This document shows positions 1 to 61,565 of a stretch of DNA of 61,565 nucleotides, piece after piece. Source of the stretch: an uncultured Gammaproteobacteria bacterium (lineage in GTDB: Bacteria > Patescibacteriota > Patescibacteriia > Magasanikbacterales > UBA922); contig CAZKAD010000001.1 of NCBI GenBank assembly GCA_964550845.1, positions 197,750 to 259,314 of the forward strand. The letters run 5' to 3'. The notes under the pieces were generated by a model that had not been told where the DNA came from, did not search any database, and saw nothing but the letters and a program-made list of their open reading frames with translations. The translations under genes were made by a program, and so were the position numbers. Numbering within the stretch: position 1 is the first letter of the stretch; each line of letters opens with the position of its first letter.

Positions 1-31
1 TTGCTTCTGGTACATTGGTCTGATCCAATTC

Positions 32-403
32 TTGAATCAAAAGGTTAACGCAATGACGAATCTTCAAACGATTTGTTTGTTGATTGGATTTGTATTGGGT
101 CTAGTCGCGTTGAATCACCATTCGATTGATCAATTCGAATTTGTGATCATGCATTTGATTCGAATCGTGATAATTGTATTGTATGCAATTCTTTTAGCCA
201 TCGTTGTTGACGTCTTTTTCTTGCTCGTCTTCGTTGTAATCTTTTGGACTGCCGATGGGATCAAGTGGACACTTGATCGCCTTCAAATTGGCAAAGATCA
301 AAAAGCTCATCATATCCATGAGCTTCTTTGCCAATCAGTTGTAAATGTTTCTGAATTTTTGGAGAAACATTTGATCATCTGCCTCACCGTTACGTCAGAC
401 TAA
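32..403 (+). CDS. hypothetical hydrophobic protein (weak call)
   Basis: Only long ORF in 1..535. It is extremely hydrophobic (LIRIVIIVLYAILLAIVVDVFFLLVFVVIFW) and is followed by the convergent hairpin 491..518. No domain recognised; it may be an antisense artefact. Confidence 0.35.
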   Translation: MNQKVNAMTNLQTICLLIGFVLGLVALNHHSIDQFEFVIMHLIRIVIIVLYAILLAIVVDVFFLLVFVVIFWTADGIKWTLDRLQIGKDQKAHHIHELLCQSVVNVSEFLEKHLIICLTVTSD

Positions 404-428
404 CTTTTTTTGTTTACTTTTAACTTAA

Positions 429-480
429 GATAAAACTCGAAAAACAAACAAAAAGATAAAACTCGAAAAACAAACAAAAA
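429..480. repeat. 26-bp direct tandem repeat x2
   Basis: gataaaactcgaaaaacaaacaaaaa occurs twice, at 429..454 and 455..480. Confidence 0.9.
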
Positions 481-490
481 AAATCCCGGT

Positions 491-518
491 GATTCTTTTC
501 TTCTCGAAGAAAAGAATC
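491..518. terminator. palindromic hairpin between convergent ORFs
   Basis: Arms gattcttttctt / aagaaaagaatc, loop ctcg. Confidence 0.6.
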
Positions 519-535
519 ATCATCCTTTACTAATA

Positions 536-1921
536 TTACATCGTCATTTGTTTCATTTGTCGATAAGCTGGGTTATCAATTGAAGTAATTGGATACTCTC
601 CGTAAAAGCCAAAACATTTATCTTTTCTCAACCAATATCTCAATGAAGATGGATGCGAATAGGCAATCGCTAGTCTTGAAGATGAGTCTAACAAATACAT
701 CTGAGATTGGAAGTATTCATAATGCACAGTTTTCAAATCTTCATTTCCGACGAAAGTATTTACATTCAAGAGAAGTAAATAAGAAGGGATTGAAAAAGCC
801 GGAAGACTTCCTTTACTTCGTTCAGCAGTATCTCGATAAGATTCAGGAATTAAAGCATACAAATAAATTCGCTGTCCATCAACTTGAAACCAAGTATAGA
901 AAAATCGAAGACTTGTAACGTAATTATGATCATTAATCAAACCCTTTCCCGCTTTTCTTTCATCTGAAAGAACAAAATCAGAATCGTCAGACAATTGTTT
1001 CCTCTCTTTGACAGTCAAAAAACATTCCGATGGCAATTTACCAAGAGTGCAATTTTTTGCTAATTGATTCAAATAAGGAGTTGGATCCATGAAGAAAGCA
1101 AATTTTGATGCCTCTCCAACCAAAGGAGCGAAAAATGGATTCGGCATCAAAACATCTGGATTGTCCATTCCATTTTTTGTGTAGATCGCATCTCGAAATT
1201 GCTCATAAAAATCTTCTTCGAGATATGAATCGGGTGTAAGAAAATGATCCGGATGAAACACTTCAATTTCGGGGTGAGCAAACATTTGGATATAACCAGC
1301 CTTATTTTTTGTTAAACAGACAGGAAGATGTTTTCCATTCCAAAATGAAGGTGTAAATTGAAGAGGTTCGTCAAGACTTTCAAAAGCATCGATATTGTAG
1401 ACCGGATTATTGATTCAATGTTTGAGTGCGAGTCGAATTAATTGATCATAATTCGTTTTGTGAAAAATAATTGATCCATGGGGAATATATCGTTGCAATT
1501 TTTGGAAATTTAAATCATCGTCGAAATAAAGGTAGGCTGGATCAACGCGTTTAATTTTACCTGCAAAATCAGGCAGTTCAGATCGAGGATAATATTGCTT
1601 CGATTTCCAAAATTCTGTCAGAGCCTGAAAGAATTGATACAATTTGTTTTCACTCTGATCAAGGACCTTGAATCCAACTGAAAAGGTTGGAAAATAAAGA
1701 CCATAATATCCAATTACTTTCTCGGATTTCTTCTTAGTTTTACTCTTACTCTTACTTTTACTCTTTCTCTTACTCGTTTCAACAAATTTCTTTTCCTGGA
1801 TGACATTCTTGATTGATTTTGCCTCGCCAATTGAAGAAATGATATAATCTGGATGATGACGGGCAGGAAATAAATCGATTTCGTTAATCTCTAGTTCGGA
1901 CATTTTCTGAAGCATTAACAT
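536..1921 (-). pseudogene. nonsense-interrupted, C-terminally shorter paralog of the 6153..8189 gene
   Basis: ORFs 1415..1921 and 536..1285 are in the same frame. The 129 nt between them translate without a stop, collinear with the 678-aa paralog. The single in-frame TGA at 1415..1417 sits where the paralog has AGA. Confidence 0.7.
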
Positions 1922-1932
1922 TTGAAAAGGGG

Positions 1933-1962
1933 AAATTATTTTCTCGAATGAAAAAATAATTT
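1933..1962. terminator. hairpin downstream of 2032..2787
   Basis: Arms aaattatttt / aaaataattt, 10-nt loop. Confidence 0.5.
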
Positions 1963-2031
1963 TTACTTCAATTACTTTGATTACTTCAATTACTTTGATT
2001 ACTTCAATTACTTTGATTACTTCAATTACTT
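1963..2031. repeat. 18-bp tandem repeat x3.8
   Basis: ttacttcaattactttga repeated, between the stop of 2032..2787 and hairpin 1933..1962. Confidence 0.9.
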
Positions 2032-2787
2032 CTATCCGTACAGTCCAATTGCAAATAGAGACTTTTCAAGTTGTTGCCTCAATGTCACATTGACTGGCGG
2101 AATCACTGGATCCATTTCGCTTGGAGGAATAGCCGACCCGTCAGAATAGAAATAATTGTATTGCCCCTTCTTCCAAGGATTATTGAGAATATAATAACCG
2201 TTTTGATCGGCAAAGTAAGCGTACATGTAATAATAATCCGGAGAATCTGGAAAAGATTCAACGTAAATCCAACCTTCGTGAATTGTTCCTCCAGCCAGTA
2301 CCTTATAGTATCCTTGTTTAATTAATACTCTTTGATAGGAAAATTTTGGATCTTTAAGATTAATCGTTTTAGGGCTAAACGGGCGATAAACATAACTATA
2401 TCCCCGGTATGACAAAACAGGAGAATTTGAATTGAACCCAAACAGAGAAGAGGGAGGAGTGAATTTCAAATTTGTTCCAGGAACGGTACCATCGGAAAGA
2501 ACCGCATAGACGACGTTTGGTGGAGGAGTTTTTGGGTGAAACGTACCGGCGGGGCTTCCAAAATTGGGAGCTTGAAATTGATTAGGAGCTAATTGAGTTT
2601 GTAATCGAAGGAGATTATCATCTCCGACCAGATATCCCTTCAAAGTTGGTTCACTAAGTGTAACTTTCGCTTTAACTCCCGTCATTGATCTGTAATTCAT
2701 CAAACTAATTAAGACGAGAAGGAGACTGAAATAGAAGACAATCACTAAGAGCATCCCCCATCCGATTGCTGAGACCACTGCAGACAT
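2032..2787 (-). CDS. signal-anchor membrane protein with Pro/Tyr/Gly-rich ectodomain
   Basis: ORF 2032..2970 trimmed to the ATG at 2787 (MSAVVSAIGWGMLLVIVFYFSLLLVLISL). The longer version would run through terminator hairpin 2840..2867 and overlap the 2894..4285 gene. Confidence 0.6.
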   Translation of the reverse strand: MSAVVSAIGWGMLLVIVFYFSLLLVLISLMNYRSMTGVKAKVTLSEPTLKGYLVGDDNLLRLQTQLAPNQFQAPNFGSPAGTFHPKTPPPNVVYAVLSDGTVPGTNLKFTPPSSLFGFNSNSPVLSYRGYSYVYRPFSPKTINLKDPKFSYQRVLIKQGYYKVLAGGTIHEGWIYVESFPDSPDYYYMYAYFADQNGYYILNNPWKKGQYNYFYSDGSAIPPSEMDPVIPPVNVTLRQQLEKSLFAIGLYG

Positions 2788-2839
2788 TCTTTTTTTGGAA
2801 TCGAAAGGAAAAAGAATATTTTCGTTAGAAAATGAGGCC

Positions 2840-2867
2840 TTTTTCTTTCCTCGAGAGGAAAGAAAAA
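2840..2867. terminator. hairpin downstream of 2894..4285
   Basis: Arms tttttctttcc / ggaaagaaaaa, centre tcgaga. Confidence 0.65.
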
Positions 2868-2893
2868 TTTTTGAATGTTTAAACGTCCTTGAA

Positions 2894-4285
2894 TTAAGGT
2901 GATTTTGTACAACACCATTTGAGGAAGTTTGTCTGTAAATATTTCGGATTATAAAATATACTATCATCATAGTCCATTATTATTTGCCATGTCATAAAGT
3001 CGGAATTGTTATTGTCATCCAGGCATTTTATGATTAAGTCTTTATTATCATTTAAATATTTTTTATATTTCGGAATATCATACATTTTCTTTGTATCCTC
3101 ATTCTGACAGACAACGATAACCTGAATATTACCTAAGCTACAAAAATCTTTTAGCTGTTCTTCAATTGGAACATTTGCCGGATTATTTTTGGGAATTATG
3201 ACACATCTACATGTACTTTCAGAAACTAACTTTACATCATTTAATTCATCATTACGATAAAATTCAGAAGATTCAAGAAATCTTACACCAATCATAGTAA
3301 GTAAAGACTGTACCCATGTTGTCAGTAAACATTCATTATAATCATAAAATATAATTTGTTTTTCTTCACATTTTACTACCAAGTTATACATTAATTTTTT
3401 ATATTGAATTAATACATCATTCAATATTAATGATTTTAAAATATCTTCGACGATATTAATATTAAGATCGGATATGTTGTTTGTATTAAATATAATATTG
3501 CTACAGTAACAATTTTCGTATGCTAGTATTTTATCTCCAATTACTTCATCAAGAGGAGTAAATGTCATATTTATGGCATTGAATACATTATAGTCTTTTC
3601 CAGATTTGGAACATTGGCGCGGAACAACGTATTCGTGACGAGGGGTGTTATAAAATTTATAATCCTCTATACAGCATGTGTCAAGTGTATCTTTCCATAT
3701 TTTTTCGATGTCAAAACATATGTCTTTTTGACATTGTTTGATAAAGCCTTTCAAAGAGAATTCAGTAAACATATCGCCATGTAATGCTAACACTATCCAA
3801 GGACAACCCTTGTATTTTACGTACGCTTGTTTATATCCTGTAGTTTTAATAATTATTTTATCAATTCCGCTATATTTAATCCACTCTTTGTACGTCGTAA
3901 TTTGATTATTGGGATGGTTATTCTTTTTGACTTCATCATTAACCTTTGTTTCAACTTCATTCACACACTTCTTACCTTCATCTTTAATAACCAAATAAAT
4001 AACATCAATCATATTTCTATAATCGCCTTCAAAATATTCGTTACCGAAATCTTTTCTTTGTTTGAAATTTTGTCGAAACTTCTCAAGGACATCTTTTTCA
4101 ACACATACACAATCATTACAGATCATTTGAAATAACAAAACCGAACCTTTCGGATATTGGGCGAACCTTTTGTGATTTTCTTGAGTAGTTCGTCCAACTT
4201 TGTAGACATTTTCTTTTGTCTTGACAAATTCTCTCAATTGTAACAAATAAATATAGTTTGTTGTAATAACTTCATTTTCAGCCAT
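2894..4285 (-). CDS. T5orf172 / GIY-YIG-like N-terminal domain protein
   Basis: 463-aa ORF. The N-terminus NYIYLLQLREFVKTKENVYKVGRTTQ...GNEYFEGD matches the T5orf172 (MSV199-like) pattern common in giant viruses. AAAATTGA lies on the gene strand at 4324..4331, 39 nt upstream. Confidence 0.6.
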   Translation of the reverse strand: MAENEVITTNYIYLLQLREFVKTKENVYKVGRTTQENHKRFAQYPKGSVLLFQMICNDCVCVEKDVLEKFRQNFKQRKDFGNEYFEGDYRNMIDVIYLVIKDEGKKCVNEVETKVNDEVKKNNHPNNQITTYKEWIKYSGIDKIIIKTTGYKQAYVKYKGCPWIVLALHGDMFTEFSLKGFIKQCQKDICFDIEKIWKDTLDTCCIEDYKFYNTPRHEYVVPRQCSKSGKDYNVFNAINMTFTPLDEVIGDKILAYENCYCSNIIFNTNNISDLNINIVEDILKSLILNDVLIQYKKLMYNLVVKCEEKQIIFYDYNECLLTTWVQSLLTMIGVRFLESSEFYRNDELNDVKLVSESTCRCVIIPKNNPANVPIEEQLKDFCSLGNIQVIVVCQNEDTKKMYDIPKYKKYLNDNKDLIIKCLDDNNNSDFMTWQIIMDYDDSIFYNPKYLQTNFLKWCCTKSP

Positions 4286-4323
4286 TTGTAATCAGATATT
4301 ATTCAATCTTACTTTTTACTGAA

Positions 4324-4331
4324 TCAATTTT
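4324..4331 (-). promoter_or_regulatory. AAAATTGA octamer
   Basis: The plus strand reads tcaatttt, 39 nt upstream of ATG 4285. Confidence 0.6.
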
Positions 4332-4351
4332 TTTGATTCATTAATGGGTCT

Positions 4352-4379
4352 TTTTCTTTTCCTCGAGAGGAAAGGAAAA
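4352..4379. terminator. hairpin downstream of 4415..4912
   Basis: Arms ttttcttttcc / ggaaaggaaaa (1 mismatch), centre tcgaga. A second small hairpin, ccttctt-aa-aagaagg, lies at 4398..4413. Confidence 0.55.
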
Positions 4380-4414
4380 TTTTTTAACATGCTTAAGCCT
4401 TCTTAAAAGAAGGT

Positions 4415-4912
4415 TTAAAACAACGTCAGCTCTGGAGTGAAACGAACCAGATGATTGAGCCTTGGAAAGGCCTTTGGGTCCTTCTCGATCTTAGCAGTCA
4501 GCTGTGAGAGCTCCTGGAGATTCTGCGGAGGCTTGTCAACCAGGTAAACAACTCCGACGCCAGCGGTGTTCTTCGAGAACCTCTTAATCAACTCATCGAA
4601 GTTCAACCAATAATAGTCGATGTCAGAGCAGTCATCAGGATCAACCCCAACAGGGACAGACTCGGTTCTCAAGTAAAACTCGTCCTGTCCAACTGCGCTG
4701 AGGGAGATTTTATCTCCCTTCTCCTCGTAGTCGACCGACAAGATCGAGTTCTTGTCAGTCACGTTCGACTCGACGTGAGCAAAAAAGATCACGACACGTC
4801 CGAAATTCAAAGCTCCGATTCCGGGCTTTGCATCCACAACCTTCAACAAGATTCGCAAGGAATCGGAATTTCCCTTCTCGGGAAACTCGGTCAGAAACAG
4901 CTTCTTGAACAT
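4415..4912 (-). CDS. hypothetical protein with GC3-rich codon usage
   Basis: 165-aa ORF. Its codon usage differs from neighbours (GAG, AAG, GAC, ATC, TTC dominate). AAAATTGA on the gene strand at 4980..4987; hairpins lie downstream at 4352..4379 and 4398..4413. Confidence 0.75.
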   Translation of the reverse strand: MFKKLFLTEFPEKGNSDSLRILLKVVDAKPGIGALNFGRVVIFFAHVESNVTDKNSILSVDYEEKGDKISLSAVGQDEFYLRTESVPVGVDPDDCSDIDYYWLNFDELIKRFSKNTAGVGVVYLVDKPPQNLQELSQLTAKIEKDPKAFPRLNHLVRFTPELTLF

Positions 4913-4979
4913 GACTTTCGGAAGAGGAAGATTGAGACTTTGTATGTACGAAATTTACCAGAGTGTTTAAAGAAAAAAC

Positions 4980-4987
4980 TCAATTTT
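4980..4987 (-). promoter_or_regulatory. AAAATTGA octamer in the left arm of a 23-bp inverted repeat
   Basis: 68 nt upstream of ATG 4912. Confidence 0.6.
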
Positions 4988-5012
4988 CGAATATTAGTTA
5001 ATATTATATTCG

Positions 5013-5020
5013 AAAATTGA
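5013..5020 (+). promoter_or_regulatory. AAAATTGA octamer in the right arm of a 23-bp inverted repeat
   Basis: 49 nt upstream of ATG 5069. Confidence 0.6.
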
Positions 5021-5068
5021 GTTTTTTCTTCCCGATTGTGAAACAAGTTAATCAATTCATCCATTCCA

Positions 5069-6073
5069 ATGGAGCAAAAAGTCGAAGCGAAAATTCCTTC
5101 AAAGATTAAGAAGTTCTTTACTCGACTCCAACTTCAACGAAAGTCAAATCCGGACGAATGGGACATCAAATATCGATATGTGTTGAATCAAGTCAAATTG
5201 ATGACGAAGAGACAACTTCGTCGATTGAGGAAGTTAAATTCTCGTGTAACTGAAATTGGACCATCCGAGACGATGTCGGACCTTATTTCAGTTTACTTTG
5301 CCTTATTCAAAGGAGAACCACTTGAAGCGAATTTGATTAAGAGTGAATACAATAGTGAATTTTATTGGTGGTTGAACCCGTCCTTCCAGGACTTGAACCC
5401 GTCCCTCCTCCGGGACTCGAAGCCGGTCAATCAAAAAGGGTGTTATCCACCCTATTTCGCTTTGAATCAAAACTGGATTGCTTGGTTGAAGAAAATCTTT
5501 CCGTTGGCGAATATTCGACTTTCGCCTTTTTCCATTTATTCTTATTGTTCAGACGGAGAAAAGATTTCGTTCAAGAAGTACTTCCCAAAGTATCCAGTCA
5601 TTTATCTCGATTATGAACTGTCGACCGATAAGAACTTCTGGATAGACGTGAATTGGTATGAGAAATATCATCTCAAATCAGTTCGAAAGTATGCCAGTGA
5701 AATTCACTGTAACATCGAAGGATTGTTACAATTCCTTTTCCTTCCAGTTGATCAAGTTGAATGGATTCATGGTGATCCAGATTGTTATTCAGCTTTCCTT
5801 CAACTTGAAGCCGAGACCTATTCCGAAGTGAAAGAACGAAAAATTGTCGTCCATTCTTCCGAATGGCGTCGAGAGTCCAATCAAAGATTGTTTGAGAAGG
5901 TGAAGCAAGAGTTCGACAATGATCCAAACTTCATTGATCGAACTCTCGCCGCGTTAACTAAGTGGGGTGAATTCAATGAATTTTCAACCATTACTTTTCA
6001 ACGACCAATTGACGTTGAAAAGTACAAACAAACCGTGAAAGAGCTGTTGAACAGCCAAATTACATTTGAATAA
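5069..6073 (+). CDS. hypothetical protein
   Basis: 334-aa ORF with AAAATTGA at 5013..5020 and terminator hairpin 6076..6099. Confidence 0.75.
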   Translation: MEQKVEAKIPSKIKKFFTRLQLQRKSNPDEWDIKYRYVLNQVKLMTKRQLRRLRKLNSRVTEIGPSETMSDLISVYFALFKGEPLEANLIKSEYNSEFYWWLNPSFQDLNPSLLRDSKPVNQKGCYPPYFALNQNWIAWLKKIFPLANIRLSPFSIYSYCSDGEKISFKKYFPKYPVIYLDYELSTDKNFWIDVNWYEKYHLKSVRKYASEIHCNIEGLLQFLFLPVDQVEWIHGDPDCYSAFLQLEAETYSEVKERKIVVHSSEWRRESNQRLFEKVKQEFDNDPNFIDRTLAALTKWGEFNEFSTITFQRPIDVEKYKQTVKELLNSQITFE

Positions 6074-6075
6074 TT

Positions 6076-6099
6076 TTTTTGATCTTTCGAGATCAAAAA
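6076..6099. terminator. hairpin downstream of 5069..6073
   Basis: Arms tttttgatct / agatcaaaaa, loop ttcg. Confidence 0.65.
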
Positions 6100-6152
6100 T
6101 GCCGATTAATTAATTTATTTTCTTTCTTTCAAATTCGTCCGCTTAATATTCA

Positions 6153-8189
6153 ATGTCGGAGAATATTTCCACGGCGCTTCCGAACTTCAAATCCCTTTCA
6201 TCGTTCAATGGAGTTGGCCTCTTCATTCCACCTCATCCAATTTATTTGATTACTGCTGACGATATTCCAAGAGAAATTCGAGCTCTTAAAGATGAGAAGA
6301 AATTCTTGTCCCGAAGTCAAAAAGCTTTTCGAAAGAAGTCTCCACTTCCGAATCGGATTAACTTTCAATTTCTCGGTTTAGCCGAAGATTTTGGAGTTGA
6401 TGTTAACTTTCGTGATCCAAATCTCCAGTCTTTCTTTAAAAGTTTATCAGAGTTCCGAATTCCGGTTGAAAAGATTGCTGAAGATAAACATTTTAATAAA
6501 ACATTTATACGCCCTAATTATCCTAAGTATTATTACTTCAACGGTGATGAATCTTCGGATTTGTTCCAAAAGTTAGAACCCTTTTTTTCTTACGGTTCAA
6601 TTATCTTGACCAAAGTTAAATATGATTTGATGATTCGATTTGTTATGGAACATAGAATCAATAATCCAATTTATGATATTTTTCATCTCGACAATCAAGA
6701 TGATTCTTACCAATTTACTCCTTCATTTTGGAATGGAAAGAGACTTCCAATTTGTATCGTTCAATTTCAGTATCCGCAGATGTTTGCTCATCCTGAGATT
6801 GAAATCTTTCATCCTGATCATTTCCTGGATCCAGCTTGGTATCTTGAAGACGATATTTATGACGATTTTTTCGACGTAGTTCAACCAATTTTGCCAAGAA
6901 ATCCAACTGAAAGTCAGCGTAATGCAAGTGTGGCGGAAACTTTCCACCACTTAATGCCACCAAATCCATTTTTTGCTCCATTGGTTGGAGAAAAATCAAA
7001 ATTTGCTTTCTTCATGGATCCAACTCCTTATTTGAATCAACTTCGACGAAATTGTACTCTTGGTAAACTTCCCGAAGAATGTTTCTTAACAAAGCTTGAA
7101 AGAAAAGCACTCGTTAATGATTCTTTGTTTACTCTCGACAAAAAAGATAATTCGTCAACATTAAAACAGCGAACCAATATAGTTAATTTAGACTTCTTAT
7201 ACACTTGGTTCGAAGTCAATGGTAAAAGAAGGTATTTATATACATATCTTCCACTTTCTTACCGGGTGGCAGCTGAATATGCGAATGGAATACTTCCAGC
7301 TTTTTCAATTCCTTCTTATCTCTTGCTGATTCATTCAAACACCTTTTTGAGTGATATTCAACTGGCAAGCATTCATTTTATTTACTTTGTCCAACAAATG
7401 TACCAGCTGACTTCTTCATCAAGAATTGCAATTGCCCATTCACATGCATCTTCATTGAGATATTGGTTGAAAAAAGATAAATGTTTCGCCTTTTTTAACG
7501 ATTATCCAATTACCTCAATTGATAATCCGGTTTACCAACAAATGAAAAAAACTGAGTTTTACCATCAAACCGGGGAGAAAAAAACAGTCCAAATGTGGAA
7601 ATTGTATCAGTCAAATGACGATCCAAACATTGATGAAGAACTTCTTCCAGTTAAAGGGACTTTTCAAGAACTGGTTCAATATGAACAAAAAGATTGCGAT
7701 TATCTCCATTCAAAATTGAATTGTGAAGAGAGGAAATATTCTCCGGCTAATCTTTTGCCTCATATCGAAGTTCCATTTCGCAATGGACAACCCTACTTCC
7801 AAGATTGTCCAGATTGTTTCTTTCTATTCAAAGGAAAGAAATTAACTGAGATTGATGAAAAAGAGATTGATCGTTCAATAGTTTATTTAACTTATATTAA
7901 ACCTGAACTTCGATACATCGTTCGAAAAGAATACGAATATGATGATCCGCAAGTAATTGTTGATCGAATTCTGTACACCGATGCTCAAAGAAAGAAAGAT
8001 GACTGGACTGTGCTCAACATCAAGGGTAAGATTGTTCAACAAAATGCAACCCTTGAACAAGTCAAAAAGTTAATTGGTAAAGATATTCAAGTAAATAATC
8101 GAGTTTACTTTACCGAAGGTGAATATACAATTATTCGCTCTCCGTTATATGGTTTCCTTGGGTATGGAGAGGAATTGAATGTTTTGTAA
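6153..8189 (+). CDS. hypothetical protein, intact member of a two-copy family
   Basis: 678-aa ORF collinear with the disrupted copy at 536..1921 (MFAHPEIE.FHPDHF, NPFFAPLVGE.SKFAFFMDPTPYLNQL). Terminator hairpin 8202..8225. Confidence 0.8.
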   Translation: MSENISTALPNFKSLSSFNGVGLFIPPHPIYLITADDIPREIRALKDEKKFLSRSQKAFRKKSPLPNRINFQFLGLAEDFGVDVNFRDPNLQSFFKSLSEFRIPVEKIAEDKHFNKTFIRPNYPKYYYFNGDESSDLFQKLEPFFSYGSIILTKVKYDLMIRFVMEHRINNPIYDIFHLDNQDDSYQFTPSFWNGKRLPICIVQFQYPQMFAHPEIEIFHPDHFLDPAWYLEDDIYDDFFDVVQPILPRNPTESQRNASVAETFHHLMPPNPFFAPLVGEKSKFAFFMDPTPYLNQLRRNCTLGKLPEECFLTKLERKALVNDSLFTLDKKDNSSTLKQRTNIVNLDFLYTWFEVNGKRRYLYTYLPLSYRVAAEYANGILPAFSIPSYLLLIHSNTFLSDIQLASIHFIYFVQQMYQLTSSSRIAIAHSHASSLRYWLKKDKCFAFFNDYPITSIDNPVYQQMKKTEFYHQTGEKKTVQMWKLYQSNDDPNIDEELLPVKGTFQELVQYEQKDCDYLHSKLNCEERKYSPANLLPHIEVPFRNGQPYFQDCPDCFFLFKGKKLTEIDEKEIDRSIVYLTYIKPELRYIVRKEYEYDDPQVIVDRILYTDAQRKKDDWTVLNIKGKIVQQNATLEQVKKLIGKDIQVNNRVYFTEGEYTIIRSPLYGFLGYGEELNVL

Positions 8190-8201
8190 GTTAATGATTA
8201 A

Positions 8202-8225
8202 ATTTTCATCTCTCGAGATGAAAAT
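8202..8225. terminator. hairpin downstream of 6153..8189
   Basis: Arms attttcatc / gatgaaaat, centre tctcga. Confidence 0.65.
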
Positions 8226-8256
8226 AGTGAGTTAAAAAATTTAAACTACATTTCAA

Positions 8257-8856
8257 ATGGCTCGTGTTTTTCGAACAAATAATCGGTCGATTGAATTTCG
8301 AGATCCTCGTGACTTTTGGAATTCCCTCTCGAAACACGAGGTGACAAAGGAGTTTGAGGATGAACACTGCGTGAGCGGATTCACAGTTTTGCTTATCGCG
8401 GTTACTGCGTTCAAGAAAGATGTTGCTTATGGACCGATGATTGAAACAAAACAGAAAAATATTGGTGGTGCCCAATGTATTGATGGGGTGTTTGATCTTC
8501 AAGTTAGAAATGCAAGTTATGCTCGACTCACAACAGAAGAAAAATCTGACACCTTTACTCCGATCGAATTTGTCAATAAGAATGGAGTTTTTGTGCTTGA
8601 AGGTTGCGATCGAGATCATCCTCTTATTCTTCCTCACATCAATGTATTTTGTCGGGTTGAAAAATTTAAGATCGAAACCGATGGAGAAACAATTCAATAT
8701 CGTCAATTCGTGATGAATCCTGAAAAAATGAAGCAATTCTTTGCAGAAAAAGTAACAAATTGCTTTCCATCGATCTTTGCAAACGACAGAGTTGTACTTG
8801 CAAGTCTTGGATCACTTAGTTATACTTTCCAATTAAACGAATCTCAAACATCTTAA
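8257..8856 (+). CDS. hypothetical protein, member 1 of a four-gene tandem family
   Basis: 199 aa. Shares RDFWNSLSKHEVT, GVFDLQVRNASYARL, PIEFVNKNG, LEGCDRDHPL and IETDGETIQYRQ with 8863..9489. Confidence 0.8.
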   Translation: MARVFRTNNRSIEFRDPRDFWNSLSKHEVTKEFEDEHCVSGFTVLLIAVTAFKKDVAYGPMIETKQKNIGGAQCIDGVFDLQVRNASYARLTTEEKSDTFTPIEFVNKNGVFVLEGCDRDHPLILPHINVFCRVEKFKIETDGETIQYRQFVMNPEKMKQFFAEKVTNCFPSIFANDRVVLASLGSLSYTFQLNESQTS

Positions 8857-8862
8857 AATTAA

Positions 8863-9489
8863 ATGTCAATCCGAAAGTGGACAGATGGTCATTTTTGTTT
8901 TAAATTTGGCGATTCTCGAGAGTTTTGGAAATCAATTACAAAAGCTGAAGTTACAGATGAAATGATGAAGAAGTATAAAATGACCGGGATTTATGGTCTT
9001 ATAACTGGTATGATTGATAAGAATACCGAAGCTGCTTACGGACCTGCAGTGGAGACAAAAGACAAAATCATAACTCTTTCTGGAATTGATGCTCTTTTCG
9101 ACATTCGAGTCAAGAATGCAACTTACGCCCGATTGAAAACATTTGAGCATTCGAATTATTTTACTCCAATCGAATTTGTGAATAAGAACGGAATCCCCAC
9201 AGGAAGTGAAAACGTCCCTTCGGAACTCGAACTTGAAGGTTGTGATTTACATCATCCTTTGTTTATTGGTCCACAAAATAAGTTCTCTCTGAAAGAGAAA
9301 TTCGTGATCGACACTGATGGTGAAATTATTCAATATCGACAAATGGTTATAAGTCTATCGAAAGCTGATGAATTTTACAGAAAATTTGCAATTGCTCGTA
9401 CGGCGCCTTCAATCTTTTCGAATGAAAGAGTTATTTTGACTGGAATCGGAATTGCAAGTCTTACGTTTAATTTGAAGGAAGCGAGTTAA
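8863..9489 (+). CDS. hypothetical protein, family member 2
   Basis: 208 aa with REFWKSITKAEVT, ALFDIRVKNATYARL, LEGCDLHHPL and IDTDGEIIQYRQ. Hairpin 9501..9528. Confidence 0.8.
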   Translation: MSIRKWTDGHFCFKFGDSREFWKSITKAEVTDEMMKKYKMTGIYGLITGMIDKNTEAAYGPAVETKDKIITLSGIDALFDIRVKNATYARLKTFEHSNYFTPIEFVNKNGIPTGSENVPSELELEGCDLHHPLFIGPQNKFSLKEKFVIDTDGEIIQYRQMVISLSKADEFYRKFAIARTAPSIFSNERVILTGIGIASLTFNLKEAS

Positions 9490-9500
9490 CATTTGATCCT

Positions 9501-9528
9501 AAATTTTCATCTCGAGAGATGAAAATTT
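9501..9528. terminator. hairpin downstream of 8863..9489
   Basis: Arms aaattttcatc / gatgaaaattt, centre tcgaga. Confidence 0.65.
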
Positions 9529-9549
9529 TTACAATAATAAATGTGCCTC

Positions 9550-9660
9550 TTAACGTCCTCGAAAGGACTGGTTAAACGTCCTCGAAAGGACTGGTTAAAC
9601 GTCCTCGAAAGGACTAGTTAAACGTCCTCGAAAAAAGGACTGGTTAAACGTCTAGAAAAC
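9550..9660 (+). repeat. GTTAAAC-hairpin element, tandem array (~4.5 units)
   Basis: ttaa(a)cgtcctcgaaaggactgg repeated with period 23 (26 in unit 4), between convergent genes. Confidence 0.9.
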
Positions 9661-9663
9661 CAA

Positions 9664-10233
9664 TTAAATAATTTCAAATCGACTTACACGCAGACCTGAT
9701 GTCACATCATAATCAATCTCAATTCTTTTTCCATTTTCGAGCACTGATCTTGAAGTTGATTGAAGCAAATATTGTGATCGATGGGCATTTTTCATCTGAG
9801 CAACTTTGTAGTGTAAAGTATGACCATCGGTTTCAATTACAAACTTGTTATACAGAGAATTGAACAATGGATAATCAAGATTACAACCTTCGAGCGTCAA
9901 AATATTTTCGCTTTCTGCGGAGGCGAATCTGAAAGAGATAAAATCGAGATGTTGTTCAAACCCGTCGAGTCGAAGACGGGCAAAAGTCCCTCCAATCACA
10001 TACAAATCAAATAATCCGTCGAACAAAATTGGAATCGAAATTCTTCCATCCTTTATCTCTGCTTGACGAGACAAATAAACTACATCCTTCTCTGACATCA
10101 CATTGGTTGCGACACAAAGTTTGACGCTATCTGGCATCTCTTCGACATATTGATGATCATTGTCGAGCTGTTCGATCAATTCTTGTTGATTGAATTCCTC
10201 TTTGGAAAAATTTCTCCAGATTGTGTTATCCAT
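9664..10233 (-). CDS. hypothetical protein, divergent family member 3
   Basis: 189 aa with WRNFSKEEF, GLFDLYVIGGTFARL, LEGCNLDYPL and IETDGHTLHYK. AAAATTGA on the gene strand at 10267..10274. Confidence 0.8.
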   Translation of the reverse strand: MDNTIWRNFSKEEFNQQELIEQLDNDHQYVEEMPDSVKLCVATNVMSEKDVVYLSRQAEIKDGRISIPILFDGLFDLYVIGGTFARLRLDGFEQHLDFISFRFASAESENILTLEGCNLDYPLFNSLYNKFVIETDGHTLHYKVAQMKNAHRSQYLLQSTSRSVLENGKRIEIDYDVTSGLRVSRFEII

Positions 10234-10266
10234 TCCGGGTTTTTAATTCAATCGTTTAAAAAGTGA

Positions 10267-10274
10267 TCAATTTT
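10267..10274 (-). promoter_or_regulatory. AAAATTGA octamer
   Basis: 34 nt upstream of ATG 10233. Confidence 0.6.
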
Positions 10275-10344
10275 TTACTTCCCGTAAGACTCATAAAAAT
10301 GACTTAAATAAAATTGGACTAAATAAACTCTTTAGTTGTTAATC

Positions 10345-11055
10345 ATGGATGAAATGGATCAATTGGCTCGAGATCTTGAACAGAAAATTCAACAATTTCA
10401 TCTCAGAAATAATCTTCCAGCTACGTCCTCCGAAATTAATTACCGAGAAGAAGATGCCGAAGTAACTAAAGATCCAAGAAGCTTCTGGAGAGAATTGACA
10501 AAGGAAGAAATGACTGAGCAAAAATTGCTTCAACGATGCAGTCCTGAAAATCTCTCTGAAGTTTCAATTGATCAGCAGCTTTTTCTTGGACTTGCTATGT
10601 CCAAGAAAGATGTAGTGTATCATCGACGAAAATTGCAAATGAATTTCACAGGAGAATCTCTCTGGAAATGTCGACTCAACGATTATGACGGTGTCTTTGA
10701 TTTGAAAGTGAAAGGCGGGACATGGGCAGATTTAGTGATTTCTACAACTGGTTATGACCCGATTCGAATTAAATTTGCCGCTCGTTCATGTCAGCAAGGT
10801 GAATCTTCGGATGGAAAGATTAGTCATCAATTGGTGCTCGAAGAGTGCAACCGAGATAATCCTCTTTTTATTTCTGCTGCCCTTCGAAACAGATATTTTA
10901 TTGAAACGAATGGCTCGGAGATTGAATTTACAGGGTTCCGTTATCAAAATAATGTCCGCCGGCAAATTGATAAACTCAATCCGATGGCTTCTGTATCAGT
11001 TTTTGAAACTGGTCAAGTGATTAAAATTGGTTTACAGAGCCTCGTACTTATATGA
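10345..11055 (+). CDS. hypothetical protein, divergent family member 4
   Basis: ORF 10336..11055 trimmed to the first ATG. Motifs RSFWRELTKEEMT, GVFDLKVKGGTWADL, LEECNRDNPL and IETNGSEIEF. Confidence 0.75.
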   Translation: MDEMDQLARDLEQKIQQFHLRNNLPATSSEINYREEDAEVTKDPRSFWRELTKEEMTEQKLLQRCSPENLSEVSIDQQLFLGLAMSKKDVVYHRRKLQMNFTGESLWKCRLNDYDGVFDLKVKGGTWADLVISTTGYDPIRIKFAARSCQQGESSDGKISHQLVLEECNRDNPLFISAALRNRYFIETNGSEIEFTGFRYQNNVRRQIDKLNPMASVSVFETGQVIKIGLQSLVLI

Positions 11056-11105
11056 TTGATCAGTAAACACATTCTCTTGAATTGATTAAAAGTCTTTTTG
11101 AAAGA

Positions 11106-11113
11106 AAAATTGA
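11106..11113 (+). promoter_or_regulatory. AAAATTGA octamer
   Basis: Overlaps hairpin 11109..11136. It lies upstream of the small ORF 11141..11332 and of the 11316 gene. Confidence 0.45.
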
Positions 11114-11136
11114 TCATTTGCTTTAAAATGATCAAT
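11109..11136. terminator. hairpin downstream of 10345..11055
   Basis: Arms attgatcatt / aatgatcaat, 8-nt loop. Confidence 0.5.
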
Positions 11137-11315
11137 CGAAATGAAACGTTGTTCTTTTCATCATTCACTGAGAGAATATTTGTATCAACGAGCTTTTCTC
11201 CGTTCGCTTGGGACGTTTAACTTTGTCGACGTTAGCTTAATTAATTCGGGTAAATTTCCATTTACAATTTCGGAAGGTTTAGTCAAGTACGCTCGAACCG
11301 GAGATCGAAATTGTC

Positions 11316-11681
11316 ATGTCTTCTCGAATTGATGTACTTGCTAAAACCATCTTTACAATTGCTATATTCGGATTGGCCATCTTTTTCACTCTATTGTCAA
11401 TTTACCGAACACCGAATTATCAAGAATGCGATTATAAGTTTTGTACAACTCCTTGTCCGACAAATCCTGATATTTGTAGAGAATATGGCTGTAATGTGTG
11501 CTATAGCAAAGGATCTTGTATTGACAATTGCCAACCTTATCCATTGGCAAGCTTTATCATTTCTGTAATTGCTGCAATTGTAATGTGGATTACAATATTA
11601 TTTTGGCTTTATTATTTGATTAAGGCAGCTCGAAACCATCAGATCGAAGCTCAACAATACGAAGGTTATCGAACTTTTTAA
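11316..11681 (+). CDS. small TM - Cys-rich - TM membrane protein
   Basis: 121 aa: an N-terminal TM (IFTIAIFGLAIFFTLLSI), a 10-Cys segment, then a second TM. The stop TAA lies inside the first GTTAAAC unit. Confidence 0.75.
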   Translation: MSSRIDVLAKTIFTIAIFGLAIFFTLLSIYRTPNYQECDYKFCTTPCPTNPDICREYGCNVCYSKGSCIDNCQPYPLASFIISVIAAIVMWITILFWLYYLIKAARNHQIEAQQYEGYRTF

Positions 11682-11760
11682 ACATCCCTTCGGGATTGGT
11701 TAAACATCCCTTCGGGATTGGTTAAACGGCCCTTCGGGATTGGTTAAACTTCCTTCAAAT
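11678..11760 (+). repeat. GTTAAAC-hairpin element, tandem array (~3.5 units)
   Basis: ttaaacatcccttcgggattgg x2, ttaaacggcccttcgggattgg, and a partial unit. The first unit holds the stop codon of 11316..11681. Confidence 0.9.
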
Positions 11761-11769
11761 TGATATAAA

Positions 11770-11777
11770 AAAATTGA
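11770..11777 (+). promoter_or_regulatory. AAAATTGA octamer
   Basis: 65 nt upstream of the kinase ATG 11842. Confidence 0.6.
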
Positions 11778-11796
11778 TATTCTCTCGAATATCAAT
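11773..11796. terminator. hairpin overlapping the kinase promoter octamer
   Basis: Arms attgatattc / gaatatcaat, loop tctc. Confidence 0.5.
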
Positions 11797-11841
11797 ATTG
11801 AAGATTAAAGATTGAATCATAACTTATGTTGTCAATTGTGA

Positions 11842-12696
11842 ATGGACCATCTTTTAAGAAGTATTTTTGAATGTTCGAAAAATAAACTCTGGAATCATTA
11901 TCGGCTTCCCGAATTGGATGCCAAAGAATGTCTCGAGCGAGGATTTCAACTTGGCAAAGAAATTCATTCTACAAAGCATCACGCAATTCTATTGGCAGCT
12001 CGAGAAGGAAAGGTTTTTGCACTTAAAGTGACAACCAAAACTGCAGTGCTCGCTCAAAGATTGGCAACTGAATCAAAAATTCAACCCTCGCCTTATTTAT
12101 TAACTTATGTTGAAAGGTTTGAAACTCGATCAAGAATTGTTTCAGTCTATCCTTACATGGAAAAAAGAAGTCTAGATAAATGTCCACAGGAAATACTTCG
12201 TGGTAGTTTTATTAGTATCTCTCTTGATGTTTGTAGAGGAATTGAGGCTCTTCATCAACAAAATTTGGTCCATCGAGATATCAAACTTCAAAATGTCTTG
12301 TTCGATCAGAAATGTAAATTAATCGATTTCGAATTTTGTATCCCGGTTGGTGATCCGATTGACGCAATTGGAACTCCGAATTATCTGGCTCCAGAAAATT
12401 TCTTAACGAAAAACCTGAAAGCGAGTTGTTCATTGGATATTTGGAGTCTCGGTGTAGTTTTTTACAAGATTTTGACAGAAAAGCTACCCTTTGATGGACT
12501 TGATCTCCAAGATTTGATTCCAAAGATTAAAGCCCAACCGATTGATTTTTCAATTGTTCCAGAGCCTTACCGTCCATTAATTTCAAAGATGCTTGAACGT
12601 GATCCAATTAAACGGATTGTAATTGGAGACGTAATTCAAGCATTGAAATCCCTTCGATATCCACCATTTCGAACAAATGTCGACAAAAAGGTTTGA
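11842..12696 (+). CDS. Ser/Thr protein kinase
   Basis: 284 aa with HRDIKLQNVLF, DFEF and GTPNYLAPE, then DIWSLGVVFY. AAAATTGA at 11770..11777; hairpin 12722..12747. Confidence 0.9.
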   Translation: MDHLLRSIFECSKNKLWNHYRLPELDAKECLERGFQLGKEIHSTKHHAILLAAREGKVFALKVTTKTAVLAQRLATESKIQPSPYLLTYVERFETRSRIVSVYPYMEKRSLDKCPQEILRGSFISISLDVCRGIEALHQQNLVHRDIKLQNVLFDQKCKLIDFEFCIPVGDPIDAIGTPNYLAPENFLTKNLKASCSLDIWSLGVVFYKILTEKLPFDGLDLQDLIPKIKAQPIDFSIVPEPYRPLISKMLERDPIKRIVIGDVIQALKSLRYPPFRTNVDKKV

Positions 12697-12721
12697 CAAT
12701 TTACGTTACAACTTCAATTTT

Positions 12722-12747
12722 AATTCACTCCTTTCGAGGAGTGAATT
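12722..12747. terminator. hairpin downstream of kinase 11842..12696
   Basis: Arms aattcactcc / ggagtgaatt, loop tttcga. Confidence 0.65.
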
Positions 12748-12755
12748 TTTTGGGC

Positions 12756-12890
12756 TTACAAAATTTCAGCGAATTGCCAAGGGCGAGCGAGAAAATCGGC
12801 GCGTCTCTTCAGTGACGCCATGAAGTGAAATAGAAACGGAGCTGCAACATAATTTGGCAGCCCGCGATCAGGCTGGTAGCGAAGTTTCAT
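12756..12890 (-). other. GC-rich island: candidate 44-codon ORF or structured RNA
   Basis: Not in the ORF track because it is under 60 aa. The minus strand reads ATG..TAA as MKLRYQPDRGLPNYVAAPFLFHFMASLKRRADFLARPWQFAEIL. It is markedly more GC-rich than the flanks, and hairpin 12722..12747 lies just downstream. Confidence 0.3.
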
Positions 12891-13056
12891 GCGGATACTA
12901 TGCAATTTTATTTGGAAAAGGAAAAAAGGAATTTTTCCATTTTATCCTTTAACCTTTTTACGGGGATACAATGTGATTGACAATTGAAAAAATTTTGCGG
13001 CTATCTTTTATCTCCGAGACAAGACAACTTACTGTTTAGATGGATCTTTATAGAAC

Positions 13057-13064
13057 AAAATTGA
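13057..13064 (+). promoter_or_regulatory. AAAATTGA octamer
   Basis: 41 nt upstream of ATG 13105. Confidence 0.6.
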
Positions 13065-13104
13065 ATAAATTTTTTACTATATCTATTATTTACCAATTGT
13101 AAAA

Positions 13105-13491
13105 ATGCGTCTCTACATTGCAGTCGCAATTGCAACATTTTTGTTAATTGGTGGTATTTTGATGATTGCTTTTGGCACTCATCAAAAGAAATATGATTGC
13201 AATCAGCCAGAAAATATGTGTACCGGATACGACTCTAATCGGGTAGTTAATTGTTTAACTTATCCAGATGGATGTAATGGATGTAATGGATGTCTTTTGT
13301 ATCAATTTGACGGACCAGAATACGGTCCTTCCGAATGTAAACCTTTTGACTGTGATTCAAATTTGTTATCTCCAGGAGGTATTTTAATGATCGGATTTGG
13401 CTCTTTATGTACATTCGGAGCGGTATTAATTTGCATTCTTGCCTGCATTTGTTGTCGGAATCAAAAGACGGAAGAACAAATTAATGTATAA
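13105..13491 (+). CDS. small TM - Cys-rich - TM membrane protein
   Basis: 128 aa with the same architecture as 11316..11681. AAAATTGA at 13057..13064; hairpin 13511..13534. Confidence 0.75.
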   Translation: MRLYIAVAIATFLLIGGILMIAFGTHQKKYDCNQPENMCTGYDSNRVVNCLTYPDGCNGCNGCLLYQFDGPEYGPSECKPFDCDSNLLSPGGILMIGFGSLCTFGAVLICILACICCRNQKTEEQINV

Positions 13492-13510
13492 TGTATAACG
13501 CTCGTATAAA

Positions 13511-13534
13511 ATTTACTCTCCTCGGAGAGTAAAT
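13511..13534. terminator. hairpin downstream of 13105..13491
   Basis: Arms atttactctc / gagagtaaat, loop ctcg. Confidence 0.65.
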
Positions 13535-13547
13535 TCTTCTTCTCTGA

Positions 13548-13555
13548 AAAATTGA
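13548..13555 (+). promoter_or_regulatory. AAAATTGA octamer
   Basis: 39 nt upstream of ATG 13594. Confidence 0.6.
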
Positions 13556-13557
13556 TA

Positions 13558-13585
13558 TTAAAAGTCTCTTCGAGACTTGTTAAAA
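13558..13585 (+). repeat. GTTAAAC-hairpin element, single variant copy
   Basis: ttaaaagtctcttcgagacttgttaaaa, between octamer 13548 and ATG 13594. Confidence 0.7.
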
Positions 13586-13593
13586 TAAACAAA

Positions 13594-15849
13594 ATGAAAC
13601 TCCATCTGAAGAATTTTGGGGTTCATCTTCAACGAACCTTTGAGTTTCCTGATAAAGGAACAGTACTTCTTTCAGGTGTTTCGGGAAAAGGCAAAACTAC
13701 AGTGTTTCGTGCTATTCATTTTGCGTTAACTGGTGAGAGCAAAATGGTCACTCACGGAGAAAGTAAATCGTCAGTGATTCTCGAATATCCGCATGAAGGC
13801 AAATTAATTAAAATTACCCGCACTAATCGACCTGTCCGTGTGGTACTTGAAAAAGATGGCAGAATATGCGAAGATGAAGAAGCTCAAGGAGAAATTAATC
13901 GAATTTTTCCTTCTTTTACCATTGCCGGATATATCTTTCAAAAAGGCCTCAATTCATTTCTCGGAATGACTCCGATGGAGAAATTGAGGTTCCTTGAAGA
14001 AATTATTTTCACTGGTTTGAATCTTGATGAACAAAAGGAGAGAATCAAAGCAATGATTTCAGCAGCTGAACAAAGTTTTCTTCTCAAAAAAGGTGAATAT
14101 GAAAGTCTGCAGAAAAACTTTCCTGCTGTTCCTCAAAATAAATGGGACGCTGAACTGTTATCAAAGCAAACTGTTGAAATTCCACAACAATTAAAACAAC
14201 TTGCCGAACGTGTTGAGACTGTTCGCCTTTCACTTGAACGATGCATTCGACAGCAAGAGGAAAAAAAGAGACTTGAGCGAGAATTATCCAGCATTCGAAT
14301 TCAAGAAGTGCCCTCACAGTTACCAAACTATGATTCCTTAATTGAAGAATGGAAGAGATATCATCAATATCAATCTGATTTGAAAACGATTGCTGATCTT
14401 GAACAATATTGTAGCCAAGTGAATGCTGGACTATCTTCAACCAGAGAAAAATTAGCTCAACTTGATTTTCATCCTGAATTGAAAGTTGAACTCGAAAAAG
14501 AAGCTCTTCTTCTCAATAATCAACTTACACAAAAGAAGAGATATGACGATTATTTAATTGCGAAGCAAAAATATCAACCAGATCGAGAAAAAGAGTTGAT
14601 GAAGATGAAAGAAGAGCGAGAAACTTTTTTGACTTCGTATAGACTCGGTAGAGAGATTCGAAAATGTCCATCTTGCACTAAACCACTCAGATGGCATCAA
14701 AATCATCTTTATCTCGCCGAAACTATTAATTACTCGGTTGAAGAGGAAACCAAACTTTCTCAAGAATTAGAAGGATGGAAAAGAGAGCTTTTAGTGATTT
14801 CACGTGATAATTCGAATTTTATTCGATCATATCCAAATCCAATTGAAGATCCAAATATTTCGCTAAATCAAATCGAGCAATTTCGCAGTCGACTTTCTGA
14901 ATTATCCCAGTTAATCAATCTCGAAAAACAACGTGAACAAAACTTTCAACTTCTCTCAACACAAGAAAAAGCTTTTTTGGAAGCTTCAAAGAATCAAGTT
15001 CAGTTTGAAGCACAGATTATTGAAAAGAAAAGCAAACTGCTTGCGGTAAATGAACCTCCTCTTTCATTTCAAGAAGTTCAACGATTACAACAAGTTTATT
15101 TAACAAACGAAAAAACTCGAGATAAAATAATCGTCGAAAATCGAGTTCAAGAAGAAAGGAAATCGAAATTAACTCAAGAGTTAAATGCTGTGCAAAATGA
15201 TGTTAGTCTCGAGGGACTCGAAATTTTACGTAAAGAACTATTGTCTCTCCAAGAAGATCAAAGAAAAACTCAGCAAAAACAGCTTCAGCTTTGCACTGAA
15301 ATCTCAGAATATAATACTTATATTCGCGATTGTCAAAAATATAACGCTGAAGTGGAACGATTGACTCAGATTGGATTGCAATATGCTGCAACCGAAAGAT
15401 ATTTTACCAAGACGAAACAATTCCGAGATCTTTTTCTCTCAGCAGAAATGACTACTTTGTCAAGTTGCATTGACGAACTGAATTATTTACTTCAAAATTA
15501 TCTCAACATTTTCTTCGAACACCCACTCACAATTGAGATTTCGTTGTTTAAAGTTAATGAAAAGAGTAAAACTGTGCGCAATCAAGTCAATTTGATTGTT
15601 GGATATCAAGGTCACGCGATTGATTTGAATAGTTTGAGTGGAGGAGAACAAGATCGAGTTAATCTCGCCTTTACTCTTGCGTTAGCCGATTTATTTAATT
15701 TGCCATTAGTGATGTTTGATGAAACATTGAGTAGTCTTGATGCTCAAAGTGCTGAAAATGTGATTGAACATCTCCCGAAAGATCGTCTGACTCTTTTGAT
15801 TGCACATCAAGTCACCGAAGGTAGCTTTGATATCGTGATGAAGGTATGA
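13594..15849 (+). CDS. Rad50/SbcC-like SMC-family ATPase
   Basis: Trimmed to the ATG at 13594. Walker A is GVSGKGKTT, long coiled-coil segments follow, and a central CPSC resembles a zinc hook. The C-terminal signature and Walker B read LSGGEQDRVNLAFTLALADLFNLPLVMFDE. Confidence 0.85.
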   Translation: MKLHLKNFGVHLQRTFEFPDKGTVLLSGVSGKGKTTVFRAIHFALTGESKMVTHGESKSSVILEYPHEGKLIKITRTNRPVRVVLEKDGRICEDEEAQGEINRIFPSFTIAGYIFQKGLNSFLGMTPMEKLRFLEEIIFTGLNLDEQKERIKAMISAAEQSFLLKKGEYESLQKNFPAVPQNKWDAELLSKQTVEIPQQLKQLAERVETVRLSLERCIRQQEEKKRLERELSSIRIQEVPSQLPNYDSLIEEWKRYHQYQSDLKTIADLEQYCSQVNAGLSSTREKLAQLDFHPELKVELEKEALLLNNQLTQKKRYDDYLIAKQKYQPDREKELMKMKEERETFLTSYRLGREIRKCPSCTKPLRWHQNHLYLAETINYSVEEETKLSQELEGWKRELLVISRDNSNFIRSYPNPIEDPNISLNQIEQFRSRLSELSQLINLEKQREQNFQLLSTQEKAFLEASKNQVQFEAQIIEKKSKLLAVNEPPLSFQEVQRLQQVYLTNEKTRDKIIVENRVQEERKSKLTQELNAVQNDVSLEGLEILRKELLSLQEDQRKTQQKQLQLCTEISEYNTYIRDCQKYNAEVERLTQIGLQYAATERYFTKTKQFRDLFLSAEMTTLSSCIDELNYLLQNYLNIFFEHPLTIEISLFKVNEKSKTVRNQVNLIVGYQGHAIDLNSLSGGEQDRVNLAFTLALADLFNLPLVMFDETLSSLDAQSAENVIEHLPKDRLTLLIAHQVTEGSFDIVMKV

Positions 15850-15864
15850 GAGGAATTGAAAATT

Positions 15865-15884
15865 GAATCTTTCTTAAAAGATTC
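15865..15884. terminator. hairpin downstream of 13594..15849
   Basis: Arms gaatcttt / aaagattc, loop ctta. Confidence 0.5.
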
Positions 15885-15962
15885 AAAAAGAAAGATTCTG
15901 AAAGGAAATGCCATTTGACGCTGAAAAACTCTACTGTTCACTTGAGACGGTGGTAGAACAAT

Positions 15963-15986
15963 ATCTTTTTCCCTTGGGAAAAAGAT
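15963..15986. terminator. hairpin at the 3' end of RING gene 15986..16606
   Basis: Arms atctttttcc / ggaaaaagat, loop cttg. Confidence 0.55.
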
Positions 15987-16606
15987 TATTCGATAATTTC
16001 TTGTCTTAATTTGTATTGTGATAGTATAAAAATACAATGAATAGTATCAAAGCCGAGTAAAATTGGGCAAAAAAGAGGTTTTGGTAAAAAAACAACTGAA
16101 CAAGCTAATACTATTAAAATCCGATCGGCAACTGCTCGATATCCTCGAGTCCATTGATTTTGCCTGGGAGGTGAAGAGAAGATATAAGTTAATGCATGAA
16201 TGGGAGAAGCAAATAAATAAGGAAGAAAATTGTGTTCAATTTCCACACTATCAAGAGCAAATAAACAAATCATTGTAAGAGAAAATATCATGCTGAGTCC
16301 TCGAAGAACAAGAACGAAAATTGAAATGCGTATTCTTTCTTGCTGCTGAGGCGACACTTCTGGTCTCGGAGCGGGAAGATTGCAAAAAGGACATCTTTTA
16401 CATTCGTTTTGACAATCTTGACAAATTGGATGAATACAATTGCATTCTCGAATAAAAGAATAATTCAGCATCGAACCTTGACGAACCATACAAATTTTAC
16501 AAATTTTTTCATCGTCGATTGCAGGTGGACAAATTTTTTCATCGTCGATTGTAGGTAGACAAATTTTTTCATCGTTAACGATAGATAATTGAGACTCTAC
16601 ATCCAT
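15986..16606 (-). CDS. membrane-anchored RING-finger protein
   Basis: 206 aa. N-terminal DDEKIC repeats precede CKIC...CNCIHPICQDC...CKRCPFC, then hydrophobic C-terminal segments. AAAATTGA on the gene strand at 16641..16648. Confidence 0.8.
   Translation of the reverse strand: MDVESQLSIVNDEKICLPTIDDEKICPPAIDDEKICKICMVRQGSMLNYSFIRECNCIHPICQDCQNECKRCPFCNLPAPRPEVSPQQQERIRISIFVLVLRGLSMIFSLTMICLFALDSVEIEHNFLPYLFASPIHALTYIFSSPPRQNQWTRGYRAVADRILIVLACSVVFLPKPLFCPILLGFDTIHCIFILSQYKLRQEIIE
16501..16577. repeat. 30-bp coding tandem repeat x2.5 in the RING gene
   Basis: aaattttttcatcgtcgattg(c/t)aggt(g/a)gac, encoding the DDEKIC.P.I repeats. Confidence 0.85.
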
Positions 16607-16640
16607 TGCTGAGTTTTTAAATAGTCGAATGAAATCAAGT

Positions 16641-16648
16641 TCAATTTT
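16641..16648 (-). promoter_or_regulatory. AAAATTGA octamer
   Basis: 35 nt upstream of ATG 16606. Confidence 0.6.
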
Positions 16649-16696
16649 TCGTACTCCAAAGAGTATGAAATTTTTAATTGTTCGAATGGTTAAAGT

Positions 16697-17431
16697 TTAA
16701 TCTCGAAAGTATCTTTCAGATAAAAAGATACATTCAGGTTGATCTCGAAAATATTCATCCTTTTCAAGACCATTAATTGAGGTTTGATAACATGCGCAAA
16801 GTTCTGTTTCTGGAGTAAGTTCTTGAATCACTTTTGTAAAGTTAAACTTCTCAGTTGGAACTTCAAAATCATCAATTAAAGTGAATCTCTTTCCTCTGCT
16901 TTCGAACCAAGTGTAGCCAATTCTATTTCTGAAAAATTGTTCATAATTTACATCTCGATATTGAAGATTCTTTTGAAGTTGTTCGATAAATTGTCCAGTA
17001 CGAAACCAAAATGTTTGATCTCGAAATCCTCGATCATTGTCAAGTTGATCTGAAATAATTTTTATGTCATGGTAATAAAAGCTTGGTTCACGATAATCAT
17101 CTGAATCGAAACAAGGAAGTGATTTCGGAAGAGATCCATATTCATCGGGGAAATCATCAAGATCGATAATCTCTTTTCCATCAAAAATGCATAACGCTTC
17201 CATACGGTAGAAATCTGTTTTTCCGTTTGGACTTGCTCGACATTCTTCAAATGATACTAAATCTCCACGTTGTAAAGGAAGTTTCTTTGATCGAAGTTCC
17301 TCAAGAGCAAGATCAAGATGTTTCTTCTCCGGGAAATAAAAACATTCTTTTGGCTCAAGTTCAACTGGAACATTTGCTTTCCAACAAACGTTAAACGTCC
17401 GAGGTAAATCGAGATCTTTTTGATCGGCCAT
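16697..17431 (-). CDS. hypothetical protein
   Basis: 244-aa ORF with no recognised domain. Confidence 0.7.
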   Translation of the reverse strand: MADQKDLDLPRTFNVCWKANVPVELEPKECFYFPEKKHLDLALEELRSKKLPLQRGDLVSFEECRASPNGKTDFYRMEALCIFDGKEIIDLDDFPDEYGSLPKSLPCFDSDDYREPSFYYHDIKIISDQLDNDRGFRDQTFWFRTGQFIEQLQKNLQYRDVNYEQFFRNRIGYTWFESRGKRFTLIDDFEVPTEKFNFTKVIQELTPETELCACYQTSINGLEKDEYFRDQPECIFLSERYFRD

Positions 17432-17517
17432 TTCTGATTTATTTATATTGCTATTTTAAATGCGAACAAAATCATTTTTGCTTGTCGATTCAAGGATGCA
17501 TGTTGATATACCCTTTC

Positions 17518-17525
17518 AAAATTGA
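17518..17525 (+). promoter_or_regulatory. AAAATTGA octamer
   Basis: 104 nt upstream of ATG 17629, with a repeat element in between. Confidence 0.5.
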
Positions 17526-17580
17526 AATTTTTATCCAAAAAGAAAGCAATTTATCGTATAGCAATCAAGCAATCGAACCT

Positions 17581-17624
17581 TTAAACTTTTAACCACTTCA
17601 AAGAGTCTCGAAAGACGTTTAACG
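17581..17624 (-). repeat. GTTAAAC-hairpin element, long variant, reverse orientation
   Basis: ttaaacttttaaccacttcaaagagtctcgaaagacgtttaacg. Compare 39953.. and 43711.. (ttaaccacttcagagagtcc...). Confidence 0.75.
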
Positions 17625-17628
17625 TAAA

Positions 17629-18717
17629 ATGGATCGATCTTGTATGGTTTGCGCAGCTCATCATGTAATGACCACTGAGTGTGGACATTATATTTGCGGG
17701 GAATGTTTTGAGAACTACCTCGCCATTCGAATGGATGCCGGGTATCAATTCAATTGCCCAGAACCTAATTGCAAGCACATTTTTACTGGGAGAGAACTCA
17801 CCGGATTTATGTTCGGAGAGTTTGGTAAACGATTGAGCAACTATTTGTCTCAACAAATTACCTCAAATCTCTTTCCATTGAAATGTGTTCATTGTACATC
17901 TGAATGGACAATCCCGAAAAAGCCCGAAAATCCATGTGTCTTCTGTGAAACTTGCGCCAATTTCTTTTGTTCCGAATGTAACACTGATTGGCACGAAGGC
18001 AAGAAATGTTCACCGAAGAACGTCGCTCTTGATCTTCGTATTGACGAAGATCAAGACAAATATGGCAATTGTCCAAAGTGCCAACGACTCATCAACAAAG
18101 GTGACGGTTGTGATCATGTCAGATGTGTTTGCGGATTTGAATTCTGGTGGTCTACCAAAGAAGAGTTCAAGATTGCAAGCTGGGATCAAGCTGAACAACT
18201 TCCTTTCCATGAAGTTGTCAGACAAGAAGAGATGAAAAGTCCAATTCCTGGAGTTCGAGGACCTCGACTCGTGGAAGTACCTCGAGTTGTTGAACGGCGA
18301 CTCGCGCAAGTACCTCTTCAGGAAGTACCTCGACGAGAGGTTCCTCGACAAGAGATTCCTCGACCAATTCCACCACCTCTTCCACCTCGACCGACTGGAG
18401 CTCAAAAAGCTTTGCTCAAAGAGGTTCATCAAGACATCAAGATGAAAGAAAAAGCGAACGAGACGATTTATGTCCGCTTTTTCGAAGAACCTCAAATTCC
18501 TCTGAATCGGCAACAACCGAGAATCATCAATCATTGGAAGAAACATCTCGATAAATACGACAAGAAGTATCTACAAGAAAAGATGTATGAGATTGTTCAC
18601 TTCGCGCCTGTCTTTTACTCAAAAGAAGATTTTGTGAATGTACTTGCTTACCGACTGACCTATTATAGTTCAGTCAGTGTCGAGTATCTTCAAAAACTTC
18701 CTCCTCACGTAGCTTAG
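17629..18717 (+). CDS. RBR (RING-IBR-RING) E3 ubiquitin ligase-like protein
   Basis: RING1 is CMVC..CGHYICGEC..CPEPNC. The IBR is CVHC..CVFCETC..CSEC..H..C. RING2 is CPKCQRLINKGDGCDHVRCVCGFEFWW. A Pro-rich EVPR-repeat tail follows. Confidence 0.85.
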   Translation: MDRSCMVCAAHHVMTTECGHYICGECFENYLAIRMDAGYQFNCPEPNCKHIFTGRELTGFMFGEFGKRLSNYLSQQITSNLFPLKCVHCTSEWTIPKKPENPCVFCETCANFFCSECNTDWHEGKKCSPKNVALDLRIDEDQDKYGNCPKCQRLINKGDGCDHVRCVCGFEFWWSTKEEFKIASWDQAEQLPFHEVVRQEEMKSPIPGVRGPRLVEVPRVVERRLAQVPLQEVPRREVPRQEIPRPIPPPLPPRPTGAQKALLKEVHQDIKMKEKANETIYVRFFEEPQIPLNRQQPRIINHWKKHLDKYDKKYLQEKMYEIVHFAPVFYSKEDFVNVLAYRLTYYSSVSVEYLQKLPPHVA

Positions 18718-18740
18718 TTAGAGGCTACTTAAGAAAAAAT

Positions 18741-18764
18741 ATTCTTTCCTCTCGAGGAAAGAAT
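18741..18764. terminator. hairpin downstream of 17629..18717
   Basis: Arms attctttcct / aggaaagaat, centre ctcg. Confidence 0.65.
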
Positions 18765-18789
18765 GACCCACCCTTTTTCATCGGCCGAA

Positions 18790-18797
18790 AAAATTGA
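18790..18797 (+). promoter_or_regulatory. AAAATTGA octamer
   Basis: 107 nt upstream of ATG 18904, with a repeat array in between. Confidence 0.5.
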
Positions 18798-18823
18798 ATC
18801 TTTTTCCTCTTGAGGAAAGAGCA

Positions 18824-18903
18824 GTAAACGTCCCTTCGGGATTGGTTAAACTTCCCTTCGGGATTGGTTAAACGTCCCTTCGGGATTTTCTGAATTGGTT
18901 AAA
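18824..18903 (+). repeat. GTTAAAC-hairpin element, tandem array (3 units) ending ggttaaa-ATG
   Basis: gtaaacgtcccttcgggattgg, ttaaacttcccttcgggattgg, ttaaacgtcccttcgggatt, then ttctgaattggttaaa. Confidence 0.9.
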
Positions 18904-19779
18904 ATGAGCATGGAATGGGTCCTTCGAGGAGAAGGAGACAGATCACCTGAAACTATAAATATGTTAGAATGGGTCCGATATGATGAAAAAATTCCGGAGT
19001 GTTTGCTTGAAATTGCGAGATGTGCCCAACAAAATCAAGTTCCGGAATATTTGTTTCATCGTTGTTCCAATTTTACCAAACAAAAAGTCGGACAATTTCC
19101 CATAAAATTTCAAGTCGAGATGATAGATCTTTGGCAAAGTCCTCATACATTAGTTAATTTTCACCCATACACCAATCAACATATGGATGTTATTTTGATT
19201 GAAATGCTAGTCAATATCTCACATCCCGATTTCACTCGATTGAAATGTATTCCCGAATTTCTACGTGCTTGTACAGGAAAATTATTCTGTCTAATTAATG
19301 AAACCGGATTAAGACTAAGAGATGTTTTTGAAAAACTTCAAACATTTAGTTACATAGCTACAAGAATTGAGCCTGAAGATTTACTTCTTGTTGGCAAGAT
19401 AGAGCGTCTTCATCTTCAGGAGATTGACAGCATTAGTAAATTTCTGCTTGCCAATCAAAGATTTCAGGTTAATGAACTTAAATTAAATATACCTCCAGAG
19501 GAAAAAATTCCTCGAATGTTTTTCCCTGAAATGATCTTTGCATCTCGCGAGAAACCAAATGGATTTCTTCTTGAGAAAGAATATCAACGCATAGTTTCAT
19601 ATGGAATAAATAATGAAGGTTACATCTATGTCCTTCCTCAAGTGTTTGTGAACATCATTGCAACTGGATTGTTTGAACGGATACCTTTTCTTGTTGAAGA
19701 TCTCTACGATCCCAGACTTTTAATTCAGATTTGGTGGTTTGCTGATGATTTCTTTCTCGTAAGCAAAACGAAAAATTGA
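18904..19779 (+). CDS. LYDPRLL-motif family protein
   Basis: Trimmed to the ATG at 18904. C-terminal FLVEDLYDPRLLIQIWWFADDF; close paralog of 19822..20655. Confidence 0.8.
   Translation: MSMEWVLRGEGDRSPETINMLEWVRYDEKIPECLLEIARCAQQNQVPEYLFHRCSNFTKQKVGQFPIKFQVEMIDLWQSPHTLVNFHPYTNQHMDVILIEMLVNISHPDFTRLKCIPEFLRACTGKLFCLINETGLRLRDVFEKLQTFSYIATRIEPEDLLLVGKIERLHLQEIDSISKFLLANQRFQVNELKLNIPPEEKIPRMFFPEMIFASREKPNGFLLEKEYQRIVSYGINNEGYIYVLPQVFVNIIATGLFERIPFLVEDLYDPRLLIQIWWFADDFFLVSKTKN
19772..19779 (+). promoter_or_regulatory. AAAATTGA octamer overlapping the upstream stop codon
   Basis: 43 nt upstream of ATG 19822. Confidence 0.6.
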
Positions 19780-19821
19780 AAAAATCCCTCTCTTTTCGAA
19801 GAAAGGGGGAAGAGATTAATT

Positions 19822-20655
19822 ATGGCCATAAAATGGCTATGGTACAGCGATTCATTACCCCGATATTTTACCAAGTTTGCAGAATCTATTAAACATAATC
19901 AAGTTGAACCAGACTTGTTGGATAATTCCCTAGCGGCAACCAAGAGCATTATCCAAAATGGTATTCAAAAGATTGAAATAAATATTGGTTTAATCAATTT
20001 CGGGACAACAGATCCATGTCTACTGTTGATTTGCTGTTGTACTATGGCAAGAGATAACAAATTGGTTTGTCTGATTGACATCAAAATGAATATTTCACAT
20101 CCTGATTTCGATCGTATTGACTGTATTGCGAGTCTTCTTGATGGATGTAAAGGAAAAATTGCCAGCTTTTGGAATGAAAGTGAGAGAGAAGATATTTTTA
20201 AAGGACTTCAGGTTGATTCCTATTTTGCAACAAAAATTCCGCTTCAGAACTTACTTCAAATCGAAAAGTTTAAACGGCTTTTTCTTCAAGATATCAGGAA
20301 TATTCGCGAACTCTTGTTATGCGAACAAAAACTTCCAATTGATCGTCTCGACATTGATTTCAAACCCGGAGATGAACTTCCACGGATGTTTTATCCTGAG
20401 ATGATGATCGAACTTGATGGAAAACCAAATGAATCTCTTTTCCGGCAAGAATATCAACGATCATTTACACTTGGAATACATGATGAATTTTATATTTATC
20501 TTCTTCCTCAAGTGTTTGTTGAATTGATCGCAAGTGGTTTGGCTATTAGAATACCATTTCTGGTTGAAGATCTCTATGATCCAAGACTCTTAATTCAGAT
20601 TTGGAACTTTGCTGACCATTTTGATTTGATTTGGCGAGCCGCTTCACCATTGTAG
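19822..20655 (+). CDS. LYDPRLL-motif family protein
   Basis: 277 aa with C-terminal FLVEDLYDPRLLIQIWNFADHF. AAAATTGA at 19772..19779. Confidence 0.8.
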   Translation: MAIKWLWYSDSLPRYFTKFAESIKHNQVEPDLLDNSLAATKSIIQNGIQKIEINIGLINFGTTDPCLLLICCCTMARDNKLVCLIDIKMNISHPDFDRIDCIASLLDGCKGKIASFWNESEREDIFKGLQVDSYFATKIPLQNLLQIEKFKRLFLQDIRNIRELLLCEQKLPIDRLDIDFKPGDELPRMFYPEMMIELDGKPNESLFRQEYQRSFTLGIHDEFYIYLLPQVFVELIASGLAIRIPFLVEDLYDPRLLIQIWNFADHFDLIWRAASPL

Positions 20656-20663
20656 AAAATTGA
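20656..20663 (+). promoter_or_regulatory. AAAATTGA octamer
   Basis: 34 nt upstream of ATG 20697. Confidence 0.6.
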
Positions 20664-20696
20664 TTCTCTTTCTCTCTTTCCTCTTGAGGAAAAAGA

Positions 20697-21503
20697 ATGG
20701 AAACTTCAATTGAGAGAAAGAGTGAAAGTAAAGATGTTGAAAAGCCATTCAATCCAATTGAGATCTTTCGGATTGAAGCCAAGACTTTGATTGAGAAACT
20801 GGGCAAAACTTTATTCGGGCCTGTTACTGATAGAATATTTAATTTACATCTGAATGAAGATCAAGGAATGTTATATTTCCATTTTTCGCCGAACTTGTTC
20901 ACTCGAAGAACCGAAGCCGAGTTTGAAGATGATCACGGAAATACCGATCTCTCAAAGATACCGGGAATCTTCAAACTTGAGGATAAACCAAGATTTCTTC
21001 AATTTCTCCAACAATACAACGAAAACATTGTTACGATCCTGACGCGTGCTTATTATAAAGTCAAGGGATTGTCATTGATGGTGATCGAAGATTCGAAAGG
21101 AAATATTCAATTTCGTTACCACAGCATGGGATTTCTTGACGATAATACACACGATCTTGATCATTTGATAGAAATAATTGTTCGAATGCTTGGAGAAAAG
21201 ATTGATCGTGACTATGGATACGATCCATTGGCCGAGTTGACTCTTTGCGGATTGTCTGCGACGGAAAATTGTTGGACAAGTTTTCTACTTCGAGATGTAT
21301 ATGATCCTCGATTGCTAATTTTGATTTCACAATTTGCTTTCGGATACACTCAAAAAGAAATTGATAACATTGAAAAGCAATTTGAAGCTTGCTTCGTTGA
21401 TAATCACCACAAACGGCTAGAATATAAAATACCTCTTTGGACATCACGATGGATTCCAAAACGAACTCTTCTCGCTGCTCCACGTCGAGATTCAGAAGAA
21501 TAA
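20697..21503 (+). CDS. LYDPRLL-motif family protein (motif followed by a ~60-aa tail)
   Basis: 268 aa with LLRDVYDPRLLILISQFAFGY. AAAATTGA at 20656..20663; hairpin 21502..21525. Confidence 0.8.
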   Translation: METSIERKSESKDVEKPFNPIEIFRIEAKTLIEKLGKTLFGPVTDRIFNLHLNEDQGMLYFHFSPNLFTRRTEAEFEDDHGNTDLSKIPGIFKLEDKPRFLQFLQQYNENIVTILTRAYYKVKGLSLMVIEDSKGNIQFRYHSMGFLDDNTHDLDHLIEIIVRMLGEKIDRDYGYDPLAELTLCGLSATENCWTSFLLRDVYDPRLLILISQFAFGYTQKEIDNIEKQFEACFVDNHHKRLEYKIPLWTSRWIPKRTLLAAPRRDSEE

Positions 21504-21525
21504 TTTTTCCTCTTGAGGAAAAATT
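21502..21525. terminator. hairpin between convergent genes
   Basis: Arms aatttttcct / aggaaaaatt, centre cttg. Confidence 0.6.
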
Positions 21526-21549
21526 AAATGATAGAACTTTTTGAATTGA

Positions 21550-22197
21550 TTAATTCAACTCATTCAAACAAATAGCTGAATAGCGATAAGATCTTTGCTC
21601 TTGATTTGAACCAGGAATAAGCTTGACTTGATCTTTTTGCAACCAAACTTCAGTATCTTCAATGGCAAAGCGCATTCCATTTACTTGTTGCTTAAGTTTT
21701 TCAAGTTGTTCTGATGAAACAGTCCACATTTGGGCAAAAATTCGAGGTTGAATTCGAGATCCTCGGTAAGTGAAAGAAAATGAGAACGGACTACTTCGAT
21801 TCAAAAAGGAAGGAATTGAAATCTTCCAATCAAGTTTTGTGACTCCTTCTGGAACTGATAGTGAAGCGATTGGAAGATCGCCAACAAAAAGATGAATTGC
21901 GGATGTATGTTCAACTTCAGTGAAAGTAAATTGATCATAACCAGCGACATCAATGTTGATATTCTTTTCTGGACAGATCCAAAAAGCCCTCATCATTGGG
22001 CAGGGCAACTCCCGAATAGTTCGATGTACATCTCCCAAAAGCTCAGATAAGATTAAGTCCTTGTTCATGACGGCTTTATTAAGGGAGAAAATCTTTAAAT
22101 CAGTTTTATTGTTGTGATAATAAAACTGATTTTCCTCCAAGGAAAATTGTTGAAAAGAAATGTCTCTCAAAATTACCTCGAATGATTCGGATTGCAA
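21550..22197 (-). CDS. hypothetical protein
   Basis: 215-aa ORF, convergent with 20697..21503 across hairpin 21502..21525. Confidence 0.7.
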   Translation of the reverse strand: MQSESFEVILRDISFQQFSLEENQFYYHNNKTDLKIFSLNKAVMNKDLILSELLGDVHRTIRELPCPMMRAFWICPEKNINIDVAGYDQFTFTEVEHTSAIHLFVGDLPIASLSVPEGVTKLDWKISIPSFLNRSSPFSFSFTYRGSRIQPRIFAQMWTVSSEQLEKLKQQVNGMRFAIEDTEVWLQKDQVKLIPGSNQEQRSYRYSAICLNELN

Positions 22198-22675
22198 AGA
22201 TGATGAAAAAGATTTCGGCGATGGAGATACACGAGTTGTATCAAGTTCATTTTTCTTTGAATTGATGACTCAACGATTGTCTCGAAAAAATCTTGATCTA
22301 ATTCGAGATAAAACCAAGCAATTGCTCGAAAAAATTACAAAAGAAATCAACTATTCAATTTCATTCGAATTTCAAGAGGAAATTTTTTCAATGGCTTATT
22401 TCGACGATGAAATCTACGATCGAATTGAATGCAACTTGGGATGCGGTGAATTTCATCAATCTGAAAAATTTGATCGAGGACCAAGCCTCCCATTTCGAGC
22501 CAATTATTCGCTCTTGACTAACAATATTGTTTTGTTCTTTGAAAAAACCGATGGTTTTGCACAAGCTTGTTACAGCTTTTCACTTGATTTGGCTATTATT
22601 TCAAGGGGCGAACGACAAATCAACTTGAAAACTTATCTTCAAAACGCATTCGCATTGTTGAACCACGACGATTAA
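22160..22675 (+). CDS. hypothetical protein (start uncertain; alternative ATG at 22265)
   Basis: 171-aa ORF. The first 38 nt overlap the 5' end of the divergent gene 21550..22197. Hairpin 22678..22703 lies downstream. Confidence 0.55.
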   Translation: MSLKITSNDSDCKDDEKDFGDGDTRVVSSSFFFELMTQRLSRKNLDLIRDKTKQLLEKITKEINYSISFEFQEEIFSMAYFDDEIYDRIECNLGCGEFHQSEKFDRGPSLPFRANYSLLTNNIVLFFEKTDGFAQACYSFSLDLAIISRGERQINLKTYLQNAFALLNHDD

Positions 22676-22677
22676 TC

Positions 22678-22703
22678 ATTTCTTTCCTTTCGTGGAAAGA
22701 AAT
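22678..22703. terminator. hairpin downstream of 22160..22675
   Basis: Arms atttctttcc / ggaaagaaat, loop tttcgt. Confidence 0.6.
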
Positions 22704-22742
22704 TAACGAATTTCTTTATTTATAAAAAGAACGACATTTTGA

Positions 22743-23279
22743 ATGAAAGGTGAATTGGTACTCATCCTCGGATGTATGTTTGCAGGTAAAACTGAAACAT
22801 TGTTGGCCAAGGCACATCGGTATTTGATCGCAAAGAAAAAGATTGTTTTAATTAAGTATCGAGGGGATAATCGTTATTCAGTTCAAGACATTTGTTCTCA
22901 TAGTGCAAAAAGTATGAAAGCAACTTTTGCGGTTGATAAATTGAGAGACGTTGATGAGAAATCGATTACAGATGCCGATGTGATTTTAATTGATGAAGGA
23001 CAATTCTTCCCCGATCTCGAGCTCGCTGATGTCTGGGCCAAAGACAAAACTGTAATTATTTCAGCCTTGAAATCCGATTGGAAGAAAGAACCTTTTCCCA
23101 GCATTGCCAAAATTATTCCTTGTGTTGATGAATTGATTCCTTTACGAGCTATTTGCAGTCAATGTGGAGAAGAAGCATCTCATACGAAGAAAATGGTCGC
23201 ATCTCAAGAAACCATTTTAATCGGCGGAAGTGAGAGTTATCAACCTCGATGTCGGAAATGCTTCTATTTGAATGAATAA
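22743..23279 (+). CDS. TK: thymidine kinase (TK1 type)
   Basis: 178 aa with P-loop GCMFAGKTE, IDEGQFF, and the C-terminal zinc-ribbon cysteines CSQCGEE...RCRKC. Confidence 0.92.
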   Translation: MKGELVLILGCMFAGKTETLLAKAHRYLIAKKKIVLIKYRGDNRYSVQDICSHSAKSMKATFAVDKLRDVDEKSITDADVILIDEGQFFPDLELADVWAKDKTVIISALKSDWKKEPFPSIAKIIPCVDELIPLRAICSQCGEEASHTKKMVASQETILIGGSESYQPRCRKCFYLNE

Positions 23280-23324
23280 TGTTAATGGAAAAATGATTTT
23301 TTTCGTTACAGATAAGTACATTAA

Positions 23325-23359
23325 TTAAACGTCCCGTAGAACTCTCTAAACTAGTTAAA
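23325..23359 (+). repeat. GTTAAAC-hairpin element, long variant
   Basis: ttaaacgtcccgtagaactctctaaactagttaaa, 11 nt before ATG 23370. Confidence 0.75.
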
Positions 23360-23369
23360 TTGTCAATCA

Positions 23370-23733
23370 ATGGCTTCGAGTCAACCAAATCGTCTTTTCA
23401 CTGTTGGAGATTCTGCTTCGAGTCCTTATGGAACGTGTTCAAGTGAGCTGATCGCCATCTTCTCAGCTAAATCAAGAGAAGATGTAATTAATTATTTGAC
23501 AGTCAAGTACAAAAAGTATATTCCAGTCGATAAGTTGCGTCTATACTTTTTACGAAGGTATGACAAGAAAAAGCCTAGACACACCTTTGTACAATTCCCT
23601 CGATCAACTGTACACGGATTTCGGAGCTTGTGCTCCAGAAACGGGGAAAAATTTTATTTTTCTTGTTGAAGGATACATTCATAACACTTTTCATATTGTC
23701 GATCAAGGTGAAATGGAAGTTATCAAATTGTGA
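23370..23733 (+). pseudogene. frameshifted paralog of 23852..24190
   Basis: Frame 1 (23370..23669) matches the paralog up to RRYDKK. The C-terminal match (SLDTPLYNSLDQL...FIFLVEGYIHNTFHIVDQGEMEVIKL) is in the +1 frame and ends at TGA 23731..23733. The switch falls at the A5 run 23568..23572. Confidence 0.6.
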
Positions 23734-23851
23734 AGTATGAAATTGTCACATCGAAAAACAAAACTGATTTTTCCTTCTCTCGAGAAAGAAAAGATATTCA
23801 CTTTCCATTATTTTGAGTTCAAAATACAAAGAGTAAATCATAAATCGTAAC

Positions 23852-24190
23852 ATGGCTCAAGAAAAGTTTAACTTCATTATTCGAAAGAATGCCTATCCTA
23901 AACAGGATATTCTTGTAGCTGTCATGAAAGCACAAGACAAAGACGAGGTCTATCAATACCTTGTCAAGAATTTCAAAAAGTATGTCCAATTTGATTTGGT
24001 CAAAACCGGTGAAGAACTTTTTAATCGTCGAAATGGAAAGATTATTGAAGCAAAAACAATTTCACTCGCCTATAAGGATATCAATCAACTGCCTCAAGAA
24101 AATCGAGATAATTTTCTGATCGCTATTGATGGTTACGTTCGTACATGGTATGACGTGAGTGTCGATCTTACATTCGAGATTATCGAGTGA
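23852..24190 (+). CDS. hypothetical protein
   Basis: 112-aa ORF, the intact paralog of 23370..23733. Confidence 0.7.
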   Translation: MAQEKFNFIIRKNAYPKQDILVAVMKAQDKDEVYQYLVKNFKKYVQFDLVKTGEELFNRRNGKIIEAKTISLAYKDINQLPQENRDNFLIAIDGYVRTWYDVSVDLTFEIIE

Positions 24191-24214
24191 ATTAAATTAA
24201 ATGTTTAAAACTGA

Positions 24215-24240
24215 TTTTTCCTTCTCTCGAGAAGGAAAAA
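24215..24240. terminator. hairpin downstream of 23852..24190 (one of three near-identical copies)
   Basis: Arms tttttccttc / gaaggaaaaa, centre tctcga. Related copies lie near 23771..23795 and at 27009..27032. Confidence 0.6.
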
Positions 24241-24271
24241 TATTGAATCATCGAAATATTAACATATCAAC

Positions 24272-24892
24272 ATGTCAAACTCATCCGAACAAATTACTTC
24301 AATTCGGCTGCTCAAAGGTAGGCAAAATTATGATGCAAGCGAGATCTATAAGTATTTCGACGAAAGAGCTGAGTTTGATGTCATTTTCAAGAAGGGTGAT
24401 CAAGAAACTGAAGGTATCTTTTCAGTCGCTGAGAACAAACTTAACACAGACGATATCATCTTTGATGCTTCGCTCGACCCATCTGCAATTACGGCAATTG
24501 GAGTGAACTTTAAATGTAAAATGATTACAGCGAACTGGGACTACGGAAGCGGTTATTTCAGCTGGAGAGTACGTCTACGACCCCTTCATCATTTTTCTAC
24601 CTATCGTGGTGCTTCTCTTAAAACCCAACATATTTTGATTCGAATTTCAGATCATCGCCTGTTCATCAACGATGTGAAAGATTTTTTTGCTTGTTTTGCA
24701 AGATTTTTATCAATGCAATACTCTCCATTTAAGCTCGAATTCTCGTTTCGGTCTTGCAATCTTGAGAATGTCCCACAAATGACAGCATTGATACTCGAGT
24801 CGATTAAAAATACAAAAATCGAAGAGAAAAATTTTTGTAAGATCGAGCTGACTCACAATTTAAAAGAGTATACAGCAATATTCTCTAAATAA
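24272..24892 (+). CDS. hypothetical protein, paralog of 27055..27753
   Basis: 206 aa sharing ETEGIFSV, SPFKLEF and other segments with 27055..27753. Confidence 0.75.
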   Translation: MSNSSEQITSIRLLKGRQNYDASEIYKYFDERAEFDVIFKKGDQETEGIFSVAENKLNTDDIIFDASLDPSAITAIGVNFKCKMITANWDYGSGYFSWRVRLRPLHHFSTYRGASLKTQHILIRISDHRLFINDVKDFFACFARFLSMQYSPFKLEFSFRSCNLENVPQMTALILESIKNTKIEEKNFCKIELTHNLKEYTAIFSK

Positions 24893-24913
24893 TAAGTTCT
24901 TTCGAGAACCTAT

Positions 24914-25582
24914 TTATCGAATTCCAAATAACTGAATTGTCGAGCCAGGATGAATACCATAACCAAAGCCGTTCGTAGTGAATTTAACTGCTGTAATTGG
25001 AGCGGTTTGAGTTGAATGGTAAGAATTAAACATTTGAAAACCTCCCGAAGCTCGTTGAGAGGCAATTCCACTTTCATCTCTTCCGTATCCAATTCTCACT
25101 CCAGTTACTGCATAATTTGGAAAAATCAAATCATAGTGCCCCGAAAAATTAAGACCAAGACCGGGAACCATTGACCAAATATTGGTAACAAATCCTGACG
25201 AACTTGATTGCGAATAAATTTGACCGCTTGTTTTATGGGAGAAAAGCATCGAAAGCGTAAATACTTGACTCATGGAATAAGTAGTTCCTGCTGAAACATT
25301 ATTTAAAGTTAAACTGCCTAGAGTCAAGGTGGTTGATGTAGGATGTGAAGTTCTGACATCTGCTCTCACTCGAAGATGTCGATAAGTCTGAGGAATATTT
25401 GTATATTCGAGGAAGGTTCCAGTTGCAAGTACTTTTTGTTCACCGAGAAACACTTCACCAGATTGATAATCTCCAGTTGCCCCAGTGGATCCGACTCCTC
25501 CAGTAATTGTTTCTGGAAACGCGGTTTCGATTCCAGATTCTTGGGATAAAAGTTGATTCAACAATCGAATCGAAGTTGCCAT
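24914..25582 (-). CDS. short collagen-like stalk plus beta-rich C-terminal domain protein
   Basis: 222 aa with GGVGSTGATGD triplets, IPQTYRHLRV, and C-terminal GSTIQLFGIR. Paralog of the next two genes. Confidence 0.8.
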   Translation of the reverse strand: MATSIRLLNQLLSQESGIETAFPETITGGVGSTGATGDYQSGEVFLGEQKVLATGTFLEYTNIPQTYRHLRVRADVRTSHPTSTTLTLGSLTLNNVSAGTTYSMSQVFTLSMLFSHKTSGQIYSQSSSSGFVTNIWSMVPGLGLNFSGHYDLIFPNYAVTGVRIGYGRDESGIASQRASGGFQMFNSYHSTQTAPITAVKFTTNGFGYGIHPGSTIQLFGIR

Positions 25583-25614
25583 TTAATTGGATAAATATTT
25601 TTTATCTTTCATAA

Positions 25615-26292
25615 ATGAATTTCAAATTGACCAATCCGGAATTCCCAGTTCAACTCTTGAGTGCAGTCCAAAAAAATGTTGACACTCAATTTTCATTACT
25701 CAATCAAGCGTTAGTTACAGGTCCAACTGGATTACCCGGACCAACAGGTCCAACTGGATCTACAATAATTACAGCTGGGGGAGGAAATTTAATTGCATCT
25801 GCAGTTGTTAACTCTCCGACTGGTACAATCACTTTTGCAAACATTCCCCAGACATATAATCATTTGCGTTTGCAAACTCTTTTCCGCATTGCAGATCCAG
25901 GAGTCACATCTGGAGTAGGAATGCAAGTAAATAACAACACTGCGTCAGTCAATATTAATGCGGGACACATTTTTTCGGTTTTTGACAGAGATTCTTTTTC
26001 ACATGTTTCAACATTTGCCAATTTGATGACTGCTCCCGGTAGTGGAGTGCCAACTGGAATTTTTGCGACTGCAAACTTTAATATATTTAATTATACTGAA
26101 ACTGGTGTGTATAGATATCCATGCTACATGCAATCTCATAATGTCGGATTTTTCTATCCTGGAACTGGCTATCATGCAACAGTGATGGTATCGATCGCAG
26201 TTACTTTACTTCCTTTGACAGGAATAACTTTTTTCAGCACGAGTGGAGCGTTGTTCGCGACTGGAACGGCAGTGAAATTGTACGGATTTTAA
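25615..26292 (+). CDS. short collagen-like stalk plus beta-rich C-terminal domain protein
   Basis: 225 aa with [25 protein letters not shown], and C-terminal GTAVKLYGF. Confidence 0.8.
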   Translation: MNFKLTNPEFPVQLLSAVQKNVDTQFSLLNQALVTGPTGLPGPTGPTGSTIITAGGGNLIASAVVNSPTGTITFANIPQTYNHLRLQTLFRIADPGVTSGVGMQVNNNTASVNINAGHIFSVFDRDSFSHVSTFANLMTAPGSGVPTGIFATANFNIFNYTETGVYRYPCYMQSHNVGFFYPGTGYHATVMVSIAVTLLPLTGITFFSTSGALFATGTAVKLYGF

Positions 26293-26334
26293 TTTGAAAA
26301 ATAAATTTATTACCCCCCCAAAGATTAAAATCGC

Positions 26335-26976
26335 ATGTCAAATCTTTCATTCCTTGGAGGCTTAGCCCAATATTCCGTTTTAACCGGGGCAACCGGACCA
26401 ACTGGGCCAATTGGAGCGACCGGAGTTGCAAATGTTTCAACTTCGTCGTATTTTTCTCTCCGAACTGTAGATATCACATCTGCAACTTCAAGCATTAGCT
26501 ATAATGTAGATCAAAAATTTTCACAGATTCGAGGAATTGGATTTTTAAGATCAAATAATTTTTCCCTCTTTGAGCGAGTTGGTATTCGATTTAATGATGA
26601 TACAGGAGATAATTATGGGTTTAATTTACATTACGTTCAATTTTCTGGATCGATAATGCCATCGGGATCATATAATCATTCTTCAGTTTCTGGTGGAGAT
26701 TTGGGTATGGCAATTGGGAATAGAGGTTTAACAGGAACGTTGTCATTTTTCGAATTTGAAATACCTTTCTATACCGGGACATACAACTACAAAACTTACA
26801 GTTGTTATGCATGTGGTTATTTTCCAAGTGGAATTGTAGATGGTAGACATCTTTTTGCTACAATGATTCAAGGCATTTGGATGAATACCAATCCGATTAC
26901 GAAAATTACTTTGTATCAAATGAGCGGATTTAATTTTGAAACTGGCTCTTCGGTTATTTTTCAAGGAGAAAATTAA
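26335..26976 (+). CDS. short collagen-like stalk plus beta-rich C-terminal domain protein
   Basis: 213 aa with [13 protein letters not shown] and C-terminal GSSVIFQGEN. Confidence 0.8.
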   Translation: MSNLSFLGGLAQYSVLTGATGPTGPIGATGVANVSTSSYFSLRTVDITSATSSISYNVDQKFSQIRGIGFLRSNNFSLFERVGIRFNDDTGDNYGFNLHYVQFSGSIMPSGSYNHSSVSGGDLGMAIGNRGLTGTLSFFEFEIPFYTGTYNYKTYSCYACGYFPSGIVDGRHLFATMIQGIWMNTNPITKITLYQMSGFNFETGSSVIFQGEN

Positions 26977-27054
26977 TGTTCAAACAATAAGATGAATTGA
27001 AAAATGATTTTTCCTTCTCTCGAGAAGGAAAATATATTCATTTCTAATTGTCTC

Positions 27055-27753
27055 ATGGCTCAAGAAATAAATCGAGAACTCCCTGGAGTGGTTAAATGTC
27101 CCGAAGGACCGGTTAAAAACTCTAAACTAGTTAAAGTTAAATTGCTTCGTGCATACAAAGAGTATAAAGTCGAAAATCTTCTCAACTATTTTGATGGTAC
27201 AGAAAAGTTCGATGCTTTGTTCTCAACTGAAGATAAACAAGAAACAAAAGGCATTTTTTCGGTACATTCTCGAGACGATTGGTCAGACATTGATCTTGAC
27301 ATTTCGGATGTAGATGCTTCTATAATTGGTGCAATTGGACCTACTACTCAGTTTAAAAGTATGGTTGCATATTGGAATCTTGGATGTGGTCTTTTCGGTC
27401 CGATAGTGTACGAAAGAAATTTAAGATATCTTGATTTATATAGAGACAGACCTCTTAGAACGAAGTCCCTTATTATCAAGATTAAGGATATTGCATTTAA
27501 TGTGTATAGCATTGAAAGAGTTTTAAAATCACTTGCCAATTTTGTAATTTTCCAGCTATCTCCATTTAAATTGGAATTTGAATGGGGAGCAAATGTTAGG
27601 GAACAAAACGTTCAACAATTTGTAAACTCTTGCGAGAAGATTGCACGAGAAAAAATCGAAAATAAATTTGGAGTTCGAATCGAAACGGAGCTACTTTCGT
27701 TAGACAAATATTGTGGAGGTACATTTTTGTCTGTCTTACGTGCAATTCCATAA
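27055..27753 (+). CDS. hypothetical protein, paralog of 24272..24892, with an in-frame repeat insert near the N-terminus
   Basis: Trimmed to the ATG at 27055 because the longer ORF runs through hairpin 27009..27032. Residues ELPGVVKCPEGPVKNSKLVKV are encoded by element copy 27090..27140 and are absent from the paralog. Confidence 0.75.
   Translation: MAQEINRELPGVVKCPEGPVKNSKLVKVKLLRAYKEYKVENLLNYFDGTEKFDALFSTEDKQETKGIFSVHSRDDWSDIDLDISDVDASIIGAIGPTTQFKSMVAYWNLGCGLFGPIVYERNLRYLDLYRDRPLRTKSLIIKIKDIAFNVYSIERVLKSLANFVIFQLSPFKLEFEWGANVREQNVQQFVNSCEKIAREKIENKFGVRIETELLSLDKYCGGTFLSVLRAIP
27090..27140 (+). repeat. GTTAAAC-hairpin element inside a CDS
   Basis: ggttaaatgtcccgaaggaccggttaaaaactctaaactagttaaagttaa, read in frame as VVKCPEGPVKNSKLVKV. 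Confidence 0.8.
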
Positions 27754-27769
27754 CTGCTTTGAAATTCCT

Positions 27770-27793
27770 ATTTTGTTCTTTCGAGAACAAAAT
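27770..27793. terminator. hairpin downstream of 27055..27753
   Basis: Arms attttgttc / gaacaaaat, centre tttcga. Confidence 0.65.
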
Positions 27794-27818
27794 TTTTCCA
27801 TTCCATAAAAAGGTGTAT

Positions 27819-27850
27819 TTAAACGTTCCTGGGGAACTGGTTAAAATTGA
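27819..27850 (+). repeat. GTTAAAC-hairpin element
   Basis: ttaaacgttcctggggaactggttaaaattga. The stem gttcc/ggaac is a compensatory variant. Confidence 0.8.
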
Positions 27851-27855
27851 GAAAA

Positions 27856-28317
27856 ATGTCCTTTGAGGACCTCGATTTTACAATCAACGGAGTCGAAAGT
27901 TTTATCGATCTCCGACGATATCGAACTCCGCTCGAGCTCAAAAATCAGCGTGGAGAATGGTTTAATCATATTAATTTTCAAACAATAGTCACTTCACTGG
28001 TCAATCAGGATATCAGCTGGCTAGAGGATGAGAAAAAGAACGTTCGTACAATTCATCTTGAAAAACCAGTTTCCGAAAATTCCGATTCAAAAACAGTTAC
28101 TCTATCATGCTGTCTAAAGGCAAAGATCAATGCATTAATCGAACTTTGGGCAGAAAAACGAGGAGTCAAGGTGACCAGCATTGAATGGACGGGAACTCTA
28201 GACGAAGAAAAAGAACAGATCGATATTGTATTTGCCTTTACTCTTGATACACAAGATCAAACGCAGCTTTTTGTTGACTATACAAGTATTAACTTTTTCA
28301 ATGTTTGTGAAAGTTGA
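27856..28317 (+). CDS. hypothetical protein, paralog of 29135..29683
   Basis: Trimmed to the first ATG. Shares INALIELWAEKRGVKVTSIEWT with VINEWSKARGFHLKEIQWT in the paralog. Confidence 0.7.
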   Translation: MSFEDLDFTINGVESFIDLRRYRTPLELKNQRGEWFNHINFQTIVTSLVNQDISWLEDEKKNVRTIHLEKPVSENSDSKTVTLSCCLKAKINALIELWAEKRGVKVTSIEWTGTLDEEKEQIDIVFAFTLDTQDQTQLFVDYTSINFFNVCES

Positions 28318-28959
28318 TTACATAATTTCTCCGGAAGAGCCATCGTCGTAATAAGTACCAATGTGTGTTTTGGCCAAGTTAAATTTCTCGCGAATTTCTT
28401 TTCGTTTTGTTTGGCAAAGAGAAGTAATTTCATCATTCGAAACTGGCTGCCCATCCTTCATAACTACACATTTAAAATTCTGGTCTTTCTCAAGATCCTT
28501 TCGAGATTCATATCCAAGTTCAACCAGCCCATTATCTGGAATTTTTCCATTAACCATGCGCTTCAAATATGAGGCAAAAGAATAATCTTCGGTTTCTACG
28601 AGTCCAAAATAACGCCAAGCTCTCGAATAAGATTCGATTTGTAGTGCAGCTCGATACTCTTCACGTGAATGAGGAACTCCATTCTCAGACCAGACATAGA
28701 TCTTATCGTCAAAATTTCCATATTTCACTGATCGACGTAAAGCCGGGAAATTATGTCCCGATTGCAATTTTCCATCATATGTAATTGCAATTGTACTCAC
28801 CTTAGGTTGATTAATACCTTCTCGGTCGGGTATGCTATCGTTTAGCTCAGCTTCATACGGCCAAATGTGTTTCTTTTCATCATCAGTCAATTCGAATAAT
28901 TTGTCAGTGGTTGACTCCATAATTATGCTATCGCGATTTAATGATCTTGCTTGACCCAT
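28318..28959 (-). CDS. hypothetical protein
   Basis: 213-aa ORF counted from the ATG at 28959. Its stop abuts the stop of 27856..28317. Confidence 0.7.
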   Translation of the reverse strand: MGQARSLNRDSIIMESTTDKLFELTDDEKKHIWPYEAELNDSIPDREGINQPKVSTIAITYDGKLQSGHNFPALRRSVKYGNFDDKIYVWSENGVPHSREEYRAALQIESYSRAWRYFGLVETEDYSFASYLKRMVNGKIPDNGLVELGYESRKDLEKDQNFKCVVMKDGQPVSNDEITSLCQTKRKEIREKFNLAKTHIGTYYDDGSSGEIM

Positions 28960-29043
28960 CAAGAGTGGTTTGAATTGAAGGGATTTCTGAAATCAGTCGA
29001 TTTAATGAATCACTTTTTTAATTTCCTCAAGCCTTTTTGAATT

Positions 29044-29077
29044 GGTTAAACGTCCTTATGGGACTAGTTAAAATTGA
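29044..29077 (+). repeat. GTTAAAC-hairpin element
   Basis: ggttaaacgtccttatgggactagttaaaattga. Confidence 0.85.
29070..29077 (+). promoter_or_regulatory. AAAATTGA octamer fused to the end of a repeat unit
   Basis: 58 nt upstream of ATG 29135. Confidence 0.55.
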
Positions 29078-29134
29078 TTTTTTTCCGGTCTCAAATTGAA
29101 TTATTATTCTTTTGGCAAACAGAACTTTCCATCA

Positions 29135-29683
29135 ATGGCATCTGAAAATACATTTGATTTTATTGACGCGTATCAAAAGTCTTGGGTTTGGGATTTGGGT
29201 TATGGTTGTACGAATTTTAACACGGTAGCTCAAGAGAAAATTAAAAATCTCAAGTTGGCCGAATTAAATAAGTGGCTCGGTATCTTTACCTTTGAGAAAT
29301 TAATTGGTGATCTGGATCTTCAAGATAAGAGATATTTAAACGATGTTGTCACATCGGGAGTATTTCCTGACCCAAATCAATGTCTTAGATATTTTGTTGT
29401 ATTCTATATGGACAAGTCTCCATCAATTCCAGATCAAAAGGACCCAAATGATAATTGTATTTCAATTCCAAATCAAGTTCATTCATCTATTTTAAAAGTG
29501 ATTAATGAATGGAGTAAAGCTCGAGGATTTCATCTGAAAGAGATTCAATGGACTCGATTTAATGGTTCATTTAACTTGGAAATTTTGGTTCTTCCCGAAC
29601 CATCAGAACCATCAAATAACAAAAATGAAAATGTAAAACCCGAAAGTGTAAGTGAACATTTTATTCGACTTAAGTTCGAGTAA
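29135..29683 (+). CDS. hypothetical protein, paralog of 27856..28317
   Basis: Trimmed to the ATG at 29135, which lies 58 nt after AAAATTGA 29070..29077. Confidence 0.7.
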   Translation: MASENTFDFIDAYQKSWVWDLGYGCTNFNTVAQEKIKNLKLAELNKWLGIFTFEKLIGDLDLQDKRYLNDVVTSGVFPDPNQCLRYFVVFYMDKSPSIPDQKDPNDNCISIPNQVHSSILKVINEWSKARGFHLKEIQWTRFNGSFNLEILVLPEPSEPSNNKNENVKPESVSEHFIRLKFE

Positions 29684-29702
29684 ACCATTTGATATATAAA
29701 CT

Positions 29703-29729
29703 TTTGTCTACCCTCTCGAGGGAGACAAA
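29703..29729. terminator. hairpin downstream of 29135..29683
   Basis: tttgtct-a-ccctc / gaggg-agacaaa, centre tc(ga). Confidence 0.55.
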
Positions 29730-29769
29730 GAATTCTGTCAAAATTATTTTTTCCATTTTCAAAGAAACA

Positions 29770-30186
29770 ATGCCTCTCGGTGTGGATTCGGAATTATTTG
29801 AACTGATCGCGGTCGGTCTTTCTTTATTGATGACAATTATTGCCCTCTTTCGTGGAAATTCTTCCCAGGGGCCGTCTACAAACAAGTTCTTGATTATTAC
29901 TGCTCTTGCCTCTGTCCTGCTTGGAACAGGTTCGCTGGCACAACAAACGTATTACAGTCCACATACAACTGAAGGAGTTCGGCAATTATATCGACAGTTA
30001 GATGAGGAAGAGAGACTTGCCCGTCTCGGCAGACAAGCTGAATTTGACCAACATGTCACGAATATGATTGCGGAAAATCAGGCAGAGATCCGTCGGAGAA
30101 ACCAAGAAATGGGATATGAACCACCACTATTGCGAGTGAGACCGGAGAATGACGGACGACCGATTAAATATTTTGGAGATCGATAA
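29770..30186 (+). CDS. small membrane protein
   Basis: Trimmed to the ATG at 29770 because hairpin 29703..29729 lies in the longer ORF. Contains TM LIAVGLSLLMTIIALF and a second hydrophobic segment. Confidence 0.65.
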   Translation: MPLGVDSELFELIAVGLSLLMTIIALFRGNSSQGPSTNKFLIITALASVLLGTGSLAQQTYYSPHTTEGVRQLYRQLDEEERLARLGRQAEFDQHVTNMIAENQAEIRRRNQEMGYEPPLLRVRPENDGRPIKYFGDR

Positions 30187-30244
30187 AAGGTACGTTAACC
30201 CGCCAGAAAAAATGAATTCTTTTCTTTCTAAAAAGAAAGCAAAG

Positions 30245-30583
30245 ATGATTACGGTACAACGATCTGATTTATTGGCTAAAAGACCTCGAGATTTCTGGGT
30301 TTATATTTTGTCAGCGAATAAGGCTGCATATCCCACACCAGATACCAAGGCTTATCAAATGATTGACAAGTTGCTTGATGATCCAAAATGTAATATTTGG
30401 TTGATCAAACGTCCCGTAGGACTGATCAAACAAGAAGATAATAATGTAACTATTCTCTCAAATGATCAAGTGCTTTGGGAAGAGAGTTTCGATTCGAATG
30501 CCGATCTAGATACAATTCTCCTTATCTTTGAATTGCTTGACAAAAAAGATGATCAATCTTCGAAACGAAAACAACCATCCTGA
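30245..30583 (+). CDS. hypothetical protein with an in-frame repeat insert
   Basis: Start at ATG 30245 (alternative 30212). WLIKRPVGLIKQ is encoded by element copy 30399..30431. Confidence 0.6.
   Translation: MITVQRSDLLAKRPRDFWVYILSANKAAYPTPDTKAYQMIDKLLDDPKCNIWLIKRPVGLIKQEDNNVTILSNDQVLWEESFDSNADLDTILLIFELLDKKDDQSSKRKQPS
30399..30431 (+). repeat. element variant (GATCAAAC flanks) inside a CDS
   Basis: ggttgatcaaacgtcccgtaggactgatcaaac, read as WLIKRPVGLIK. Confidence 0.7.
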
Positions 30584-30600
30584 GATGAAGAATAAAACTT

Positions 30601-30634
30601 AATATTTGAATTGAATACATTCAATTCAAATATT
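30601..30634. terminator. 16-bp-arm palindrome between convergent genes
   Basis: Arms aatatttgaattgaat / attcaattcaaatatt. Confidence 0.6.
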
Positions 30635-30657
30635 CAAATGCTAAACAAAAATTTTTA

Positions 30658-30680
30658 CTAGTCCCACGGGACATTTAATC
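30658..30680 (-). repeat. element copy at the 3' end of the macro gene
   Basis: ctagtcccacgggacatttaatc, containing the stop codon 30675..30677. Confidence 0.6.
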
Positions 30681-31169
30681 ATCAAGAGAATAAACATTCA
30701 CTTTCACAACTGGACAAACTATTTTAATCAATAACATTTTCACAACATCCCATGAAAGTTGATCAAGTCCACAACCAATTCTCGGGATTGATATTTCTTT
30801 AACATTTAACGAATTGCATAATCGAACTAAATATTCTAAACATAATTGAAGAGTCTTCAATGTAGGTTTATGATAATATTTATCTTTAGTGACCAAATAA
30901 AATAGATATCGGTCATTTTCTTTCAAGTATGCAACTTGTCCAACCGAAACAGATTGCTTTTCGAGTTCATCGACGCGTCCAAATTTAAATCTAAAATGAT
31001 AAGCAATCCCCTTCATCATTTTGAAATCTCTACTCACACAGTGTCCAAGACTATTCTTGACATCATCGAAAAGATTTCCTCGGATCTCAGAGAATCGATG
31101 GGAAGGTTCAAGTCCCTTTGGGACGGTTTCAAGTCCCTTTGGGACGGTTTCAACTTGAGAGATGTTCAT
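30675..31169 (-). CDS. macro domain protein, TARG1/OARD1-like
   Basis: 164 aa with GNLFD...LGHCVSRDFKMMKGIAYHFRFKFGRVDEL...YLFYLVTKDKYYHKPT...ISIPRIGCGLDQLSW, collinear with the OARD1/TARG1 macro fold as I recall it. The N-terminal ETVPKGL x2 comes from a repeat. Confidence 0.88.
   Translation of the reverse strand: MNISQVETVPKGLETVPKGLEPSHRFSEIRGNLFDDVKNSLGHCVSRDFKMMKGIAYHFRFKFGRVDELEKQSVSVGQVAYLKENDRYLFYLVTKDKYYHKPTLKTLQLCLEYLVRLCNSLNVKEISIPRIGCGLDQLSWDVVKMLLIKIVCPVVKVNVYSLDD
31105..31154 (-). repeat. element variant (GTTGAAAC flanks), 2 units, inside the macro gene
   Basis: The plus strand reads ggttcaagtccctttgggacggtttcaagtccctttgggacggtttcaac. The 21-nt period encodes ETVPKGL x2. Confidence 0.75.
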
Positions 31170-31178
31170 TCACCTTTA

Positions 31179-31186
31179 AAAATTGA
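31179..31186 (+). promoter_or_regulatory. AAAATTGA octamer
   Basis: 35 nt upstream of ATG 31221. It forms an inverted repeat with 31204..31211. Confidence 0.6.
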
Positions 31187-31203
31187 TTCATCTTTTGATT
31201 AAA

Positions 31204-31211
31204 TCAATTTT
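31204..31211 (-). promoter_or_regulatory. AAAATTGA octamer
   Basis: 35 nt upstream of ATG 31169. Confidence 0.6.
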
Positions 31212-31220
31212 AAATCCAGG

Positions 31221-31484
31221 ATGATTCCAATCGACGAAGAGCAGCACCAACAATGCAGTTTATACAAGGAATTTACTTTTCAAGTGATCAAAGCTTTGCT
31301 TCTCCTTGGCGCCATTATCTATGGATTTGCTGAAACCAAATACACAACTTATGGTATTTTTATGACAATCGTTTTGACGGTATTTGTCCTCCTTCATATT
31401 ACTCGAGTTCATCGAATTTTCTTTCCAGTTCGTCCTTTACTTGATTCTCAAACCTCTCAAGAATCGACTGTTCAACTGAGATAA
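31221..31484 (+). CDS. small two-TM membrane protein
   Basis: 87 aa with AAAATTGA at 31179..31186 and hairpin 31489..31514. Confidence 0.6.
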   Translation: MIPIDEEQHQQCSLYKEFTFQVIKALLLLGAIIYGFAETKYTTYGIFMTIVLTVFVLLHITRVHRIFFPVRPLLDSQTSQESTVQLR

Positions 31485-31488
31485 ACAA

Positions 31489-31514
31489 ATTTTTCTCCTC
31501 TCGAGGAGAAAAAT
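31489..31514. terminator. hairpin between convergent genes
   Basis: Arms atttttctcc / ggagaaaaat, centre tctcga. Confidence 0.65.
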
Positions 31515-31522
31515 TATTTCAT

Positions 31523-31888
31523 TTACAAATAAGCTTTGATCTTAATCAGCAAGGTTTCAAGATAATTTAAGCTTGATTCAAAGATTTTACCTGGTCCTGT
31601 TAATTCTGAATTTAGATATAAGACTCGAAGATATTCAACTTCAATTAAGGAATCTTGTAAAACTTTTCGATTCATTTCGATTATATCCGGGTCGCATTGT
31701 GCGAACAAAACTTCTTTCTGTTGTTCAAGTTCAAATAAACACTCGAACTGTTCTTCTTCAGATAAATTTACAAATAGATTGGCTATTTTCTTAGCGTAGC
31801 TTGGCGTAGGCAAATCTAAATGTAGTCTTAACTGAATTAACTCTGAAATTTGTTGCAATTGTGAAAGCATTTGAGACAATAAATGCAC
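31523..31888 (-). CDS. hypothetical helical protein
   Basis: 121-aa ORF, convergent with 31221..31484 across hairpin 31489..31514. Confidence 0.6.
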
Positions 31889-31929
31889 AATCTTTTTTCG
31901 AAAAAGATCATTTTTCTATTGTTAGAGAA

Positions 31930-33966
31930 ATGAGTCGACTTGTTCGTTTCCCCGCATTTCGAAATGTCGGGCTCAATCCAAATCTTGCATTTGGATTTGG
32001 ATTTGGTCTCGGAACGGGGCCAACCGGGCCAACAGGTTCTTCTCCAACCGGGCCGACAGGACCCGCTGGAAATATTACAGGACCGACTGGACCAACTGGT
32101 CTTTCTGCAAGCCAAGCTGATAAAACTGGTCCACGAGGTATAACAGGACCAACTGGATTTCAGGGAAGTATTACTGGATCAATTGGTCCGACAGGTCCAC
32201 AGGGAAGTCTAGGTCCAACTGGAGCAACTGGAGCAAATGCATCTGGCCAAAGCTCCACAGGTGCAACCGGTTTAATGGGCCCGGCTGGACCAAATGGTGA
32301 TCAAGGTTTTCAAGGAGTGACAGGTCCAACTGGTGGAATCGGTCCTACCGGACCTGCAAATACACAAGGTGGAGTTCAAGGTATTCCCGGGCCTGATCCA
32401 CTTGATCAACATTCGAAAGCGAAAACTATGCTGATGGTCCACAATACTAATAACGGAGATGCAATGGAATATATTCCCGGACACTTTTATCGAAAATTTG
32501 TCTATAGACCAGATAGATTTATGACGGGTTCCTCATTTAATGCTAGTATTGCGGATGCAAATTCGTTTCTCTTTTTCTCTTTGACGGGAAATAAAGCAAT
32601 TGCTTTATATCGGAATTCCTCCTCATTACAGATCGACAATTTTGATGTTTCTCCAGTTACATTTAATATGTCAATACATTCATCAATTAATTTAACTTCT
32701 TTTAATGGATCAAATTCAATCGAAAAGATTGATGGAGCTTTAAGTGCAGATCAAACAAATGCAATTATCGTTGTCGATCAACCATCGCAAGCTGGTCATC
32801 GAATTTTTCCTCTGCATATTGTCAATGGTCGAGCAACAACCACCGGAGCTCTTTCTCTGGTTACCGATCGTTCAATTACCACGTCATATCGTGTCTTGGC
32901 TGCTTCAACCGGAAGTCGATATTATGCATTTTATCTTTTCCAAGATAACTCAGCACCTGTTGCAGGATTACTTTCTTATGTGATCACAGTTTCCGGTCCC
33001 GGAGGAGGTATTGGGCTTTCAAATCCAAGTTTATCTACGACAACTATTCAAGCATCCGGTTCAACTGGAGGAACTGGATCTTGTTTAATTAAATTATTAA
33101 ATACTGATGAAAATGGAACTGATAAGATTTTATTAGTTACCAATCAACGCAATCAAAATCGAGTGCAATGCTCTTTATTGGCTGGAAGATCGAATTTTTT
33201 CAACGGATTAACTCCGCCTCCTATTTCCATTTTATCTTCCGTAGTTACACCAGCAACCAATCTAAGTCTTCCTTGGCAGGGAGATTTAATTCACGTTTCA
33301 TCTTCAACTTGTTGGATAGGCCTACCCGGAACTGCTTCAATTGATTTAATTTCATTTCCTCTAACCGGAGGAACAATTTCATCGGGCTCAATTAGCTATG
33401 GAGGTGTATTCGATCAAGAATCGATGATTTCAAATGAGAAAAAACTACTCTTTTATAATCAAACTAATTATGGTTCGCGATTTGGCCTATTTGGATTTAC
33501 AGGTACACATGGAACCGGTAAATATTTTCATCGTCAATTTGTATTTAATCCGGTGTCGAGTACTGCAACAGTTTGTTCAAACTTTAAAATTTTCACTGGT
33601 TCTTTTGGTCAAGCCGGACTTCCATTTCAAGGACCTAATGGTGCTCTTGGATGTAGCGGAAACGGTTACTATTTGATGTCAAGTCCAATTAATACTACAG
33701 GCACCGCTGGATATTTTGTAATTGGAGAGTCTGGCTCTGACACAGCTGTTTCAGGCTCTCGAATTGATGGATTTATGATCGGTCCAGCATCGGGAGGAAA
33801 TGGAGGGACTATTGGATTTGATACGACAATTATTGGAGGGTTTCAAAACTTATCTCTTGGACCTATTTATATTAATCCTTCTAACGGTAGTCTGACTTCT
33901 TCTGTTACGGCATTTCGAGCCGGGAATGTAATTTCACCATCAGAATTTCAGGCAATACTCGATTAA
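31930..33966 (+). CDS. large collagen-like repeat protein
   Basis: Trimmed to ATG 31930 (MSRLVRFP, compare MSRIVLAG in the next gene). About 130 aa of G-X-Y (GPTGPTG...) are followed by a ~500-aa Ser/Thr/Gly-rich domain. Confidence 0.85.
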
Positions 33967-34014
33967 AATTTCAGTAAAAAGTTTTTATTCTTCAAAAAGG
34001 AAAAGAATTAACAA

Positions 34015-35982
34015 ATGTCGAGAATTGTGCTTGCCGGGTCTCGAATTGTACCATTCGCAGAGATTTTGAATACACAAATCCCAATTTTCGCTTTGTTCGG
34101 TCCGTCAGGAGCAATCGGAGTTGGTAGTCCAGGTGCAACTGGACCTGCAGGAACAACTGGTCCAACTGGACCTACCGGAGGAGTAGGCCCAACAGGGCCG
34201 ACTGGGCCCGTTGGTTCTGCTGCAACAACCGGTCCAACTGGAGCGACAGGACCAACCGGGCCAACCGGAGGAGTAGGACCAACTGGAGCGACAGGACCAA
34301 CTGGAATTCAAGGAAATACAGGTCCTACCGGGCCGGCAGGAACAAACGTTACTGGTCCAACTGGTCCAACTGGTCCAACGGGCCCCGCTGGATCGGCTTC
34401 AAACACAGGAGCGACCGGTCCAACTGGACCTGCAGGCCCAACTGGGCCAACTGGACCTCAATCGTCAATGACCGGTGCACAAGGCCCAACTGGAGTGTCG
34501 TCAACAACTGTCAAACAATATCGAACTTTAGATGACTTAAACACTGGAGATTTTGTTTCACTCTTCTTTACAGGGACTGAAGCAAAAGCTAGAAATTTTA
34601 ATTATCGAGAGAAATTTTTATCTTCAGGTGGTTCGACTTTATTTTCTGCTGGAAGTTTAATTACTCGACAAGTAATTTTACCATTAAGTGGACCAAGAGC
34701 AATTAGTTTCGGAGCTTCGAATGATACAATGGCTGCTCAACATAATGCAATTCTCGGAGATTTTGATTTGTCTCAATTTGCTCCGACTGCCTCACCATTT
34801 ACGATCGCACAGGAAAATACTGGCTTGATTGGTGCTGTTCATGATAATACCGGAAGTGTTCTTTTAATGTATCGGTCAGCTGGATTTTATATCTTCGAAG
34901 GAGTTACACTCAGTAATACCGGCTTTGTTTTGTATTGGGGTAATCTTGGTTTCCATTCAACTGCAGCTGGAATTACTGAATCAACCATTGCATCATCTTC
35001 ACGTCCAGATGCCTATTATGTATTGACCAACTCAATTGTCCAACCTTTTCTCGATCTAGTGCAATATACAGGTGGAACCGCACCAGCGGCTTCTCGGTTA
35101 TCAACTGGATTTACAGTTGGATCTGCAAGTGGAACATGCTTCCTTCGAAAAATTTATTCGGCAAGTACAGGATCGGGTGAAACAATTGATTATTTGACCT
35201 CAATTCATACAATCACCGGATTTACTGGAGCTGAAGTGAAATATTTTTCTGTCAATCCTTATTCTTCAGTTTATACTGAAATCGGAACCACTAGAGTTAA
35301 TCTACTCAACGGAATTCACCTCTGGCAAGCTGAAAATATTTTCAACAAAGATAATTATTCATATTTTCTTATTCCAGGAGGAACAAGTGGAGATATTTTA
35401 ACTGTCAATCATACAGGTGGAACTGCTTCAGTTTCGGCGAATGTGAATTTCGAAGATTTTCTTGGCTCTTACACTACTTCAACTTTAAAAACTCTTCTCC
35501 ATCGAGGTCGAAATAGTAAAAAATTTTTGATGGCTGCAGCCTCAACTGCAGGAGGATTAATCGCTCGAGAGTTTGGATTTAACATCGATTCAATTACAGG
35601 AACGTCTCCCCTCTTACATCTCACTCCATACATCGATACTCAATCATTTACCGTAAACAATCCTCAGATTTACGCTGCTCACTCCGGATATGCGTTGCTT
35701 GGTTCTTACAAAGAAACTGATACGTTAGAAGCGGGAATTAATTTGGTTTATGATTATCAAGGTTCGGCTACAACTGGATCTAATTTTTATGGAGTTGCAC
35801 GACAAGCAATTCTCCGAGAAGAAACGGGTCCAATTGCTTTGCACGGGGCGGTTGTAGGAGGTTACACAGGATTATCGCAACTATATTATTACATTTCTCC
35901 AACTGGAAGTTTAACTGAACATACGGGAACTTTTCGAGTGGGAAGAGCGGTATCACCAAATGACATTCAAATAAGGTATTAA
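34015..35982 (+). CDS. large collagen-like repeat protein
   Basis: 655 aa with ~125 aa of [14 protein letters not shown] triplets and then a beta-rich domain. Paralog of 31930..33966. Confidence 0.85.
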
Positions 35983-36036
35983 TCTTTTCAAATTTGATTG
36001 AATGGGTTTTGATTTCGTTAAAGATTAAAAGATTAA

Positions 36037-36063
36037 TTAAATCTTCCGAAGGACTGGTTAAAC
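36037..36063 (+). repeat. GTTAAAC-hairpin element
   Basis: ttaaatcttccgaaggactggttaaac, upstream of the patatin gene. Confidence 0.7.
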
Positions 36064-36090
36064 AATCGTTCGAGTTTCAAAAGGAAAGAA

Positions 36091-36987
36091 ATGTCCTTCC
36101 TTTCAACAGTGCCGCAGAAAGAATTTCCTCTCGATCAAACAAATACTTTGGTCATTTCTGGCGGAGGAATCAAAGGTATTTCTGCATTAGGAGCCTTGTT
36201 TTACTTTGAGAAAACGTATGACATGAAGATTAGTTCATATGCTGGAACTTCAATCGGTTCAATCATTTGTACCTTATTAGCAATTGGATATAAGGCAATT
36301 GAAATTAAATATTACATTGAAAAGCAAAAATTTTTCAATGACATTCAAAAGCTTCAACTACACAAACTTCTCAATGGTCAAGGCATTCTTCCTTGGCAAA
36401 TCATTAGTCATCATCTCGAAAAGATGATTCGAGATAAAGTTGGCTATATTCCCACTTTTCGAGACATTAAAAATCGATTTGGTAATCATCTCACTATTGT
36501 AGCTTTTAACGTGACTGACCGTCGTCCTGAGTTTTTTAATGTTGATACTCATCCAAATCTTTCGGTGATTGAAGCAATTCGAATGAGCGCAAATGTCCCT
36601 CTGTTATTTGATCGTTGTCGATACAATGGAAAGGAATATCTTGATGGAGGTTTAATTTGTAATTATCCAATTGAATATTATCATGAAGCACATCATAAAA
36701 TTCTCGGCATTAATCTCGGAGGAGAAAATATGGTTTTCGGAGATGAAAATTATATCCAATTTCTGCTTGCAATTCTCTCGATGCCATACAATTACCATAA
36801 TCCACACAAAATTAAGGGATGTATTCAAGACCTGAATATTCCTTCAACCGCGTCGGCATTTAATTTTAATTTGTCTGAACATCAGCGAAAAGAAATGTTT
36901 AATATTGGTTTTCAACTGGCCAAAACTAAATTTCCCCAACCTGAACCAGTTAGAAAAATGCCATTGAGGAAGAGCGCCTCATTTTAA
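36091..36987 (+). CDS. patatin-like phospholipase
   Basis: 298 aa with the oxyanion motif ISGGGIKG, the nucleophile elbow GTSIGS (GxSxG), and the catalytic Asp in DGGLICNYP. Confidence 0.9.
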   Translation: MSFLSTVPQKEFPLDQTNTLVISGGGIKGISALGALFYFEKTYDMKISSYAGTSIGSIICTLLAIGYKAIEIKYYIEKQKFFNDIQKLQLHKLLNGQGILPWQIISHHLEKMIRDKVGYIPTFRDIKNRFGNHLTIVAFNVTDRRPEFFNVDTHPNLSVIEAIRMSANVPLLFDRCRYNGKEYLDGGLICNYPIEYYHEAHHKILGINLGGENMVFGDENYIQFLLAILSMPYNYHNPHKIKGCIQDLNIPSTASAFNFNLSEHQRKEMFNIGFQLAKTKFPQPEPVRKMPLRKSASF

Positions 36988-37011
36988 CCAGTCTCCGTAA
37001 AGACGTTTAAA
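36984..37011 (-). repeat. GTTAAAC-hairpin element
   Basis: ttaaccagtctccgtaaagacgtttaaa, containing the patatin stop codon 36985..36987. Confidence 0.75.
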
Positions 37012-37046
37012 ATATAAAGTTACTGTTCCCCAAAGGGAAAAGTAAA

Positions 37047-37979
37047 TTAAATTTCGTACAGACAATCCCGACATCTCACAAAATTTTTGATTTTATTAAT
37101 TACATTGAAAGTTGTATAATCTTCATTCTCGTCTTCACTTTTAAGAAAGCTAGTAATCAAATTGAACACACGAGGATCATACAAATCTTTTGACAAAAAG
37201 AATGGCCAATAAGTTTCACTTTCTTTTTCAGGATGTTCCACGATGAACAATCCAACCTCAATCAAGGTGGCCAATTTATCTTCATGTGAATAAGGTAGAA
37301 AAATTCGTGGAACATCGAGACAAGTTTTCTTGTCTTGTTTCATCGCTTCCCGAATGGCAAGTCCTTCTATCATTTTATCAAGTTCAAGTATTCCTCCACC
37401 ATAACATATCCAAATTTTTAACTGTTGTATTGGCATTGAAACAAGTCCATCAATAGCAGTATCAATTAAATCGAATTCATCTTGGAATCTCTTATTGTTT
37501 GGTAAAAATTTACATCCAATCATACAAACATTATTCAAATGATAACCCAAATAATCATATTCGGCAAACAAAATCGAAGTGATTTGAGTTCTTTTCCCAG
37601 AATAAACGCGAACAGGTAATCGATTGAGAAATTCGAATAATACCGAGTACGAACAATATGGAAGGAAAATTGCTACCGAATGAAAACTAACTAAATTTTT
37701 TCTTTCTTTTGCCCGACGTTCAATCGGTTTCTTAGTTTTAGCAGCATTCTCAAAGGGATCTTTTTTATGCGTATCTGCAAATGCGACCAAGTCAAGCGAG
37801 GCGTCAAGGTCAAGGTTGAGTTTAAACCAATTCCAGCTGTAACTGTATTGGAATCTTGATAATCCAATAGTAATGCCAAGAGTTGATTTTTTCAGCATCA
37901 TCTGTTCAAGACGAGTTAAAAAAGGAATTAAATCTCGGTCGTCTGCCCGACAAAGATATCCAGTTCTCTGCTCGAACAT
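37047..37979 (-). CDS. LYDPRLL-motif family protein, subtype A
   Basis: 310 aa. N-terminus MFEQRTGYLCRADDRDLIPFL is paralogous to 39056..39931. C-terminal FLSKDLYDPRVFNLITSFLK. AAAATTGA on the gene strand at 38041..38048. Confidence 0.8.
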   Translation of the reverse strand: MFEQRTGYLCRADDRDLIPFLTRLEQMMLKKSTLGITIGLSRFQYSYSWNWFKLNLDLDASLDLVAFADTHKKDPFENAAKTKKPIERRAKERKNLVSFHSVAIFLPYCSYSVLFEFLNRLPVRVYSGKRTQITSILFAEYDYLGYHLNNVCMIGCKFLPNNKRFQDEFDLIDTAIDGLVSMPIQQLKIWICYGGGILELDKMIEGLAIREAMKQDKKTCLDVPRIFLPYSHEDKLATLIEVGLFIVEHPEKESETYWPFFLSKDLYDPRVFNLITSFLKSEDENEDYTTFNVINKIKNFVRCRDCLYEI

Positions 37980-38040
37980 ATTTGTTAGAGTAAATTAATA
38001 TTGAATATTGAATATTTTTAGTGAAGAGTGAATATTAATT

Positions 38041-38048
38041 TCAATTTT
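38041..38048 (-). promoter_or_regulatory. AAAATTGA octamer
   Basis: 62 nt upstream of ATG 37979. Confidence 0.6.
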
Positions 38049-38081
38049 GATTTTTCATTCTGTCTAAAGTTTATCAGGAAG

Positions 38082-38984
38082 TTAGTACATCAAAGCATTA
38101 TTCGTCGATCCGACTATTCTTGTAATATGAATTGCATTCATCATTTCCGCTACCTTCTGGAATAAATCAAAGTATTTGGAATCATCTGCGAATTGAGCTA
38201 TCAGACAAAGCAATCTTGGATCATACACTTCTCGGGTTAGAAAAAAGTTGAACACTCCTTTTGATTGAGATAAACCATTTACAACCAAGTTATCAAAAAT
38301 TGGCATCCAAATAAAAGCTCGACGGGGAGAAAAATTATCTCGGAATATTCTTGGGCATTCAACTCGATATTCGGCTTCTAAATCGTGAAAGATGCGTAAG
38401 ATAGCCGGAAAGAAATCATCCATTAGCATCGTGTACAACGAAATATTTGTTTTTGGAAGGACTTGAACAAAAGCACGATAATTGTCAGCAAATTTTTGAA
38501 CGAGAAACTCTCTCCGGGATGAATTTTGATCAAAGAAATAGTTAGCATACGATCTTGTATCCGAATAATTAGCAAGTCGAGCTTTTTGTTCGAGCTCTTC
38601 ATGATCAATACGATTATAGAATAATGCTTCAAATTTAAATGGAACTTGAGGAAGAAATGGAATAAAATCATTCTCAAAATTAATCTCGATGTTATATTGA
38701 TTTAATATCTCGCAAATTTCATCTGGAAAGAAATCAGATATTTTTTCTTTCCCATAGGTATTGAGAATAATTGATATTTGTTTTTGATTTACCAAATCAA
38801 CAGAATCTGGTGAAGTTTTACTTAATTTTGTGATTGAGACATAAATACATTTCCGTTGATTTTTTTGAAATGGATCATTTAAGATCCGAAATATTGGAGG
38901 TTTTCGTCTGCCCTTAACAGCATCTTTCCATTTATGATATAAATCATTCATTGTCGATTTAATCTCCTTCGACCTGATCATCAT
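38082..38984 (-). CDS. LYDPRLL-motif family protein, subtype B
   Basis: 300 aa. IPFLPQVPFKFEALFYNRIDHEEL is paralogous to 40042..40872. C-terminal FLTREVYDPRLLCLIAQFADDS. Confidence 0.8.
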   Translation of the reverse strand: MMIRSKEIKSTMNDLYHKWKDAVKGRRKPPIFRILNDPFQKNQRKCIYVSITKLSKTSPDSVDLVNQKQISIILNTYGKEKISDFFPDEICEILNQYNIEINFENDFIPFLPQVPFKFEALFYNRIDHEELEQKARLANYSDTRSYANYFFDQNSSRREFLVQKFADNYRAFVQVLPKTNISLYTMLMDDFFPAILRIFHDLEAEYRVECPRIFRDNFSPRRAFIWMPIFDNLVVNGLSQSKGVFNFFLTREVYDPRLLCLIAQFADDSKYFDLFQKVAEMMNAIHITRIVGSTNNALMY

Positions 38985-39055
38985 TGTTTGTGAGATTATC
39001 TGTTTTTGTAAGACGTTTAAATTGAATCAAGATTCAATTTATTGTGCGGAAATAT

Positions 39056-39931
39056 TTATCTTGTAAATTGATTGATTAGTATCAATAATCGAGGATCGTA
39101 CAAATCTTGAAGAAAAAAGGATTGTAATAATGATTCGGTATCAGAGAGACCAAGAATGATCAATCGATGAAACTTATTTTCGAGTAGACAATTGTCTTTG
39201 TATGGAAAAACTCTCTGAACATCTAAACAAGTCTTTTTCTTCTCTTGAATAACATCTTGAATAACATCTCGAATAGCAGTATCTTCGACCAACAAAAATG
39301 TTTCCTCTGACTCTGTGTATGAATTACCATCGTGAATCCATAATTGGAGATGTCGAACTGGAATTGAAAGTATCCCTTTGAGAAGAACCCGAACGAATTG
39401 TTTAAGAGGTCTTTCGGGATATTTAACCAGTCCTTCGGGACGTTTAACAAGACCTTGAGGATATATTTTAAATCGAAATATAGTAGTATTGTTTATGTGA
39501 TGTCCTGTATAAGGATATTCGGCGATGAGAATTGATGAAATTTTACTTTTGTTTCCTGAATAAACACGAGTTGGAAACTGATTAATAAAGTCAATAACCA
39601 TTGTGTGTTTTTCTTTTGGAATCATCAGATCGACACAATGAAACATAATTAAATTTGAATGATATTCACCTTGGTATCCAATATTCTTTGATTCCGAATG
39701 ACCATAGTAAACAAACTTTCTTTGTTCTCGTTCAAATTGTTCCAAATCTAACGATTCGTTAAGATCGAGATTTAATAAACACCATTCCCAGTGATAAGAG
39801 TATTCTTCATTATCATCAAGATAAATACCAAGCGTGGCTTTGTCCACCATCATATCTTTAAGATAATTTAAGAAAGAAAATAAATCTCTGTCATCAGACC
39901 GAGAACATAATCCCGATCTATCCGAAAACAT
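39056..39931 (-). CDS. LYDPRLL-motif family protein, subtype A, with a 3-unit in-frame repeat insert
   Basis: 291 aa with N-terminus MFSDRSGLCSRSDDRDLFSFL and C-terminal end FFLQDLYDPRLLILINQFTR. YPQGLVKRPEGLVKYPERPLKQ is encoded by 39400..39472. Confidence 0.8.
   Translation of the reverse strand: MFSDRSGLCSRSDDRDLFSFLNYLKDMMVDKATLGIYLDDNEEYSYHWEWCLLNLDLNESLDLEQFEREQRKFVYYGHSESKNIGYQGEYHSNLIMFHCVDLMIPKEKHTMVIDFINQFPTRVYSGNKSKISSILIAEYPYTGHHINNTTIFRFKIYPQGLVKRPEGLVKYPERPLKQFVRVLLKGILSIPVRHLQLWIHDGNSYTESEETFLLVEDTAIRDVIQDVIQEKKKTCLDVQRVFPYKDNCLLENKFHRLIILGLSDTESLLQSFFLQDLYDPRLLILINQFTR
39400..39472 (-). repeat. GTTAAAC-hairpin element, 3 tandem units inside a CDS
   Basis: The plus strand reads tttaagaggtctttcgggata tttaaccagtccttcgggacg tttaacaagaccttgaggatat. 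On the gene strand it is read as YPQGLVKRPEGLVKYPERPLKQ. Confidence 0.85.
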
Positions 39932-39945
39932 TTTCGGTGTGATTT

Positions 39946-40046
39946 TGGACGTTTAACCACTTCAGAGAGTCCTGGGACGTTTAAAATCAATTTATTTAAT
40001 CAGTCTCGAAGAAAAGTTTAATCAGTCCTTTGGACGTTTAATCAAA
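39946..40046 (-). repeat. GTTAAAC-hairpin element, array of 3-4 divergent units
   Basis: ttggacgtttaaccacttcagagagtcctgggacgtttaaaatc...tttaatcagtctcgaagaaaagtttaatcagtcctttggacgtttaatc. Confidence 0.8.
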
Positions 40047-40872
40047 TTTCATTGGTGTCAATTTCTAATATCGATCGAGCAAGTCGAGACTCCCAAGATT
40101 GCCCCGTTTCATCTCTAAACTCATTGATCAGACAAAGCAATCTTGGATCATATAAATCTTGAGTAAGAAATTGGAACAACGGACCCGATGAGTAAATCGA
40201 TATACTATTCACTACAAGATTGTCCAGCTTAACTAAAGATTCATTTGATTCAAATTCCTCAGATACTTGAAATGTCCTTTTAACTTCACAATTTTCTTCA
40301 ACCTGATGAAAAGCTTTTAAAATTTCAACCGGAAAACTTCGAACAATCACAATATAAGAAGAAATTTTTGATCTTGACAGCGCCTTAAGAAAAATGTGGT
40401 AATTATGTGAGAGTTCTTCGACGAGAAACTTTCGTCTTTCTTGATCTTCATCAAAAAAGTAATTTGTAAAAGAAGAGATAAAGAAATGATCATATAATGT
40501 CTGACATTTTTGTCTTAATTTTTTATCATCAATTTGATTGTAAAAAACTGCTTTGAATGCAAAAGGTATCTGAGGAATAAGATGAACTGAATTCATAATG
40601 AAAGAAATTGAGACATCACAACGCGATATTTTCTCGATTATCTTTTTTGGAAACAATTTATCAAAAGTTTCATTTGTTTGAGGTTCGAGAGAAATGGTGA
40701 TGGAATCTGGGCAAATAACTACATTATTGTACCGCATTGCACTTCTCCCGTGGGTATGAATGAATACTTTTTTCTTTCCTTCGAGAGAGAAAGATTTTTT
40801 CCAATCATCAAAGTGCTGAATTGTTACTGACGAGTGCATCTTTATTAATTGATCAGATAAAAAGAAGATCAT
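40042..40872 (-). CDS. LYDPRLL-motif family protein, subtype B
   Basis: 276 aa with LIPQIPFAFKAVFYNQIDDKKL and C-terminal FLTQDLYDPRLLCLINEFRDET. Confidence 0.8.
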   Translation of the reverse strand: MIFFLSDQLIKMHSSVTIQHFDDWKKSFSLEGKKKVFIHTHGRSAMRYNNVVICPDSITISLEPQTNETFDKLFPKKIIEKISRCDVSISFIMNSVHLIPQIPFAFKAVFYNQIDDKKLRQKCQTLYDHFFISSFTNYFFDEDQERRKFLVEELSHNYHIFLKALSRSKISSYIVIVRSFPVEILKAFHQVEENCEVKRTFQVSEEFESNESLVKLDNLVVNSISIYSSGPLFQFLTQDLYDPRLLCLINEFRDETGQSWESRLARSILEIDTNEI

Positions 40873-41193
40873 TTTATTTTTGTTTCTTAGTTACAAATGT
40901 ATTGATGTATTCGTTACAAATCTTTGTTCAAGATCACGAACGAAGGTAAAAATAAGAACAAAAATTGTTCTTTCATTAAGCTCATCATCTCATCAAAGTG
41001 TTGATAAACGCCTTAGACTAATGGTTAAACAACGTCGAGAAATGTTGATTTTTTGGAAATTTTGATTCAACTTCAACTAATTGGATTGAATTCAATCAAT
41101 TCAACTAATTCAATCAATTCAATTTCAAAACTTTTTCATTTCCGATTTCGAATTTATAGACTTTTGAATTCGACTTCTTCGAATTCAATTCAT

Positions 41194-42087
41194 TCAATTT
41201 AATCCATTCCATTTGCTCTTCAATTGTTCGGCATTTTCATCGAAAGTTAATCGCCGTTCGAATGAAAGTAATCGACTCTCAAAAGAAAGTATTCGTTGCT
41301 CAAATTTTTGTATCGCCGTGGAGGATTTCCCGTGACTCGAAAAATATTCACCGACAAGCAAATGAATAAAAGCTTGAAGAAAAGGCTCAACTTTTTGATA
41401 TTCTTTTTGGTCACGAGCCCACTTTTCGAACAAAAGATTCATTTTACCTTCTAAGGTAAAGTTATTGTACAATAAATTCATATAACTATTTAAATGTTGG
41501 CGAAAAAAGTCGAAAGATAACTTATCTTTCAACACTTGTTCTGGAATAATCAAGTTGATTTCTGAAGTAACGAGAAAACTTGCAGGAAAGAACTGTTGCA
41601 GTCGATCAACTTCTCGATCGACAAATTTTCGAAGCTCTTGTTCAGAAGTCTTATTTCTTTCACCAATTGCAGTAATCAAAGCTTCACTTTGTTTTATACG
41701 AATATTAATTGTATATGAAATTCGTTCCAGATTTTGATTACTGAAATCATGGCCTTGAAATCCGGGATAAAATCCGAGCAATGTGATTAAATCACTTCGA
41801 TGTTGATGAAAGAAATCCAGATGATCTTGATGGACAAAAAAGTATCTTGGAAATGTCTGCTCCTCGTCTTCTCGAATGACTTTAATGTGATATTTTGCCG
41901 CAAGCTCACGAAGTATAACAAAATCTTCGCCAAGAAATCGAGATATGCTTTTACCTTTACCAAAGAAATTGGCAGATTCAAATAGATAAATTCGAGCTTT
42001 TTGTGCAACCAAATAAATTTGAATCAGAGGATCGGCCAAGAGCGGAAACTCTTTCAACAAAGAGACAAGTTGTCTGATTCGAAACAT
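41194..42087 (-). CDS. hypothetical protein
   Basis: 297-aa ORF with a C-terminal RILSFESRLLSFERRL repeat. Hairpin 41165..41187 lies downstream. Confidence 0.7.
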   Translation of the reverse strand: MFRIRQLVSLLKEFPLLADPLIQIYLVAQKARIYLFESANFFGKGKSISRFLGEDFVILRELAAKYHIKVIREDEEQTFPRYFFVHQDHLDFFHQHRSDLITLLGFYPGFQGHDFSNQNLERISYTINIRIKQSEALITAIGERNKTSEQELRKFVDREVDRLQQFFPASFLVTSEINLIIPEQVLKDKLSFDFFRQHLNSYMNLLYNNFTLEGKMNLLFEKWARDQKEYQKVEPFLQAFIHLLVGEYFSSHGKSSTAIQKFEQRILSFESRLLSFERRLTFDENAEQLKSKWNGLN

Positions 42088-42153
42088 CTCTTTGACTCGA
42101 ATTCGAGATGTTTTGCTTTGAAAACTTTTCTTTTTTCGATTTTAAGAAAGGAA

Positions 42154-43710
42154 ATGTGGGAATGGATTATCCCGACAATTGTCGTGATTATTCTCCTTCT
42201 TTTGATTGTCCGAAAGATGAGTCCCCCAAAGATACAGACAACAGCGTTTGATCTTCCGCCTCAAGCAAGTAATTGGCAACAAGTCTTAAATGTTGATGCT
42301 CAACGTCATGCCGTTCAACAATGGTGTACTGCACAAGGGTATGATTATCGTGTTCCAACCTCAACTGGAGATTTCGGAGGATGTTTATACAATAAGAGTT
42401 CATGTTTGGCCGATTCAAATCCCCATTGGGTACATTGTACTGCAATCACTGGAACCTCAGGCGGAATTGATCATAATGGAAAACCATGTTCTCTCAATGC
42501 CAAACCTTATCTTGAATGGGATGACAATCGAGGAGTATGTGTGCAAAGTTTCTATCCACCAGCTTTAATTTCTGGAGTTTGTGAAGCTCGAGGACTTGGC
42601 CCTTGGTATCCAGGAAAATTGGATTGTGATGCAAGTGGATATTGTCAAATCAATCCAAATGATGCTCCCACTTGCCAACTTACTTCCGATTATTGCGATC
42701 GAATGGGACTTGATTATTCATCTTCAAATCAAGGAGATTGTACATTAAGTGATGCTCAAAATGTGATTGAAGGACTAATTGGAAAAACAGTCACTCGTAC
42801 AGTCAAACGAAATACCGAAGCTATGATTCGAGAATGTGGAGATAATGTGTTCAGTGGACGTTGCGCTGCCAGTATTGGCACTGAACTGACAACTTTTGAT
42901 CAAATTGCACTCAATACAGCTGAATCGGAATTCAAAGGTTATATGGAAGAGATGAAAAGTAAATGTTCTGGAGATCTTTATTCTGGAGTTGATAAATTTG
43001 CTGGCTGTGCCGAAAGTCTTTTCCCTGGTTTTTACATTGGACAACAAGCCGAGCACTTTGTCGACGGAATGTTAAATGGAGCTCTTGGCTGGATCCCAGG
43101 AATGCCTTCAGATTTAATCGCAAAAGCAAATGGATATATTGCTAAATATGGAATTATCGCATTTAATGCAATTGTGACTGTGGGGCAAGATGCGATTAAA
43201 GCTTTTGATATTGCTGGAGATATTATGTATTCAGCACTCAAGAAAATTGGTCCAGTTGGAACGATTATTTCAGGAGCGATTTCAAATGTGATTGCCTTCG
43301 GTGAGAAAATGGCCAGTATTATTGCCAATACAGCCGAAGAAGCTCTTCATATTTTTAGTAATACAATTGTTCCAGCTGCTTATCATGTGTTTGAAGCAAT
43401 TACAGACGCGGTGCTTCATCCAAAAGAATTTTTCACTAACATTGCCAATGATGTTGATCAATTCTTTAAAGATCCGGTCGGATCAATTAAAAGTGCAATC
43501 ACTGAAATTGCAAAGGTTGGAGGAGAAGTTCTTGATGCCGCCAAAATGGTGATTCATAAGCTAACCGAAGTCGCATCGAGAGTTGAAGCGGCTCTTGCCT
43601 CAGCCTTAATCGACATTGCCAATAAAATTGCCGAAGCATTTAGTACAGTTGGTCGAGATATTTCAAGTGCTTATCACGCTGTTAAGCATTTCTTCGAATC
43701 GATATTTTAA
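42154..43710 (+). CDS. membrane-anchored Cys-rich protein with an Ala/Ile-rich helical C-terminal half
   Basis: Trimmed to ATG 42154 (MWEWIIPTIVVIILLLLIV), which removes the overlap with 41194..42087. A ~200-aa segment with many Cys is followed by a long amphipathic A/I/G-rich region. Confidence 0.75.
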   Translation: MWEWIIPTIVVIILLLLIVRKMSPPKIQTTAFDLPPQASNWQQVLNVDAQRHAVQQWCTAQGYDYRVPTSTGDFGGCLYNKSSCLADSNPHWVHCTAITGTSGGIDHNGKPCSLNAKPYLEWDDNRGVCVQSFYPPALISGVCEARGLGPWYPGKLDCDASGYCQINPNDAPTCQLTSDYCDRMGLDYSSSNQGDCTLSDAQNVIEGLIGKTVTRTVKRNTEAMIRECGDNVFSGRCAASIGTELTTFDQIALNTAESEFKGYMEEMKSKCSGDLYSGVDKFAGCAESLFPGFYIGQQAEHFVDGMLNGALGWIPGMPSDLIAKANGYIAKYGIIAFNAIVTVGQDAIKAFDIAGDIMYSALKKIGPVGTIISGAISNVIAFGEKMASIIANTAEEALHIFSNTIVPAAYHVFEAITDAVLHPKEFFTNIANDVDQFFKDPVGSIKSAITEIAKVGGEVLDAAKMVIHKLTEVASRVEAALASALIDIANKIAEAFSTVGRDISSAYHAVKHFFESIF

Positions 43711-43766
43711 TTACTTCAGAGAGTCCCGAGGGATGTTTAACCAGTCTCAAAAGACGTTTAACCACG
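43707..43766 (-). repeat. GTTAAAC-hairpin element, 2 units
   Basis: ttaattacttcagagagtcccgagggatgtttaaccagtctcaaaagacgtttaaccacg, containing stop 43708..43710. Confidence 0.8.
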
Positions 43767-43771
43767 ATATT

Positions 43772-43800
43772 AAATTCATCTGTCTTGATCAGATGAATTT
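43772..43800. terminator. hairpin between convergent genes
   Basis: Arms aaattcatctg / cagatgaattt, 7-nt loop. Confidence 0.55.
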
Positions 43801-44327
43801 TCAATTTCCTTCAAGCATTTACTCACATAACTGGGAAAATTTTCGTTTTCTTCGGAAACTTTTTTATAGGTATCGATTTCTTTTTGGAAACGTCCGATAA
43901 GTTCTTGTATATCGAATTCTGGGTGAAGGAGAATTGAAGTAGATGAGTTGACATTTTGTTGCTCGGGGCTCAATTTTGCAAGGGTATCTTCCCGACGTTC
44001 AAAAATAAAGCTCAATTTTGCAAGTGCATCTTCTCGACGAAACCATGTTCTATACCTTCCTCCTACATAATGATGAGGACGAAGGCATTGCGCTTCAATT
44101 AAAGTGATGATATTTTGTTGAAGAAATTCTGCTAGTGGTTGAAGTATTTCTTTTTCTTTTTCAGTTAATTGATAAGATGCAAATGCATCTTTAAAAAAGT
44201 CTGGGTAAAGTGGTTGCGTCCAATTAAAAACTTCTTTAACTTCCCAACTACAAAAAGGACCAGACGAATTAACACGCACAAGGGTTTTCTCCATCTTTTC
44301 AAAAAGGAGAAATTTTTTAATATTCAA
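43776..44327 (-). CDS. hypothetical protein
   Basis: 183-aa ORF with an internal REDALAKLS / REDTLAKLS duplication. Its 3' end lies in hairpin 43772..43800. Confidence 0.65.
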   Translation of the reverse strand: MNIKKFLLFEKMEKTLVRVNSSGPFCSWEVKEVFNWTQPLYPDFFKDAFASYQLTEKEKEILQPLAEFLQQNIITLIEAQCLRPHHYVGGRYRTWFRREDALAKLSFIFERREDTLAKLSPEQQNVNSSTSILLHPEFDIQELIGRFQKEIDTYKKVSEENENFPSYVSKCLKEIENSSDQDR

Positions 44328-44328
44328 T

Positions 44329-44352
44329 ATTCAATCTTCGAGAAGATTGAAT
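44329..44352. terminator. hairpin downstream of 44401..45402
   Basis: Arms attcaatctt / aagattgaat, loop cgag. Confidence 0.55.
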
Positions 44353-44392
44353 AAACGTTCTTTCTGAATTGGTTATACGTCCTTCGGGGATA
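44352..44392 (+). repeat. GTTAAAC-hairpin element (degenerate unit plus good unit)
   Basis: taaacgttctttctgaattggttatacgtccttcgggga. It shares ttctgaattggtta with 18887... Confidence 0.7.
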
Positions 44393-44400
44393 TTAGAATG

Positions 44401-45402
44401 TTAAAACAAACCAATCAAATTGATCGAGCGAGGATCATACAATTCTTCTGTTAAGAAAGAATGAAAAATACTTGCATTTTTAGCATTTAACCAATCCGAT
44501 AGGACGTTTAACCCGTTAGCAATTAATTGGCAAAAATTCAAATCATTCCAGCACACCGACTTCGATCGCTGTTGGCAAAATCGATGTAGATAATCGATGC
44601 CTGGGTAATCTTCGAAATACCAACACGCAATTAATCTCGCTCCGTGTTTGTTATTTAACTCTTCTGTTTTGTCTGCTGCGAGATAGGAAATGTTTTCAAT
44701 CGGAAGTTTACCTGGATATTGAAGACAATTAAGCAGCATCTTTCGATTATTAATTTCAAGAGTTTTGATGCTTTTTACCTGATTAAAGTAACTCATATCG
44801 CCGTGAAAAAATGGAAACATATAGAAAAGATCACAGACAAGTCCGTTAAGAAATCGATATTGCTCAGTATCAACAAATGGCAACAAGTATCCGAAATGGA
44901 GTCCTTGGTAAGGAAAATTTTCTTTTGCTTGTAGAGAGTAAAATCTTTGAAGAAAAGACCAATCTTGTCTCGGTTCGTCATATGTAAAAAATGGAAGTTC
45001 AATATGGATCACGTTCAACTCGCTAATATCAATATCAGGTAAAGCAGTAACAAGCGCGAAGTTTTCTTTATCGGCTGGTTCCCGGGGTCGAGGTTGAAGC
45101 GAAATGATAAAAAATTCGGTATTTTGTTCACTCTCAAGATTATTTTCGTTTATTGGTTTTTCTCCGTCAATCTTTTGCAGACCGAGTAAATTCTCAAAAC
45201 TTCCAAGCGAAGTAAATATTTTAGCAATCCCATCCGGAAATCTACCTTGTTCAAATTGATCCAGCATATCTTCAAGTTCCTTTTTTGACGAAAGTTCAAT
45301 CGTTTGCGGGAGTTCGTAACGAAACATTTCAGTTGAACTTCTTTCGGAGGGGTGTTTGATTTGATAAACAATTCTTTGAATCAATTTTCTTAGCCAGGTC
45401 AT
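44401..45402 (-). CDS. LYDPRLL-motif family protein with an in-frame repeat insert
   Basis: 333 aa ending FLTEELYDPRSINLIGLF. GLNVLSDWLNAK is encoded by element copy 44486..44515. Confidence 0.8.
   Translation of the reverse strand: MTWLRKLIQRIVYQIKHPSERSSTEMFRYELPQTIELSSKKELEDMLDQFEQGRFPDGIAKIFTSLGSFENLLGLQKIDGEKPINENNLESEQNTEFFIISLQPRPREPADKENFALVTALPDIDISELNVIHIELPFFTYDEPRQDWSFLQRFYSLQAKENFPYQGLHFGYLLPFVDTEQYRFLNGLVCDLFYMFPFFHGDMSYFNQVKSIKTLEINNRKMLLNCLQYPGKLPIENISYLAADKTEELNNKHGARLIACWYFEDYPGIDYLHRFCQQRSKSVCWNDLNFCQLIANGLNVLSDWLNAKNASIFHSFLTEELYDPRSINLIGLF
44486..44515 (-). repeat. GTTAAAC-hairpin element inside a CDS
   Basis: The gene strand reads gggttaaacgtcctatcggattggttaaatgc, translated as GLNVLSDWLNA. 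Confidence 0.85.
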
Positions 45403-45428
45403 CAGAACGCTTAAGGTGATTGCTCACC

Positions 45429-45442
45429 GCCTCCGAAGAGGC
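45429..45442. terminator. short GC-rich hairpin downstream of 45462..46334
   Basis: Arms gcctc / gaggc. The loop reads UUCG on the gene (minus) strand. Confidence 0.5.
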
Positions 45443-45461
45443 TTTTTTATTTGAGAATGTT

Positions 45462-46334
45462 TTATTCTTCTGCGAATTTCCAGATCAAGATTAGCACTCG
45501 AGGGTCGTATAGGCCCATCTCAGGTGTATCGCAACAAAGAAACTTGGTCCAATGATTCGAATCCTTCTTTCCGGATAACCCAGCTAAGATTAAGGTATCA
45601 AAATCTTTCTGTGAGTATAGCCAATTCGTGAATCTATCTGGATTTTGGAGATGACGCTGATAATGTTGAATCAGCAAGCCCCCGTTTGGATACTTATCGA
45701 TCTTCTCAAATGTCGGAATTAAATCCGCTGTGAAAAAACCTGAAATTTCGATTGATTCAACCGGCAACTTTCGTGGATATTGAATCAAATCGATTAAGTC
45801 TTCAGGTTGAGAGATAGTCAAAACTTCAACACGATTCATCTTTTCGATCTTCTTCAGTGTAACTCCGTATTGCTCGAACTGCATCTCAAGAAATTTACAT
45901 CCGAGCCCGTCGAGAAGTTTTCCATAGCAAACAGAGTCAACCAGATGACCTATCTCGACGCTATAAATCCCATCGAATTTTGGAGTTCGTTGGGAATTCA
46001 TTCTTGAGAATTGGCGAAAAATACTATATAGATCTTCCGACAATTCGGGACTCTCGTAGTTGAAGATGAACTTGATCACTGTATTCTCAGGAGTGAAAAT
46101 TTTTTCCACCGTGATTGTATCTTCTTCATCATCTTCCAAGAAATGAGAAATAATGCTGACACATACTACAAATGGATTTTGTTTGTCAAGAATGTTCATT
46201 AGGCTTTTTTGTTCCTCATCCGGGTAAGAATCTTGGAACAATTCTTGGGTAGAGATCTTTCCATCGGTCAAATCTCTCAGCATCTGATTGCATTCATTAA
46301 GAGTAATTTCTCTTGATGAACTGAACTGATTCAT
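45462..46334 (-). CDS. LYDPRLL-motif family protein
   Basis: 290 aa ending EMGLYDPRVLILIWKFAEE. AAAATTGA on the gene strand at 46410..46417. Confidence 0.8.
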   Translation of the reverse strand: MNQFSSSREITLNECNQMLRDLTDGKISTQELFQDSYPDEEQKSLMNILDKQNPFVVCVSIISHFLEDDEEDTITVEKIFTPENTVIKFIFNYESPELSEDLYSIFRQFSRMNSQRTPKFDGIYSVEIGHLVDSVCYGKLLDGLGCKFLEMQFEQYGVTLKKIEKMNRVEVLTISQPEDLIDLIQYPRKLPVESIEISGFFTADLIPTFEKIDKYPNGGLLIQHYQRHLQNPDRFTNWLYSQKDFDTLILAGLSGKKDSNHWTKFLCCDTPEMGLYDPRVLILIWKFAEE

Positions 46335-46335
46335 G

Positions 46336-46363
46336 CTTAACTAGTCTTGAAGAGACGTAATTG
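46336..46363 (-). repeat. GTTAAAC-hairpin element immediately 5' of a start codon
   Basis: The gene strand reads ttacgtctcttcaagactagttaagc-ATG. Confidence 0.7.
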
Positions 46364-46409
46364 TAGATTGTCTGCGTGTCGAAAGTATGCGAGAATTTCA
46401 ATAAAAAAC

Positions 46410-46417
46410 TCAATTTT
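46410..46417 (-). promoter_or_regulatory. AAAATTGA octamer
   Basis: 76 nt upstream of ATG 46334, with a repeat element in between. Confidence 0.55.
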
Positions 46418-46516
46418 GATTATCTATCATGTGAGCTTCGAAAAATGAGATTTTTTTCGGGGTTTAGTGAAACTTTTTGAACGTTCAAACTTTGAAATAG
46501 AATCAACATTGTTAAA

Positions 46517-48244
46517 ATGTTTGAAGAACCTTTGATTCAAGATGTGAAAAATCATCTTGCTATAATTGGAGATAAAAGAACCTCATTTCAAACAAGATTC
46601 TTCGATTTACCTCGAAGATGGGCAGAAAAGAACAACGACCGAGCTCCTTTGGAGGTTGGATTTCGAGCGAGTGATTTGTTCGATCGTTTTCTTCGAGCTT
46701 ATCAAGGAGATTTACTTCAACTTGATCTTGATGCAATTTGTTGGGCAACCTTTTTAATTGCCAGTAAGATGACAAGAGCATGTTTAATTCATCTCTCGGA
46801 TATTCTTGCTCATGCTCACGTTAAAAATCCGAAAGGACCGACAAGCGACCCAAAGTTTAATAATCGGGTACTTGATGCTGAGTTACTTGTAATTCACACT
46901 CTCGGTGGTCAGCTTGACTATCTTTGTTCGTACCATTATCTTTGTTTCCTACTTGATCGTGAAGAAAAAGTAACCCAAGTTAATGCGATCTTTCAAATGA
47001 TGGAATTTACTTGCAACAGTATTAAATTGAACCAATCCTATTCATCATTTGAAATAACTATTGGATGCTGGTCTCTTTTTGCAGATCAAAAATCCCCTCA
47101 ACTTCAAACAATGCCCGAAAGAATTCGAGAAATTCGAGAGTATCTATTTGATCGAATTGAAGCTTACAACAAGGCTGGAAAACATCAGATTCGAATTACT
47201 CCATTTGCAATCAACCTTGAAATTCCGAAGTTTCCACGAAGAATTTTGAATGAGCCTCTTTTATTGAAGATGAAAGATCTTCAATATTTAAAAGTGCTCG
47301 GATCTGGCGTAACCGGAGATGTCGATTTGTATCGCTCTTTGACGAAACCAAAGAACTACGCGGTCAAAAAGTACTTTTGCAATCCGACAGTTGACTATTA
47401 TAAGAACTATGGTGTTCCGGTAGAATTCCTTCGTGAGATTTCAGTCTTACTTCGAAATTCATCGAAGCATCTAATTCAAGTGCATGGATTCGAAGTCAAT
47501 CTTCAATCAAAGATGATTTACGTTATCCTTGAACATGGAGGTCATTCGATTTACGACTTTGTCTACGATTATGACTCGGCGTTTCATAAAAACAAAGCTG
47601 AAATGTGTAGGCAAATTATTCGACAAATTCTCGAAGGATTGGAAGATCTTCATCAACGAGGAATCTTTCATCGTGACATTAAACCTACCAACGTGGTATG
47701 TCGAATGATTCGTTCCAATCGGAAGATTTTTCCTCATGTCAAATTGATTGATTTTGGTTTGGCAAAACGAAACACATCTGAACTCAAAACACCTCGGATG
47801 GTAACGCTCTGGTATCGTCCTCCTGAAGTTTGTCAAGGAGAGGAATATAATGAAAAAACCGACATTTGGAGTCTTGCTTGTATGATCTTTGAAATGATCA
47901 ACGTAACTCCATTTTGTCCAACTTCGATAGGTAAACAAGAGAACGAAACTCATATCATTAATATGAAGAAAATGTTTTCTTCGTATGAAGGACCTGCCAA
48001 ACAAGAAGAAATTAGCCGTCTTCTTTCTCTCAAATATCGAGATAAGAATTTGGTTGATTTACTTTCGAAAATGCTGGCTTGGAAACCAGCCGATCGAATC
48101 TCTGCCAAGGAAGCTCTTCTTCATCCCTATTTTCGTGAGGATCGGCAAGAAACCGAAGACGTCAGAATGACTGACGTTAATAGTCCCACAAAGATCGAAA
48201 TTCAAGTCGATTCAATGAAGACGATTCGAAAAGACTTAGAGTAA
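46517..48244 (+). CDS. CDK-like Ser/Thr kinase with a cyclin-box-like N-terminal region
   Basis: The C-terminal half has LGSGVTGDV, GVPVEFLREISVLL (PSTAIRE position), HRDIKPTNVV, DFGLAK, TLWYRPPEV and DIWSLACMIFEM. The N-terminal ~230 aa has DLFDRFL, LDAICWATFLIASKM and VLDAELLVIHTLGGQLDY, which fit a cyclin box. Confidence 0.85.
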   Translation: MFEEPLIQDVKNHLAIIGDKRTSFQTRFFDLPRRWAEKNNDRAPLEVGFRASDLFDRFLRAYQGDLLQLDLDAICWATFLIASKMTRACLIHLSDILAHAHVKNPKGPTSDPKFNNRVLDAELLVIHTLGGQLDYLCSYHYLCFLLDREEKVTQVNAIFQMMEFTCNSIKLNQSYSSFEITIGCWSLFADQKSPQLQTMPERIREIREYLFDRIEAYNKAGKHQIRITPFAINLEIPKFPRRILNEPLLLKMKDLQYLKVLGSGVTGDVDLYRSLTKPKNYAVKKYFCNPTVDYYKNYGVPVEFLREISVLLRNSSKHLIQVHGFEVNLQSKMIYVILEHGGHSIYDFVYDYDSAFHKNKAEMCRQIIRQILEGLEDLHQRGIFHRDIKPTNVVCRMIRSNRKIFPHVKLIDFGLAKRNTSELKTPRMVTLWYRPPEVCQGEEYNEKTDIWSLACMIFEMINVTPFCPTSIGKQENETHIINMKKMFSSYEGPAKQEEISRLLSLKYRDKNLVDLLSKMLAWKPADRISAKEALLHPYFREDRQETEDVRMTDVNSPTKIEIQVDSMKTIRKDLE

Positions 48245-48247
48245 AAT

Positions 48248-48255
48248 AAAATTGA
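48248..48255 (+). promoter_or_regulatory. AAAATTGA octamer
   Basis: 61 nt upstream of ATG 48316. Confidence 0.5.
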
Positions 48256-48315
48256 AAAAAATATTTAACTTCTTTTGTCTTTTTGTGTCTTTGCTTATCT
48301 TCTTGTGTGTCAATA

Positions 48316-48513
48316 ATGTCATCAGAAACAGACACTCAAATGTTTCTTGTTCAAATTGACCAAGAACATCAACGTTTCCTTGACCGACAAATGGAACTGT
48401 TTTGTGAACAACAACAGAAATTGTTTGAACAACAATTTCAATCTTCAAACGATTCGTTCAATCGGATGAATCAATTGAATTCTGCTTTCCAATCTCTTCA
48501 GATTGGAAAGTGA
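48316..48513 (+). CDS. small Gln-rich hypothetical protein
   Basis: Trimmed to ATG 48316. AAAATTGA at 48248..48255; hairpin 48519..48542. Confidence 0.45.
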   Translation: MSSETDTQMFLVQIDQEHQRFLDRQMELFCEQQQKLFEQQFQSSNDSFNRMNQLNSAFQSLQIGK

Positions 48514-48518
48514 AACTT

Positions 48519-48542
48519 TTCTTTTCCCCTCGGGGAAAAGAA
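48519..48542. terminator. hairpin between convergent genes (small ORF and topoisomerase II)
   Basis: Arms ttcttttccc / gggaaaagaa, centre ctcg. Confidence 0.65.
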
Positions 48543-48552
48543 TAAAAACCAT

Positions 48553-51500
48553 TCATTTTCTTCGATGAGTGCGCTTTGGTACTTTCTTTCGATTACCATT
48601 CTTATTTGGAATATCCATACTCATTTGATTTTCAGCCCATTGATTATAGTGTTCAATGTAAGCTCGTTCAAATTCATCGAGCTCCTTCTCCCACATTTGG
48701 CGAGCCGATGTATTCAGTAAGGTGTCATACTCTTTTCGAAGGAGATTATATTGTGCTGCCAGTTTCTCAATCATATCATAACAAAAGTTACTGACTGGAA
48801 TTTTAAGCAAATATTCGTGGCTCCCATCAATTTGTTGAAAGTTAGCTTGTTGAATTTTTTGGAGAATCTCGGCTTTCTTCTTTTTGAAGATAACAATTTG
48901 ATCACTCACAACTGCTTGAATAAAACGATATTTCTCAGCAGTGGCTGTCATTCTTTTCAACAAGTTAGCAAGAATGTATTCTTTTCGAACTTGATAAAGA
49001 CGGAGTCTCTCCTTTGCAAAGGTGAAAATAATCTGATCAACCGAATCAAAAGTTTCTGGAGGATGTGCATAATCAATAAACGCGGTCATATTACTGGTAG
49101 ATAATTTTGTCACTAAATTTAAATGTTTGAGAATATTTTCCGGATTTCCAATCAGTGTAAAATCAACTCGAACTGCACTTGAATGATCGATGAAATCTTC
49201 TATCACCTCCTTTTCGCGTAATTCTTTCAAAGTTTCTTTGAAATCTGATGTCCACTTTCCAATTGGCAGTTCGGTAATGTGAACTGAATTTTCGCTTGCA
49301 AGTTGAACCACACCTTCGGTTTGATAACGTTGATAACCAACTTTTTTGACTGTTCCACGAAAACCTCGATACCATGGAAGAAGTTCAGGAAGCTCTGAAA
49401 AAGTTATTTTCGATTTTCCTACATTAACAGTGGTGATTTCATCGAGATTTTCTCGGATCCATATTCTGAGAGCTCGAATAATGTCAAGAGGATTGAATGC
49501 TGGAATGGAAGTTGACCATCCAGTTCCAATTCCATCACACCCATTAACTAAAATGGTTGGGATGACTGGAACATAATATTCCGGCTCAATTGGCCCTTTT
49601 TCTCCTTGTCGATAAGTCAAAACGGGAAAATCTTCGGCCCGAAAAAGATAATGCATGATTTTTTCGAGTCGAGTCATTACATATCTTGTCTCAGCCGCAT
49701 CTTTTCCACCTTTCAATCGAGATCCAAATTGACCTGCAGGTTCAAGGTAGTTAATATTGCCTGCACCAATGAAATCTTGAGCCATGCAAACAGCTGCGTC
49801 GCTTAAACATTTGTCATTGTAGTGATATTCCGCAATTGCAGTGGTATGAGCCGCAACTTCGACAACTTTGATTTCATCACCTTGGCCAGCAACAATTTTT
49901 TTCTTAAAGCACGCGAAGATAATTTTTCGTTGTGATTGTTTGAGTCCGTCGAACACAGACGGAATAGCTCGGATATTGCTGGTGATTGAAAAATTAATTA
50001 CTTCAGTGTTGATAAAATTCGAATATGTGGTTGAGACATATTGAGCTTTTTCATCTCCGATAAACATGAAGTTATCTTCATTGTAAGCTCGAATCCAATC
50101 TTTTCTGGCTTCAGCATTGTTTTTACCGAATACTTTCTTAAAGTTTTCGACCATGTTCGGATCCGGAAGATAAAGTTGCATCCTTGATCCAAAACCATCG
50201 AGAATATCTTTGTCTCGATTGGTACCCAGTCCCTTAAAATACTTCGGTTTTCCATATTTACCTTCGTTATTGGCTTGAAAGTCTTTGAATGTTGATTGAC
50301 GATAAAATTTCCTTTCTTCTCCATTCTTCATTGTCAAACGGATGATTGGAGTTTTCATTGACATGACAAAACTCGGTGTTCTTGACATCAATCCGGGAAA
50401 CATTTTTAGCAGATTATTATGAATTAGACCTTCAATATGAATTCCATCATCATCTGCATCGGTGACTAACACCAAAGCTCCATATCTCAAAGTGACAAGA
50501 TTTTCATCTTTACTATAATCGACTCCAAGTTTGAGACCCAGTGCTTGAATAATGTTTTGAACTTGTTTACTCTCAGCAATTTTTTCAGCGTTCGCTTTTT
50601 GTGTATTGAGAATTTTACCTCTGAGAGGAAGGATTCCAAGATAGTCACGACCAGTCTTTCCATTCAGACCTTTTGCCAATCCTTTGGTCACAAAGGTGGC
50701 AGCTGAATCTCCTTCACAGATAAAAAGAATGCATTCCATTGAATGGATTGTTCCAGCTAAATTTGCATCATCAAGTTTTTCGATATTGAGATGTTTCTCA
50801 CCAGTCCCTTCCATTTTCTTCTTCTGCACTCGGTAAATCTTCGATTCAATCAATTCCTTCAACGTTGTAATCACCGGCCATTTCATAATCTTATTCAAGA
50901 ACTTTGCATCAAGATGAATTTCAGGCTTTGGCAAAGAAAGTTTCACCTTTTCTTGTGAAGTAAACTTTGGATTGTCTGCGCCATAATTGATGAATAGTGA
51001 AAAATGTGAGGCGACTTCTCGACCAGTGATTTTACATTTATCATCCTTCAGTTCAGCATTTAGACGAGAGGCAATTTCAGTGAATAAAACTTTGTGCCAA
51101 GCGTCAACATGAACACCTCCCTCTGGTTGAGGAATGCCATTGGTAAAAGCAACGATAGTTGGATTATTACTCGCCATAATTGCGACCTCGTTATCAGGTA
51201 AGCTAATGGCAAGGACTTCAGATTTTTCTTCCGAATACATCGAAGCATAATCAGCCAGATTTTTAACTGGAACTAAAACGTCATTGAAATAGACTTTTAC
51301 TTTAGTCAACATCGCAATATCATAGGCGTACTTTTGCAGCACAGCCATTGAAGAAGCAGTGATTCCTGGCATACCAAATTTTTGATAATCGGGCAGCCAG
51401 TGAACAAAAGTATAGCCAGTTCCACTTTTCGAAACGACCTGCGGAGCTGTTACTTCAGTCATATTGTTCATCCAAACCTGGGTGAAATGGAGATTTCTTG

Positions 51501-51987
51501 TCGCATCTTGGGTCTCAACTTTGAACCATTTGGAGAAAGTTGAGGTTAATTTGGAACCAAATCCATTTCGCCCTGAAGTTCTTCTCTTTTCATTATCATT
51601 GTAGTTTGTCGATGACATATAAACACCGAATACGATACTCGGATTGAACATTTGTTCATAACCGGGGATTCGACTTCGTTCAATGGGAATAGTTCTTCCA
51701 TCATTCCAGAAAGAAATACTTCCATCTTGGTAAATGTTCATTCGAATAGTTGTACATTTGGTTGTCGTACTTGATCTCCAAACATTATCGATACAGTTGC
51801 TTCCAATTTCGATTACAGTTCTTTCCCATGCTGGGTTGAAAGTGACATTATCGTAAACGATTTTTCCATTCTTCACCACTGGGACATAGAAACTATCATT
51901 TCGAAAAGTTCCAAGATAAGTATCGGGACGATGGAGAACATGCTCACGCATGTTTCCCATCACCCGAATTTCAGGATCATGTGCCAT
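48553..51987 (-). CDS. TOP2: DNA topoisomerase II (type IIA)
   Basis: 1144 aa with an N-terminal GHKL ATPase region, the TOPRIM motifs CEGDSA and PLRGKILN, VTDADDDGIHIEGL, and the active-site context AETRYVMTRL. Confidence 0.97.
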   Translation of the reverse strand: MAHDPEIRVMGNMREHVLHRPDTYLGTFRNDSFYVPVVKNGKIVYDNVTFNPAWERTVIEIGSNCIDNVWRSSTTTKCTTIRMNIYQDGSISFWNDGRTIPIERSRIPGYEQMFNPSIVFGVYMSSTNYNDNEKRRTSGRNGFGSKLTSTFSKWFKVETQDATRNLHFTQVWMNNMTEVTAPQVVSKSGTGYTFVHWLPDYQKFGMPGITASSMAVLQKYAYDIAMLTKVKVYFNDVLVPVKNLADYASMYSEEKSEVLAISLPDNEVAIMASNNPTIVAFTNGIPQPEGGVHVDAWHKVLFTEIASRLNAELKDDKCKITGREVASHFSLFINYGADNPKFTSQEKVKLSLPKPEIHLDAKFLNKIMKWPVITTLKELIESKIYRVQKKKMEGTGEKHLNIEKLDDANLAGTIHSMECILFICEGDSAATFVTKGLAKGLNGKTGRDYLGILPLRGKILNTQKANAEKIAESKQVQNIIQALGLKLGVDYSKDENLVTLRYGALVLVTDADDDGIHIEGLIHNNLLKMFPGLMSRTPSFVMSMKTPIIRLTMKNGEERKFYRQSTFKDFQANNEGKYGKPKYFKGLGTNRDKDILDGFGSRMQLYLPDPNMVENFKKVFGKNNAEARKDWIRAYNEDNFMFIGDEKAQYVSTTYSNFINTEVINFSITSNIRAIPSVFDGLKQSQRKIIFACFKKKIVAGQGDEIKVVEVAAHTTAIAEYHYNDKCLSDAAVCMAQDFIGAGNINYLEPAGQFGSRLKGGKDAAETRYVMTRLEKIMHYLFRAEDFPVLTYRQGEKGPIEPEYYVPVIPTILVNGCDGIGTGWSTSIPAFNPLDIIRALRIWIRENLDEITTVNVGKSKITFSELPELLPWYRGFRGTVKKVGYQRYQTEGVVQLASENSVHITELPIGKWTSDFKETLKELREKEVIEDFIDHSSAVRVDFTLIGNPENILKHLNLVTKLSTSNMTAFIDYAHPPETFDSVDQIIFTFAKERLRLYQVRKEYILANLLKRMTATAEKYRFIQAVVSDQIVIFKKKKAEILQKIQQANFQQIDGSHEYLLKIPVSNFCYDMIEKLAAQYNLLRKEYDTLLNTSARQMWEKELDEFERAYIEHYNQWAENQMSMDIPNKNGNRKKVPKRTHRRK

Positions 51988-52115
51988 ATTTGAATCGAGT
52001 GCAAATTTTTACTTGGGTTGTAATTTTTGAAATCATTTTTTCGTGCATGGATACCTAGCCGTAAACGGGCAAAAAGCACAACTTTCCTTCTTATTTGAGT
52101 CTTGAAGGTACCTGG

Positions 52116-52141
52116 ATTTTTCTCGTCAAAACGAGAAAAAT
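52116..52141. terminator. hairpin downstream of 52187..53200
   Basis: Arms atttttctcgt / acgagaaaaat, loop caaa. Confidence 0.6.
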
Positions 52142-52186
52142 TTCGATTTTCTGGGTATTTTTTGCATCGGTCGGCAATTTTTTCAA

Positions 52187-53200
52187 TCAATCAATTTGCG
52201 CCGGACCGTCGAGTTGTGGGTCTCGGAGAGGCCGAATTTGCTCGATTTCTTCTCGAAGTTCTTGATCAAGGTCTTCCTCCAATGTAAGCTTTGACTTCTT
52301 TGGAGCAACTATTGTCTGGTGAGTTTGCATTGTCGGTATAATTGGTTTGAGTGTAACATTCAAAGGTGGAATTTCATTCTCTTTCGCTTTTTCGAACATT
52401 TTTCTTGCATCAGTTGACTTCGTGTCCGATTTCATGAATTGAATTTGAGGCTGACTTGAAAGTACCGGGAATTGTGATTGTCTAGGAGAAACAATTTGTT
52501 GTTGAACTTGAGGTTGCGGTTGAACTTGAGATTGTTGCGGTTGAACTTGAGATTGTTGCGGTTGAACTTGAGGTTGCGCTTGTTGAGCTTGAGATTGTTG
52601 AGGTTGAATTTGCGGTTGCGCTTGTTGAGCTTGAGATTGTTGAGGTTGAATTTGCGGTTGCGCTTGTTGAGCTTGTGGTTGTTGAGGTTGAACTTGTGGT
52701 TGCGCTTGTTGAGCTTGAGATTGTTGAGGTTGAACTTGCGCTTGTTGAACTTGTGGTTGAGGTTGAACTTGTGGTTGTGGTTGAGGTTGAACTTGTGGTT
52801 GTGGTTGAGGTTGAACTTGAGGTTGAACTTGAGGTTGCGGTCGAGGAACTTGTTGGACTGGATAATAAACTGGGACTCCAAGTTGATTATATCCGTAAAA
52901 ATATTGTTGTTGAGCTTGTTGTTGAGCTTGTTGTTGAGCTTGTTGTTGAGCTTGTTGTTGAGCTTGTTCTCTTTCTTGTGTTTGGTCAGAATCACGTGGG
53001 ACTTCAGTGCCTCGTATTTCATTCATTTTGTCTTCGAGTATTTGAATTTGATGAGAAAGTTTTTCTATTATTTCTCCTTGTTCTTCGACAAGTTTTGATA
53101 GAGATGAAATCTGCCTATGGAAATAGATCCCTGCCACAATAAAAACGACACCTCCACCAATCAAAGGTAACAACTTATTGTTTTCCATTGAAAAAGACAA
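52187..53200 (-). CDS. N-terminally TM-anchored Gln/Pro-rich low-complexity protein
   Basis: 337 aa: TM LIGGGVVFIVAGIYF, a coiled segment, then (QQA)n and (PQ.QVQ)n repeats and a non-repetitive C-terminus. Hairpin 52116..52141 lies downstream on the gene strand. Confidence 0.7.
   Translation of the reverse strand: MSFSMENNKLLPLIGGGVVFIVAGIYFHRQISSLSKLVEEQGEIIEKLSHQIQILEDKMNEIRGTEVPRDSDQTQEREQAQQQAQQQAQQQAQQQAQQQYFYGYNQLGVPVYYPVQQVPRPQPQVQPQVQPQPQPQVQPQPQPQVQPQPQVQQAQVQPQQSQAQQAQPQVQPQQPQAQQAQPQIQPQQSQAQQAQPQIQPQQSQAQQAQPQVQPQQSQVQPQQSQVQPQPQVQQQIVSPRQSQFPVLSSQPQIQFMKSDTKSTDARKMFEKAKENEIPPLNVTLKPIIPTMQTHQTIVAPKKSKLTLEEDLDQELREEIEQIRPLRDPQLDGPAQID
52480..52980. repeat. coding low-complexity repeats (CAA/CAG/CCA-rich on the gene strand)
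   Basis: ttgaggttgaacttg / ttgttgagc type repeats. All six frames stay open here. Confidence 0.8.
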
Positions 53201-53228
53201 TCGGCAATTCTTTTATATTTCTAAAGCT

Positions 53229-53279
53229 AACGTTTAACCAGTTCAAAAAGTCCAAAAAGTTCTTTGGAAGGTTTAACTG
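53229..53279 (-). repeat. degenerate GTTAAAC-element copies
   Basis: aacgtttaaccagttcaaaaagtccaaaaagttctttggaaggtttaactg. Confidence 0.45.
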
Positions 53280-53289
53280 CGTAAAAAGG

Positions 53290-53349
53290 CTTTTAACTAA
53301 TTGATTTCGAAAGAATAAAAATCTTCTTTTGAAATCGATTAGTTAAAAG
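53290..53349. repeat. long imperfect inverted repeat in a divergent intergenic region
   Basis: cttttaactaattgatttcgaaag ... cttttgaaatcgattagttaaaag, about 22 of 24 positions complementary. Confidence 0.7.
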
Positions 53350-53399
53350 TATGTCCAGATGGCTAAAGGAAAGAATTGTCCATCCAAAGAAAAATTCGA

Positions 53400-55046
53400 A
53401 TGCGGAAGCAAGAAGAGTTGGAATTTGAGCTTGTTCGACTCCCACACAGGCGGAAAATAGAACCCCCCTTGTTCCCAAAAATGCCACAACTCTATCTTGA
53501 TCTGCTTGGAAACACGAAGAAGATGAAGAAAGATTATGTACATTCTGGTAAGGAATTTGTTCCAAACTATGATAAAGCTCCCTTCCCCAACTATTTTCAA
53601 AGTTCTAATTTTGATTATCAACCTGCCAAACGAGAAATTGACGACAGTAATTTTAATATTGACGATAAGGATGAACAAGAAAAGAATGACCATAGCCAAA
53701 CCGAAAAGTCTAATGACCGCGAAGATAAAAAGCAAAATAGTAATATTCATGACATTTTTCAAAAAGCAAGAGATCGTCACCGAGACAAAGATCGGGAAGG
53801 AGATCTGGAAGGAGATAAAGACCGACATCGGGACTCGAGAGACAAAGATCGAGACTCGAGAGATCGGCATCGAGACAAAGATCGAGAAAGAGATAAAGAC
53901 CGACATCGAGACTCGAGAGATCGGCATCGAGACAAAGATCGAGACTCGAGAGATCGGCATCGAGAAAGAGATAAAGACCGACATCGAGACAAAGATCGAG
54001 ACTCGAGAGATCGGCATCGAGACAAAGATCGAGACTCGAGAGAAAAAGACAGACATCGAGATTCAAGAGACCGTCATCGAGATTCAAGAGATTCAAGAGA
54101 CCGACATCGAGATTCAAGAGACGGAGATGATTCGGATAGAAACGAACACGGCGACCCTCTTACGGATTTTCTTCAAGGAACAAGACACATTCGCCACACA
54201 AAGGACGCGAGAACACATGTTTCAACTGTCTCCTCAAAGCCGGCTAACAGAATGCCTCCTTCTCTCACAGAAATCGAAGAGGGTGGAGCTTTTAGTGGAG
54301 GTATTCGCAATTTGAATTATGTCTCGAAACAAACCCTTGAAGAGGAAGCGAAACTTCGAGAATATTTGTTCAAATGGGAATTGATTCGTAATGCGAACAA
54401 AGATAAAGCCGCCGAACTTCCTAAGTTTACCATACACAATAAATTGGATCAAGTTGTATCTGCTTATGATGACTGGAATCGAAAGACGCAAATTCCTATC
54501 GTGATTAATCGCTATCGAAAGTGGCTAATTGGAAGTTTCCATGCTATTCAATGGCTTGCCCCTACAATAGGTCTTGATATGTCAGGATTTGTTGAACAAC
54601 AAAAAGAAGAAATGGACGAATATGAAAAATTGTTGATTGAACTTGGTGAAAAATCTTGGATGCCTAAATCGAGTTGGCCAGTAGAACTACGTATTGTTCT
54701 TGCTGTACTCGGTTCGGCTCTTTCGTTTGCTGCCCAGAAATTGGTAATTGATACTATTATGGGTGGAGAATCCAAGTCCGGACAACCCGGACAGCCAATA
54801 ACTCCTCCAAAACCTCAAAATATTTCAAAACCTATGCCCAAACCTTCAATTAAGCTTGCAGACTTGCCTGGAGCAAAGAAACAAGAAGAGAAAAAACCTT
54901 TAGCGATACCCGAAAAGGCGGCTCTAAATACTCAAAATACTCCGAGCACTTCGACCACTCAAAATGGAAAGAATAATTCGCCTCCACTCGAAGAAAAGAA
55001 ATCTGAGCCAGATAAAAAGCCGGTCATTCCAGTTAAACGTTCCTAA
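53400..55046 (+). CDS. Arg/Asp (RD) dipeptide-repeat protein with a C-terminal hydrophobic segment
   Basis: ORF 53376..55046 trimmed to the first ATG. About 120 aa of DRHRDKDRDSRD repeats are followed by a non-repetitive region with VELRIVLAVLGSALSFAAQKLVI and a Pro/Lys-rich tail. Confidence 0.7.
   Translation: MRKQEELEFELVRLPHRRKIEPPLFPKMPQLYLDLLGNTKKMKKDYVHSGKEFVPNYDKAPFPNYFQSSNFDYQPAKREIDDSNFNIDDKDEQEKNDHSQTEKSNDREDKKQNSNIHDIFQKARDRHRDKDREGDLEGDKDRHRDSRDKDRDSRDRHRDKDRERDKDRHRDSRDRHRDKDRDSRDRHRERDKDRHRDKDRDSRDRHRDKDRDSREKDRHRDSRDRHRDSRDSRDRHRDSRDGDDSDRNEHGDPLTDFLQGTRHIRHTKDARTHVSTVSSKPANRMPPSLTEIEEGGAFSGGIRNLNYVSKQTLEEEAKLREYLFKWELIRNANKDKAAELPKFTIHNKLDQVVSAYDDWNRKTQIPIVINRYRKWLIGSFHAIQWLAPTIGLDMSGFVEQQKEEMDEYEKLLIELGEKSWMPKSSWPVELRIVLAVLGSALSFAAQKLVIDTIMGGESKSGQPGQPITPPKPQNISKPMPKPSIKLADLPGAKKQEEKKPLAIPEKAALNTQNTPSTSTTQNGKNNSPPLEEKKSEPDKKPVIPVKRS
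53766..54125. repeat. coding tandem repeats (gatcgagactcgagagatcggcatcgagacaaa type)
   Basis: Encodes the DRHRDKDRDSRD repeats. Several frames stay open on both strands. Confidence 0.85.
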
Positions 55047-55060
55047 TGGGCTGGTCGAAA
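55032..55060 (+). repeat. degenerate GTTAAAC-element copy holding a stop codon
   Basis: gttaaacgttcctaatgggctggtcgaaa. TAA 55044..55046 ends 53400..55046. Confidence 0.5.
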
Positions 55061-55087
55061 TAAAATAAAATTTTCTTCTTTTTTGAA

Positions 55088-55624
55088 ATGGGATCATCGA
55101 CAAAGAAACGACAGAGTAAAAACACGGAGAGGAAGTCGAGACGAAAACGGACTTCAGGCCGAAAAAAGAAAAGTAAGCTTCGAAGTCCTTCACATCGAAA
55201 AAGGACAAAGAGCAAGCTTCGAAGTCCTTCACATCGAAAAAGGACAAAGAGCAAGCTTCGAAGTCCTTCACATCGAAAAAGGTCTTCGTATGGAAAAGCA
55301 TTTGCAATAGTTAAGTTCGAACTATTCGACGAAAGTACTCAGCTCAAATATCCTCCACAAGGAGATGAAATTCGAAAGTGGTACGATCAATTATTTGCTA
55401 AAATATCACCAATGTACAATGATTTGAACAAGGATGTTTATCTCCTCTCGAAAAGATGGCTAAGTGATGCTGAACTGAAGCTAACTTTTGTCACATCACT
55501 GAAAGATCAATCAGAAGTTGATACATTACTTGAACTTTTAACGGATCTTGATGATGACGGAAATTATCCAATTCGGGGAATGTTAGTCATACCAAAGGTC
55601 TTATCAATTGAATATTCATTTTGA
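55088..55624 (+). CDS. protein with basic KLRSPSHRKRTKS x3 N-terminus and a globular C-terminus
   Basis: 178 aa. A 39-bp tandem repeat at 55175..55284 encodes the basic repeats. Confidence 0.7.
   Translation: MGSSTKKRQSKNTERKSRRKRTSGRKKKSKLRSPSHRKRTKSKLRSPSHRKRTKSKLRSPSHRKRSSYGKAFAIVKFELFDESTQLKYPPQGDEIRKWYDQLFAKISPMYNDLNKDVYLLSKRWLSDAELKLTFVTSLKDQSEVDTLLELLTDLDDDGNYPIRGMLVIPKVLSIEYSF
55175..55284. repeat. 39-bp coding tandem repeat x2.8
   Basis: aagcttcgaagtccttcacatcgaaaaaggacaaagagc. Confidence 0.9.
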
Positions 55625-55657
55625 AAAAATTTTTTCTTCTCTTCCAAAACAAAACGA

Positions 55658-55933
55658 ATGGCGAAATCAAAATCGAGATCGCGGCGATCAAAATCGCGAC
55701 GATCGAAGAGTAAATCTCGATCAAAGCGATCAAAGAAGTATTCTTGCAAACGTGTCAAGCCAAAGAAGCGAAGCAAGTCGAAGAAATCGAAGCGAGCAAA
55801 GAAATCAAAGAAGGAGAAGGTTGAATCAACTCAGTCTCATTCTTTGTTGGCTAGATTGTCACGCACGAGTGCGAGCGCTGCACCTGCAGACGCGCCAATT
55901 GAATGGAAAGCAGGAGTAAATTGGGTAAAGTAA
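55658..55933 (+). CDS. very basic Lys/Ser/Arg-rich small protein (protamine/SR-like composition)
   Basis: 91 aa beginning MAKSKSRSRRSKSRRSKSKSRSKRSKK...KSKKSKRAKKSKKEK. Hairpin 55943..55970 lies downstream. Confidence 0.65.
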   Translation: MAKSKSRSRRSKSRRSKSKSRSKRSKKYSCKRVKPKKRSKSKKSKRAKKSKKEKVESTQSHSLLARLSRTSASAAPADAPIEWKAGVNWVK

Positions 55934-55941
55934 AAAATTGA
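55934..55941 (+). promoter_or_regulatory. AAAATTGA octamer
   Basis: 66 nt upstream of the Skp1-like ATG 56007. Confidence 0.6.
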
Positions 55942-55942
55942 T

Positions 55943-55970
55943 TTTTTATCTGGGGTTTCCCAGATAAAAA
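55943..55970. terminator. hairpin downstream of 55658..55933
   Basis: Arms tttttatctggg / cccagataaaaa, loop gttt. Confidence 0.6.
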
Positions 55971-56006
55971 TAACAAAATAACATAAATCTTAATCTCACA
56001 ATCGAA

Positions 56007-56624
56007 ATGTCTACTGAAGAACAAAAGATCGAAACGTCTACTAACGAACAAAAGATGGAAATTGAAGGACTTGATGCTGGAGTACAAGATGATTTCATCA
56101 AATTGAATTGTCGGGATAAAGTAATCGTTTCTGTGCATAGAAGAGCCTGTAGACTGTCTTCCTTGTTTCGAGGTTTACTCGAAACTCAGCCATGTGCGCC
56201 CGAGCATGAGGTTAAACAGATCGACTCTCATATCATGAAGCTAATTGTTGAATATCTTGAACATTATCGATACGAAGAACCGAAGATTCTGGAACCTCCA
56301 TTGAAGACTCCTGATCTAAAGGATCACGCCTCGGAATGGGATTGCAAGTTTGTTGCATACGACACCCCCGAACAGATGGGAACTTTTCTGACGCTGCTCA
56401 ATGCGGCAAATTTCTTGGAAATTATTTCGCTGAGAAATCTTTGCTGTGCAAAGTTCGCCACATTTCTCAAAACTAAAAATGTTGATGCATTGAAGGCATT
56501 GTTTAATGTGAAAGCCACGTTGACTCCCAAAGAAGAAAACGAAATTCGAAAGAAGTACCCCGAATACTTTGCTTGGTTGAAGTCTTCGCAAGAGACAAAA
56601 ACCGAGAGTAAAGTTGACGAATAG
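56007..56624 (+). CDS. SKP1: Skp1-like protein
   Basis: 205 aa. IKLNCRDKVIVSVHRRACRLSSLFRGLL is a BTB/POZ-like N-terminus. EWDCKFV...TFLTLLNAANFLEIISLRNLCCAKFATFLKTKNVDALKALFNV..TLTPKEENEIRKKYPEYFAW is collinear with the Skp1 C-terminal dimerisation region. Confidence 0.85.
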   Translation: MSTEEQKIETSTNEQKMEIEGLDAGVQDDFIKLNCRDKVIVSVHRRACRLSSLFRGLLETQPCAPEHEVKQIDSHIMKLIVEYLEHYRYEEPKILEPPLKTPDLKDHASEWDCKFVAYDTPEQMGTFLTLLNAANFLEIISLRNLCCAKFATFLKTKNVDALKALFNVKATLTPKEENEIRKKYPEYFAWLKSSQETKTESKVDE

Positions 56625-56772
56625 CCGAACTCATTGATGTGTGTAAATTCGATAATAAAATGATTTTAATTCTTCTCGAAGAACTAAAAATAATACGTAC
56701 TACTTACTTAAAATAATCTTCAGATGAGAAAGTAAAGTTATGCTAACTTTTATTTTTATTCGAAGGATCAAT

Positions 56773-57153
56773 ATGTACCATTTTCTTAAGAATTGTTTTC
56801 CTTCGTTGACACGCAAAACATACAATTACACTGTCCGATCTCCAAGCTTTCAAGGATGGGTGATTGGAAAACATCAAAATATTGATGTCTGTTGCTGTGC
56901 CATATTCCGTAAAGGACCAAAAATAAAAATGGGCTTATTTGCGGTGCTTCCACACTATCAAAACAAAGGTTTTGGGAGAGAAATGTACAAATATCTCTGT
57001 AATCAATATCATTCTTTCCAATGGACAACTAACACACAAAAAGCATACAATTTTTGGATCAAATGCGGAGCCATATTAATTGATACTTACATTATGGATG
57101 GAGTTAAATACCATCTGTTCAAGAACGCGCCAGTCGAAGAAAAAAAGAAATAA
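56773..57153 (+). CDS. GNAT-family N-acetyltransferase-like protein
   Basis: Trimmed to ATG 56773. AVLPHYQNKGFGREMYKYL fits GNAT motif A (Q/R-x-x-G-x-G/A). Confidence 0.6.
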   Translation: MYHFLKNCFPSLTRKTYNYTVRSPSFQGWVIGKHQNIDVCCCAIFRKGPKIKMGLFAVLPHYQNKGFGREMYKYLCNQYHSFQWTTNTQKAYNFWIKCGAILIDTYIMDGVKYHLFKNAPVEEKKK

Positions 57154-57172
57154 TTTCCTTTGGGAAATTATT
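57149..57172. terminator. hairpin overlapping the stop of 56773..57153
   Basis: Arms aataatttcc / ggaaattatt, loop tttg. Confidence 0.6.
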
Positions 57173-57174
57173 AA

Positions 57175-57248
57175 TTAAACGTCCTTGAAGGACTTTTAAG
57201 CGTCCTCGAGAAGGACTTTTAAACGTTCTCGAAAAGAACTCTTTAAAA
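57175..57248 (+). repeat. GTTAAAC-hairpin element, tandem array (3 units)
   Basis: ttaaacgtccttgaaggactt, ttaagcgtcctcgagaaggactt, ttaaacgttctcgaaaagaactc, between convergent genes. Confidence 0.9.
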
Positions 57249-57470
57249 ATATTTTTCAACCTTATCCTGCATGCTGTCAGGCACAAAAAGATGGTATCCT
57301 CCATAGAGAACTCCTAGAGAACCTCCAATAATCATGACGGTATGAAGGAAAGTTAGAATATTCATTTGAGTACTGGCAACTTGTTGACCATTTCGGCATT
57401 TTCGTTCCGAGTCAAGAGCCAATGAGGCGTAGACAAGAATAAAAGCAGCGACAATAAAAACTGCAAGCAT
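57243..57470 (-). CDS. small two-TM membrane protein
   Basis: 75 aa with MLAVFIVAAFILVYASLAL and LHTVMIIGGSLGVLYGGY. Confidence 0.5.
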   Translation of the reverse strand: MLAVFIVAAFILVYASLALDSERKCRNGQQVASTQMNILTFLHTVMIIGGSLGVLYGGYHLFVPDSMQDKVEKYF

Positions 57471-57506
57471 TTTCCTTTGGAAGGAAGAAAAAAGAATTTT
57501 CTTTTT

Positions 57507-58034
57507 TCAGGGAATGATTGGCTCCGAGACACAATAGACATACCCGTTATTGAACAAATTTCCATTGGTGGTGAGAGAAAGGGTTTGCATACTGCCATTC
57601 AAAAAGAGAGAAATTTTACGCTGAACGAGTGTAAGCTTAATCTTCGGATTTCGTGTTGGTAAAATAACTTGCTGGGAAAATAAGTCATCAGGTCCCCGAA
57701 CCAAGTCGAAAATATGAGCCCCAATAAACTGTGTTGCTTCGGCTCGATCAAGACTAAGCAACATTTTTTGAACATCTTTCGGAAGTGAATCGTCCGGTAC
57801 AACCAGTAAAGTCACTTTTGCTTTCGGATCATTGAGAAGATCTGGAAAATGTGTTTTTTCAACAAGAGTTTTGTAGATGGAAAAATTTTTATCTTGAAGA
57901 GCACTGTAAATTGTCCCCGGTTGAGGAGTCCAAGCAAGATAAGGATTTTTTGCAAGTGCTCGATCAAAACGAAGTTCACCTACACTGGGAAACTCTTTCG
58001 ACCATTCTACGTTATACCCGCTGGTGACTGACAT
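57507..58034 (-). CDS. fasciclin (FAS1)-like domain protein
   Basis: 175 aa. VTLLVVPDDSLPKDV, FIGAHIF and the C-terminal NNGYVYCVSEPIIP resemble the FAS1 H1/H2 and NGV.H.ID.VL.P pattern. Confidence 0.55.
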   Translation of the reverse strand: MSVTSGYNVEWSKEFPSVGELRFDRALAKNPYLAWTPQPGTIYSALQDKNFSIYKTLVEKTHFPDLLNDPKAKVTLLVVPDDSLPKDVQKMLLSLDRAEATQFIGAHIFDLVRGPDDLFSQQVILPTRNPKIKLTLVQRKISLFLNGSMQTLSLTTNGNLFNNGYVYCVSEPIIP

Positions 58035-58088
58035 CTTTTACAGAAAAAGATTTTATTTTTCTACGAATAAAAGTTTGACCCCTTCTAA

Positions 58089-59306
58089 ATGTCTTCTTTT
58101 TGGCTTGAGGATCCAACAGAATTGTTCCGAAATTTGGAGCTTCTTCCAAATCCAGGGAGCAATATCGCGTCAAAGTTGAATGCGCTTACGAGATTGGCAG
58201 TTGTAGTCGGACTTGGAATTTATCTTCTTAATAAGGACTCAAAAGAGTCGAGCTCTCTCTGTATAATCACATTTGGTATTCTTCTTTTGTTCATCGTAAT
58301 CACTGCTTATTATTCAAAGAGTAAGGAAGGTTTCCGACCTCCTCCGATGCCAGTAGTTGAAAAGCCTACGCCAACATATCCTCTATCTTCACCAACCGTC
58401 AACCTCTCTGGATTGCAAGCAACCCCATTGTGGTATGATCCAAAATACGGAGCTGGACCAAAAGAATATCGAGACCCTCCAGTAATTCCACCAAATCCGG
58501 CTGATGCTAAATTTTGGGGAGGATTTCAATCGAGGATTAATGAACCTCGACCACAAATTATTCACTCGAATGTTGAAAGTGTTCTGTTCAAAAATGAACA
58601 ACCTTATTCACAGCGAATTAGCCTTCCCTCTCGACAGAGAAAAGGATTTAAAATTCTTGGTGGACCTCATCAAGACGAACCTGAAATTCCATTTGTTATT
58701 GATGACCAGGGACTAAACCCCCCGAATTACACTCGTATTCGAGGATATTCGATGCATGATCCGAGTGTTCCTCCTTATTCGAATCTTGAGCTATTATCAC
58801 CAAGTCAATCTTTTGTTCCGGGAGCTCAAGTCCCTTCGGGACGGTCTCAACTTCATGCTTATGATGACTTTGCAAATGTTTGGTCTGCCGGAAACACTGA
58901 CTTTTTGACCTCTAAGATGGCTATTCATCGTACTCATCCCGCGGTTGATACTGGAGAATTCCGTCAAGCTTCCACAATTGGTCTGGCAGATTCAATGTAC
59001 AATCCAACATTTAAACCGTTTGACCCGGCAAGCACTTATTTTAAGACCAGTAATAACCCTTATGACGGTTTGTTCATTGGACGAAGTCTAATTGAACACG
59101 TTGATATGCGAGCTCCAAATGGTGAAGTTCTTCCCGGTTATTTGAGAATGGGATTTACCAGCGACGACTTTATGGATGAAGCGACAAGTCGTCAAGAAGC
59201 AGATGAATTGTACTTTCGAGAAGCAATGGTTGCCGATGTTCGTGCTCGGATGAATGAGCGAGAGCAAGAATTCCGAATGGCACCTGTAATGAATCATTTC
59301 ATGTAA
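58089..59306 (+). CDS. membrane protein (two N-terminal hydrophobic segments, Pro-rich body)
   Basis: 405-aa ORF with LNALTRLAVVVGLGIYLL and LCIITFGILLLFIVITAYY. Confidence 0.75.
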   Translation: MSSFWLEDPTELFRNLELLPNPGSNIASKLNALTRLAVVVGLGIYLLNKDSKESSSLCIITFGILLLFIVITAYYSKSKEGFRPPPMPVVEKPTPTYPLSSPTVNLSGLQATPLWYDPKYGAGPKEYRDPPVIPPNPADAKFWGGFQSRINEPRPQIIHSNVESVLFKNEQPYSQRISLPSRQRKGFKILGGPHQDEPEIPFVIDDQGLNPPNYTRIRGYSMHDPSVPPYSNLELLSPSQSFVPGAQVPSGRSQLHAYDDFANVWSAGNTDFLTSKMAIHRTHPAVDTGEFRQASTIGLADSMYNPTFKPFDPASTYFKTSNNPYDGLFIGRSLIEHVDMRAPNGEVLPGYLRMGFTSDDFMDEATSRQEADELYFREAMVADVRARMNEREQEFRMAPVMNHFM

Positions 59307-59342
59307 AGTGAGAAGTGTAAAGTCCTAAGTAAAAGAAGCATA

Positions 59343-59350
59343 AAAATTGA
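59343..59350 (+). promoter_or_regulatory. AAAATTGA octamer
   Basis: 45 nt upstream of ATG 59395. Confidence 0.6.
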
Positions 59351-59351
59351 C

Positions 59352-59379
59352 TCTTTTCTTCTTTTGAAGGAAGAAAAGA
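59352..59379. terminator. hairpin downstream of 58089..59306
   Basis: Arms tcttttcttc / gaagaaaaga. Confidence 0.55.
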
Positions 59380-59394
59380 TTTAATTAATACCCG

Positions 59395-60129
59395 ATGTCA
59401 CATTCGCCCCAAAAAGGAAATAATCACTGGTCACCAGAATTTGAACGATCTCTCCGAGTCATACATGATTATTGTGCTGGATATAGTTGGATGTATTCGC
59501 GAGATATTCAAGTTTACACAAAATATTCTTATTATTTGTCAGGTGCAATTTTCTTGGTAAGTACTTTATCAAGTTTACTCAATACAATTCAAACTTCTTT
59601 TTCAATTGACGATAAAATTTTTGATGCAATCATCGTGATCGTCTCGTGGTTAACTGTAACATTTTATACCGCATCATACATTAAAGATTATTCAGCCGTG
59701 ATTAAAGAATTGAACAATCACAAAGCAGAATATGTCGATTTAGCCAATACGATTGATCGGCAACTTCAACTTCCACCCGAAGAAAGAGAAAATGTTGAAG
59801 ATTTTCATCGATGGATTTCGAGTTATTATCAATTACTTGGAAGATGGTCAGTCGAAATTCTACCTCGGACAGTAGAACAATATCGCGTTCATGCCCAAAA
59901 AGAAAATGTTCCCTTCCCGGACGAATTGATCGATTCCTCGAGTAAGAGATTGACTCAAAAGGAAAATGAAAAGAAGATTGATTTGTTGATTGACAAAGCA
60001 CTTGCGAATCAAGAACAGAAAGAAGAAAAGAAAGAAGAAAAGAAAGGGACCCTTCGTGATAAAGATAAAAAAGTTAACCTTTATCAGATTCAATATGAAC
60101 TCGAACGACTTCGAGGGCACGCCGATTGA
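59395..60129 (+). CDS. two-TM protein with a helical C-terminal region
   Basis: 244 aa with YYLSGAIFLVSTLSSLL and AIIVIVSWLTVTFYTASYI followed by a helical tail. AAAATTGA at 59343..59350. Confidence 0.7.
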   Translation: MSHSPQKGNNHWSPEFERSLRVIHDYCAGYSWMYSRDIQVYTKYSYYLSGAIFLVSTLSSLLNTIQTSFSIDDKIFDAIIVIVSWLTVTFYTASYIKDYSAVIKELNNHKAEYVDLANTIDRQLQLPPEERENVEDFHRWISSYYQLLGRWSVEILPRTVEQYRVHAQKENVPFPDELIDSSSKRLTQKENEKKIDLLIDKALANQEQKEEKKEEKKGTLRDKDKKVNLYQIQYELERLRGHAD

Positions 60130-60233
60130 CAAAGATTGAAATTTTAATCCATTATTTTGAAAGTATAGATAAAATTTGTTTAGTATATATACTAAATAAA
60201 TTAACTGCCTCAAAGATTGAATATTGATTAAGG

Positions 60234-60241
60234 AAAATTGA
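60234..60241 (+). promoter_or_regulatory. AAAATTGA octamer
   Basis: 34 nt upstream of ATG 60275. Confidence 0.6.
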
Positions 60242-60274
60242 TCCTTTTTTTCTTTCAATCGGAAAGGAAAGCGA

Positions 60275-61565
60275 ATGGCTGTCTTCTTCGCAAAAAGTCG
60301 GGACCCATTTTCAAACTTTTATCCGGTCTCATTTACTGTCGATGATTTGAAATACTCGAGTTCGGAACAGTATTTTATGGCCTCGAAAGCGAGATTCTTT
60401 AAAGATGTTGAAGCGGAGGACCAGATTATGGAAGCGGAATCTCCGAAAGAACAAAGAGAACTTGGACGTTCAGTCAAAAAGTTTGATCCAAGAGAATGGG
60501 ATCGAGTTAAATTTAAAATCATGAAACAAGCCCTGTTGATTAAATTTCAACTTCCAAAGATGAAAAAGTTCCTTGTTGAGAGTCAACGAAAAGTTTTAAT
60601 TGAAGCTGCACCTTGGGACGCGATTTGGGGAATTGGAATGGATGCTGATAAAGCTGTGAATACACCCTTTCGTGAATGGGGAAAGAATGGACTTGGATTC
60701 TTATTGATGGAAGTTCGAGATTTTCTCCAAGGTAATTGGATTCAAGAAGACTTTGGTGTCTCAATGATTGGAAATTTCTATATCGGTGCACATCCAACTG
60801 AAGACCAAGCAAAGTTTCTTTTGGGAAAAGGAGTGAATCTATTTGTCTCCCTTGAGGAAAATCCAAGATATTTATCAGTTGTTGGTCAAGCATCGTCAAA
60901 AGTTTTTGCTCTTCCTACAGGAGGTATTCGAAATGATCAAGAGACACTTGAATTTCTCGGTTGGTTACGAGATCAATATTTTCTCGGAAAAATCATTTAT
61001 CTCCATAGTCGAAGAGGAATTGGAAGAACCGGATTGATTGCCAGTTTATTTCTGAACTTGTTTCTCGGATATCAACCAAGTGATGCGTTGGATAAAGTTC
61101 GAAAATCTATTCATAGTCGAACTAATTTTAACCAGTCCTTCGGGACGTTTAAGCTTAAATTTATGCCTATTCCAGAAACTGCTTCACAAATAACTCAATT
61201 CACTCGTCTTGCCGACGGTGATAAAACCGATATTGATATGTCTGCTTATACTCTTGAAGCAGAGAAAGCATGGATGACAAAACTTTCTGAAATTGAGCAA
61301 GACGACTTGATGACACGGGAAGATGTCGAATTGTATCAACAAATTGTATCTCCTTCCTCTTCTTCAAAGGAAGTGAAAAAGGAAGATGAAATTAAACGTC
61401 TTGAAAAGTCTCTTAATCTTCCTGTTGGTGCAATTGAAGATGAGCAAGAAAATGACCCTCTTGCGGGTGCACTCGCAGAACTTGAACTTCGAAAGAGTGA
61501 AGAGAAGGAAGAACTTCGAAAGAGTGAAGAGAAGGAAGAACTTCGAAAGAGTGAAGAGAAGGAAG
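60275..61565 (+). CDS. NADAR (DUF1768/YbiA-like) domain fused to a dual-specificity-phosphatase-like domain; 3' end outside the window
   Basis: Not in the ORF track because there is no stop before the window end. I translated it from ATG 60275: MAVFFAKSRDPFSNFYPVSFTVDDLKYSSSEQYFMASKARFF...APWDAIWGIGMD (NADAR), then ...IIYLHSRRGIGRTGLIASLF, a P-loop with Ser where the catalytic Cys is expected. AAAATTGA at 60234..60241. Confidence 0.85.
   Translation, partial: MAVFFAKSRDPFSNFYPVSFTVDDLKYSSSEQYFMASKARFFKDVEAEDQIMEAESPKEQRELGRSVKKFDPREWDRVKFKIMKQALLIKFQLPKMKKFLVESQRKVLIEAAPWDAIWGIGMDADKAVNTPFREWGKNGLGFLLMEVRDFLQGNWIQEDFGVSMIGNFYIGAHPTEDQAKFLLGKGVNLFVSLEENPRYLSVVGQASSKVFALPTGGIRNDQETLEFLGWLRDQYFLGKIIYLHSRRGIGRTGLIASLFLNLFLGYQPSDALDKVRKSIHSRTNFNQSFGTFKLKFMPIPETASQITQFTRLADGDKTDIDMSAYTLEAEKAWMTKLSEIEQDDLMTREDVELYQQIVSPSSSSKEVKKEDEIKRLEKSLNLPVGAIEDEQENDPLAGALAELELRKSEEKEELRKSEEKEELRKSEEKE
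61128..61153 (-). repeat. GTTAAAC-hairpin element inside a CDS (reverse to the gene)
   Basis: ttaaccagtccttcgggacgtttaag, read as NQSFGTFK in the NADAR-phosphatase-like gene. Confidence 0.85.
61484..61565. repeat. 27-bp coding tandem repeat, 3 or more units, running off the window
   Basis: gaacttcgaaagagtgaagagaaggaa, encoding ELRKSEEKE. Confidence 0.9.

What the first reader, a model, noticed from the sequence alone, without database searches (positions are those of the whole stretch)
9550..9660. Abundant ~22-23 bp GGTTAAAC-stem-loop unit scattered as arrays and single copies (24 or more loci)
The unit is (G)GTTAAAC, a 4-5 bp stem (usually GTCC/GTCCC), a 4-6 nt loop (often TTCG, which would give a C(UUCG)G tetraloop if transcribed), the complementary stem, then TGG and the next GTTAAAC. 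Head-to-tail arrays lie at 9550..9660, 11678..11760, 18824..18903, 57175..57248, 39946..40046 and 43707..43766. Single copies are listed as features. Stems differ between loci yet stay complementary: gtcc/ggac, atccc/gggat, gttcc/ggaac (27819..), gtct/agac (13558.., 17581..) and gttct/agaac (57219..). That is compensatory variation preserving the hairpin. Several ORFs terminate inside a unit, with stops at 11679..11681, 36985..36987, 43708..43710 and 55044..55046. By my reading 17 copies point with local transcription, 3 against, and 4 lie between convergent genes. No transposase- or integrase-like ORF is in the window, so if the unit is mobile it is non-autonomous. I do not recognise this consensus from any described element.
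Basis: seen in the sequence. Interest (0 to 1): 0.85.

Follow-up and report, generated by a model that had tools for sequence, protein, structure and literature searches.

The report
Tiny hairpin repeat spreading in giant virus
A 22-base hairpin-forming DNA unit flanked by GTTAAA is scattered, singly and in head-to-tail arrays, through a Mimivirus-like giant-virus genome; it is gained and lost between close strains, even inside genes, so it behaves like a miniature selfish repeat rather than a fixed gene-end signal.

Summary
The unit is (G)GTTAAAC, a 4-5 bp stem (GTCC-like), a 3-7 nt loop, the complementary stem, then TGGTTAAA. It occurs at 23 loci (about 40 copies; a related 21-bp subfamily adds a 24th listed part), 17 of them in the 10% of the window that is intergenic. 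The stems co-vary.

The window comes from a Mimiviridae-like giant virus. It has the AAAATTGA early promoter and long unique palindromes after stop codons (the 'hairpin rule'). The units are a separate layer:
- they are conserved in sequence and have short stems;
- they often sit beside a generic palindrome;
- they also lie in divergent gaps, in 5' leaders and in frame inside coding sequences.

Related strains show clean presence/absence of units, always as one versus two copies of a GTTAAA-like hexamer. One case is polarised as a gain (a 21-bp in-frame insertion) and one as a loss.

Best reading (0.55): a non-autonomous, REP/RPE/MITE-like mini-palindromic repeat that lands at GTTAAA and expands locally by tandem duplication. 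Copies in 3' UTRs may serve as auxiliary hairpins. No transposase is in the window and the mobilising mechanism is unknown. I rate it a new variant of a known kind, of moderate interest.

The parts
9547..9660 (+). Array A: 4 full units (GTCCT-cgaa-AGGAC, period 23) plus a degenerate fifth. It lies in a convergent gap, after the generic palindrome 9501-9528.
   Evidence: At the orthologous site, strain L036 is empty and the 99.7%-identical strain L035 is filled.
11676..11760 (+). Array B: 3.5 units (ATCCC-ttc-GGGAT, period 22). The TAA stop of ORF 11316..11681 lies in the first unit.
13556..13584 (+). Single unit C (AAGTCTC-ttc-GAGACTT), between AAAATTGA (13548) and the ATG at 13594 of the Rad50-like gene.
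17575..17624 (-). Single long-variant unit D (GTCT-ttcg-AGAC + TCTTTGAAGTGGTTAAA). It lies in a divergent gap, antisense within the 5' leader of the IBR gene 17629..18717.
   Evidence: It is absent in the 83% relative L038, where a single TTTCAAC occupies the site.
18821..18903 (+). Array E: 3 units (GTCCC-ttc-GGGAT), the last a long variant ending in GGTTAAA directly before the ATG at 18904.
23323..23359 (+). Degenerate long-variant unit (TTAAACGTCCCGTAGAACTCTCTAAACTAGTTAAA) in a tandem-gene gap.
27090..27117 (+). Unit F (GTCC-cgaa-GGAC) in the N-terminal part of ORF 27004..27753, translated as VVKCPEGPVK.
27817..27845 (+). Single unit G (GTTCC-tgg-GGAAC), after the generic palindrome 27770-27793. 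Its 3' TTAAA overlaps an AAAATTGA.
29044..29072 (+). Single unit H (GTCC-ttatg-GGAC) in a divergent gap, immediately upstream of AAAATTGA (29070).
30403..30430 (+). Variant unit (GATCAAAC-GTCC-cgta-GGAC-TGATCAAA) inside ORF 30149..30583, translated as LIKRPVGLIK.
30653..30680 (-). Single unit I (GTCC-cgtg-GGAC). The stop codon of ORF 30675..31169(-) lies in its TTAAA. Convergent gap with a 16-bp generic palindrome.
31099..31153 (+). 21-bp subfamily (GGTTTCAA-GTCCC-ttt-GGGAC, 2.7 copies) in the N-terminal coding region of the Macro-domain ORF 30675..31169(-), translated as VPKGLE repeats.
   Evidence: The same subfamily forms arrays in L027.
36035..36062 (+). Half unit K (..CCGAAGGACTGGTTAAAC) in a tandem-gene gap.
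36983..37012 (-). Single unit L (GTCT-ttacgg-AGAC) in a convergent gap. The stop codon of ORF 36091..36987(+) lies in its TTAAA.
39397..39456 (-). Array M: 2.7 units, period 21, in frame inside ORF 39056..39931(-), translated as GLVKRPEGLVKYPERPLKQ. The segment is absent from paralogue 37047..37979.
39946..40046 (-). Array N: about 4 units, including a long variant, in a tandem-gene gap. The stop of ORF 40042..40872(-) abuts the first unit.
43707..43766 (-). Array O: 2 units (GTCT-tttg-AGAC; ATCCC-tc-GGGAC long variant) in a convergent gap. The stop of ORF 42154..43710(+) lies inside it.
   Evidence: Units are also present at the orthologous 3' end in L001.
44349..44377 (+). Degenerate unit (GGTTATAC-GTCC-ttcg-GGGA). 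It is the only copy antisense to both flanking genes of a tandem pair.
44486..44513 (-). Unit P (GTCC-tatc-GGAT) in frame inside ORF 44401..45402(-), adding the residues NVLSDWL.
   Evidence: A 21-bp segment is absent in the 92.7%-identical strain L006 and in all paralogues.
46336..46362 (-). Degenerate unit Q (GTCT-cttca-AGAC-TAGTTAAG) in a divergent gap, abutting the ATG of ORF 45462..46334(-).
   Evidence: In L006 the stem is kept and only the loop has changed.
53233..53278 (-). Degenerate long-variant unit R in a divergent gap.
55030..55052 (+). Degenerate unit S (GTTAAAC-GTTCC-taat-GGGCT). The stop of ORF 53400..55046 lies in its loop.
57173..57247 (+). Array T: 3 units (GTCCT/AGGAC, GTCCT/AGGAC, GTTCT/AGAAC) after the generic palindrome 57149-57172.
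   Evidence: It is reproduced identically in the independent assembly L007.
61127..61154 (-). Unit U (GTCC-cgaa-GGAC), antisense inside the NADAR + phosphatase ORF 60275.., just after the phosphatase domain. Its 26-nt core is identical to unit M1.

Best explanation
The unit is a non-autonomous, self-propagating miniature palindromic repeat, specific to one clade of Mimiviridae-like giant viruses.

Shown:
- Each copy is about 17-19 nt (C, 4-5 bp stem, loop, stem, TG) bracketed by a direct repeat of a GTTAAA-like hexamer.
- Sites that lack the unit in related strains carry a single GTTAAA-like hexamer.
- Copies sit in intergenic DNA of every type and in frame inside genes.
- Copies within one array resemble each other more than copies in other arrays, which points to local tandem duplication after arrival.

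Inferred:
- New copies arrive at (G)TTAAA sites in one of two ways. Either an unidentified nuclease or transposase encoded elsewhere in the virus or host acts on the hairpin plus its conserved flank, or replication switches template by microhomology, using GGTTA/GTTAAA as the homology.
- Because the landing site contains TAA, units often sit on stop codons or supply a new one.
- Selection then filters the copies. Only 21-bp, stop-free versions survive inside genes.
- In UTRs, copies co-oriented with transcription are preferred. There the hairpin may serve as an auxiliary substrate of the virus's hairpin-based mRNA 3'-end machinery.
For: Dispersal:
- 23 loci; 17 lie in the 10% of the window that is intergenic (p = 6e-13).
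- An identical 26-nt core occurs in two unrelated coding sequences, 39422-39449 (sense) and 61127-61154 (antisense).

Presence/absence at exact unit boundaries:
- Unit P is a 21-bp in-frame segment missing in the 92.7%-identical strain L006: GGGTTA|AACGTCCTATCGGATTGGTTA|AAT against GGGTTACAT. It is also missing in all paralogues, so it is a gain.
- At the array-A site, L036 has a single TTAAA. The 99.74%-identical L035 and the window are filled, so L036 shows a loss.
- Unit D is absent in the 83% relative L038, which has a single TTTCAAC there; the promoter-to-ATG distance is 78 nt against 111 nt.
- L038 carries a unit right after the IBR-gene stop codon where the window has none.
- A second paralogue in another virus (L001 13495..14352) has an independent unit, in the opposite orientation, at the same GGNTTA ('GL') codons.

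Not simply the native terminator:
- 34 perfect palindromes with stems of at least 10 bp (null about 0.7), mostly 0-50 nt after stop codons, already supply that layer.
- Units co-occur with such palindromes at loci A, C, E, G, I and T.
- Units C, D and E lie between AAAATTGA and the ATG.
- Four units lie in divergent gaps.
- Single units fold weakly, -5 to -8 kcal/mol with z of -0.2 to -2.6, against -9 to -10 kcal/mol with z about -3.6 for the generic palindromes.

Clade specificity with sequence conservation:
- Units with the same flanks occur in relatives at 83%, 76% and 61% protein identity and in L027/L028.
- There are none in IMG/VR or in prokaryotic genomes.

Arrays are not assembly artefacts: L007-L009 and L037 reproduce them.
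Against: - No transposase, integrase or HUH nuclease is in the window, and the rest of the roughly 259-kb genome could not be read.
- At 17-23 bp the unit is far below the size of any accepted MITE.
- Only four polymorphic sites were found, and only two are polarised.
- Loss, and possibly gain, can arise from slippage or template switching between short direct repeats, without any dedicated mobility machinery.
- Orientation in tandem-gene gaps is biased: 8 of 9 units are co-oriented (p = 0.04).
- Occupancy is shared at orthologous sites: the array-A site in the window and in L035, and the locus-O site in the window and in L001. Both observations would also fit a selected RNA-level function.
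- At about half of the unit-bearing 3' ends (B, L, N, O, S) the unit is the only hairpin present.
Confidence: 0.55

Rival explanations
1. The units are primarily functional RNA signals. They would be a sequence-defined subclass of the Mimiviridae hairpin 3'-end (cleavage/polyadenylation) signal, or a UTR stability element, recognised through GGUUAAAC plus the stem. They would be duplicated because they are useful.
For: - 12 of 17 intergenic loci lie downstream of a co-oriented gene.
- Stop codons lie in or next to units at B, I, L, N, O and S and in L028.
- At B, L, N, O and S no generic palindrome is present.
- At the Topo II 3' end the window has only a generic palindrome, while L001 has a palindrome plus a unit.
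- Orientation in tandem-gene gaps is 8 of 9 co-oriented.
- The stem co-varies.
- The hairpin rule is established for this virus family (PMC4402537).
Against: - The published signal is explicitly not conserved in sequence, and it uses long stems. Here stems are 4-5 bp and the folds are weak.
- Units co-occur with generic palindromes at six loci.
- Sense-oriented units at C and E lie between promoter and ATG, where an efficient 3'-end signal would truncate the mRNA.
- Four units lie in divergent gaps and five or six inside coding sequences.
- Close strains differ by presence or absence of a unit with no replacement.
Confidence: 0.22
2. The units are DNA binding sites for a viral protein, for example one involved in genome packaging, nucleoid organisation, replication or recombination. 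GTTAAAC would be the recognition sequence and the hairpin or cruciform an accessory.
For: - The flanks are more conserved than the stems across relatives.
- Multimeric arrays would raise binding avidity.
- Sites are spaced roughly one per 3 kb.
Against: - Stem covariation favours a single-stranded fold over duplex recognition.
- Orientation follows gene direction.
- Sites are dispensable between strains 99.7% identical.
- Copies inside coding sequences are unexpected for organised binding sites.
- No candidate binding protein was identified.
Confidence: 0.08
3. These are ordinary minisatellites. Independent local slippage arrays in AT-rich spacers would resemble each other only because of shared composition or a shared ancestral spacer, with no dispersal.
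For: - Copies within an array are near-identical and the periods are regular.
- Loss in L036 is compatible with slippage between TTAA repeats.
Against: - 23 loci share a 16-nt flank signature plus a co-varying stem, far above the shuffled expectation.
- Single copies are common.
- Identical 26-mers occur in two unrelated coding sequences.
- A lineage-specific in-frame gain was found.
- The same unit occurs in viruses whose spacers are otherwise unalignable.
Confidence: 0.05

Closest known systems
Bacterial REP/BIME elements and the 22-25 nt SMAG-type repeats, mobilised by RAYT (IS200/IS605-like Y1 transposases). From my own knowledge, not tested here.
   Same: Size class of 20-40 nt. An imperfect palindrome with a conserved short sequence at its foot. 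Mostly extragenic, often at gene 3' ends. Single copies and clusters. Non-autonomous. Secondary roles as mRNA hairpins.
   Different: The host is a eukaryotic giant virus. The conserved flank is GTTAAAC, not GTAG. Arrays are head-to-tail direct repeats that share the flank, not the alternating orientation of BIMEs. Units are flanked by a duplicated hexamer. No RAYT-like gene is in the window. Copies also occur in frame inside genes.
Rickettsia palindromic elements (RPE; Ogata et al. 2000, from my own knowledge).
   Same: A palindromic selfish repeat found both between genes and inserted in frame within protein-coding genes, where it adds a short peptide at linkers or termini.
   Different: RPEs are about 100-150 bp and bacterial. 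Here the insert is 21 bp (7 residues), and tandem arrays are common.
MITE-like palindromic repeats of giant viruses: Pandoravirus Submariner and hAT-type MITEs (PMC4495683, PMC6004678) and Pithovirus M1/M2 (PMC10664404).
   Same: Non-coding palindromic repeats that have colonised intergenic DNA of a giant virus. They have apparent target-site duplications, are clustered, and have no transposase in the viral genome.
   Different: Those elements are 116-422 bp, or about 140 bp with 47-54 bp terminal inverted repeats, and their target duplication is TA or 2-8 bp. Here the unit is 17-23 bp with a 4-5 bp stem, the landing site is GTTAAA-like, arrays are head-to-tail, and copies are translated inside genes.
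Mimiviridae 'hairpin rule' polyadenylation signals (Byrne et al. 2009; Priet et al. 2015, PMC4402537).
   Same: Hairpin-forming sequences downstream of stop codons in a virus that uses the AAAATTGA early promoter. The window clearly has this layer, and units in 3' UTRs could be processed the same way.
   Different: Hairpin-rule palindromes are unique in sequence and have long stems. The units are conserved in sequence, have short stems, are repeated, are polymorphic, and are also found in 5' leaders, divergent gaps and coding sequences.

Membership tests
Mimiviridae hairpin-rule 3'-end signal | A palindrome or hairpin located just downstream of the stop codon of a co-oriented gene. | tested here: inconclusive
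   12 of 17 intergenic loci qualify. Four lie in divergent gaps and three between promoter and ATG.
Mimiviridae hairpin-rule 3'-end signal | The signal is defined by structure and is not conserved at the nucleotide level (PMC4402537). | tested here: not met
   The units share GGTTAAAC/TGGTTAAA flanks and a GTCC-type stem. By contrast, the window's 34 generic palindromes are mostly different in sequence; three of them share a TTCATCTC core.
Mimiviridae hairpin-rule 3'-end signal | A long, stable stem. | tested here: not met
   Stems are 4-5 bp, with folds of -5 to -8 kcal/mol and z of -0.2 to -2.6. Generic palindromes have stems of 10-16 bp, about -9 to -10 kcal/mol and z about -3.6.
Mimiviridae hairpin-rule 3'-end signal | Transcripts are cleaved and polyadenylated within the hairpin. 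| not testable with these tools
   No RNA data are available for this virus.
MITE (non-autonomous DNA transposon) | Target-site duplication on insertion, shown by comparing empty and filled sites. | tested here: met
   Three comparisons show a single against a duplicated GTTAAA-like hexamer. Each has up to one mismatch, and microhomology-mediated copying would give the same pattern.
MITE (non-autonomous DNA transposon) | Terminal inverted repeats and a size of about 50-800 bp. | tested here: not met
   The only inverted repeat is the 4-5 bp stem, and the unit is 17-23 bp.
MITE (non-autonomous DNA transposon) | A related autonomous element or transposase. | tested here: inconclusive
   None in the 60 window ORFs scanned. 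The rest of the roughly 259-kb genome and the host could not be read.
REP/BIME (RAYT-mobilised) | A 20-40 nt imperfect palindrome with a conserved tetranucleotide at its 5' foot. | tested here: inconclusive
   Size and architecture are analogous, but the motif is GTTAAAC, not GTAG.
REP/BIME (RAYT-mobilised) | Clusters of REPs in alternating orientation. | tested here: not met
   All arrays are head-to-tail direct repeats.
REP/BIME (RAYT-mobilised) | A cognate RAYT / Y1 HUH transposase gene in the genome. | tested here: inconclusive
   None in the window. The rest of the genome was not available.
Rickettsia palindromic element-like in-frame selfish DNA | A palindromic repeat inserted in frame in protein-coding genes, absent from orthologues or paralogues. 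| tested here: met
   Unit P is 21 bp (7 residues), absent in L006 and in all paralogues. The segment carrying units M is absent from paralogue 37047..37979. Unit U lies after the phosphatase domain of a NADAR protein.
Rickettsia palindromic element-like in-frame selfish DNA | An element of about 100-150 bp in Rickettsia. | tested here: not met
   The unit is 21-23 bp and the host is a giant virus.
piggyBac-type TTAA-specific transposon or MITE | A TTAA target duplication with terminal inverted repeats that begin CCC and end GGG. | tested here: not met
   TTAA lies within the duplicated hexamer, but the termini read ACGTCC...GGACTGG.

The most novel reading that the evidence does not exclude
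This would be an actively mobile, virus-specific hairpin element of only about 20 bp, smaller than any described transposable element. An enzyme encoded by the giant virus (or its host) would recognise GTTAAAC plus the stem and insert the element at GTTAAA sites. Besides building arrays in UTRs, it would remodel viral proteins by 7-residue in-frame insertions and new stop codons. In effect, a eukaryotic-virus counterpart of the bacterial REP/RAYT system.
Probability: 0.25. Interest if true: 0.75.

Novelty: new variant of a known kind. Interest (0 to 1): 0.55.

Why it matters
Palindromic repeats that invade giant-virus genomes are known from pandoraviruses and pithoviruses. Those elements are over 100 bp, and their spread has been inferred mostly from copy number.

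This case differs in three ways. The repeat is tiny. Its landing site is defined. Gain and loss between near-identical strains can be seen directly, including in-frame insertions that change proteins and stop codons. All of this occurs in a Mimiviridae-like virus, whose own mRNA 3'-end system is built on hairpins.

The element therefore offers a tractable system for two questions:
- How do short repeats spread in cytoplasmic DNA-virus genomes: by a dedicated nuclease or by template switching?
- Are selfish hairpins co-opted as transcript-end signals?

It also has practical uses. It gives a strain-typing marker, and it explains why several of the public-assembly contigs fetched here break at or inside these units.

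Tried and rejected
- Rfam (gathering thresholds) and tRNA scans of the window found nothing.
- IMG/VR scans:
  - The exact unit pattern gave 0 hits.
  - A Topo II-based locus search found no relatives.
  - The periodic pattern GGTTAAAC-N-TGGTTAAAC-N-TGGTTAAA gave 12 hits. All are unrelated tandem repeats that merely contain GGTTAAAC. Only L012/L014/L015 also have a small hairpin, and I regard that as chance.
- The metagenome scan gave 12 hits, of which only L027 and L028 are true relatives. Five others (L022, L024, L025, L029, L031) are coding sequence reading LKLPKLGxVK, which I recognise as a TnpB-like motif from memory; it was not tested. The rest are chance.
- The prokaryotic-genome scan gave 0 hits.
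- Cluster look-ups gave no names.
- A peptide-motif origin (KRPEGLVK) was rejected. Intergenic arrays have periods of 22-23 bp, and the same DNA is read in different frames and on different strands in different genes.
- I looked for a G-U against A-C asymmetry in imperfect stems as a test of strand-specific RNA folding. By eye the count is about 6 to 3, with non-independent copies, so it is not decisive.
- I tested whether units replace generic palindromes at 3' ends. About half of unit-bearing ends have a palindrome, against about 60% of ends without units, so there is no clear association (read).
- L001-L005 and L007-L009 showed no polymorphism; they are the same strains.
Full report

Yes. 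The region 9547-9660 reads as four near-perfect head-to-tail copies of GGTTAAAC-GTCCT-cgaa-AGGAC-T, plus a degenerate fifth.

Tandem Repeats Finder reports arrays of period 22-23 at 9552-9652, 11678-11753, 18825-18887 and 57175-57247, and a period-21 array at 39401-39456. Direct reading confirms the arrays at 39946-40046 and 43707-43766 and many single copies.

The frequency is far above chance:
- GTTAAAC occurs 31 times against 7.9 +/- 2.6 expected.
- A strict scan (perfect stem plus at least 11 of 16 flank matches) finds 22 units against 2.6 in Markov shuffles.
- A covariance model built from 21 units finds 17 non-overlapping matches at E < 0.002, including copies not used for training.
- The 22-specified-base pattern TTAAACGTCCN{3,8}GGACTGGTTAAA has no match in 596 Gb of prokaryotic genomes but three in the window.

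The stem pairs in 95% of cells, against 27-59% in slid registers, and four of five pairs show double changes. Array copies are not independent. Counted per locus, G-C to A-T, C-G to T-A at position 3, and C-G to T-A at position 4 each still occur at separate loci.

My curated census is 23 loci and about 40 copies, plus a 21-bp subfamily at 31099-31153. Seventeen of the 23 loci lie in the 10% of the window that is intergenic (p = 6e-13).

**2. Context**

The window belongs to a nucleocytoplasmic large DNA virus. Identified genes include a fused Topo II, two Ser/Thr kinases, a P9 minor capsid protein, a Rad50/SMC-like ATPase, thymidine kinase, patatin, collagen-repeat proteins, Skp1 and NADAR.

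Two features mark it as Mimiviridae-like:
- AAAATTGA occurs 32 times, 24 of them within 150 nt upstream of a co-oriented ATG, typically 40-75 nt.
- There are 34 perfect palindromes with stems of at least 10 bp (null about 0.7). Twenty-seven are intergenic, and most lie 0-50 nt after a stop codon.

These are the early promoter and the sequence-non-conserved hairpin polyadenylation signal described for Mimiviridae (PMC4402537).

The source contig is about 259 kb. Identical sequence occurs in three Logan assemblies and one NCBI assembly, so the arrays are not assembly artefacts.

**3. Anatomy of the unit**

Left flanks of single or first copies are not conserved beyond TTAAAC. Right flanks are not conserved beyond TTAAA. 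A copy is therefore C + stem-loop-stem + TG(G), bracketed by direct GTTAAA/TTAAA repeats. In arrays, neighbouring copies share that hexamer.

A long variant carries TCTCTGAAG between the stem and TGGTTAAA. It is often the last unit of an array (loci D, E, N, O; also in L038).

A 21-bp subfamily with flank GGTT(T)CAA occurs at 31099-31153 and as arrays in L027.

RNA folds of single units are modest. The predicted structure sometimes extends through UUAA/UUAA pairing.

**4. Where the units sit**

- Tandem-gene gaps: 9 loci, of which 8 are co-oriented with the genes (p = 0.04).
- Convergent gaps: 5 loci.
- Divergent gaps: 4 loci.
- Coding sequence: 5-6 loci.

They co-occur with a generic palindrome at loci A, C, E, G, I and T. 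They are the only hairpin at loci B, L, N, O and S.

Units C and E (sense) and D (antisense) lie between AAAATTGA and the ATG. The promoter-to-ATG distances at D and E (111 and 114 nt) are the longest among intergenic promoter copies in the window, and the excess is about the length of the units.

Inside ORFs the units are translated:
- GLVKRPEGLVKYPERPLKQ in ORF 39056..39931
- VVKCPEGPVK in ORF 27004..27753
- LIKRPVGLIK in ORF 30149..30583
- GLNVLSDWLN in ORF 44401..45402
- antisense FNQSFGTFKL, just after the phosphatase domain of a NADAR protein

Two of these copies, in unrelated genes and in opposite orientations relative to the gene, share an identical 26-nt core.

**5. Comparison with relatives**

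I found a 92.7% DNA-identity strain (L006) and relatives at 83% (L038), 76% (L001-L005) and 61% (L035, L036) protein identity. I also found two contigs, L027 and L028, from the WGS set JACCDN01. All of the more distant relatives examined over intergenic DNA carry units with the same flanks, at a similar density.

Four sites differ cleanly by presence or absence of units.

| Site | Filled | Empty | Polarity |
|---|---|---|---|
| Unit P, in ORF 44401..45402 | window: GGGTTA\|AACGTCCTATCGGATTGGTTA\|AAT | L006: GGGTTACAT | gain |
| Array A | window and L035: units, then TGG-TTAAATAATTTC | L036: ...GATATT-TTAAATAATTTC | loss |
| Unit D | window: TTTAAAC...GTTTAAC | L038: single TTTCAAC | not polarised |
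| After the IBR-gene stop | L038: TAGCTTA\|AACGTCCAAAGGAC... | window: TAGCTTA\|GTTAGAGG | not polarised |

- At P, an alignment of the six window paralogues and their relatives shows that none has the 7 extra residues, so the unit is a gain in the window's lineage.
- At A, L035 and L036 are 99.74% identical to each other. The outgroup (the window) is filled, so L036 has lost the array.
- A paralogue in L001 carries an independent unit, in the opposite orientation, at the same GGNTTA ('GL') codons.

In every case the empty allele has one GTTAAA-like hexamer and the filled allele has two.

**6. Interpretation**

These facts fit a dispersed, duplicative element better than a positional signal.

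The most economical model has three steps:
- A short palindromic repeat lands at (G)TTAAA.
- It is then amplified locally, since copies within an array are near-identical.
- Selection filters the copies: in-frame, stop-free versions survive in genes, and mostly sense orientation survives in UTRs.

The landing site contains TAA. This explains why ORFs end inside units, without invoking a termination function.

The mobilising step is not shown. Two mechanisms remain open:
- a nuclease or transposase acting on hairpin plus flank, analogous to REP/RAYT or IS200/IS605 chemistry;
- microhomology-mediated template switching on GGTTA/GTTAAA.

The window has no transposase. Its only nuclease-like candidate is a T5orf172-domain protein.

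Several observations keep an auxiliary RNA role plausible for copies in 3' UTRs, and they are the main support for the rival view that RNA function is primary:
- the orientation bias;
- shared occupancy at two orthologous sites;
- unit-only 3' ends.

That rival is weakened by short stems, sequence conservation, co-occurrence with generic palindromes, sense copies in 5' leaders, and dispensability between near-identical strains.

**7. Comparison with what is known**

The closest functional analogues are bacterial REP/BIME and SMAG repeats and Rickettsia RPEs (from my own knowledge). The closest precedents in giant viruses are the Pandoravirus MITEs and the Pithovirus M1/M2 repeats.

The unit fails the defining features of each family:
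- MITE: size and terminal inverted repeats.
- REP/BIME: the GTAG motif, alternating orientation and a RAYT gene.
- RPE: size.
- piggyBac: the termini.
- Hairpin-rule signals: sequence non-conservation and long stems.

I therefore class it as a new variant of a known kind, namely small palindromic interspersed repeats, and not as a member of any named family.

**8. Verdict**

A role as a 3'-end signal is at best secondary.

Interest is moderate (0.55).

Noticed in passing
window-wide, e.g. 6076-6099, 8202-8225, 9501-9528, 13510-13535, 24214-24241, 30601-30634, 31488-31515, 48519-48542: There are 34 perfect palindromes with stems of at least 10 bp (null about 0.7). Of these, 27 are intergenic and most lie 0-50 nt after stop codons, often with a tcga or ttcg centre. 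This is a Mimivirus-style 'hairpin rule' layout in an unnamed virus.
   Followed up: partly
window-wide, e.g. 13548, 16648(-), 20656, 29070, 31179/31211, 59343, 60234: AAAATTGA, the Mimiviridae early promoter octamer, occurs 32 times. Of these, 24 lie within 150 nt upstream of a co-oriented ATG, typically 40-75 nt.
   Followed up: partly
window 8202-8225, 9501-9528, 43772-43800: Three terminator-like palindromes share the same core, TTCATCTC..GAGATGAA. The generic hairpins are therefore not all unique, and some may also be duplicated.
   Followed up: no
window 31099-31153 and 5372-5406; L027 9867-9960 and 13921-14040: A 21-bp sister repeat (GGTTyCAA-GTCCC-loop-GGGAC) encodes VPKGLE(P/T) repeats on the opposite strand in a Macro-domain protein and in an L027 ORF. 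It also forms a perfect 5.7-copy non-coding array after a stop codon in L027.
   Followed up: partly
window 37047-46334 (ORFs 37047..37979, 38082..38984, 39056..39931, 40042..40872, 44401..45402, 45462..46334, all on the minus strand): A cluster of six paralogous ORFan genes ends in a conserved ..GL..FL(T/C)x(D/E)LYDPR(L/V)L motif. Relatives occur in L001 and L006. Two members carry unit insertions right after the 'GL' codons.
   Followed up: partly
window 52499-52968 and 53769-54121: Large degenerate tandem repeats (periods 42/84 and 33/78/90) lie inside overlapping ORFs on both strands. They look like low-complexity, Q/L-rich or charged coding repeats.
   Followed up: no
window 55175-55282, 61484-61565, 427-480, 16499-16575: Perfect or near-perfect tandem repeats unrelated to the unit: 39 bp x 2.8, 27 bp x 3.0, 26 bp x 2.1 and 30 bp x 2.6. 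The 27-bp repeat encodes ELRKSEEKE repeats at the C-terminus of the NADAR-phosphatase ORF.
   Followed up: no
window 12697-13104: An unusually long (408 nt) gap with no ORF called, visibly more GC-rich on reading than neighbouring spacers. It has no Rfam or tRNA hit, and its RNA fold is no better than shuffled sequence (z = +0.7).
   Followed up: yes
L005 end, L035 start, L038 end, L028: Contigs of relatives from public assemblies end exactly in or next to units. The repeat therefore breaks short-read assemblies of these viruses.
   Followed up: no
L012, L014, L015 (IMG/VR contigs, 24-27% GC): An unrelated AT-rich viral contig family has a tandem repeat, GGTTAAAC-AAGGC-aaac-GCCTT, with the same flank-plus-hairpin architecture. 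It is probably coincidence, but this was not excluded.
   Followed up: no

Follow-up and report, generated by a model that had tools for sequence, protein, structure and literature searches.

The YDPR box, an undescribed domain marking putative modular adaptors on giant-virus-like contigs

PRANC (PF09372) is the C-terminal truncated F-box of the poxvirus Ank/PRANC proteins. In the cellular FBXL and FBXW proteins the F-box (PF00646, PF12937) lies N-terminal to the repeats; SCF ligases classically use two receptor domains, WD40 and LRR. SOCS-box proteins, among them WSB (WD40 plus a C-terminal SOCS box) and ASB (ankyrin plus SOCS box), dock on the BTB-fold adaptor Elongin C. A chlorovirus encodes its own Skp1 together with several proteins that carry F-box/PRANC-like tails on ankyrin repeats, according to work from 2014 outlined in PMC7019647.

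We analysed a 61,565-nucleotide stretch of DNA (the window) that has features in common with each of these systems. As in the chlorovirus (PMC7019647), a large DNA virus has its own Skp1 and variable bodies followed by a short conserved C-terminal tail, and the logic proposed there, viral mimicry of SCF substrate receptors, would be the same here. With the poxvirus Ank/PRANC proteins the family shares multiple, often clustered copies and a short conserved C-terminal helical tail behind a variable body. Common to it and to the FBXL and FBXW proteins are relatives in which LRR or WD40 domains are joined to the module, a unit of three predicted helices and about 45 aa, and Skp1 nearby; in the SOCS-box proteins, too, a box of three helices and about 40 aa stands at the C-terminus behind WD40 or other repeat bodies. 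We named the shared tail the YDPR box and conclude that it is an undescribed domain marking modular adaptors.

Six-frame translation of the window gave exactly nine ORFs bearing [LV]YDPR, with all nine occurrences inside the family ORFs; in 50 shuffles, the chance expectation, the motif averaged 0.02 occurrences and never appeared more than once. A profile HMM built on the tail scored the nine members at 64-87 bits against 11 bits for the best non-member, and no tenth member was found among the 429 stop-to-stop ORFs of the window. The nine genes, all present as the initial annotation had placed them and with the shared tail peptides it had listed, are given below; AAAATTGA is the Mimiviridae early-promoter motif, which marks early genes (PMC5294985).

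18904-19779, plus strand: family member of 291 aa, paralog of 19822-20655; module at about 19594-19752
19822-20655, plus strand: family member of 277 aa; module at about 20464-20622; AAAATTGA 49 nt upstream of the ATG
20697-21503, plus strand: family member of 268 aa with a singleton body; module at about 21189-21347; AAAATTGA 40 nt upstream
37047-37979, minus strand: family member of 310 aa, type A of the A-B-A-B array; module at about 37134-37292
38082-38984, minus strand: family member of 300 aa, type B of the A-B-A-B array; module at about 38178-38336
39056-39931, minus strand: family member of 291 aa, type A of the A-B-A-B array; module at 39059-39211, which is the protein end; the member modelled by AlphaFold2
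40042-40872, minus strand: family member of 276 aa, type B of the A-B-A-B array; module at about 40105-40263
44401-45402, minus strand: family member of 333 aa; module at 44404-44550, which is the protein end
45462-46334, minus strand: family member of 290 aa, distant paralog of 44401-45402; module at 45465-45620; 5-aa insertion before LYDPR

The products measure 268-333 aa and the distance from the YDPR motif to the stop codon is 12-67 aa in the nine members, so that the motif does sit at or near the C-terminus as first described, although not always at its extreme; the 20697-21503 product, for example, continues for 50 aa after the module. The bodies form four paralog pairs and one singleton, with barely detectable similarity between pairs, and in the 37047-40872 cluster the two gene types alternate (A-B-A-B). 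Within pairs the modules are 42-79% identical, whereas the bodies reach 25-39%; for 18904-19779 and its paralog 19822-20655 the values are 79% and 34%. Rapidly diverging bodies in tandem paralog arrays are typical of host-interaction gene families, and we count this organisation in favour of an adaptor role. No body fold was recognised, either by Pfam on the nine proteins or by AlphaFold2 and Foldseek on the 39056-39931 product, whose full-length model has a mean pLDDT of 62 and gave uninformative matches (E>=0.07, TM<=0.27).

The conserved unit had been taken for a motif of about 13 residues. It extends over about 45 aa, Φ-x-x-L-I-x-x-G-L, a loop, and W-x-x-F-L-x-x-(G/D)-L-Y-D-P-R-L-L-x-L-I-x-x-F, and thus includes a Φ-x-x-L-(I/V)-x-x-G-L helix and a W-x-x-F-L helix upstream of the motif. 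An alignment of 102 module segments taken from diverse proteins shows no variation at D, P and R and 94-98% conservation at Y, F, L and G; D, P and R do not vary in the full-length alignment of 122 proteins either. Modelled alone with AlphaFold2, the module of the 39056-39931 product is predicted to fold into a compact unit of three helices (residues 4-23, 28-34 and 41-50) with a mean pLDDT of 85.8, and in the full-length model the same region keeps a pLDDT of 79-90 while the body is poorly predicted. As a domain the YDPR box is real, self-contained and under strong constraint; it has no entry in Pfam, and a literature search on strings of the core motif retrieved no relevant paper. Many of its conserved residues are hydrophobic or helix-capping, with D-P at a helix N-terminus, and may reflect maintenance of the fold rather than an interface.

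When 1.84 billion representative sequences were searched exhaustively with HMMER (E<=1e-3), 125 clusters at 50% identity were returned, nearly all of which match only the module part of the profile (positions about 240-285). Of 129 motif-bearing proteins, a set composed of 121 search hits with the motif and eight close homologs, 98 carry the module at the C-terminus, 11 at the N-terminus and 20 internally or close to the C-terminus, and within the single locus L006 it is N-terminal in two proteins and C-terminal in one. Two of the architectures involve well-known repeat domains. In protein P0121 the module (residues 362-401) comes after a WD40 propeller (residues 4-356), and WD40 is present in three further members. 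Locus L007 contains a tandem run of four LRR genes (Pfam LRR_8 and LRR_4, E as low as 5e-28). In each of the four, a canonical GT...AG intron of 50-60 nt, predicted from sequence, links the LRR part in frame to a module exon. The module is therefore a portable unit that can be attached to either end of a protein. A programmed frameshift was rejected for L007, where the frame offset varies among copies and removal of the intron at the GT...AG boundaries brings all four back into frame. Also rejected were a role as LRR C-terminal cap, since the module follows WD40 propellers and starts other proteins as well, and one as tail anchor or transmembrane segment, the hydrophobic helix being only about 10 residues long.

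The module family is confined to giant-virus-like contigs, and no relatives were found among the IMG/VR viral contigs. The module profile, used in a word-indexed homolog search, yielded just 13 fragments, all of them short and unnamed, and the cluster look-up gave an informative name for none of the members. Ankyrin is absent from the 25 most frequent Pfam families among 122 relatives; three L006 members look ankyrin-like by eye, although they have no ankyrin match in Pfam.

F-box or PRANC homology of the module, as proposed in the initial annotation, which had read the tail as a truncated F-box/PRANC-like unit, is not supported. Eight tails showed no Pfam match to F-box, F-box-like, PRANC or SOCS-box models (E<=10), the 102 module segments none to the F-box clan, PRANC or SOCS box (E<=10), and the nine full-length window proteins none to F-box, F-box-like, PRANC, SOCS box or ankyrin (E<=1). 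Pfam as a whole yielded nothing for the full-length proteins or the tails. Profile-profile comparison with hhalign gave a probability of 0.33% (0.09-0.33% over runs) against an F-box profile which itself retrieves 54 different F-box sequences from the PDB, and of 0.11% against one for the SOCS box, which retrieves SOCS1-4, ASB7 and ASB9 from the PDB. No F-box protein was returned when PDB sequences were searched with the module profile (E<=10). Foldseek found only two PDB matches, both at E>=8 and neither an F-box, from a 51-residue query that carries little power, and nothing below E=5 in the PDB and BFVD together. Six of the 13 weak BFVD matches are Faunusvirus proteins.

The conserved positions also fall differently from those of the known boxes. 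They lie upstream of Y-D-P-R, in the G-L and W-x-x-F-L helices, and not downstream as in the F-box; the L-P start of F-box helix 1 and the V-C-K-x-W signature are lacking, as is the BC-box L-x-x-x-C of the SOCS box. In four window members the protein stops 8-11 aa after YDPR, too early for F-box helices 2 and 3 to fit. The family departs from FBXL and FBXW proteins in showing no profile similarity and no Foldseek match to the F-box and in having its module mostly at the C-terminus rather than ahead of the repeats, and from the poxvirus proteins in its upstream helices and in bodies that are not ankyrin. Compared with the chlorovirus proteins (PMC7019647), it has no ankyrin repeats detected where theirs are ankyrin-based, and a tail that matches no F-box/PRANC model and can be N-terminal.

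A Skp1 homolog had been assigned to the window along with two E3-type genes, and the assignment of Skp1 is borne out. Two of these genes carry Pfam matches above cut-off.

56007-56624, plus strand: virus-encoded Skp1 homolog of 205 aa, candidate common partner; both Pfam Skp1 domains; AAAATTGA 72 nt upstream
17629-18717, plus strand: IBR-containing protein, Pfam IBR at 29 bits against a cut-off of 24.3; directly upstream of the first cluster

The 56007-56624 product scores 24.7 bits for the Skp1 POZ domain (PF03931, cut-off 21.9) and 38.6 bits for the dimerisation, F-box-binding domain (PF01466, cut-off 22.3). Its residues 31-183 are 26% identical to residues 4-155 of human SKP1, across the whole fold, and its PDB matches, 31 distinct sequences with E as low as 5e-11, are all Skp1. 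The 17629-18717 product probably is an RBR-type E3, as had been suggested: two stretches match IBR, RING1 is visible only as a Cys/His pattern by eye with no Pfam RING match, and an IBR gene adjoins a family cluster also in the relative L001. The RING protein suggested at 15986-16606 shows Cys/His patterns by eye and no Pfam match.

Loci fetched only through homology to the window's Skp1 also contain the module. In L009/L010, whose Skp1 is 51% identical to that of the window, one module gene lies within 10 kb, and in L012 (Skp1 42% identical, GC 50%) three do, so that module and viral Skp1 occur together in three diverged lineages, the window and two further ones. These lineages are related viruses and are not phylogenetically independent. 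No Skp1 was found by tblastn with the viral protein in the module-bearing loci L001-L008, which are short (L001, L006 and L007 span 17-20 kb each). Canonical F-box, PRANC, ankyrin and cullin genes were not found among the window's other ORFs or the called genes of the related loci, so that nothing else in the sampled DNA stands out as a viral partner for the viral Skp1; this Skp1 could work with host F-box proteins instead.

Taken together, we propose that the YDPR box would act as a portable docking unit on the N- or C-terminus of target-binding bodies that evolve fast or consist of repeats, namely the orphan α/β bodies in the window and LRR and WD40 domains elsewhere, and would bring these varied bodies to one common, conserved partner. 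That partner would most likely be an SCF-type cullin-RING ubiquitin ligase, reached through the viral Skp1 (56007-56624) or through host Skp1, and the family would then be a set of substrate receptors, expressed early, through which ubiquitination in the infected cell is redirected. Its members would be counterparts of F-box, PRANC or SOCS-box proteins without recognisably belonging to any of these groups. Both the docking of the module and Skp1 or an E3 ligase as its partner are inferred, as is the link between the viral Skp1 and the YDPR family. We regard the general form of the proposal, docking onto a common partner that is most likely an SCF-type ligase through viral or host Skp1, as tentative, with a likelihood slightly short of even. 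The narrower statement that the box is a cullin-RING ligase docking domain unrelated to the F-box, coupling LRR, WD40 and orphan bodies to the viral Skp1 in a Mimiviridae-like clade, seems to us rather unlikely; it would amount to another, independently evolved way of making SCF substrate receptors. Given the lack of similarity to F-box, PRANC and SOCS box, an interaction with Skp1 would require a new binding mode. The initial idea of variable adaptors with a shared docking tail tied to the viral Skp1 gains from the mobility of the module, the WD40 and LRR fusions, the co-occurrence with Skp1 in three lineages and the absence of a canonical F-box gene in the window; the descent of the tail from F-box or PRANC is not supported. 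Should the module dock on Skp1 or another cullin adaptor, it would define a new class of ubiquitin-ligase receptors, numbering at least 10 per genome and 125 public sequence clusters, and would open a direct way into the rewiring of host proteolysis by an uncultured giant-virus clade. With a viral Skp1 encoded alongside a non-F-box family, the docking question can be tested directly.

The same module could instead serve oligomerisation, scaffolding or localisation unrelated to ubiquitination, gathering the bodies in one place or complex and not on an E3 ligase, for instance through LisH-type dimerisation helices as found on WD40 proteins or as a tag for the viral factory or a membrane. The small size of the module, its strong hydrophobicity, its three helices and its place at protein termini fit such a role, and terminal helical dimerisation motifs are common on WD40 and LRR proteins. 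One 77-aa protein of the search set carries two copies of the module, and the module resembles no known ligase-docking box. The 102 module segments nevertheless have no Pfam match to LisH or another dimerisation domain (E<=10), and this explanation leaves the viral Skp1 without a viral partner and does not account for module genes in loci picked through viral Skp1 alone; we consider it unlikely. A true but extremely diverged F-box/PRANC homolog, with its third helix P-R-L-L-x-L-I-x-x-F as F-box helix 1 and the rest remodelled, would be in line with the presence of a viral Skp1 and an architecture that parallels FBXL, FBXW and the poxvirus and chlorovirus Ank-PRANC proteins (PMC7019647). Forced hhalign alignment, local and global, indeed pairs RLLxLIxxF (RLLilIxxF) with ELLLxIxxL (ELLLxIxsxL), as the initial annotation had suggested, but at P=0.18-0.5, which is noise, and the hhalign probabilities, the Pfam and Foldseek searches that returned no F-box, the upstream conservation and the short ends of four members make this descent the least probable of the readings considered. 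Whichever role applies, and even if the module does not dock on a ligase, the YDPR box is a clean, testable new domain that annotates hundreds of 'hypothetical proteins' and is usable as a marker for this virus clade.

A third possibility, raised in the initial annotation, is that the module is a virion-incorporation (packaging) signal whose carriers travel inside the particles into the next host cell. A sorting signal would be expected to look like this, a tag that is short, invariant and terminal on otherwise unrelated bodies, and the family occurs only on giant-virus-like contigs. We know of no such signal in these viruses, however, and neither the LRR and WD40 fusions nor the linkage to Skp1 is predicted by it. 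Packaged structural proteins are, moreover, usually late. By contrast, the early-type AAAATTGA (PMC5294985 for its meaning) stands upstream of seven of the nine family genes and of the Skp1 gene, and is missing upstream of the structural genes checked in the window, P9 and a collagen-like gene, so that packaging appears very improbable. Counted as (A/T)AAATTGA within 120 nt upstream, the motif precedes 7/9 family genes versus 13/48 other genes (Fisher p=0.006), a sequence pattern that suggests early expression of the family. It is also found upstream of the RING-like and IBR genes.

The nine open reading frames singled out in the initial annotation are all present and the peptides quoted for them are exact. 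These genes and their neighbors of interest are:

15986-16606, RING-like gene
17629-18717 (+), IBR gene
18904-19779 (+), family gene, paralog of 19822
19822-20655 (+), family gene, paralog of 18904
20697-21503 (+), family gene, singleton body
37047-37979 (-), family gene, paralog of 39056
38082-38984 (-), family gene, paralog of 40042
39056-39931 (-), family gene, paralog of 37047
40042-40872 (-), family gene, paralog of 38082
44401-45402 (-), family gene, paralog of 45462
45462-46334 (-), family gene, paralog of 44401
56007-56624 (+), Skp1 gene

Six-frame translation of the window yields nine occurrences of [LV]YDPR, every one inside these nine frames, against 0.02 on average and never more than 1 in fifty shuffles; the sole further Y-[DE]-P-[RK] is an unrelated YDPK in 58089-59306. 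With a profile HMM of the tails the members score 64-87 bits, and no other of the 429 stop-to-stop ORFs exceeds 11 bits, a gap that therefore sets the window's membership at exactly nine. A tenth member, P0149 (331 aa), lies outside the window on the same 259,314-bp contig, and a Logan contig (L015) encodes an identical protein with one further member adjoining it; the genome therefore holds at least ten members, and probably at least eleven.

The C-terminal motif previously reported as common to these proteins is real, but the alignment shows a conserved unit of about 45 residues rather than about 13. This module, which we call the YDPR box, begins with a helix Φ-x-x-L-(I/V)-x-x-G-L and a variable loop, followed by W-x-x-F-L-x-(K/R)-(G/D/E)-L-Y-D-P-R-L-(L/F)-x-L-I-x-x-F. 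In the 102 module segments compared, D, P and R never vary; Y is conserved at 98%, F at 97%, G at 95%, L at 94% and the final F at 90%. The motif lies 12-67 residues before the stop codon in the nine window members. Using the 102-sequence alignment as input, AlphaFold2 modelled the 51-residue tail of the protein encoded at 39056-39931 as three helices (residues 4-23, 28-34 and 41-50) at a mean pLDDT of 85.8, with L-Y-D-P-R located in the turn that precedes helix 3. In the full-length model of the same protein (mean pLDDT 62, pTM 0.46) the module reaches 79-90 and the body is a poorly predicted α/β region.

The bodies comprise four paralog pairs and one singleton, and with the tails left out, similarity from one pair to another is barely detectable; within pairs, identity is 25-39% for the bodies and 42-79% for the modules. 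The A-B-A-B gene order of the 37047-40872 cluster, in which 37047 is the paralog of 39056 and 38082 that of 40042, points to tandem duplication of a two-gene unit.

A word-indexed search for homologs returned close relatives only, and IMG/VR contained no relatives. A related virus (GCA_020049755.1, GCA_020047435.1) has five members in 17 kb whose bodies are partly different. HMMER, run exhaustively against 1.84 billion representatives, retrieved 125 clusters at E≤1e-3, most of them matching the module alone (profile positions ~240-285); the exceptions are the top ten or so, whose alignments span most of their length, and a minority whose partial matches are longer. Among 129 motif-bearing proteins (121 from this search and eight close homologs), 98 have the module no more than 30 residues from the C-terminus and 11 no more than 45 from the N-terminus; in the other 20 it is placed elsewhere, mostly near the C-terminus. 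These counts are approximate because fragments are included. Both placements occur in complete ORFs of one metagenomic locus, L006, N-terminal in 1780-2910 and 9947-10582 and C-terminal in 10941-12146. Module-only matches and placement at either end thus identify the box as an independent, mobile domain.

Most bodies have no match in Pfam. The 405-aa protein P0121 carries a seven-blade-type WD40 propeller at residues 4-356 (E=3e-82) and then the module at 362-401, and three other members also have WD40 bodies. A 151-kb JGI contig (L007, GC 52%) encodes four tandem LRR genes of ~290 aa each (LRR_8 and LRR_4, Pfam E-values 1e-16 to 5e-28), each followed by a module ORF in a different frame. In all four copies a canonical intron predicted from the sequence (~50-60 nt, phase 1, boundaries G|GT(A/T)(T/G/A)G...(A/G)CAG|(A/G)C) fuses the LRR exon to the module exon in frame:

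L007:8685-12330 (JGI 3300014059), four tandem LRR-module genes with GT...AG introns, each split in two by the gene caller

These spliceosomal-type introns lie on a gene-dense, ORFan-rich contig that resembles a giant virus. LRR and WD40 are the two classic substrate-binding domains among SCF receptors.

The tail had been likened to an F-box or PRANC module, an identity that found no support in Pfam, hhalign, PDB or Foldseek searches. The Pfam models scanned include F-box, F-box-like, PRANC and SOCS_box, and none of these matched the nine full-length proteins (E≤1), eight tails or the 102 module segments (E≤10); at E≤10 no Pfam family matched the segments of more than one member. When all PDB sequences were searched with a profile (E≤10), the only matches were chance D-P-R-L-L ones, to designed helical repeats and a ribosomal protein. 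We built an F-box profile from 14 F-box sequences, which recovers 54 distinct PDB F-box sequences, many outside the building set; against it, hhalign aligned one column of the module at a probability of 0.33%. The suggested pairing of R-L-L-x-L-I-x-x-F with E-L-L-L-x-I-x-x-L was returned by permissive or global hhalign at P=0.18-0.5, which is noise. A validated SOCS-box profile gave a probability of 0.11%. Foldseek with the module model found nothing below E=8 in PDB, and in BFVD nothing below E=5. Of the 13 weak, non-significant BFVD matches (E 5-10), six are uncharacterised proteins of Faunusvirus sp., a metagenomic giant virus that may possess a comparable family of helical modules. Unlike in the F-box topology, the conserved helices of the module come before the core motif, and four window proteins stop 8-11 residues past it, too soon for F-box helices 2 and 3 to follow.

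The 56007-56624 product is a genuine Skp1 homolog, as first annotated. It has few homologs in a large database, eight at E≤1e-5, all on similar contigs, and the loci described next were picked solely for encoding one. L009/L010 (Skp1 51% identical to that of the window) shares the window's gene order Skp1, GNAT, fasciclin, P9, and 3.4 kb downstream of its Skp1 lies the gene for a 302-aa member whose module is C-terminal. L012 (GCA_013558375.1; Skp1 42% identical; GC 50% vs 36% in the window) has three module ORFs within 10 kb. Two short Skp1 contigs (~5 kb each) contain no module gene, one of them ending, as we read the gene order, within a gene at the position of the L009 member. Skp1 and the module are therefore found together in three diverged lineages, which fits a link but is not independent proof, because the lineages are related. 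Canonical F-box, PRANC, ankyrin and cullin genes were not found in the rest of the window or among the called genes of the related loci. L012, whose viral Skp1 homolog is the most distant, also encodes:

L012:5360-6136, 258-aa histone-fold protein
L012:10353-11051, TBP-like protein

The window derives from a nucleocytoplasmic large DNA virus and encodes a P9-type minor capsid protein, DUF5767, topoisomerase II, patatin, a collagen-like protein, thymidine kinase and an SMC/Rad50-like ATPase. The top over-represented upstream 8-mer, AAAATTGA, precedes 15 of 57 window genes in one count and 20 of 57 in another. It is the Mimiviridae early-promoter motif (PMC5294985), which suggests an Imitervirales-like virus that probably lies in or near that lineage. 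(A/T)AAATTGA occurs within 120 nt upstream of seven of the nine family genes vs 13 of 48 others (Fisher exact p=0.006) and precedes the Skp1 (-72), RING-like (-41) and IBR (-110) genes; none was found upstream of the P9, collagen-like or other large genes. Provided that the motif acts as in Mimivirus (PMC5294985), the family and Skp1 would be early genes, a class that fits host manipulation better than virion structure.

We tentatively propose, at somewhat below even chances, that the YDPR box acts as a portable docking domain and would bring variable target-binding bodies to a single conserved partner. The most plausible partner would be an SCF-type ubiquitin ligase, reached by way of Skp1 from either the virus or the host; the binding itself we infer entirely. 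Such a role would resemble that of F-box, PRANC or SOCS-box receptors, although the searches placed the module in none of these families, and a genuine F-box diverged past recognition is very improbable. An oligomerisation or localisation domain with no tie to ubiquitin is unlikely, and a virion-packaging signal, disfavoured by the early-type promoters of the family genes, decidedly so. The closest precedent is found in chloroviruses, whose viral Skp1 (A039L) partners ankyrin proteins bearing a C-terminal Skp1-binding motif (PMC7019647). Viral adaptor families sharing a ligase-docking tail are a known concept; what is new is the module, its ability to sit at either the N- or the C-terminus, and the fact that it is paired with a viral Skp1 yet shows no F-box similarity. 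Pfam (2025 copy) has no entry for it, it carries no informative name in any of the sequence collections, and 8.3 million papers searched for four core-motif strings gave no relevant match.

The RING-like protein (15986-16606), encoded ~2.3 kb from the first family cluster, is Cys-rich, with a hydrophobic C-terminal half that is probably membrane-spanning, and has no Pfam match; in a distant relative, a RING-like protein similar by eye (L006:1118-1711) directly adjoins a module gene. The Ser/Thr kinase at 46517-48244 has its Pfam kinase domain at residues 257-539, preceded by ~250 residues with no Pfam match. A short intergenic element, GGTTAAACGTCCC, is present in 29 copies in the window (≤2 mismatches) vs 0.63 expected, often in intergenic tandem runs of 2-4 copies with a spacing of ~22 nt, for example at:

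9570-9654
11698-11754
18844-18878
39946-40043
43730-43763

Upstream of 18904, and there only, it runs on into TTCGGG, forming a small hairpin; the element may act as a terminator hairpin or represent a second class of promoter.

What the first reader, a model, noticed from the sequence alone, without database searches (positions are those of the whole stretch)
39400..39472. The hairpin element is inserted in frame inside at least six protein-coding genes
Copies lie within ORFs and are read through without stops. 39400..39472 (3 units) gives YPQGLVKRPEGLVKYPERPLKQ in a LYDPRLL-family gene, and its paralog 37047..37979 has no equivalent tripled segment. 27090..27140 gives VVKCPEGPVKNSKLVKV, absent from paralog 24272..24892. 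30399..30431 gives WLIKRPVGLIK. 31105..31154 gives ETVPKGLETVPKGL at the N-terminus of the macro domain protein. 44486..44515 gives GLNVLSDWLNA. 61128..61153 gives NQSFGTFK between the phosphatase-like domain and the acidic tail. Most use the frame that yields (V/I)K(R/C)P(E/V)G(L/P)(V/I)K. In-frame colonisation of genes by a palindromic repeat is known for Rickettsia palindromic elements. I am not aware of it for a giant-virus element of this type.
Basis: partly seen in the sequence, partly recalled or inferred. Interest (0 to 1): 0.8.

Follow-up and report, generated by a model that had tools for sequence, protein, structure and literature searches.

The report
Tiny hairpin repeats inserted inside virus genes
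A 21-base hairpin repeat that normally sits behind genes in this giant-virus-like genome has also been copied, always in frame, into at least nine protein-coding genes, and related strains differ in whether or how many copies each gene carries.

Summary
A covariance model built only from intergenic hairpin units (TTAAAC-GTCC-loop-GGAC-TGG) finds four of the six cited sites at E of 0.002 or better. It finds 30405 marginally (E 0.058). 31105 belongs to a sister subfamily (TTCAA-GTCCC-TTC-GGGAC-GGG), whose own model finds three more in-frame sites: 5372, 23417 and 58825. Related strains and distant orthologs show unit presence/absence or copy-number change at seven of the nine window sites. These are the focal gene (0/3/5 units), NADAR-phosphatase (0/1/2), minor capsid P9 (0/1), ORF 5069 (0/1/2), ORF 23370 (0/1), ORF 44401 (0/1) and macro (2/3). 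One further gene carries a unit only in a relative. Single-unit insertions add 21 nt: a 16-nt core flanked by a 5-nt direct repeat, of which the empty allele has one similar copy. The same DNA is read in seven frame/orientation combinations, so DNA and not peptide is the conserved entity. Host genes have dN/dS below 1. Intergenic copies lie mostly just 3' of genes in a genome that follows a hairpin rule. Best reading: a small mobile or copy-pasted 3'-end hairpin module, tolerated in loops and termini. It is analogous to Rickettsia palindromic elements and to REP/MITE elements, but not a member of those families. I found no prior description.

The parts
39400..39472 (-). Focal in-frame array: one intact canonical unit (39421-39447) flanked by two decayed 21-nt units. 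Encodes GLVKRPEGLVKYPERPLK in ORF 39056-39931.
   Evidence: R1 33.7 bits, E 3e-5. Period 21. Absent from P0003-P0005 and the paralog. L003 has 54 nt more.
39056..39931 (-). Host gene, a member of a tandem paralog family with a C-terminal LYDPR motif.
   Evidence: dN/dS 0.25 against L003.
27092..27118 (+). Canonical unit, sense, frame VKCPEGPVK, near the N-terminus of ORF 27004-27753.
   Evidence: R1 31.1 bits, E 1e-4. Lies N-terminal to the region shared with paralog 24272-24892. Kept in L005 and L006.
30405..30431 (+). Decayed canonical unit, sense, frame IKRPVGLIK, in ORF 30149-30583.
   Evidence: R1 E 0.058 in the window. Ortholog L006:7055-7081 scores 32.5 bits. Conserved in three orthologs; no empty allele found.
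31107..31153 (+). Two variant-subfamily units, antisense to the macro (OARD1/TARG1-like) gene 30675-31169. They encode ETVPKGLETVPKGL N-terminal to the domain.
   Evidence: R2 44.4 and 26.2 bits. PDB 2eee aligns to aa 22-162. L005 has a third 21-nt unit.
44485..44511 (-). Canonical unit, sense, frame LNVLSDWLN, in ORF 44401-45402.
   Evidence: R1 26.2 bits, E 2e-3. The paralog has a gap here. Strain L015/P0229 lacks 24 nt here; five other strains keep it.
61126..61152 (-). Canonical unit, antisense, frame FNQSFGTFK, in the phosphatase-like domain of the NADAR-DSP ORF 60275->61565.
   Evidence: R1 36.2 bits. 0 units in P0008/L011 and P0010, 1 in the window, 2 in P0006/L010. AF2 places it in a low-confidence coil between helices 268-284 and 303-312.
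58825..58850 (+).
   Evidence: R2 37.6 bits, E 2e-6. Pfam P9_TM. Exact 7-aa / 21-nt gap in L011 (71% protein identity) and in L014/P0182 (99% protein identity).
5372..5416 (-).
   Evidence: R2 31.4 bits, E 7e-5. 0 units in four ENA strains (L016), 1 in JGI L017, 2 in the window.
23417..23442 (+).
   Evidence: R2 22.3 bits, E 0.01. Exact 7-aa gap in the L006 ortholog.
38264..38274 (-). Empty site in ORF 38082-38984. Relative L003 carries a 21-nt variant unit here (TTCAAGTCCCTTCGGGACCGG, FQVPSGP).
9549..9649 (+). Intergenic array of four canonical units (period 23), 3' of ORF 8863-9489.
11678..11749 (+). Intergenic array of three units (period 22). The TAA of the first unit is the stop codon of ORF 11316-11681.
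18824..18890 (+). Intergenic array of three units, 3' of ORF 17629-18717.
57175..57248 (+). Intergenic array of three units, 3' of ORF 56740-57153.
29046..29073 (+). Single intergenic unit, absent from relative L005 (30-nt indel).
36982..37010 (-). Single intergenic unit, 3' of ORF 37047-37979. It also supplies the TAA stop of the convergent patatin gene 36091-36987.
30652..30678 (-). Single unit whose TAA is the stop codon of the macro gene.

Best explanation
The genome looks like a giant virus (Nucleocytoviricota-like) and follows a 'hairpin rule': most genes are followed by a palindrome.

One class of these 3' hairpins is a short repeated module. It consists of a 16-18-nt core with a 4-5-bp GTCC/GGAC stem, bounded on both sides by a TTAAA or TTCAA pentamer. 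It occurs singly or in head-to-tail arrays.

The module spreads by adding one unit at a site that already carries a similar pentamer (YTNAA). The pentamer then flanks the core on both sides. Either a target-site duplication or a microhomology-primed copy-paste would give this result.

The version with a 16-nt core adds exactly 21 nt, or 7 codons, so it never shifts the frame. Four of six frames are stop-free in the canonical subfamily and five of six in the TTCAA subfamily. An insertion into a gene is therefore often survivable.

The GC-rich stem and loop mostly encode Pro, Gly, Ser, Asp and Glu. Surviving copies sit at N-termini or between conserved blocks. Once present, arrays gain and lose units, probably by slippage or unequal recombination.

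Shown here: the nucleotide identity of intragenic and intergenic copies, the presence/absence and copy-number polymorphisms, the flanking repeats, the frame diversity, and purifying selection on the host genes.

Inferred: the insertion mechanism, translation through the units, and the 3'-end function of the intergenic copies.
For: 1. **Same DNA inside and outside genes.** Models trained on copies outside the tested genes recover the intragenic copies.

2. **Seven of nine window sites vary by whole units** between strains or orthologs: 39448 (+54 nt in L003), 61126 (0/1/2), 58825 (0/1), 5372 (0/1/2), 23417 (0/1), 44485 (0/1) and 31150 (2/3). In addition, a unit is present only in L003 at window position 38269.

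3. **Flanking repeats** (filled allele compared with empty allele):
- P9: [CTCAA]GTCCCTTCGGGACGGT[CTCAA] compared with a single CTCAA.
- 38269: [TTCAA]...[TTCAA] compared with CTCAA.
- 23417: [TTCGA]...[TTCAA] compared with TTCAA.
- 61126: [TTTAA]...[TTTAA] compared with TTCAA.
- 5372: [TTGAA]...[TTGAA] compared with CTAAA.

4. **Frame diversity.** The observed peptides match seven of the nine stop-free frame/orientation translations of the two consensus units.

5. **Purifying selection.** dN/dS is 0.06-0.33 for five host genes, 0.19 for the 30149 gene, and 0.56-0.69 for ORF 27004.

6. **Distribution.** Canonical loci are 13 intergenic and 5 coding, although 88% of the window is coding (P = 7e-9). 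Eleven of the 13 intergenic loci are sense-oriented just 3' of a gene (P = 0.011). Thirty-five of 64 ORFs have a palindrome of 6 bp or more near the stop codon, against 10 of 64 mid-gene controls.

7. **Another genome.** L008 shares only the elements with the window. It has five in-frame variant units in an ORF whose paralog lacks them.
Against: - There is no direct evidence that the ORFs are translated, or even transcribed, through the units.
- No transposase-like gene was found in the window. The rest of the genome was not available.
- The polarity of the close-strain polymorphisms (P9/L014, 38269, 44485) is not resolved. Precise deletion between the flanking pentamers would leave the same 'empty' allele.
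- The 44485 indel is 24 nt and has no clean duplication.
- Empty-site pentamers match the flanks exactly in only two of five cases.
- Sites 2 and 3 have no empty comparator.
- The long AT-rich hairpins, not the TTAAAC units, lie closest to most stop codons. The units may therefore not be the primary 3'-end signal.
- The structure models are of low confidence.
Confidence: 0.7

Rival explanations
1. Pure minisatellite behaviour. The units arose in place in each gene and only expand and contract by replication slippage. There is no movement between loci.
For: Copy number changes by whole units at existing arrays.
Against: The same 21-nt sequence is found in at least ten unrelated genes, in seven frame/orientation states, and in intergenic DNA. 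Single units appear at sites where close or distant orthologs have none.
Confidence: 0.05
2. The intragenic copies are functional internal terminators or processing sites. They were selected to give truncated transcripts or protein isoforms, and are not merely tolerated insertions.
For: Seven of eleven intragenic loci are in the same orientation as the gene. Intergenic copies sit at 3' ends in sense orientation. Intragenic hairpins are about as stable as intergenic ones.
Against: The copies are polymorphic among near-identical strains. Four of eleven are antisense. Sequence downstream of the units stays conserved and under purifying selection. Several units are decayed.
Confidence: 0.12
3. Non-transpositional gene conversion or template switching. 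Units are copied from existing arrays into sites with pentamer microhomology during replication or repair, with no dedicated enzyme.
For: The junction structure is the same as in the main explanation. No transposase was found in the window. The empty-site pentamers match imperfectly.
Against: Nothing seen here excludes it. It is a mechanistic sub-variant of the main explanation and cannot be separated from enzyme-mediated insertion with these data.
Confidence: 0.4
4. The peptide is the selected entity: a short linear motif recruited repeatedly. The nucleotide similarity is secondary.
For: VKRPEGL-like peptides recur at three sites.
Against: The same DNA yields unrelated peptides (LNVLSDW, QSFGTF, QVPSGR, SSPYGT, TVPKGLE, NPSFQDL) according to frame and strand. 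Most copies are non-coding.
Confidence: 0.02

Closest known systems
Rickettsia palindromic elements (RPE)
   Same: A dispersed palindromic repeat found in frame inside unrelated, functional protein-coding genes. Insertions add a peptide segment and the host ORF stays intact (review PMC10969869).
   Different: RPEs are about 100-150 bp, each family encodes one conserved peptide, and they are bacterial. Here the unit is 21 nt, forms tandem arrays, is read in seven frames, occurs in a giant-virus-like genome, and has its main niche at gene 3' ends. No sequence relationship was seen or expected.
Bacterial REP/BIME elements and terminator-like MITEs (e.g. SPRITE)
   Same: Very short imperfect palindromes (tens of nt). 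They are mostly extragenic and just downstream of genes, often clustered, and vary in copy number between strains.
   Different: REPs are mobilised by RAYT (Y1 HUH) transposases and are rarely coding. No such enzyme was found in the window, and a flanking pentamer duplication is not a REP feature (this point rests on my own knowledge).
Giant-virus 'hairpin rule' 3'-end signals (Mimiviridae, Marseilleviridae, Pithovirus)
   Same: Palindromes concentrated just after stop codons (PMC4402537, PMC5413956). This window shows the same pattern.
   Different: The described hairpins are gene-specific sequences, not a repeated family. Noumeavirus has palindromes in coding regions, but they were not reported as inserted repeat units polymorphic between strains.
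Pandoravirus salinus Submariner MITEs
   Same: A repeat family in a giant virus in which 10 of 30 copies overlap predicted coding regions (PMC4495683).
   Different: Submariner elements are about 200-250 bp Tc1/mariner MITEs with long terminal inverted repeats and TA duplications. They mostly overlap short hypothetical ORFs. They are not 7-codon in-frame modules inside conserved genes.

Membership tests
Rickettsia palindromic elements | Palindromic repeat inserted in frame in functional ORFs | tested here: met
   dN/dS.
Rickettsia palindromic elements | Element length about 100-150 bp, encoding one conserved peptide per family | tested here: not met
   The unit is 21-24 nt. The same DNA is read in seven frames.
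MITE | Target-site duplication flanking the element, with the empty site carrying one copy | tested here: inconclusive
   5-nt direct repeats flank all five single-unit insertions. The empty alleles carry one similar pentamer, exact in 2 of 5 cases. Microhomology-mediated copying or precise deletion would look the same.
MITE | Terminal inverted repeats and a length of roughly 50-800 bp, related to an autonomous transposon | tested here: not met
   The core is 16-18 nt, and the only inverted repeat is the 4-5-bp stem. No transposase domain was found in the window's ORFs.
REP/RAYT system | Short (about 20-40 nt) imperfect palindromes, mainly extragenic, often in clusters | tested here: met
REP/RAYT system | Cognate RAYT (Y1 HUH) transposase in the genome | not testable with these tools
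   None was found in the 61-kb window (Pfam). The remaining ~200 kb of the source contig was not available.
Giant-virus hairpin-rule 3'-end signal | Palindrome located just downstream of stop codons, in the sense orientation of the upstream gene | tested here: met
   Eleven of 13 intergenic loci (P = 0.011). Genome-wide pattern.
Giant-virus hairpin-rule 3'-end signal | Transcripts are cleaved and polyadenylated at the hairpin (RNase III-dependent) | not testable with these tools
   No transcript data are available, and no RNase III gene was found in the window.
Coding minisatellite | Head-to-tail in-frame units whose number varies between strains | tested here: met
Coding minisatellite | Confined to one locus or one gene family | tested here: not met
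   Found in at least ten unrelated genes and in intergenic DNA.

The most novel reading that the evidence does not exclude
This would be the smallest known mobile module: a 16-nt hairpin core plus a 5-nt target duplication. It would derive from, or double as, the virus's own mRNA 3'-end hairpin signal. A viral or host enzyme would insert it at YTNAA sites. Its 21-nt length makes it intrinsically frame-neutral, so it continually generates 7-residue insertion polymorphisms in viral proteins, including a capsid component.
Probability: 0.3. Interest if true: 0.85.

Novelty: new variant of a known kind. Interest (0 to 1): 0.72.

Why it matters
It shows a concrete and currently active route by which non-coding regulatory hairpins become protein sequence in a large DNA virus. 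Unit gain and loss can be seen between strains that are 93-99% identical, in an enzyme domain and in a virion protein.

It extends the 'selfish DNA in coding genes' phenomenon, known from Rickettsia, to giant viruses and to a much smaller unit.

It raises a testable conflict. If these hairpins are 3'-end processing signals, how do sense-oriented copies inside genes escape cleavage?

It also matters for annotation. Repeat-masking or splitting ORFs at these hairpins would be wrong.

Tried and rejected
- **IMG/VR scans.** Scans for the focal protein and for two element patterns found nothing.
- **Public metagenome scan.** It returned only two contigs, L008 and L009, and did not return L003's JGI contig, which carries an exact match to the pattern. 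It therefore says little about how widespread the element is.
- **A wasted protein search.** The search with the NADAR-phosphatase ORF including its acidic low-complexity tail returned nothing. The exhaustive search without the tail worked.
- **'Period 21 is exclusive to coding arrays'.** Rejected. Arrays L008:13921-14040 and L009:1473-1541 have period 21 but lie after stop codons. What holds is that only units whose length is a multiple of three (21 nt, one of 24 nt) occur in ORFs, while the window's intergenic arrays have periods of 22-23.
- **'The TTAAAC units are the primary terminators'.** Weakened. Longer AT-rich palindromes lie closer to most stop codons.
- **Length variation in the kinase cluster (575/589 aa).** This is a start-codon difference, not an element. 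The 310/303-aa difference of paralog 37047-37979 is a C-terminal difference.
- **AF2 model of the focal protein.** Too poor to use (pLDDT 52).
- **Rfam and tRNA scans.** Nothing found.
- **Virus family and sample origin.** Not identified.

Full report
**Context**

The window has about 36% G+C and is about 88% coding. It encodes:
- a type II topoisomerase and a Rad50/SMC-like ATPase;
- a PBCV-1 P9-like minor capsid protein, collagen-like proteins and Ser/Thr kinases;
- Skp1, GNAT and fasciclin-domain proteins;
- a patatin;
- an OARD1/TARG1-like macro protein;
- a NADAR + DSP-phosphatase-like ORF. In a close relative this ORF continues into methyltransferase and VP39-like domains.

This is a giant-virus-like (Nucleocytoviricota-like) gene set. 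I could not assign a family. The source is an NCBI contig of 259 kb. Strains with roughly 85-95% DNA identity occur in several Logan, ENA and JGI assemblies.

**The element**

Repeat finders and a hairpin scan define a unit TTAAAC-GTCC(C)-loop-GGAC-TGG. It is followed by the next TTAAAC and occurs singly or in arrays of period 21-23.

I aligned 21 intergenic units and built covariance model R1. Searching the window with no filters recovers the training copies. It also recovers copies that were not used for training and lie inside ORFs:

| Copy | Bits | E-value |
|---|---|---|
| 61126-61152 | 36.2 | 7e-6 |
| 39421-39447 | 33.7 | 3e-5 |
| 27092-27118 | 31.1 | 1e-4 |
| 44485-44511 | 26.2 | 2e-3 |
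| 30405-30431 | 20.3 | 0.058 |

The orthologous copy of the last site in relative L006 scores 32.5 bits. It is therefore a real but decayed copy.

The sixth cited site (31105-31154) belongs to a sister subfamily, TTCAA-GTCCC-TTC-GGGAC-GGG. I modelled this subfamily (R2) from copies in other genomes. Two of the eight training sequences come from L005 and are orthologous to the window's macro site, so the 31107 hit is partly by construction. R2 finds:
- 31107-31153;
- 58825-58850 (E 2e-6);
- 5372-5397 (E 7e-5);
- 23417-23442 (E 0.01).

All four loci are inside ORFs. The last three hits are independent of the training set. Rfam has no matching family.

**Are they insertions?**

| Site | Host gene | Window | Comparators |
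|---|---|---|---|
| 39400-39472 | LYDPR-family ORF 39056-39931 | 3 units (1 intact) | 0 in three homologs (37-42% identity) and paralog 37047-37979; 54 nt more (two 21-nt units plus 12 nt) in L003 (90% protein identity), within nearly identical flanking DNA |
| 61126-61152 | NADAR-DSP ORF 60275->61565 | 1 unit (FNQSFGTFK) | 2 in P0006/L010 (93%); 0 in P0008/L011 (56%) and P0010 (39%); motifs on both sides conserved |
| 58825-58850 | Minor capsid P9, 58089-59306 | 1 unit (QVPSGRS) | An exact 7-residue gap in L011 (71%) and in P0182/L014 (99% protein identity, ~93% DNA identity) |
| 5372-5416 | ORF 5069-6073 | 2 units | 1 in the JGI strain (L017); 0 in four ENA strains |
| 23417-23442 | ORF 23370-23669 | 1 unit | 7-residue gap in L006 |
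| 44485-44511 | ORF 44401-45402 | 1 unit | Strain L015 lacks 24 nt at the unit; five other strains keep it; the in-window paralog has a gap there |
| 31107-31153 | Macro, 30675-31169 | 2 units | 3 in L005; the gene is absent from L004 and L006 |
| 38269 | ORF 38082-38984 | 0 units | 1 unit in L003 (21 nt) |

- Sites 27092 and 30405 are conserved in all relatives found, so no empty allele is available for them.
- An unrelated contig, L008, shares only the elements with the window. It has five in-frame variant units in an ORF whose paralog has a gap of about 32 residues there.

**Junctions**

Each single-unit gain is 21 nt: a 16-nt core between two copies of a pentamer. The empty allele carries one similar pentamer.

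| Site | Filled allele | Empty allele |
|---|---|---|
| P9 (58825) | [CTCAA]GTCCCTTCGGGACGGT[CTCAA] | CTCAA |
| 38269 | [TTCAA]...[TTCAA] | CTCAA |
| 23417 | [TTCGA]...[TTCAA] | TTCAA |
| 61126 | [TTTAA]...[TTTAA] | TTCAA |
| 5372 | [TTGAA]...[TTGAA] | CTAAA |

This pattern fits a target-site duplication. It fits microhomology-primed copying of one unit equally well. Read in reverse, it fits precise deletion between the repeats. Polarity is clear only where distant orthologs lack the unit (P9, the phosphatase-like domain, the focal gene).

**DNA, not peptide**

I translated tandem consensus units in all six frames. This gives four open frames for the canonical unit and five for the variant. 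The observed peptides match seven of these nine:
- KRPEGLV
- LNVPKDW
- QSFGTFN
- QVPSGRV
- SSPFGTG
- PVPKGLE
- PSRRDLN

Orientation relative to the host gene is 7 sense and 4 antisense, counting the L003 and L008 sites.

**Host genes are functional**

| Gene | dN/dS against relatives |
|---|---|
| NADAR-DSP | 0.06 |
| P9 | 0.08 (dS saturated) |
| 30149 | 0.19 |
| Focal gene | 0.25 |
| Macro | 0.33 |
| 38082 | 0.33 |
| 27004 | 0.56-0.69 |

**Position in the proteins**

- The macro units precede the domain, which PDB 2eee aligns to residues 22-162.
- The 27092 unit is N-terminal to the region shared with the paralog.
- The phosphatase unit lies after the helix that follows the P-loop and before the conserved PIPET...Q helix. 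The AF2 model places it in a low-confidence coil between helices 268-284 and 303-312.
- The focal-protein model is too poor to use.

**Normal niche**

- Thirteen canonical loci are intergenic and five are coding, although 88% of the window is coding (P = 7e-9).
- Eleven of the 13 intergenic loci are sense-oriented immediately 3' of a gene (P = 0.011).
- Three window genes use the element's TAA as their stop codon: 11316-11681, 30675-31169 and 36091-36987. One gene each in L008 and L009 does the same.
- The genome as a whole follows a hairpin rule. Thirty-five of 64 ORFs have a perfect palindrome of 6 bp or more near the stop codon, against 10 of 64 mid-gene controls. These stems are typically 10-13 bp and AT-rich, with CTCG or TTCG loops. 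The distant relative L011 shows the same pattern.
- The TTAAAC units usually lie just beyond these long hairpins, so they may be accessory 3'-end structures.
- Hairpin stabilities are similar for intergenic and intragenic units (means -5.1 and -4.9 kcal/mol).

**Comparison with what is known**

- The hairpin rule is established for Mimiviridae, Marseilleviridae and probably Pithovirus (PMC4402537, PMC5413956). Those hairpins are not a repeat family.
- Pithovirus MITE-like repeats are described as non-coding (PMC10664404).
- Ten of 30 Pandoravirus Submariner MITEs overlap predicted ORFs (PMC4495683).
- In-frame colonisation is classic for Rickettsia palindromic elements (PMC10969869).

The present element behaves like RPE, REP or MITE elements. 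It fails the size and architecture criteria of RPE and MITE, and no mobilising enzyme was found in the window. I found no description of such an element in giant viruses.

**Verdict**

The thing is a new variant of a known kind of phenomenon. The insertion mechanism and the expression consequences remain open.

Noticed in passing
window-wide; e.g. 23760-23803, 24207-24250, 27000-27043, 31481-31524: A second hairpin class: long AT-rich perfect palindromes (10-13 bp stems, CTCG/TTCG/CGAG loops) follow most genes ('hairpin rule'). One version (TTTTCCTTCTCTCGAGAAGGAAAA) recurs at four places. At 27004 it overlaps the first ATG of the ORF, so that gene's real start is probably M18 (27055).
   Followed up: partly
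window 60275->61565; L010:101-3691; L011:6001-9900: The NADAR + phosphatase-like ORF has Ser in place of the catalytic Cys (HSRRGIGRTG). In this lineage it is fused through an acidic repeat linker to methyltransferase and VP39-like (PARP_regulatory) domains, giving 1196 aa in L010. In the more distant relative L011 these are two separate genes (342 and 945 aa).
   Followed up: partly
window 37047-40872 and 44401-46334: A tandem family of six paralogs of 276-333 aa has no Pfam match and shares a C-terminal LYDPR(L/V)(L/F) motif. Three of them have received hairpin units in one strain or another. Two of those insertions fall in the same loop after a conserved 'GL', about 20 residues before the motif.
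   Followed up: partly
window 30675-31169 and 31861-35982: The macro gene is absent from relatives L004 and L006, and the two collagen-like genes are absent from L004. Genes 29096-30186 are missing in L006 and L007. This part of the genome is a gene-content hotspot.
   Followed up: partly
window 52187-55046: A strongly skewed low-complexity region with nested tandem repeats (periods 12-90). It carries long overlapping ORFs on both strands, and one has a DUF5767 match. The gene calls here are uncertain.
   Followed up: no
window 55175-55282, 61484-61565, 1963-2032: Perfect in-frame tandem repeats unrelated to the hairpin element: 39 nt x 2.8, 27 nt x 3 (ELRKSEEKE) and 18 nt x 3.8.
   Followed up: no
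window 11679-11681, 30675-30677, 36985-36987; L008:13931-13933; L009:1474-1476: Several genes use the TAA inside the element's TTAAA spacer or loop as their stop codon. Insertions in the 'closed' frames may therefore define new C-termini.
   Followed up: partly
window 2894-4285: An ORF with a T5orf172/MUG113 (GIY-YIG-related) domain is the only nuclease-like gene seen in the window. There is no evidence linking it to the element.
   Followed up: no
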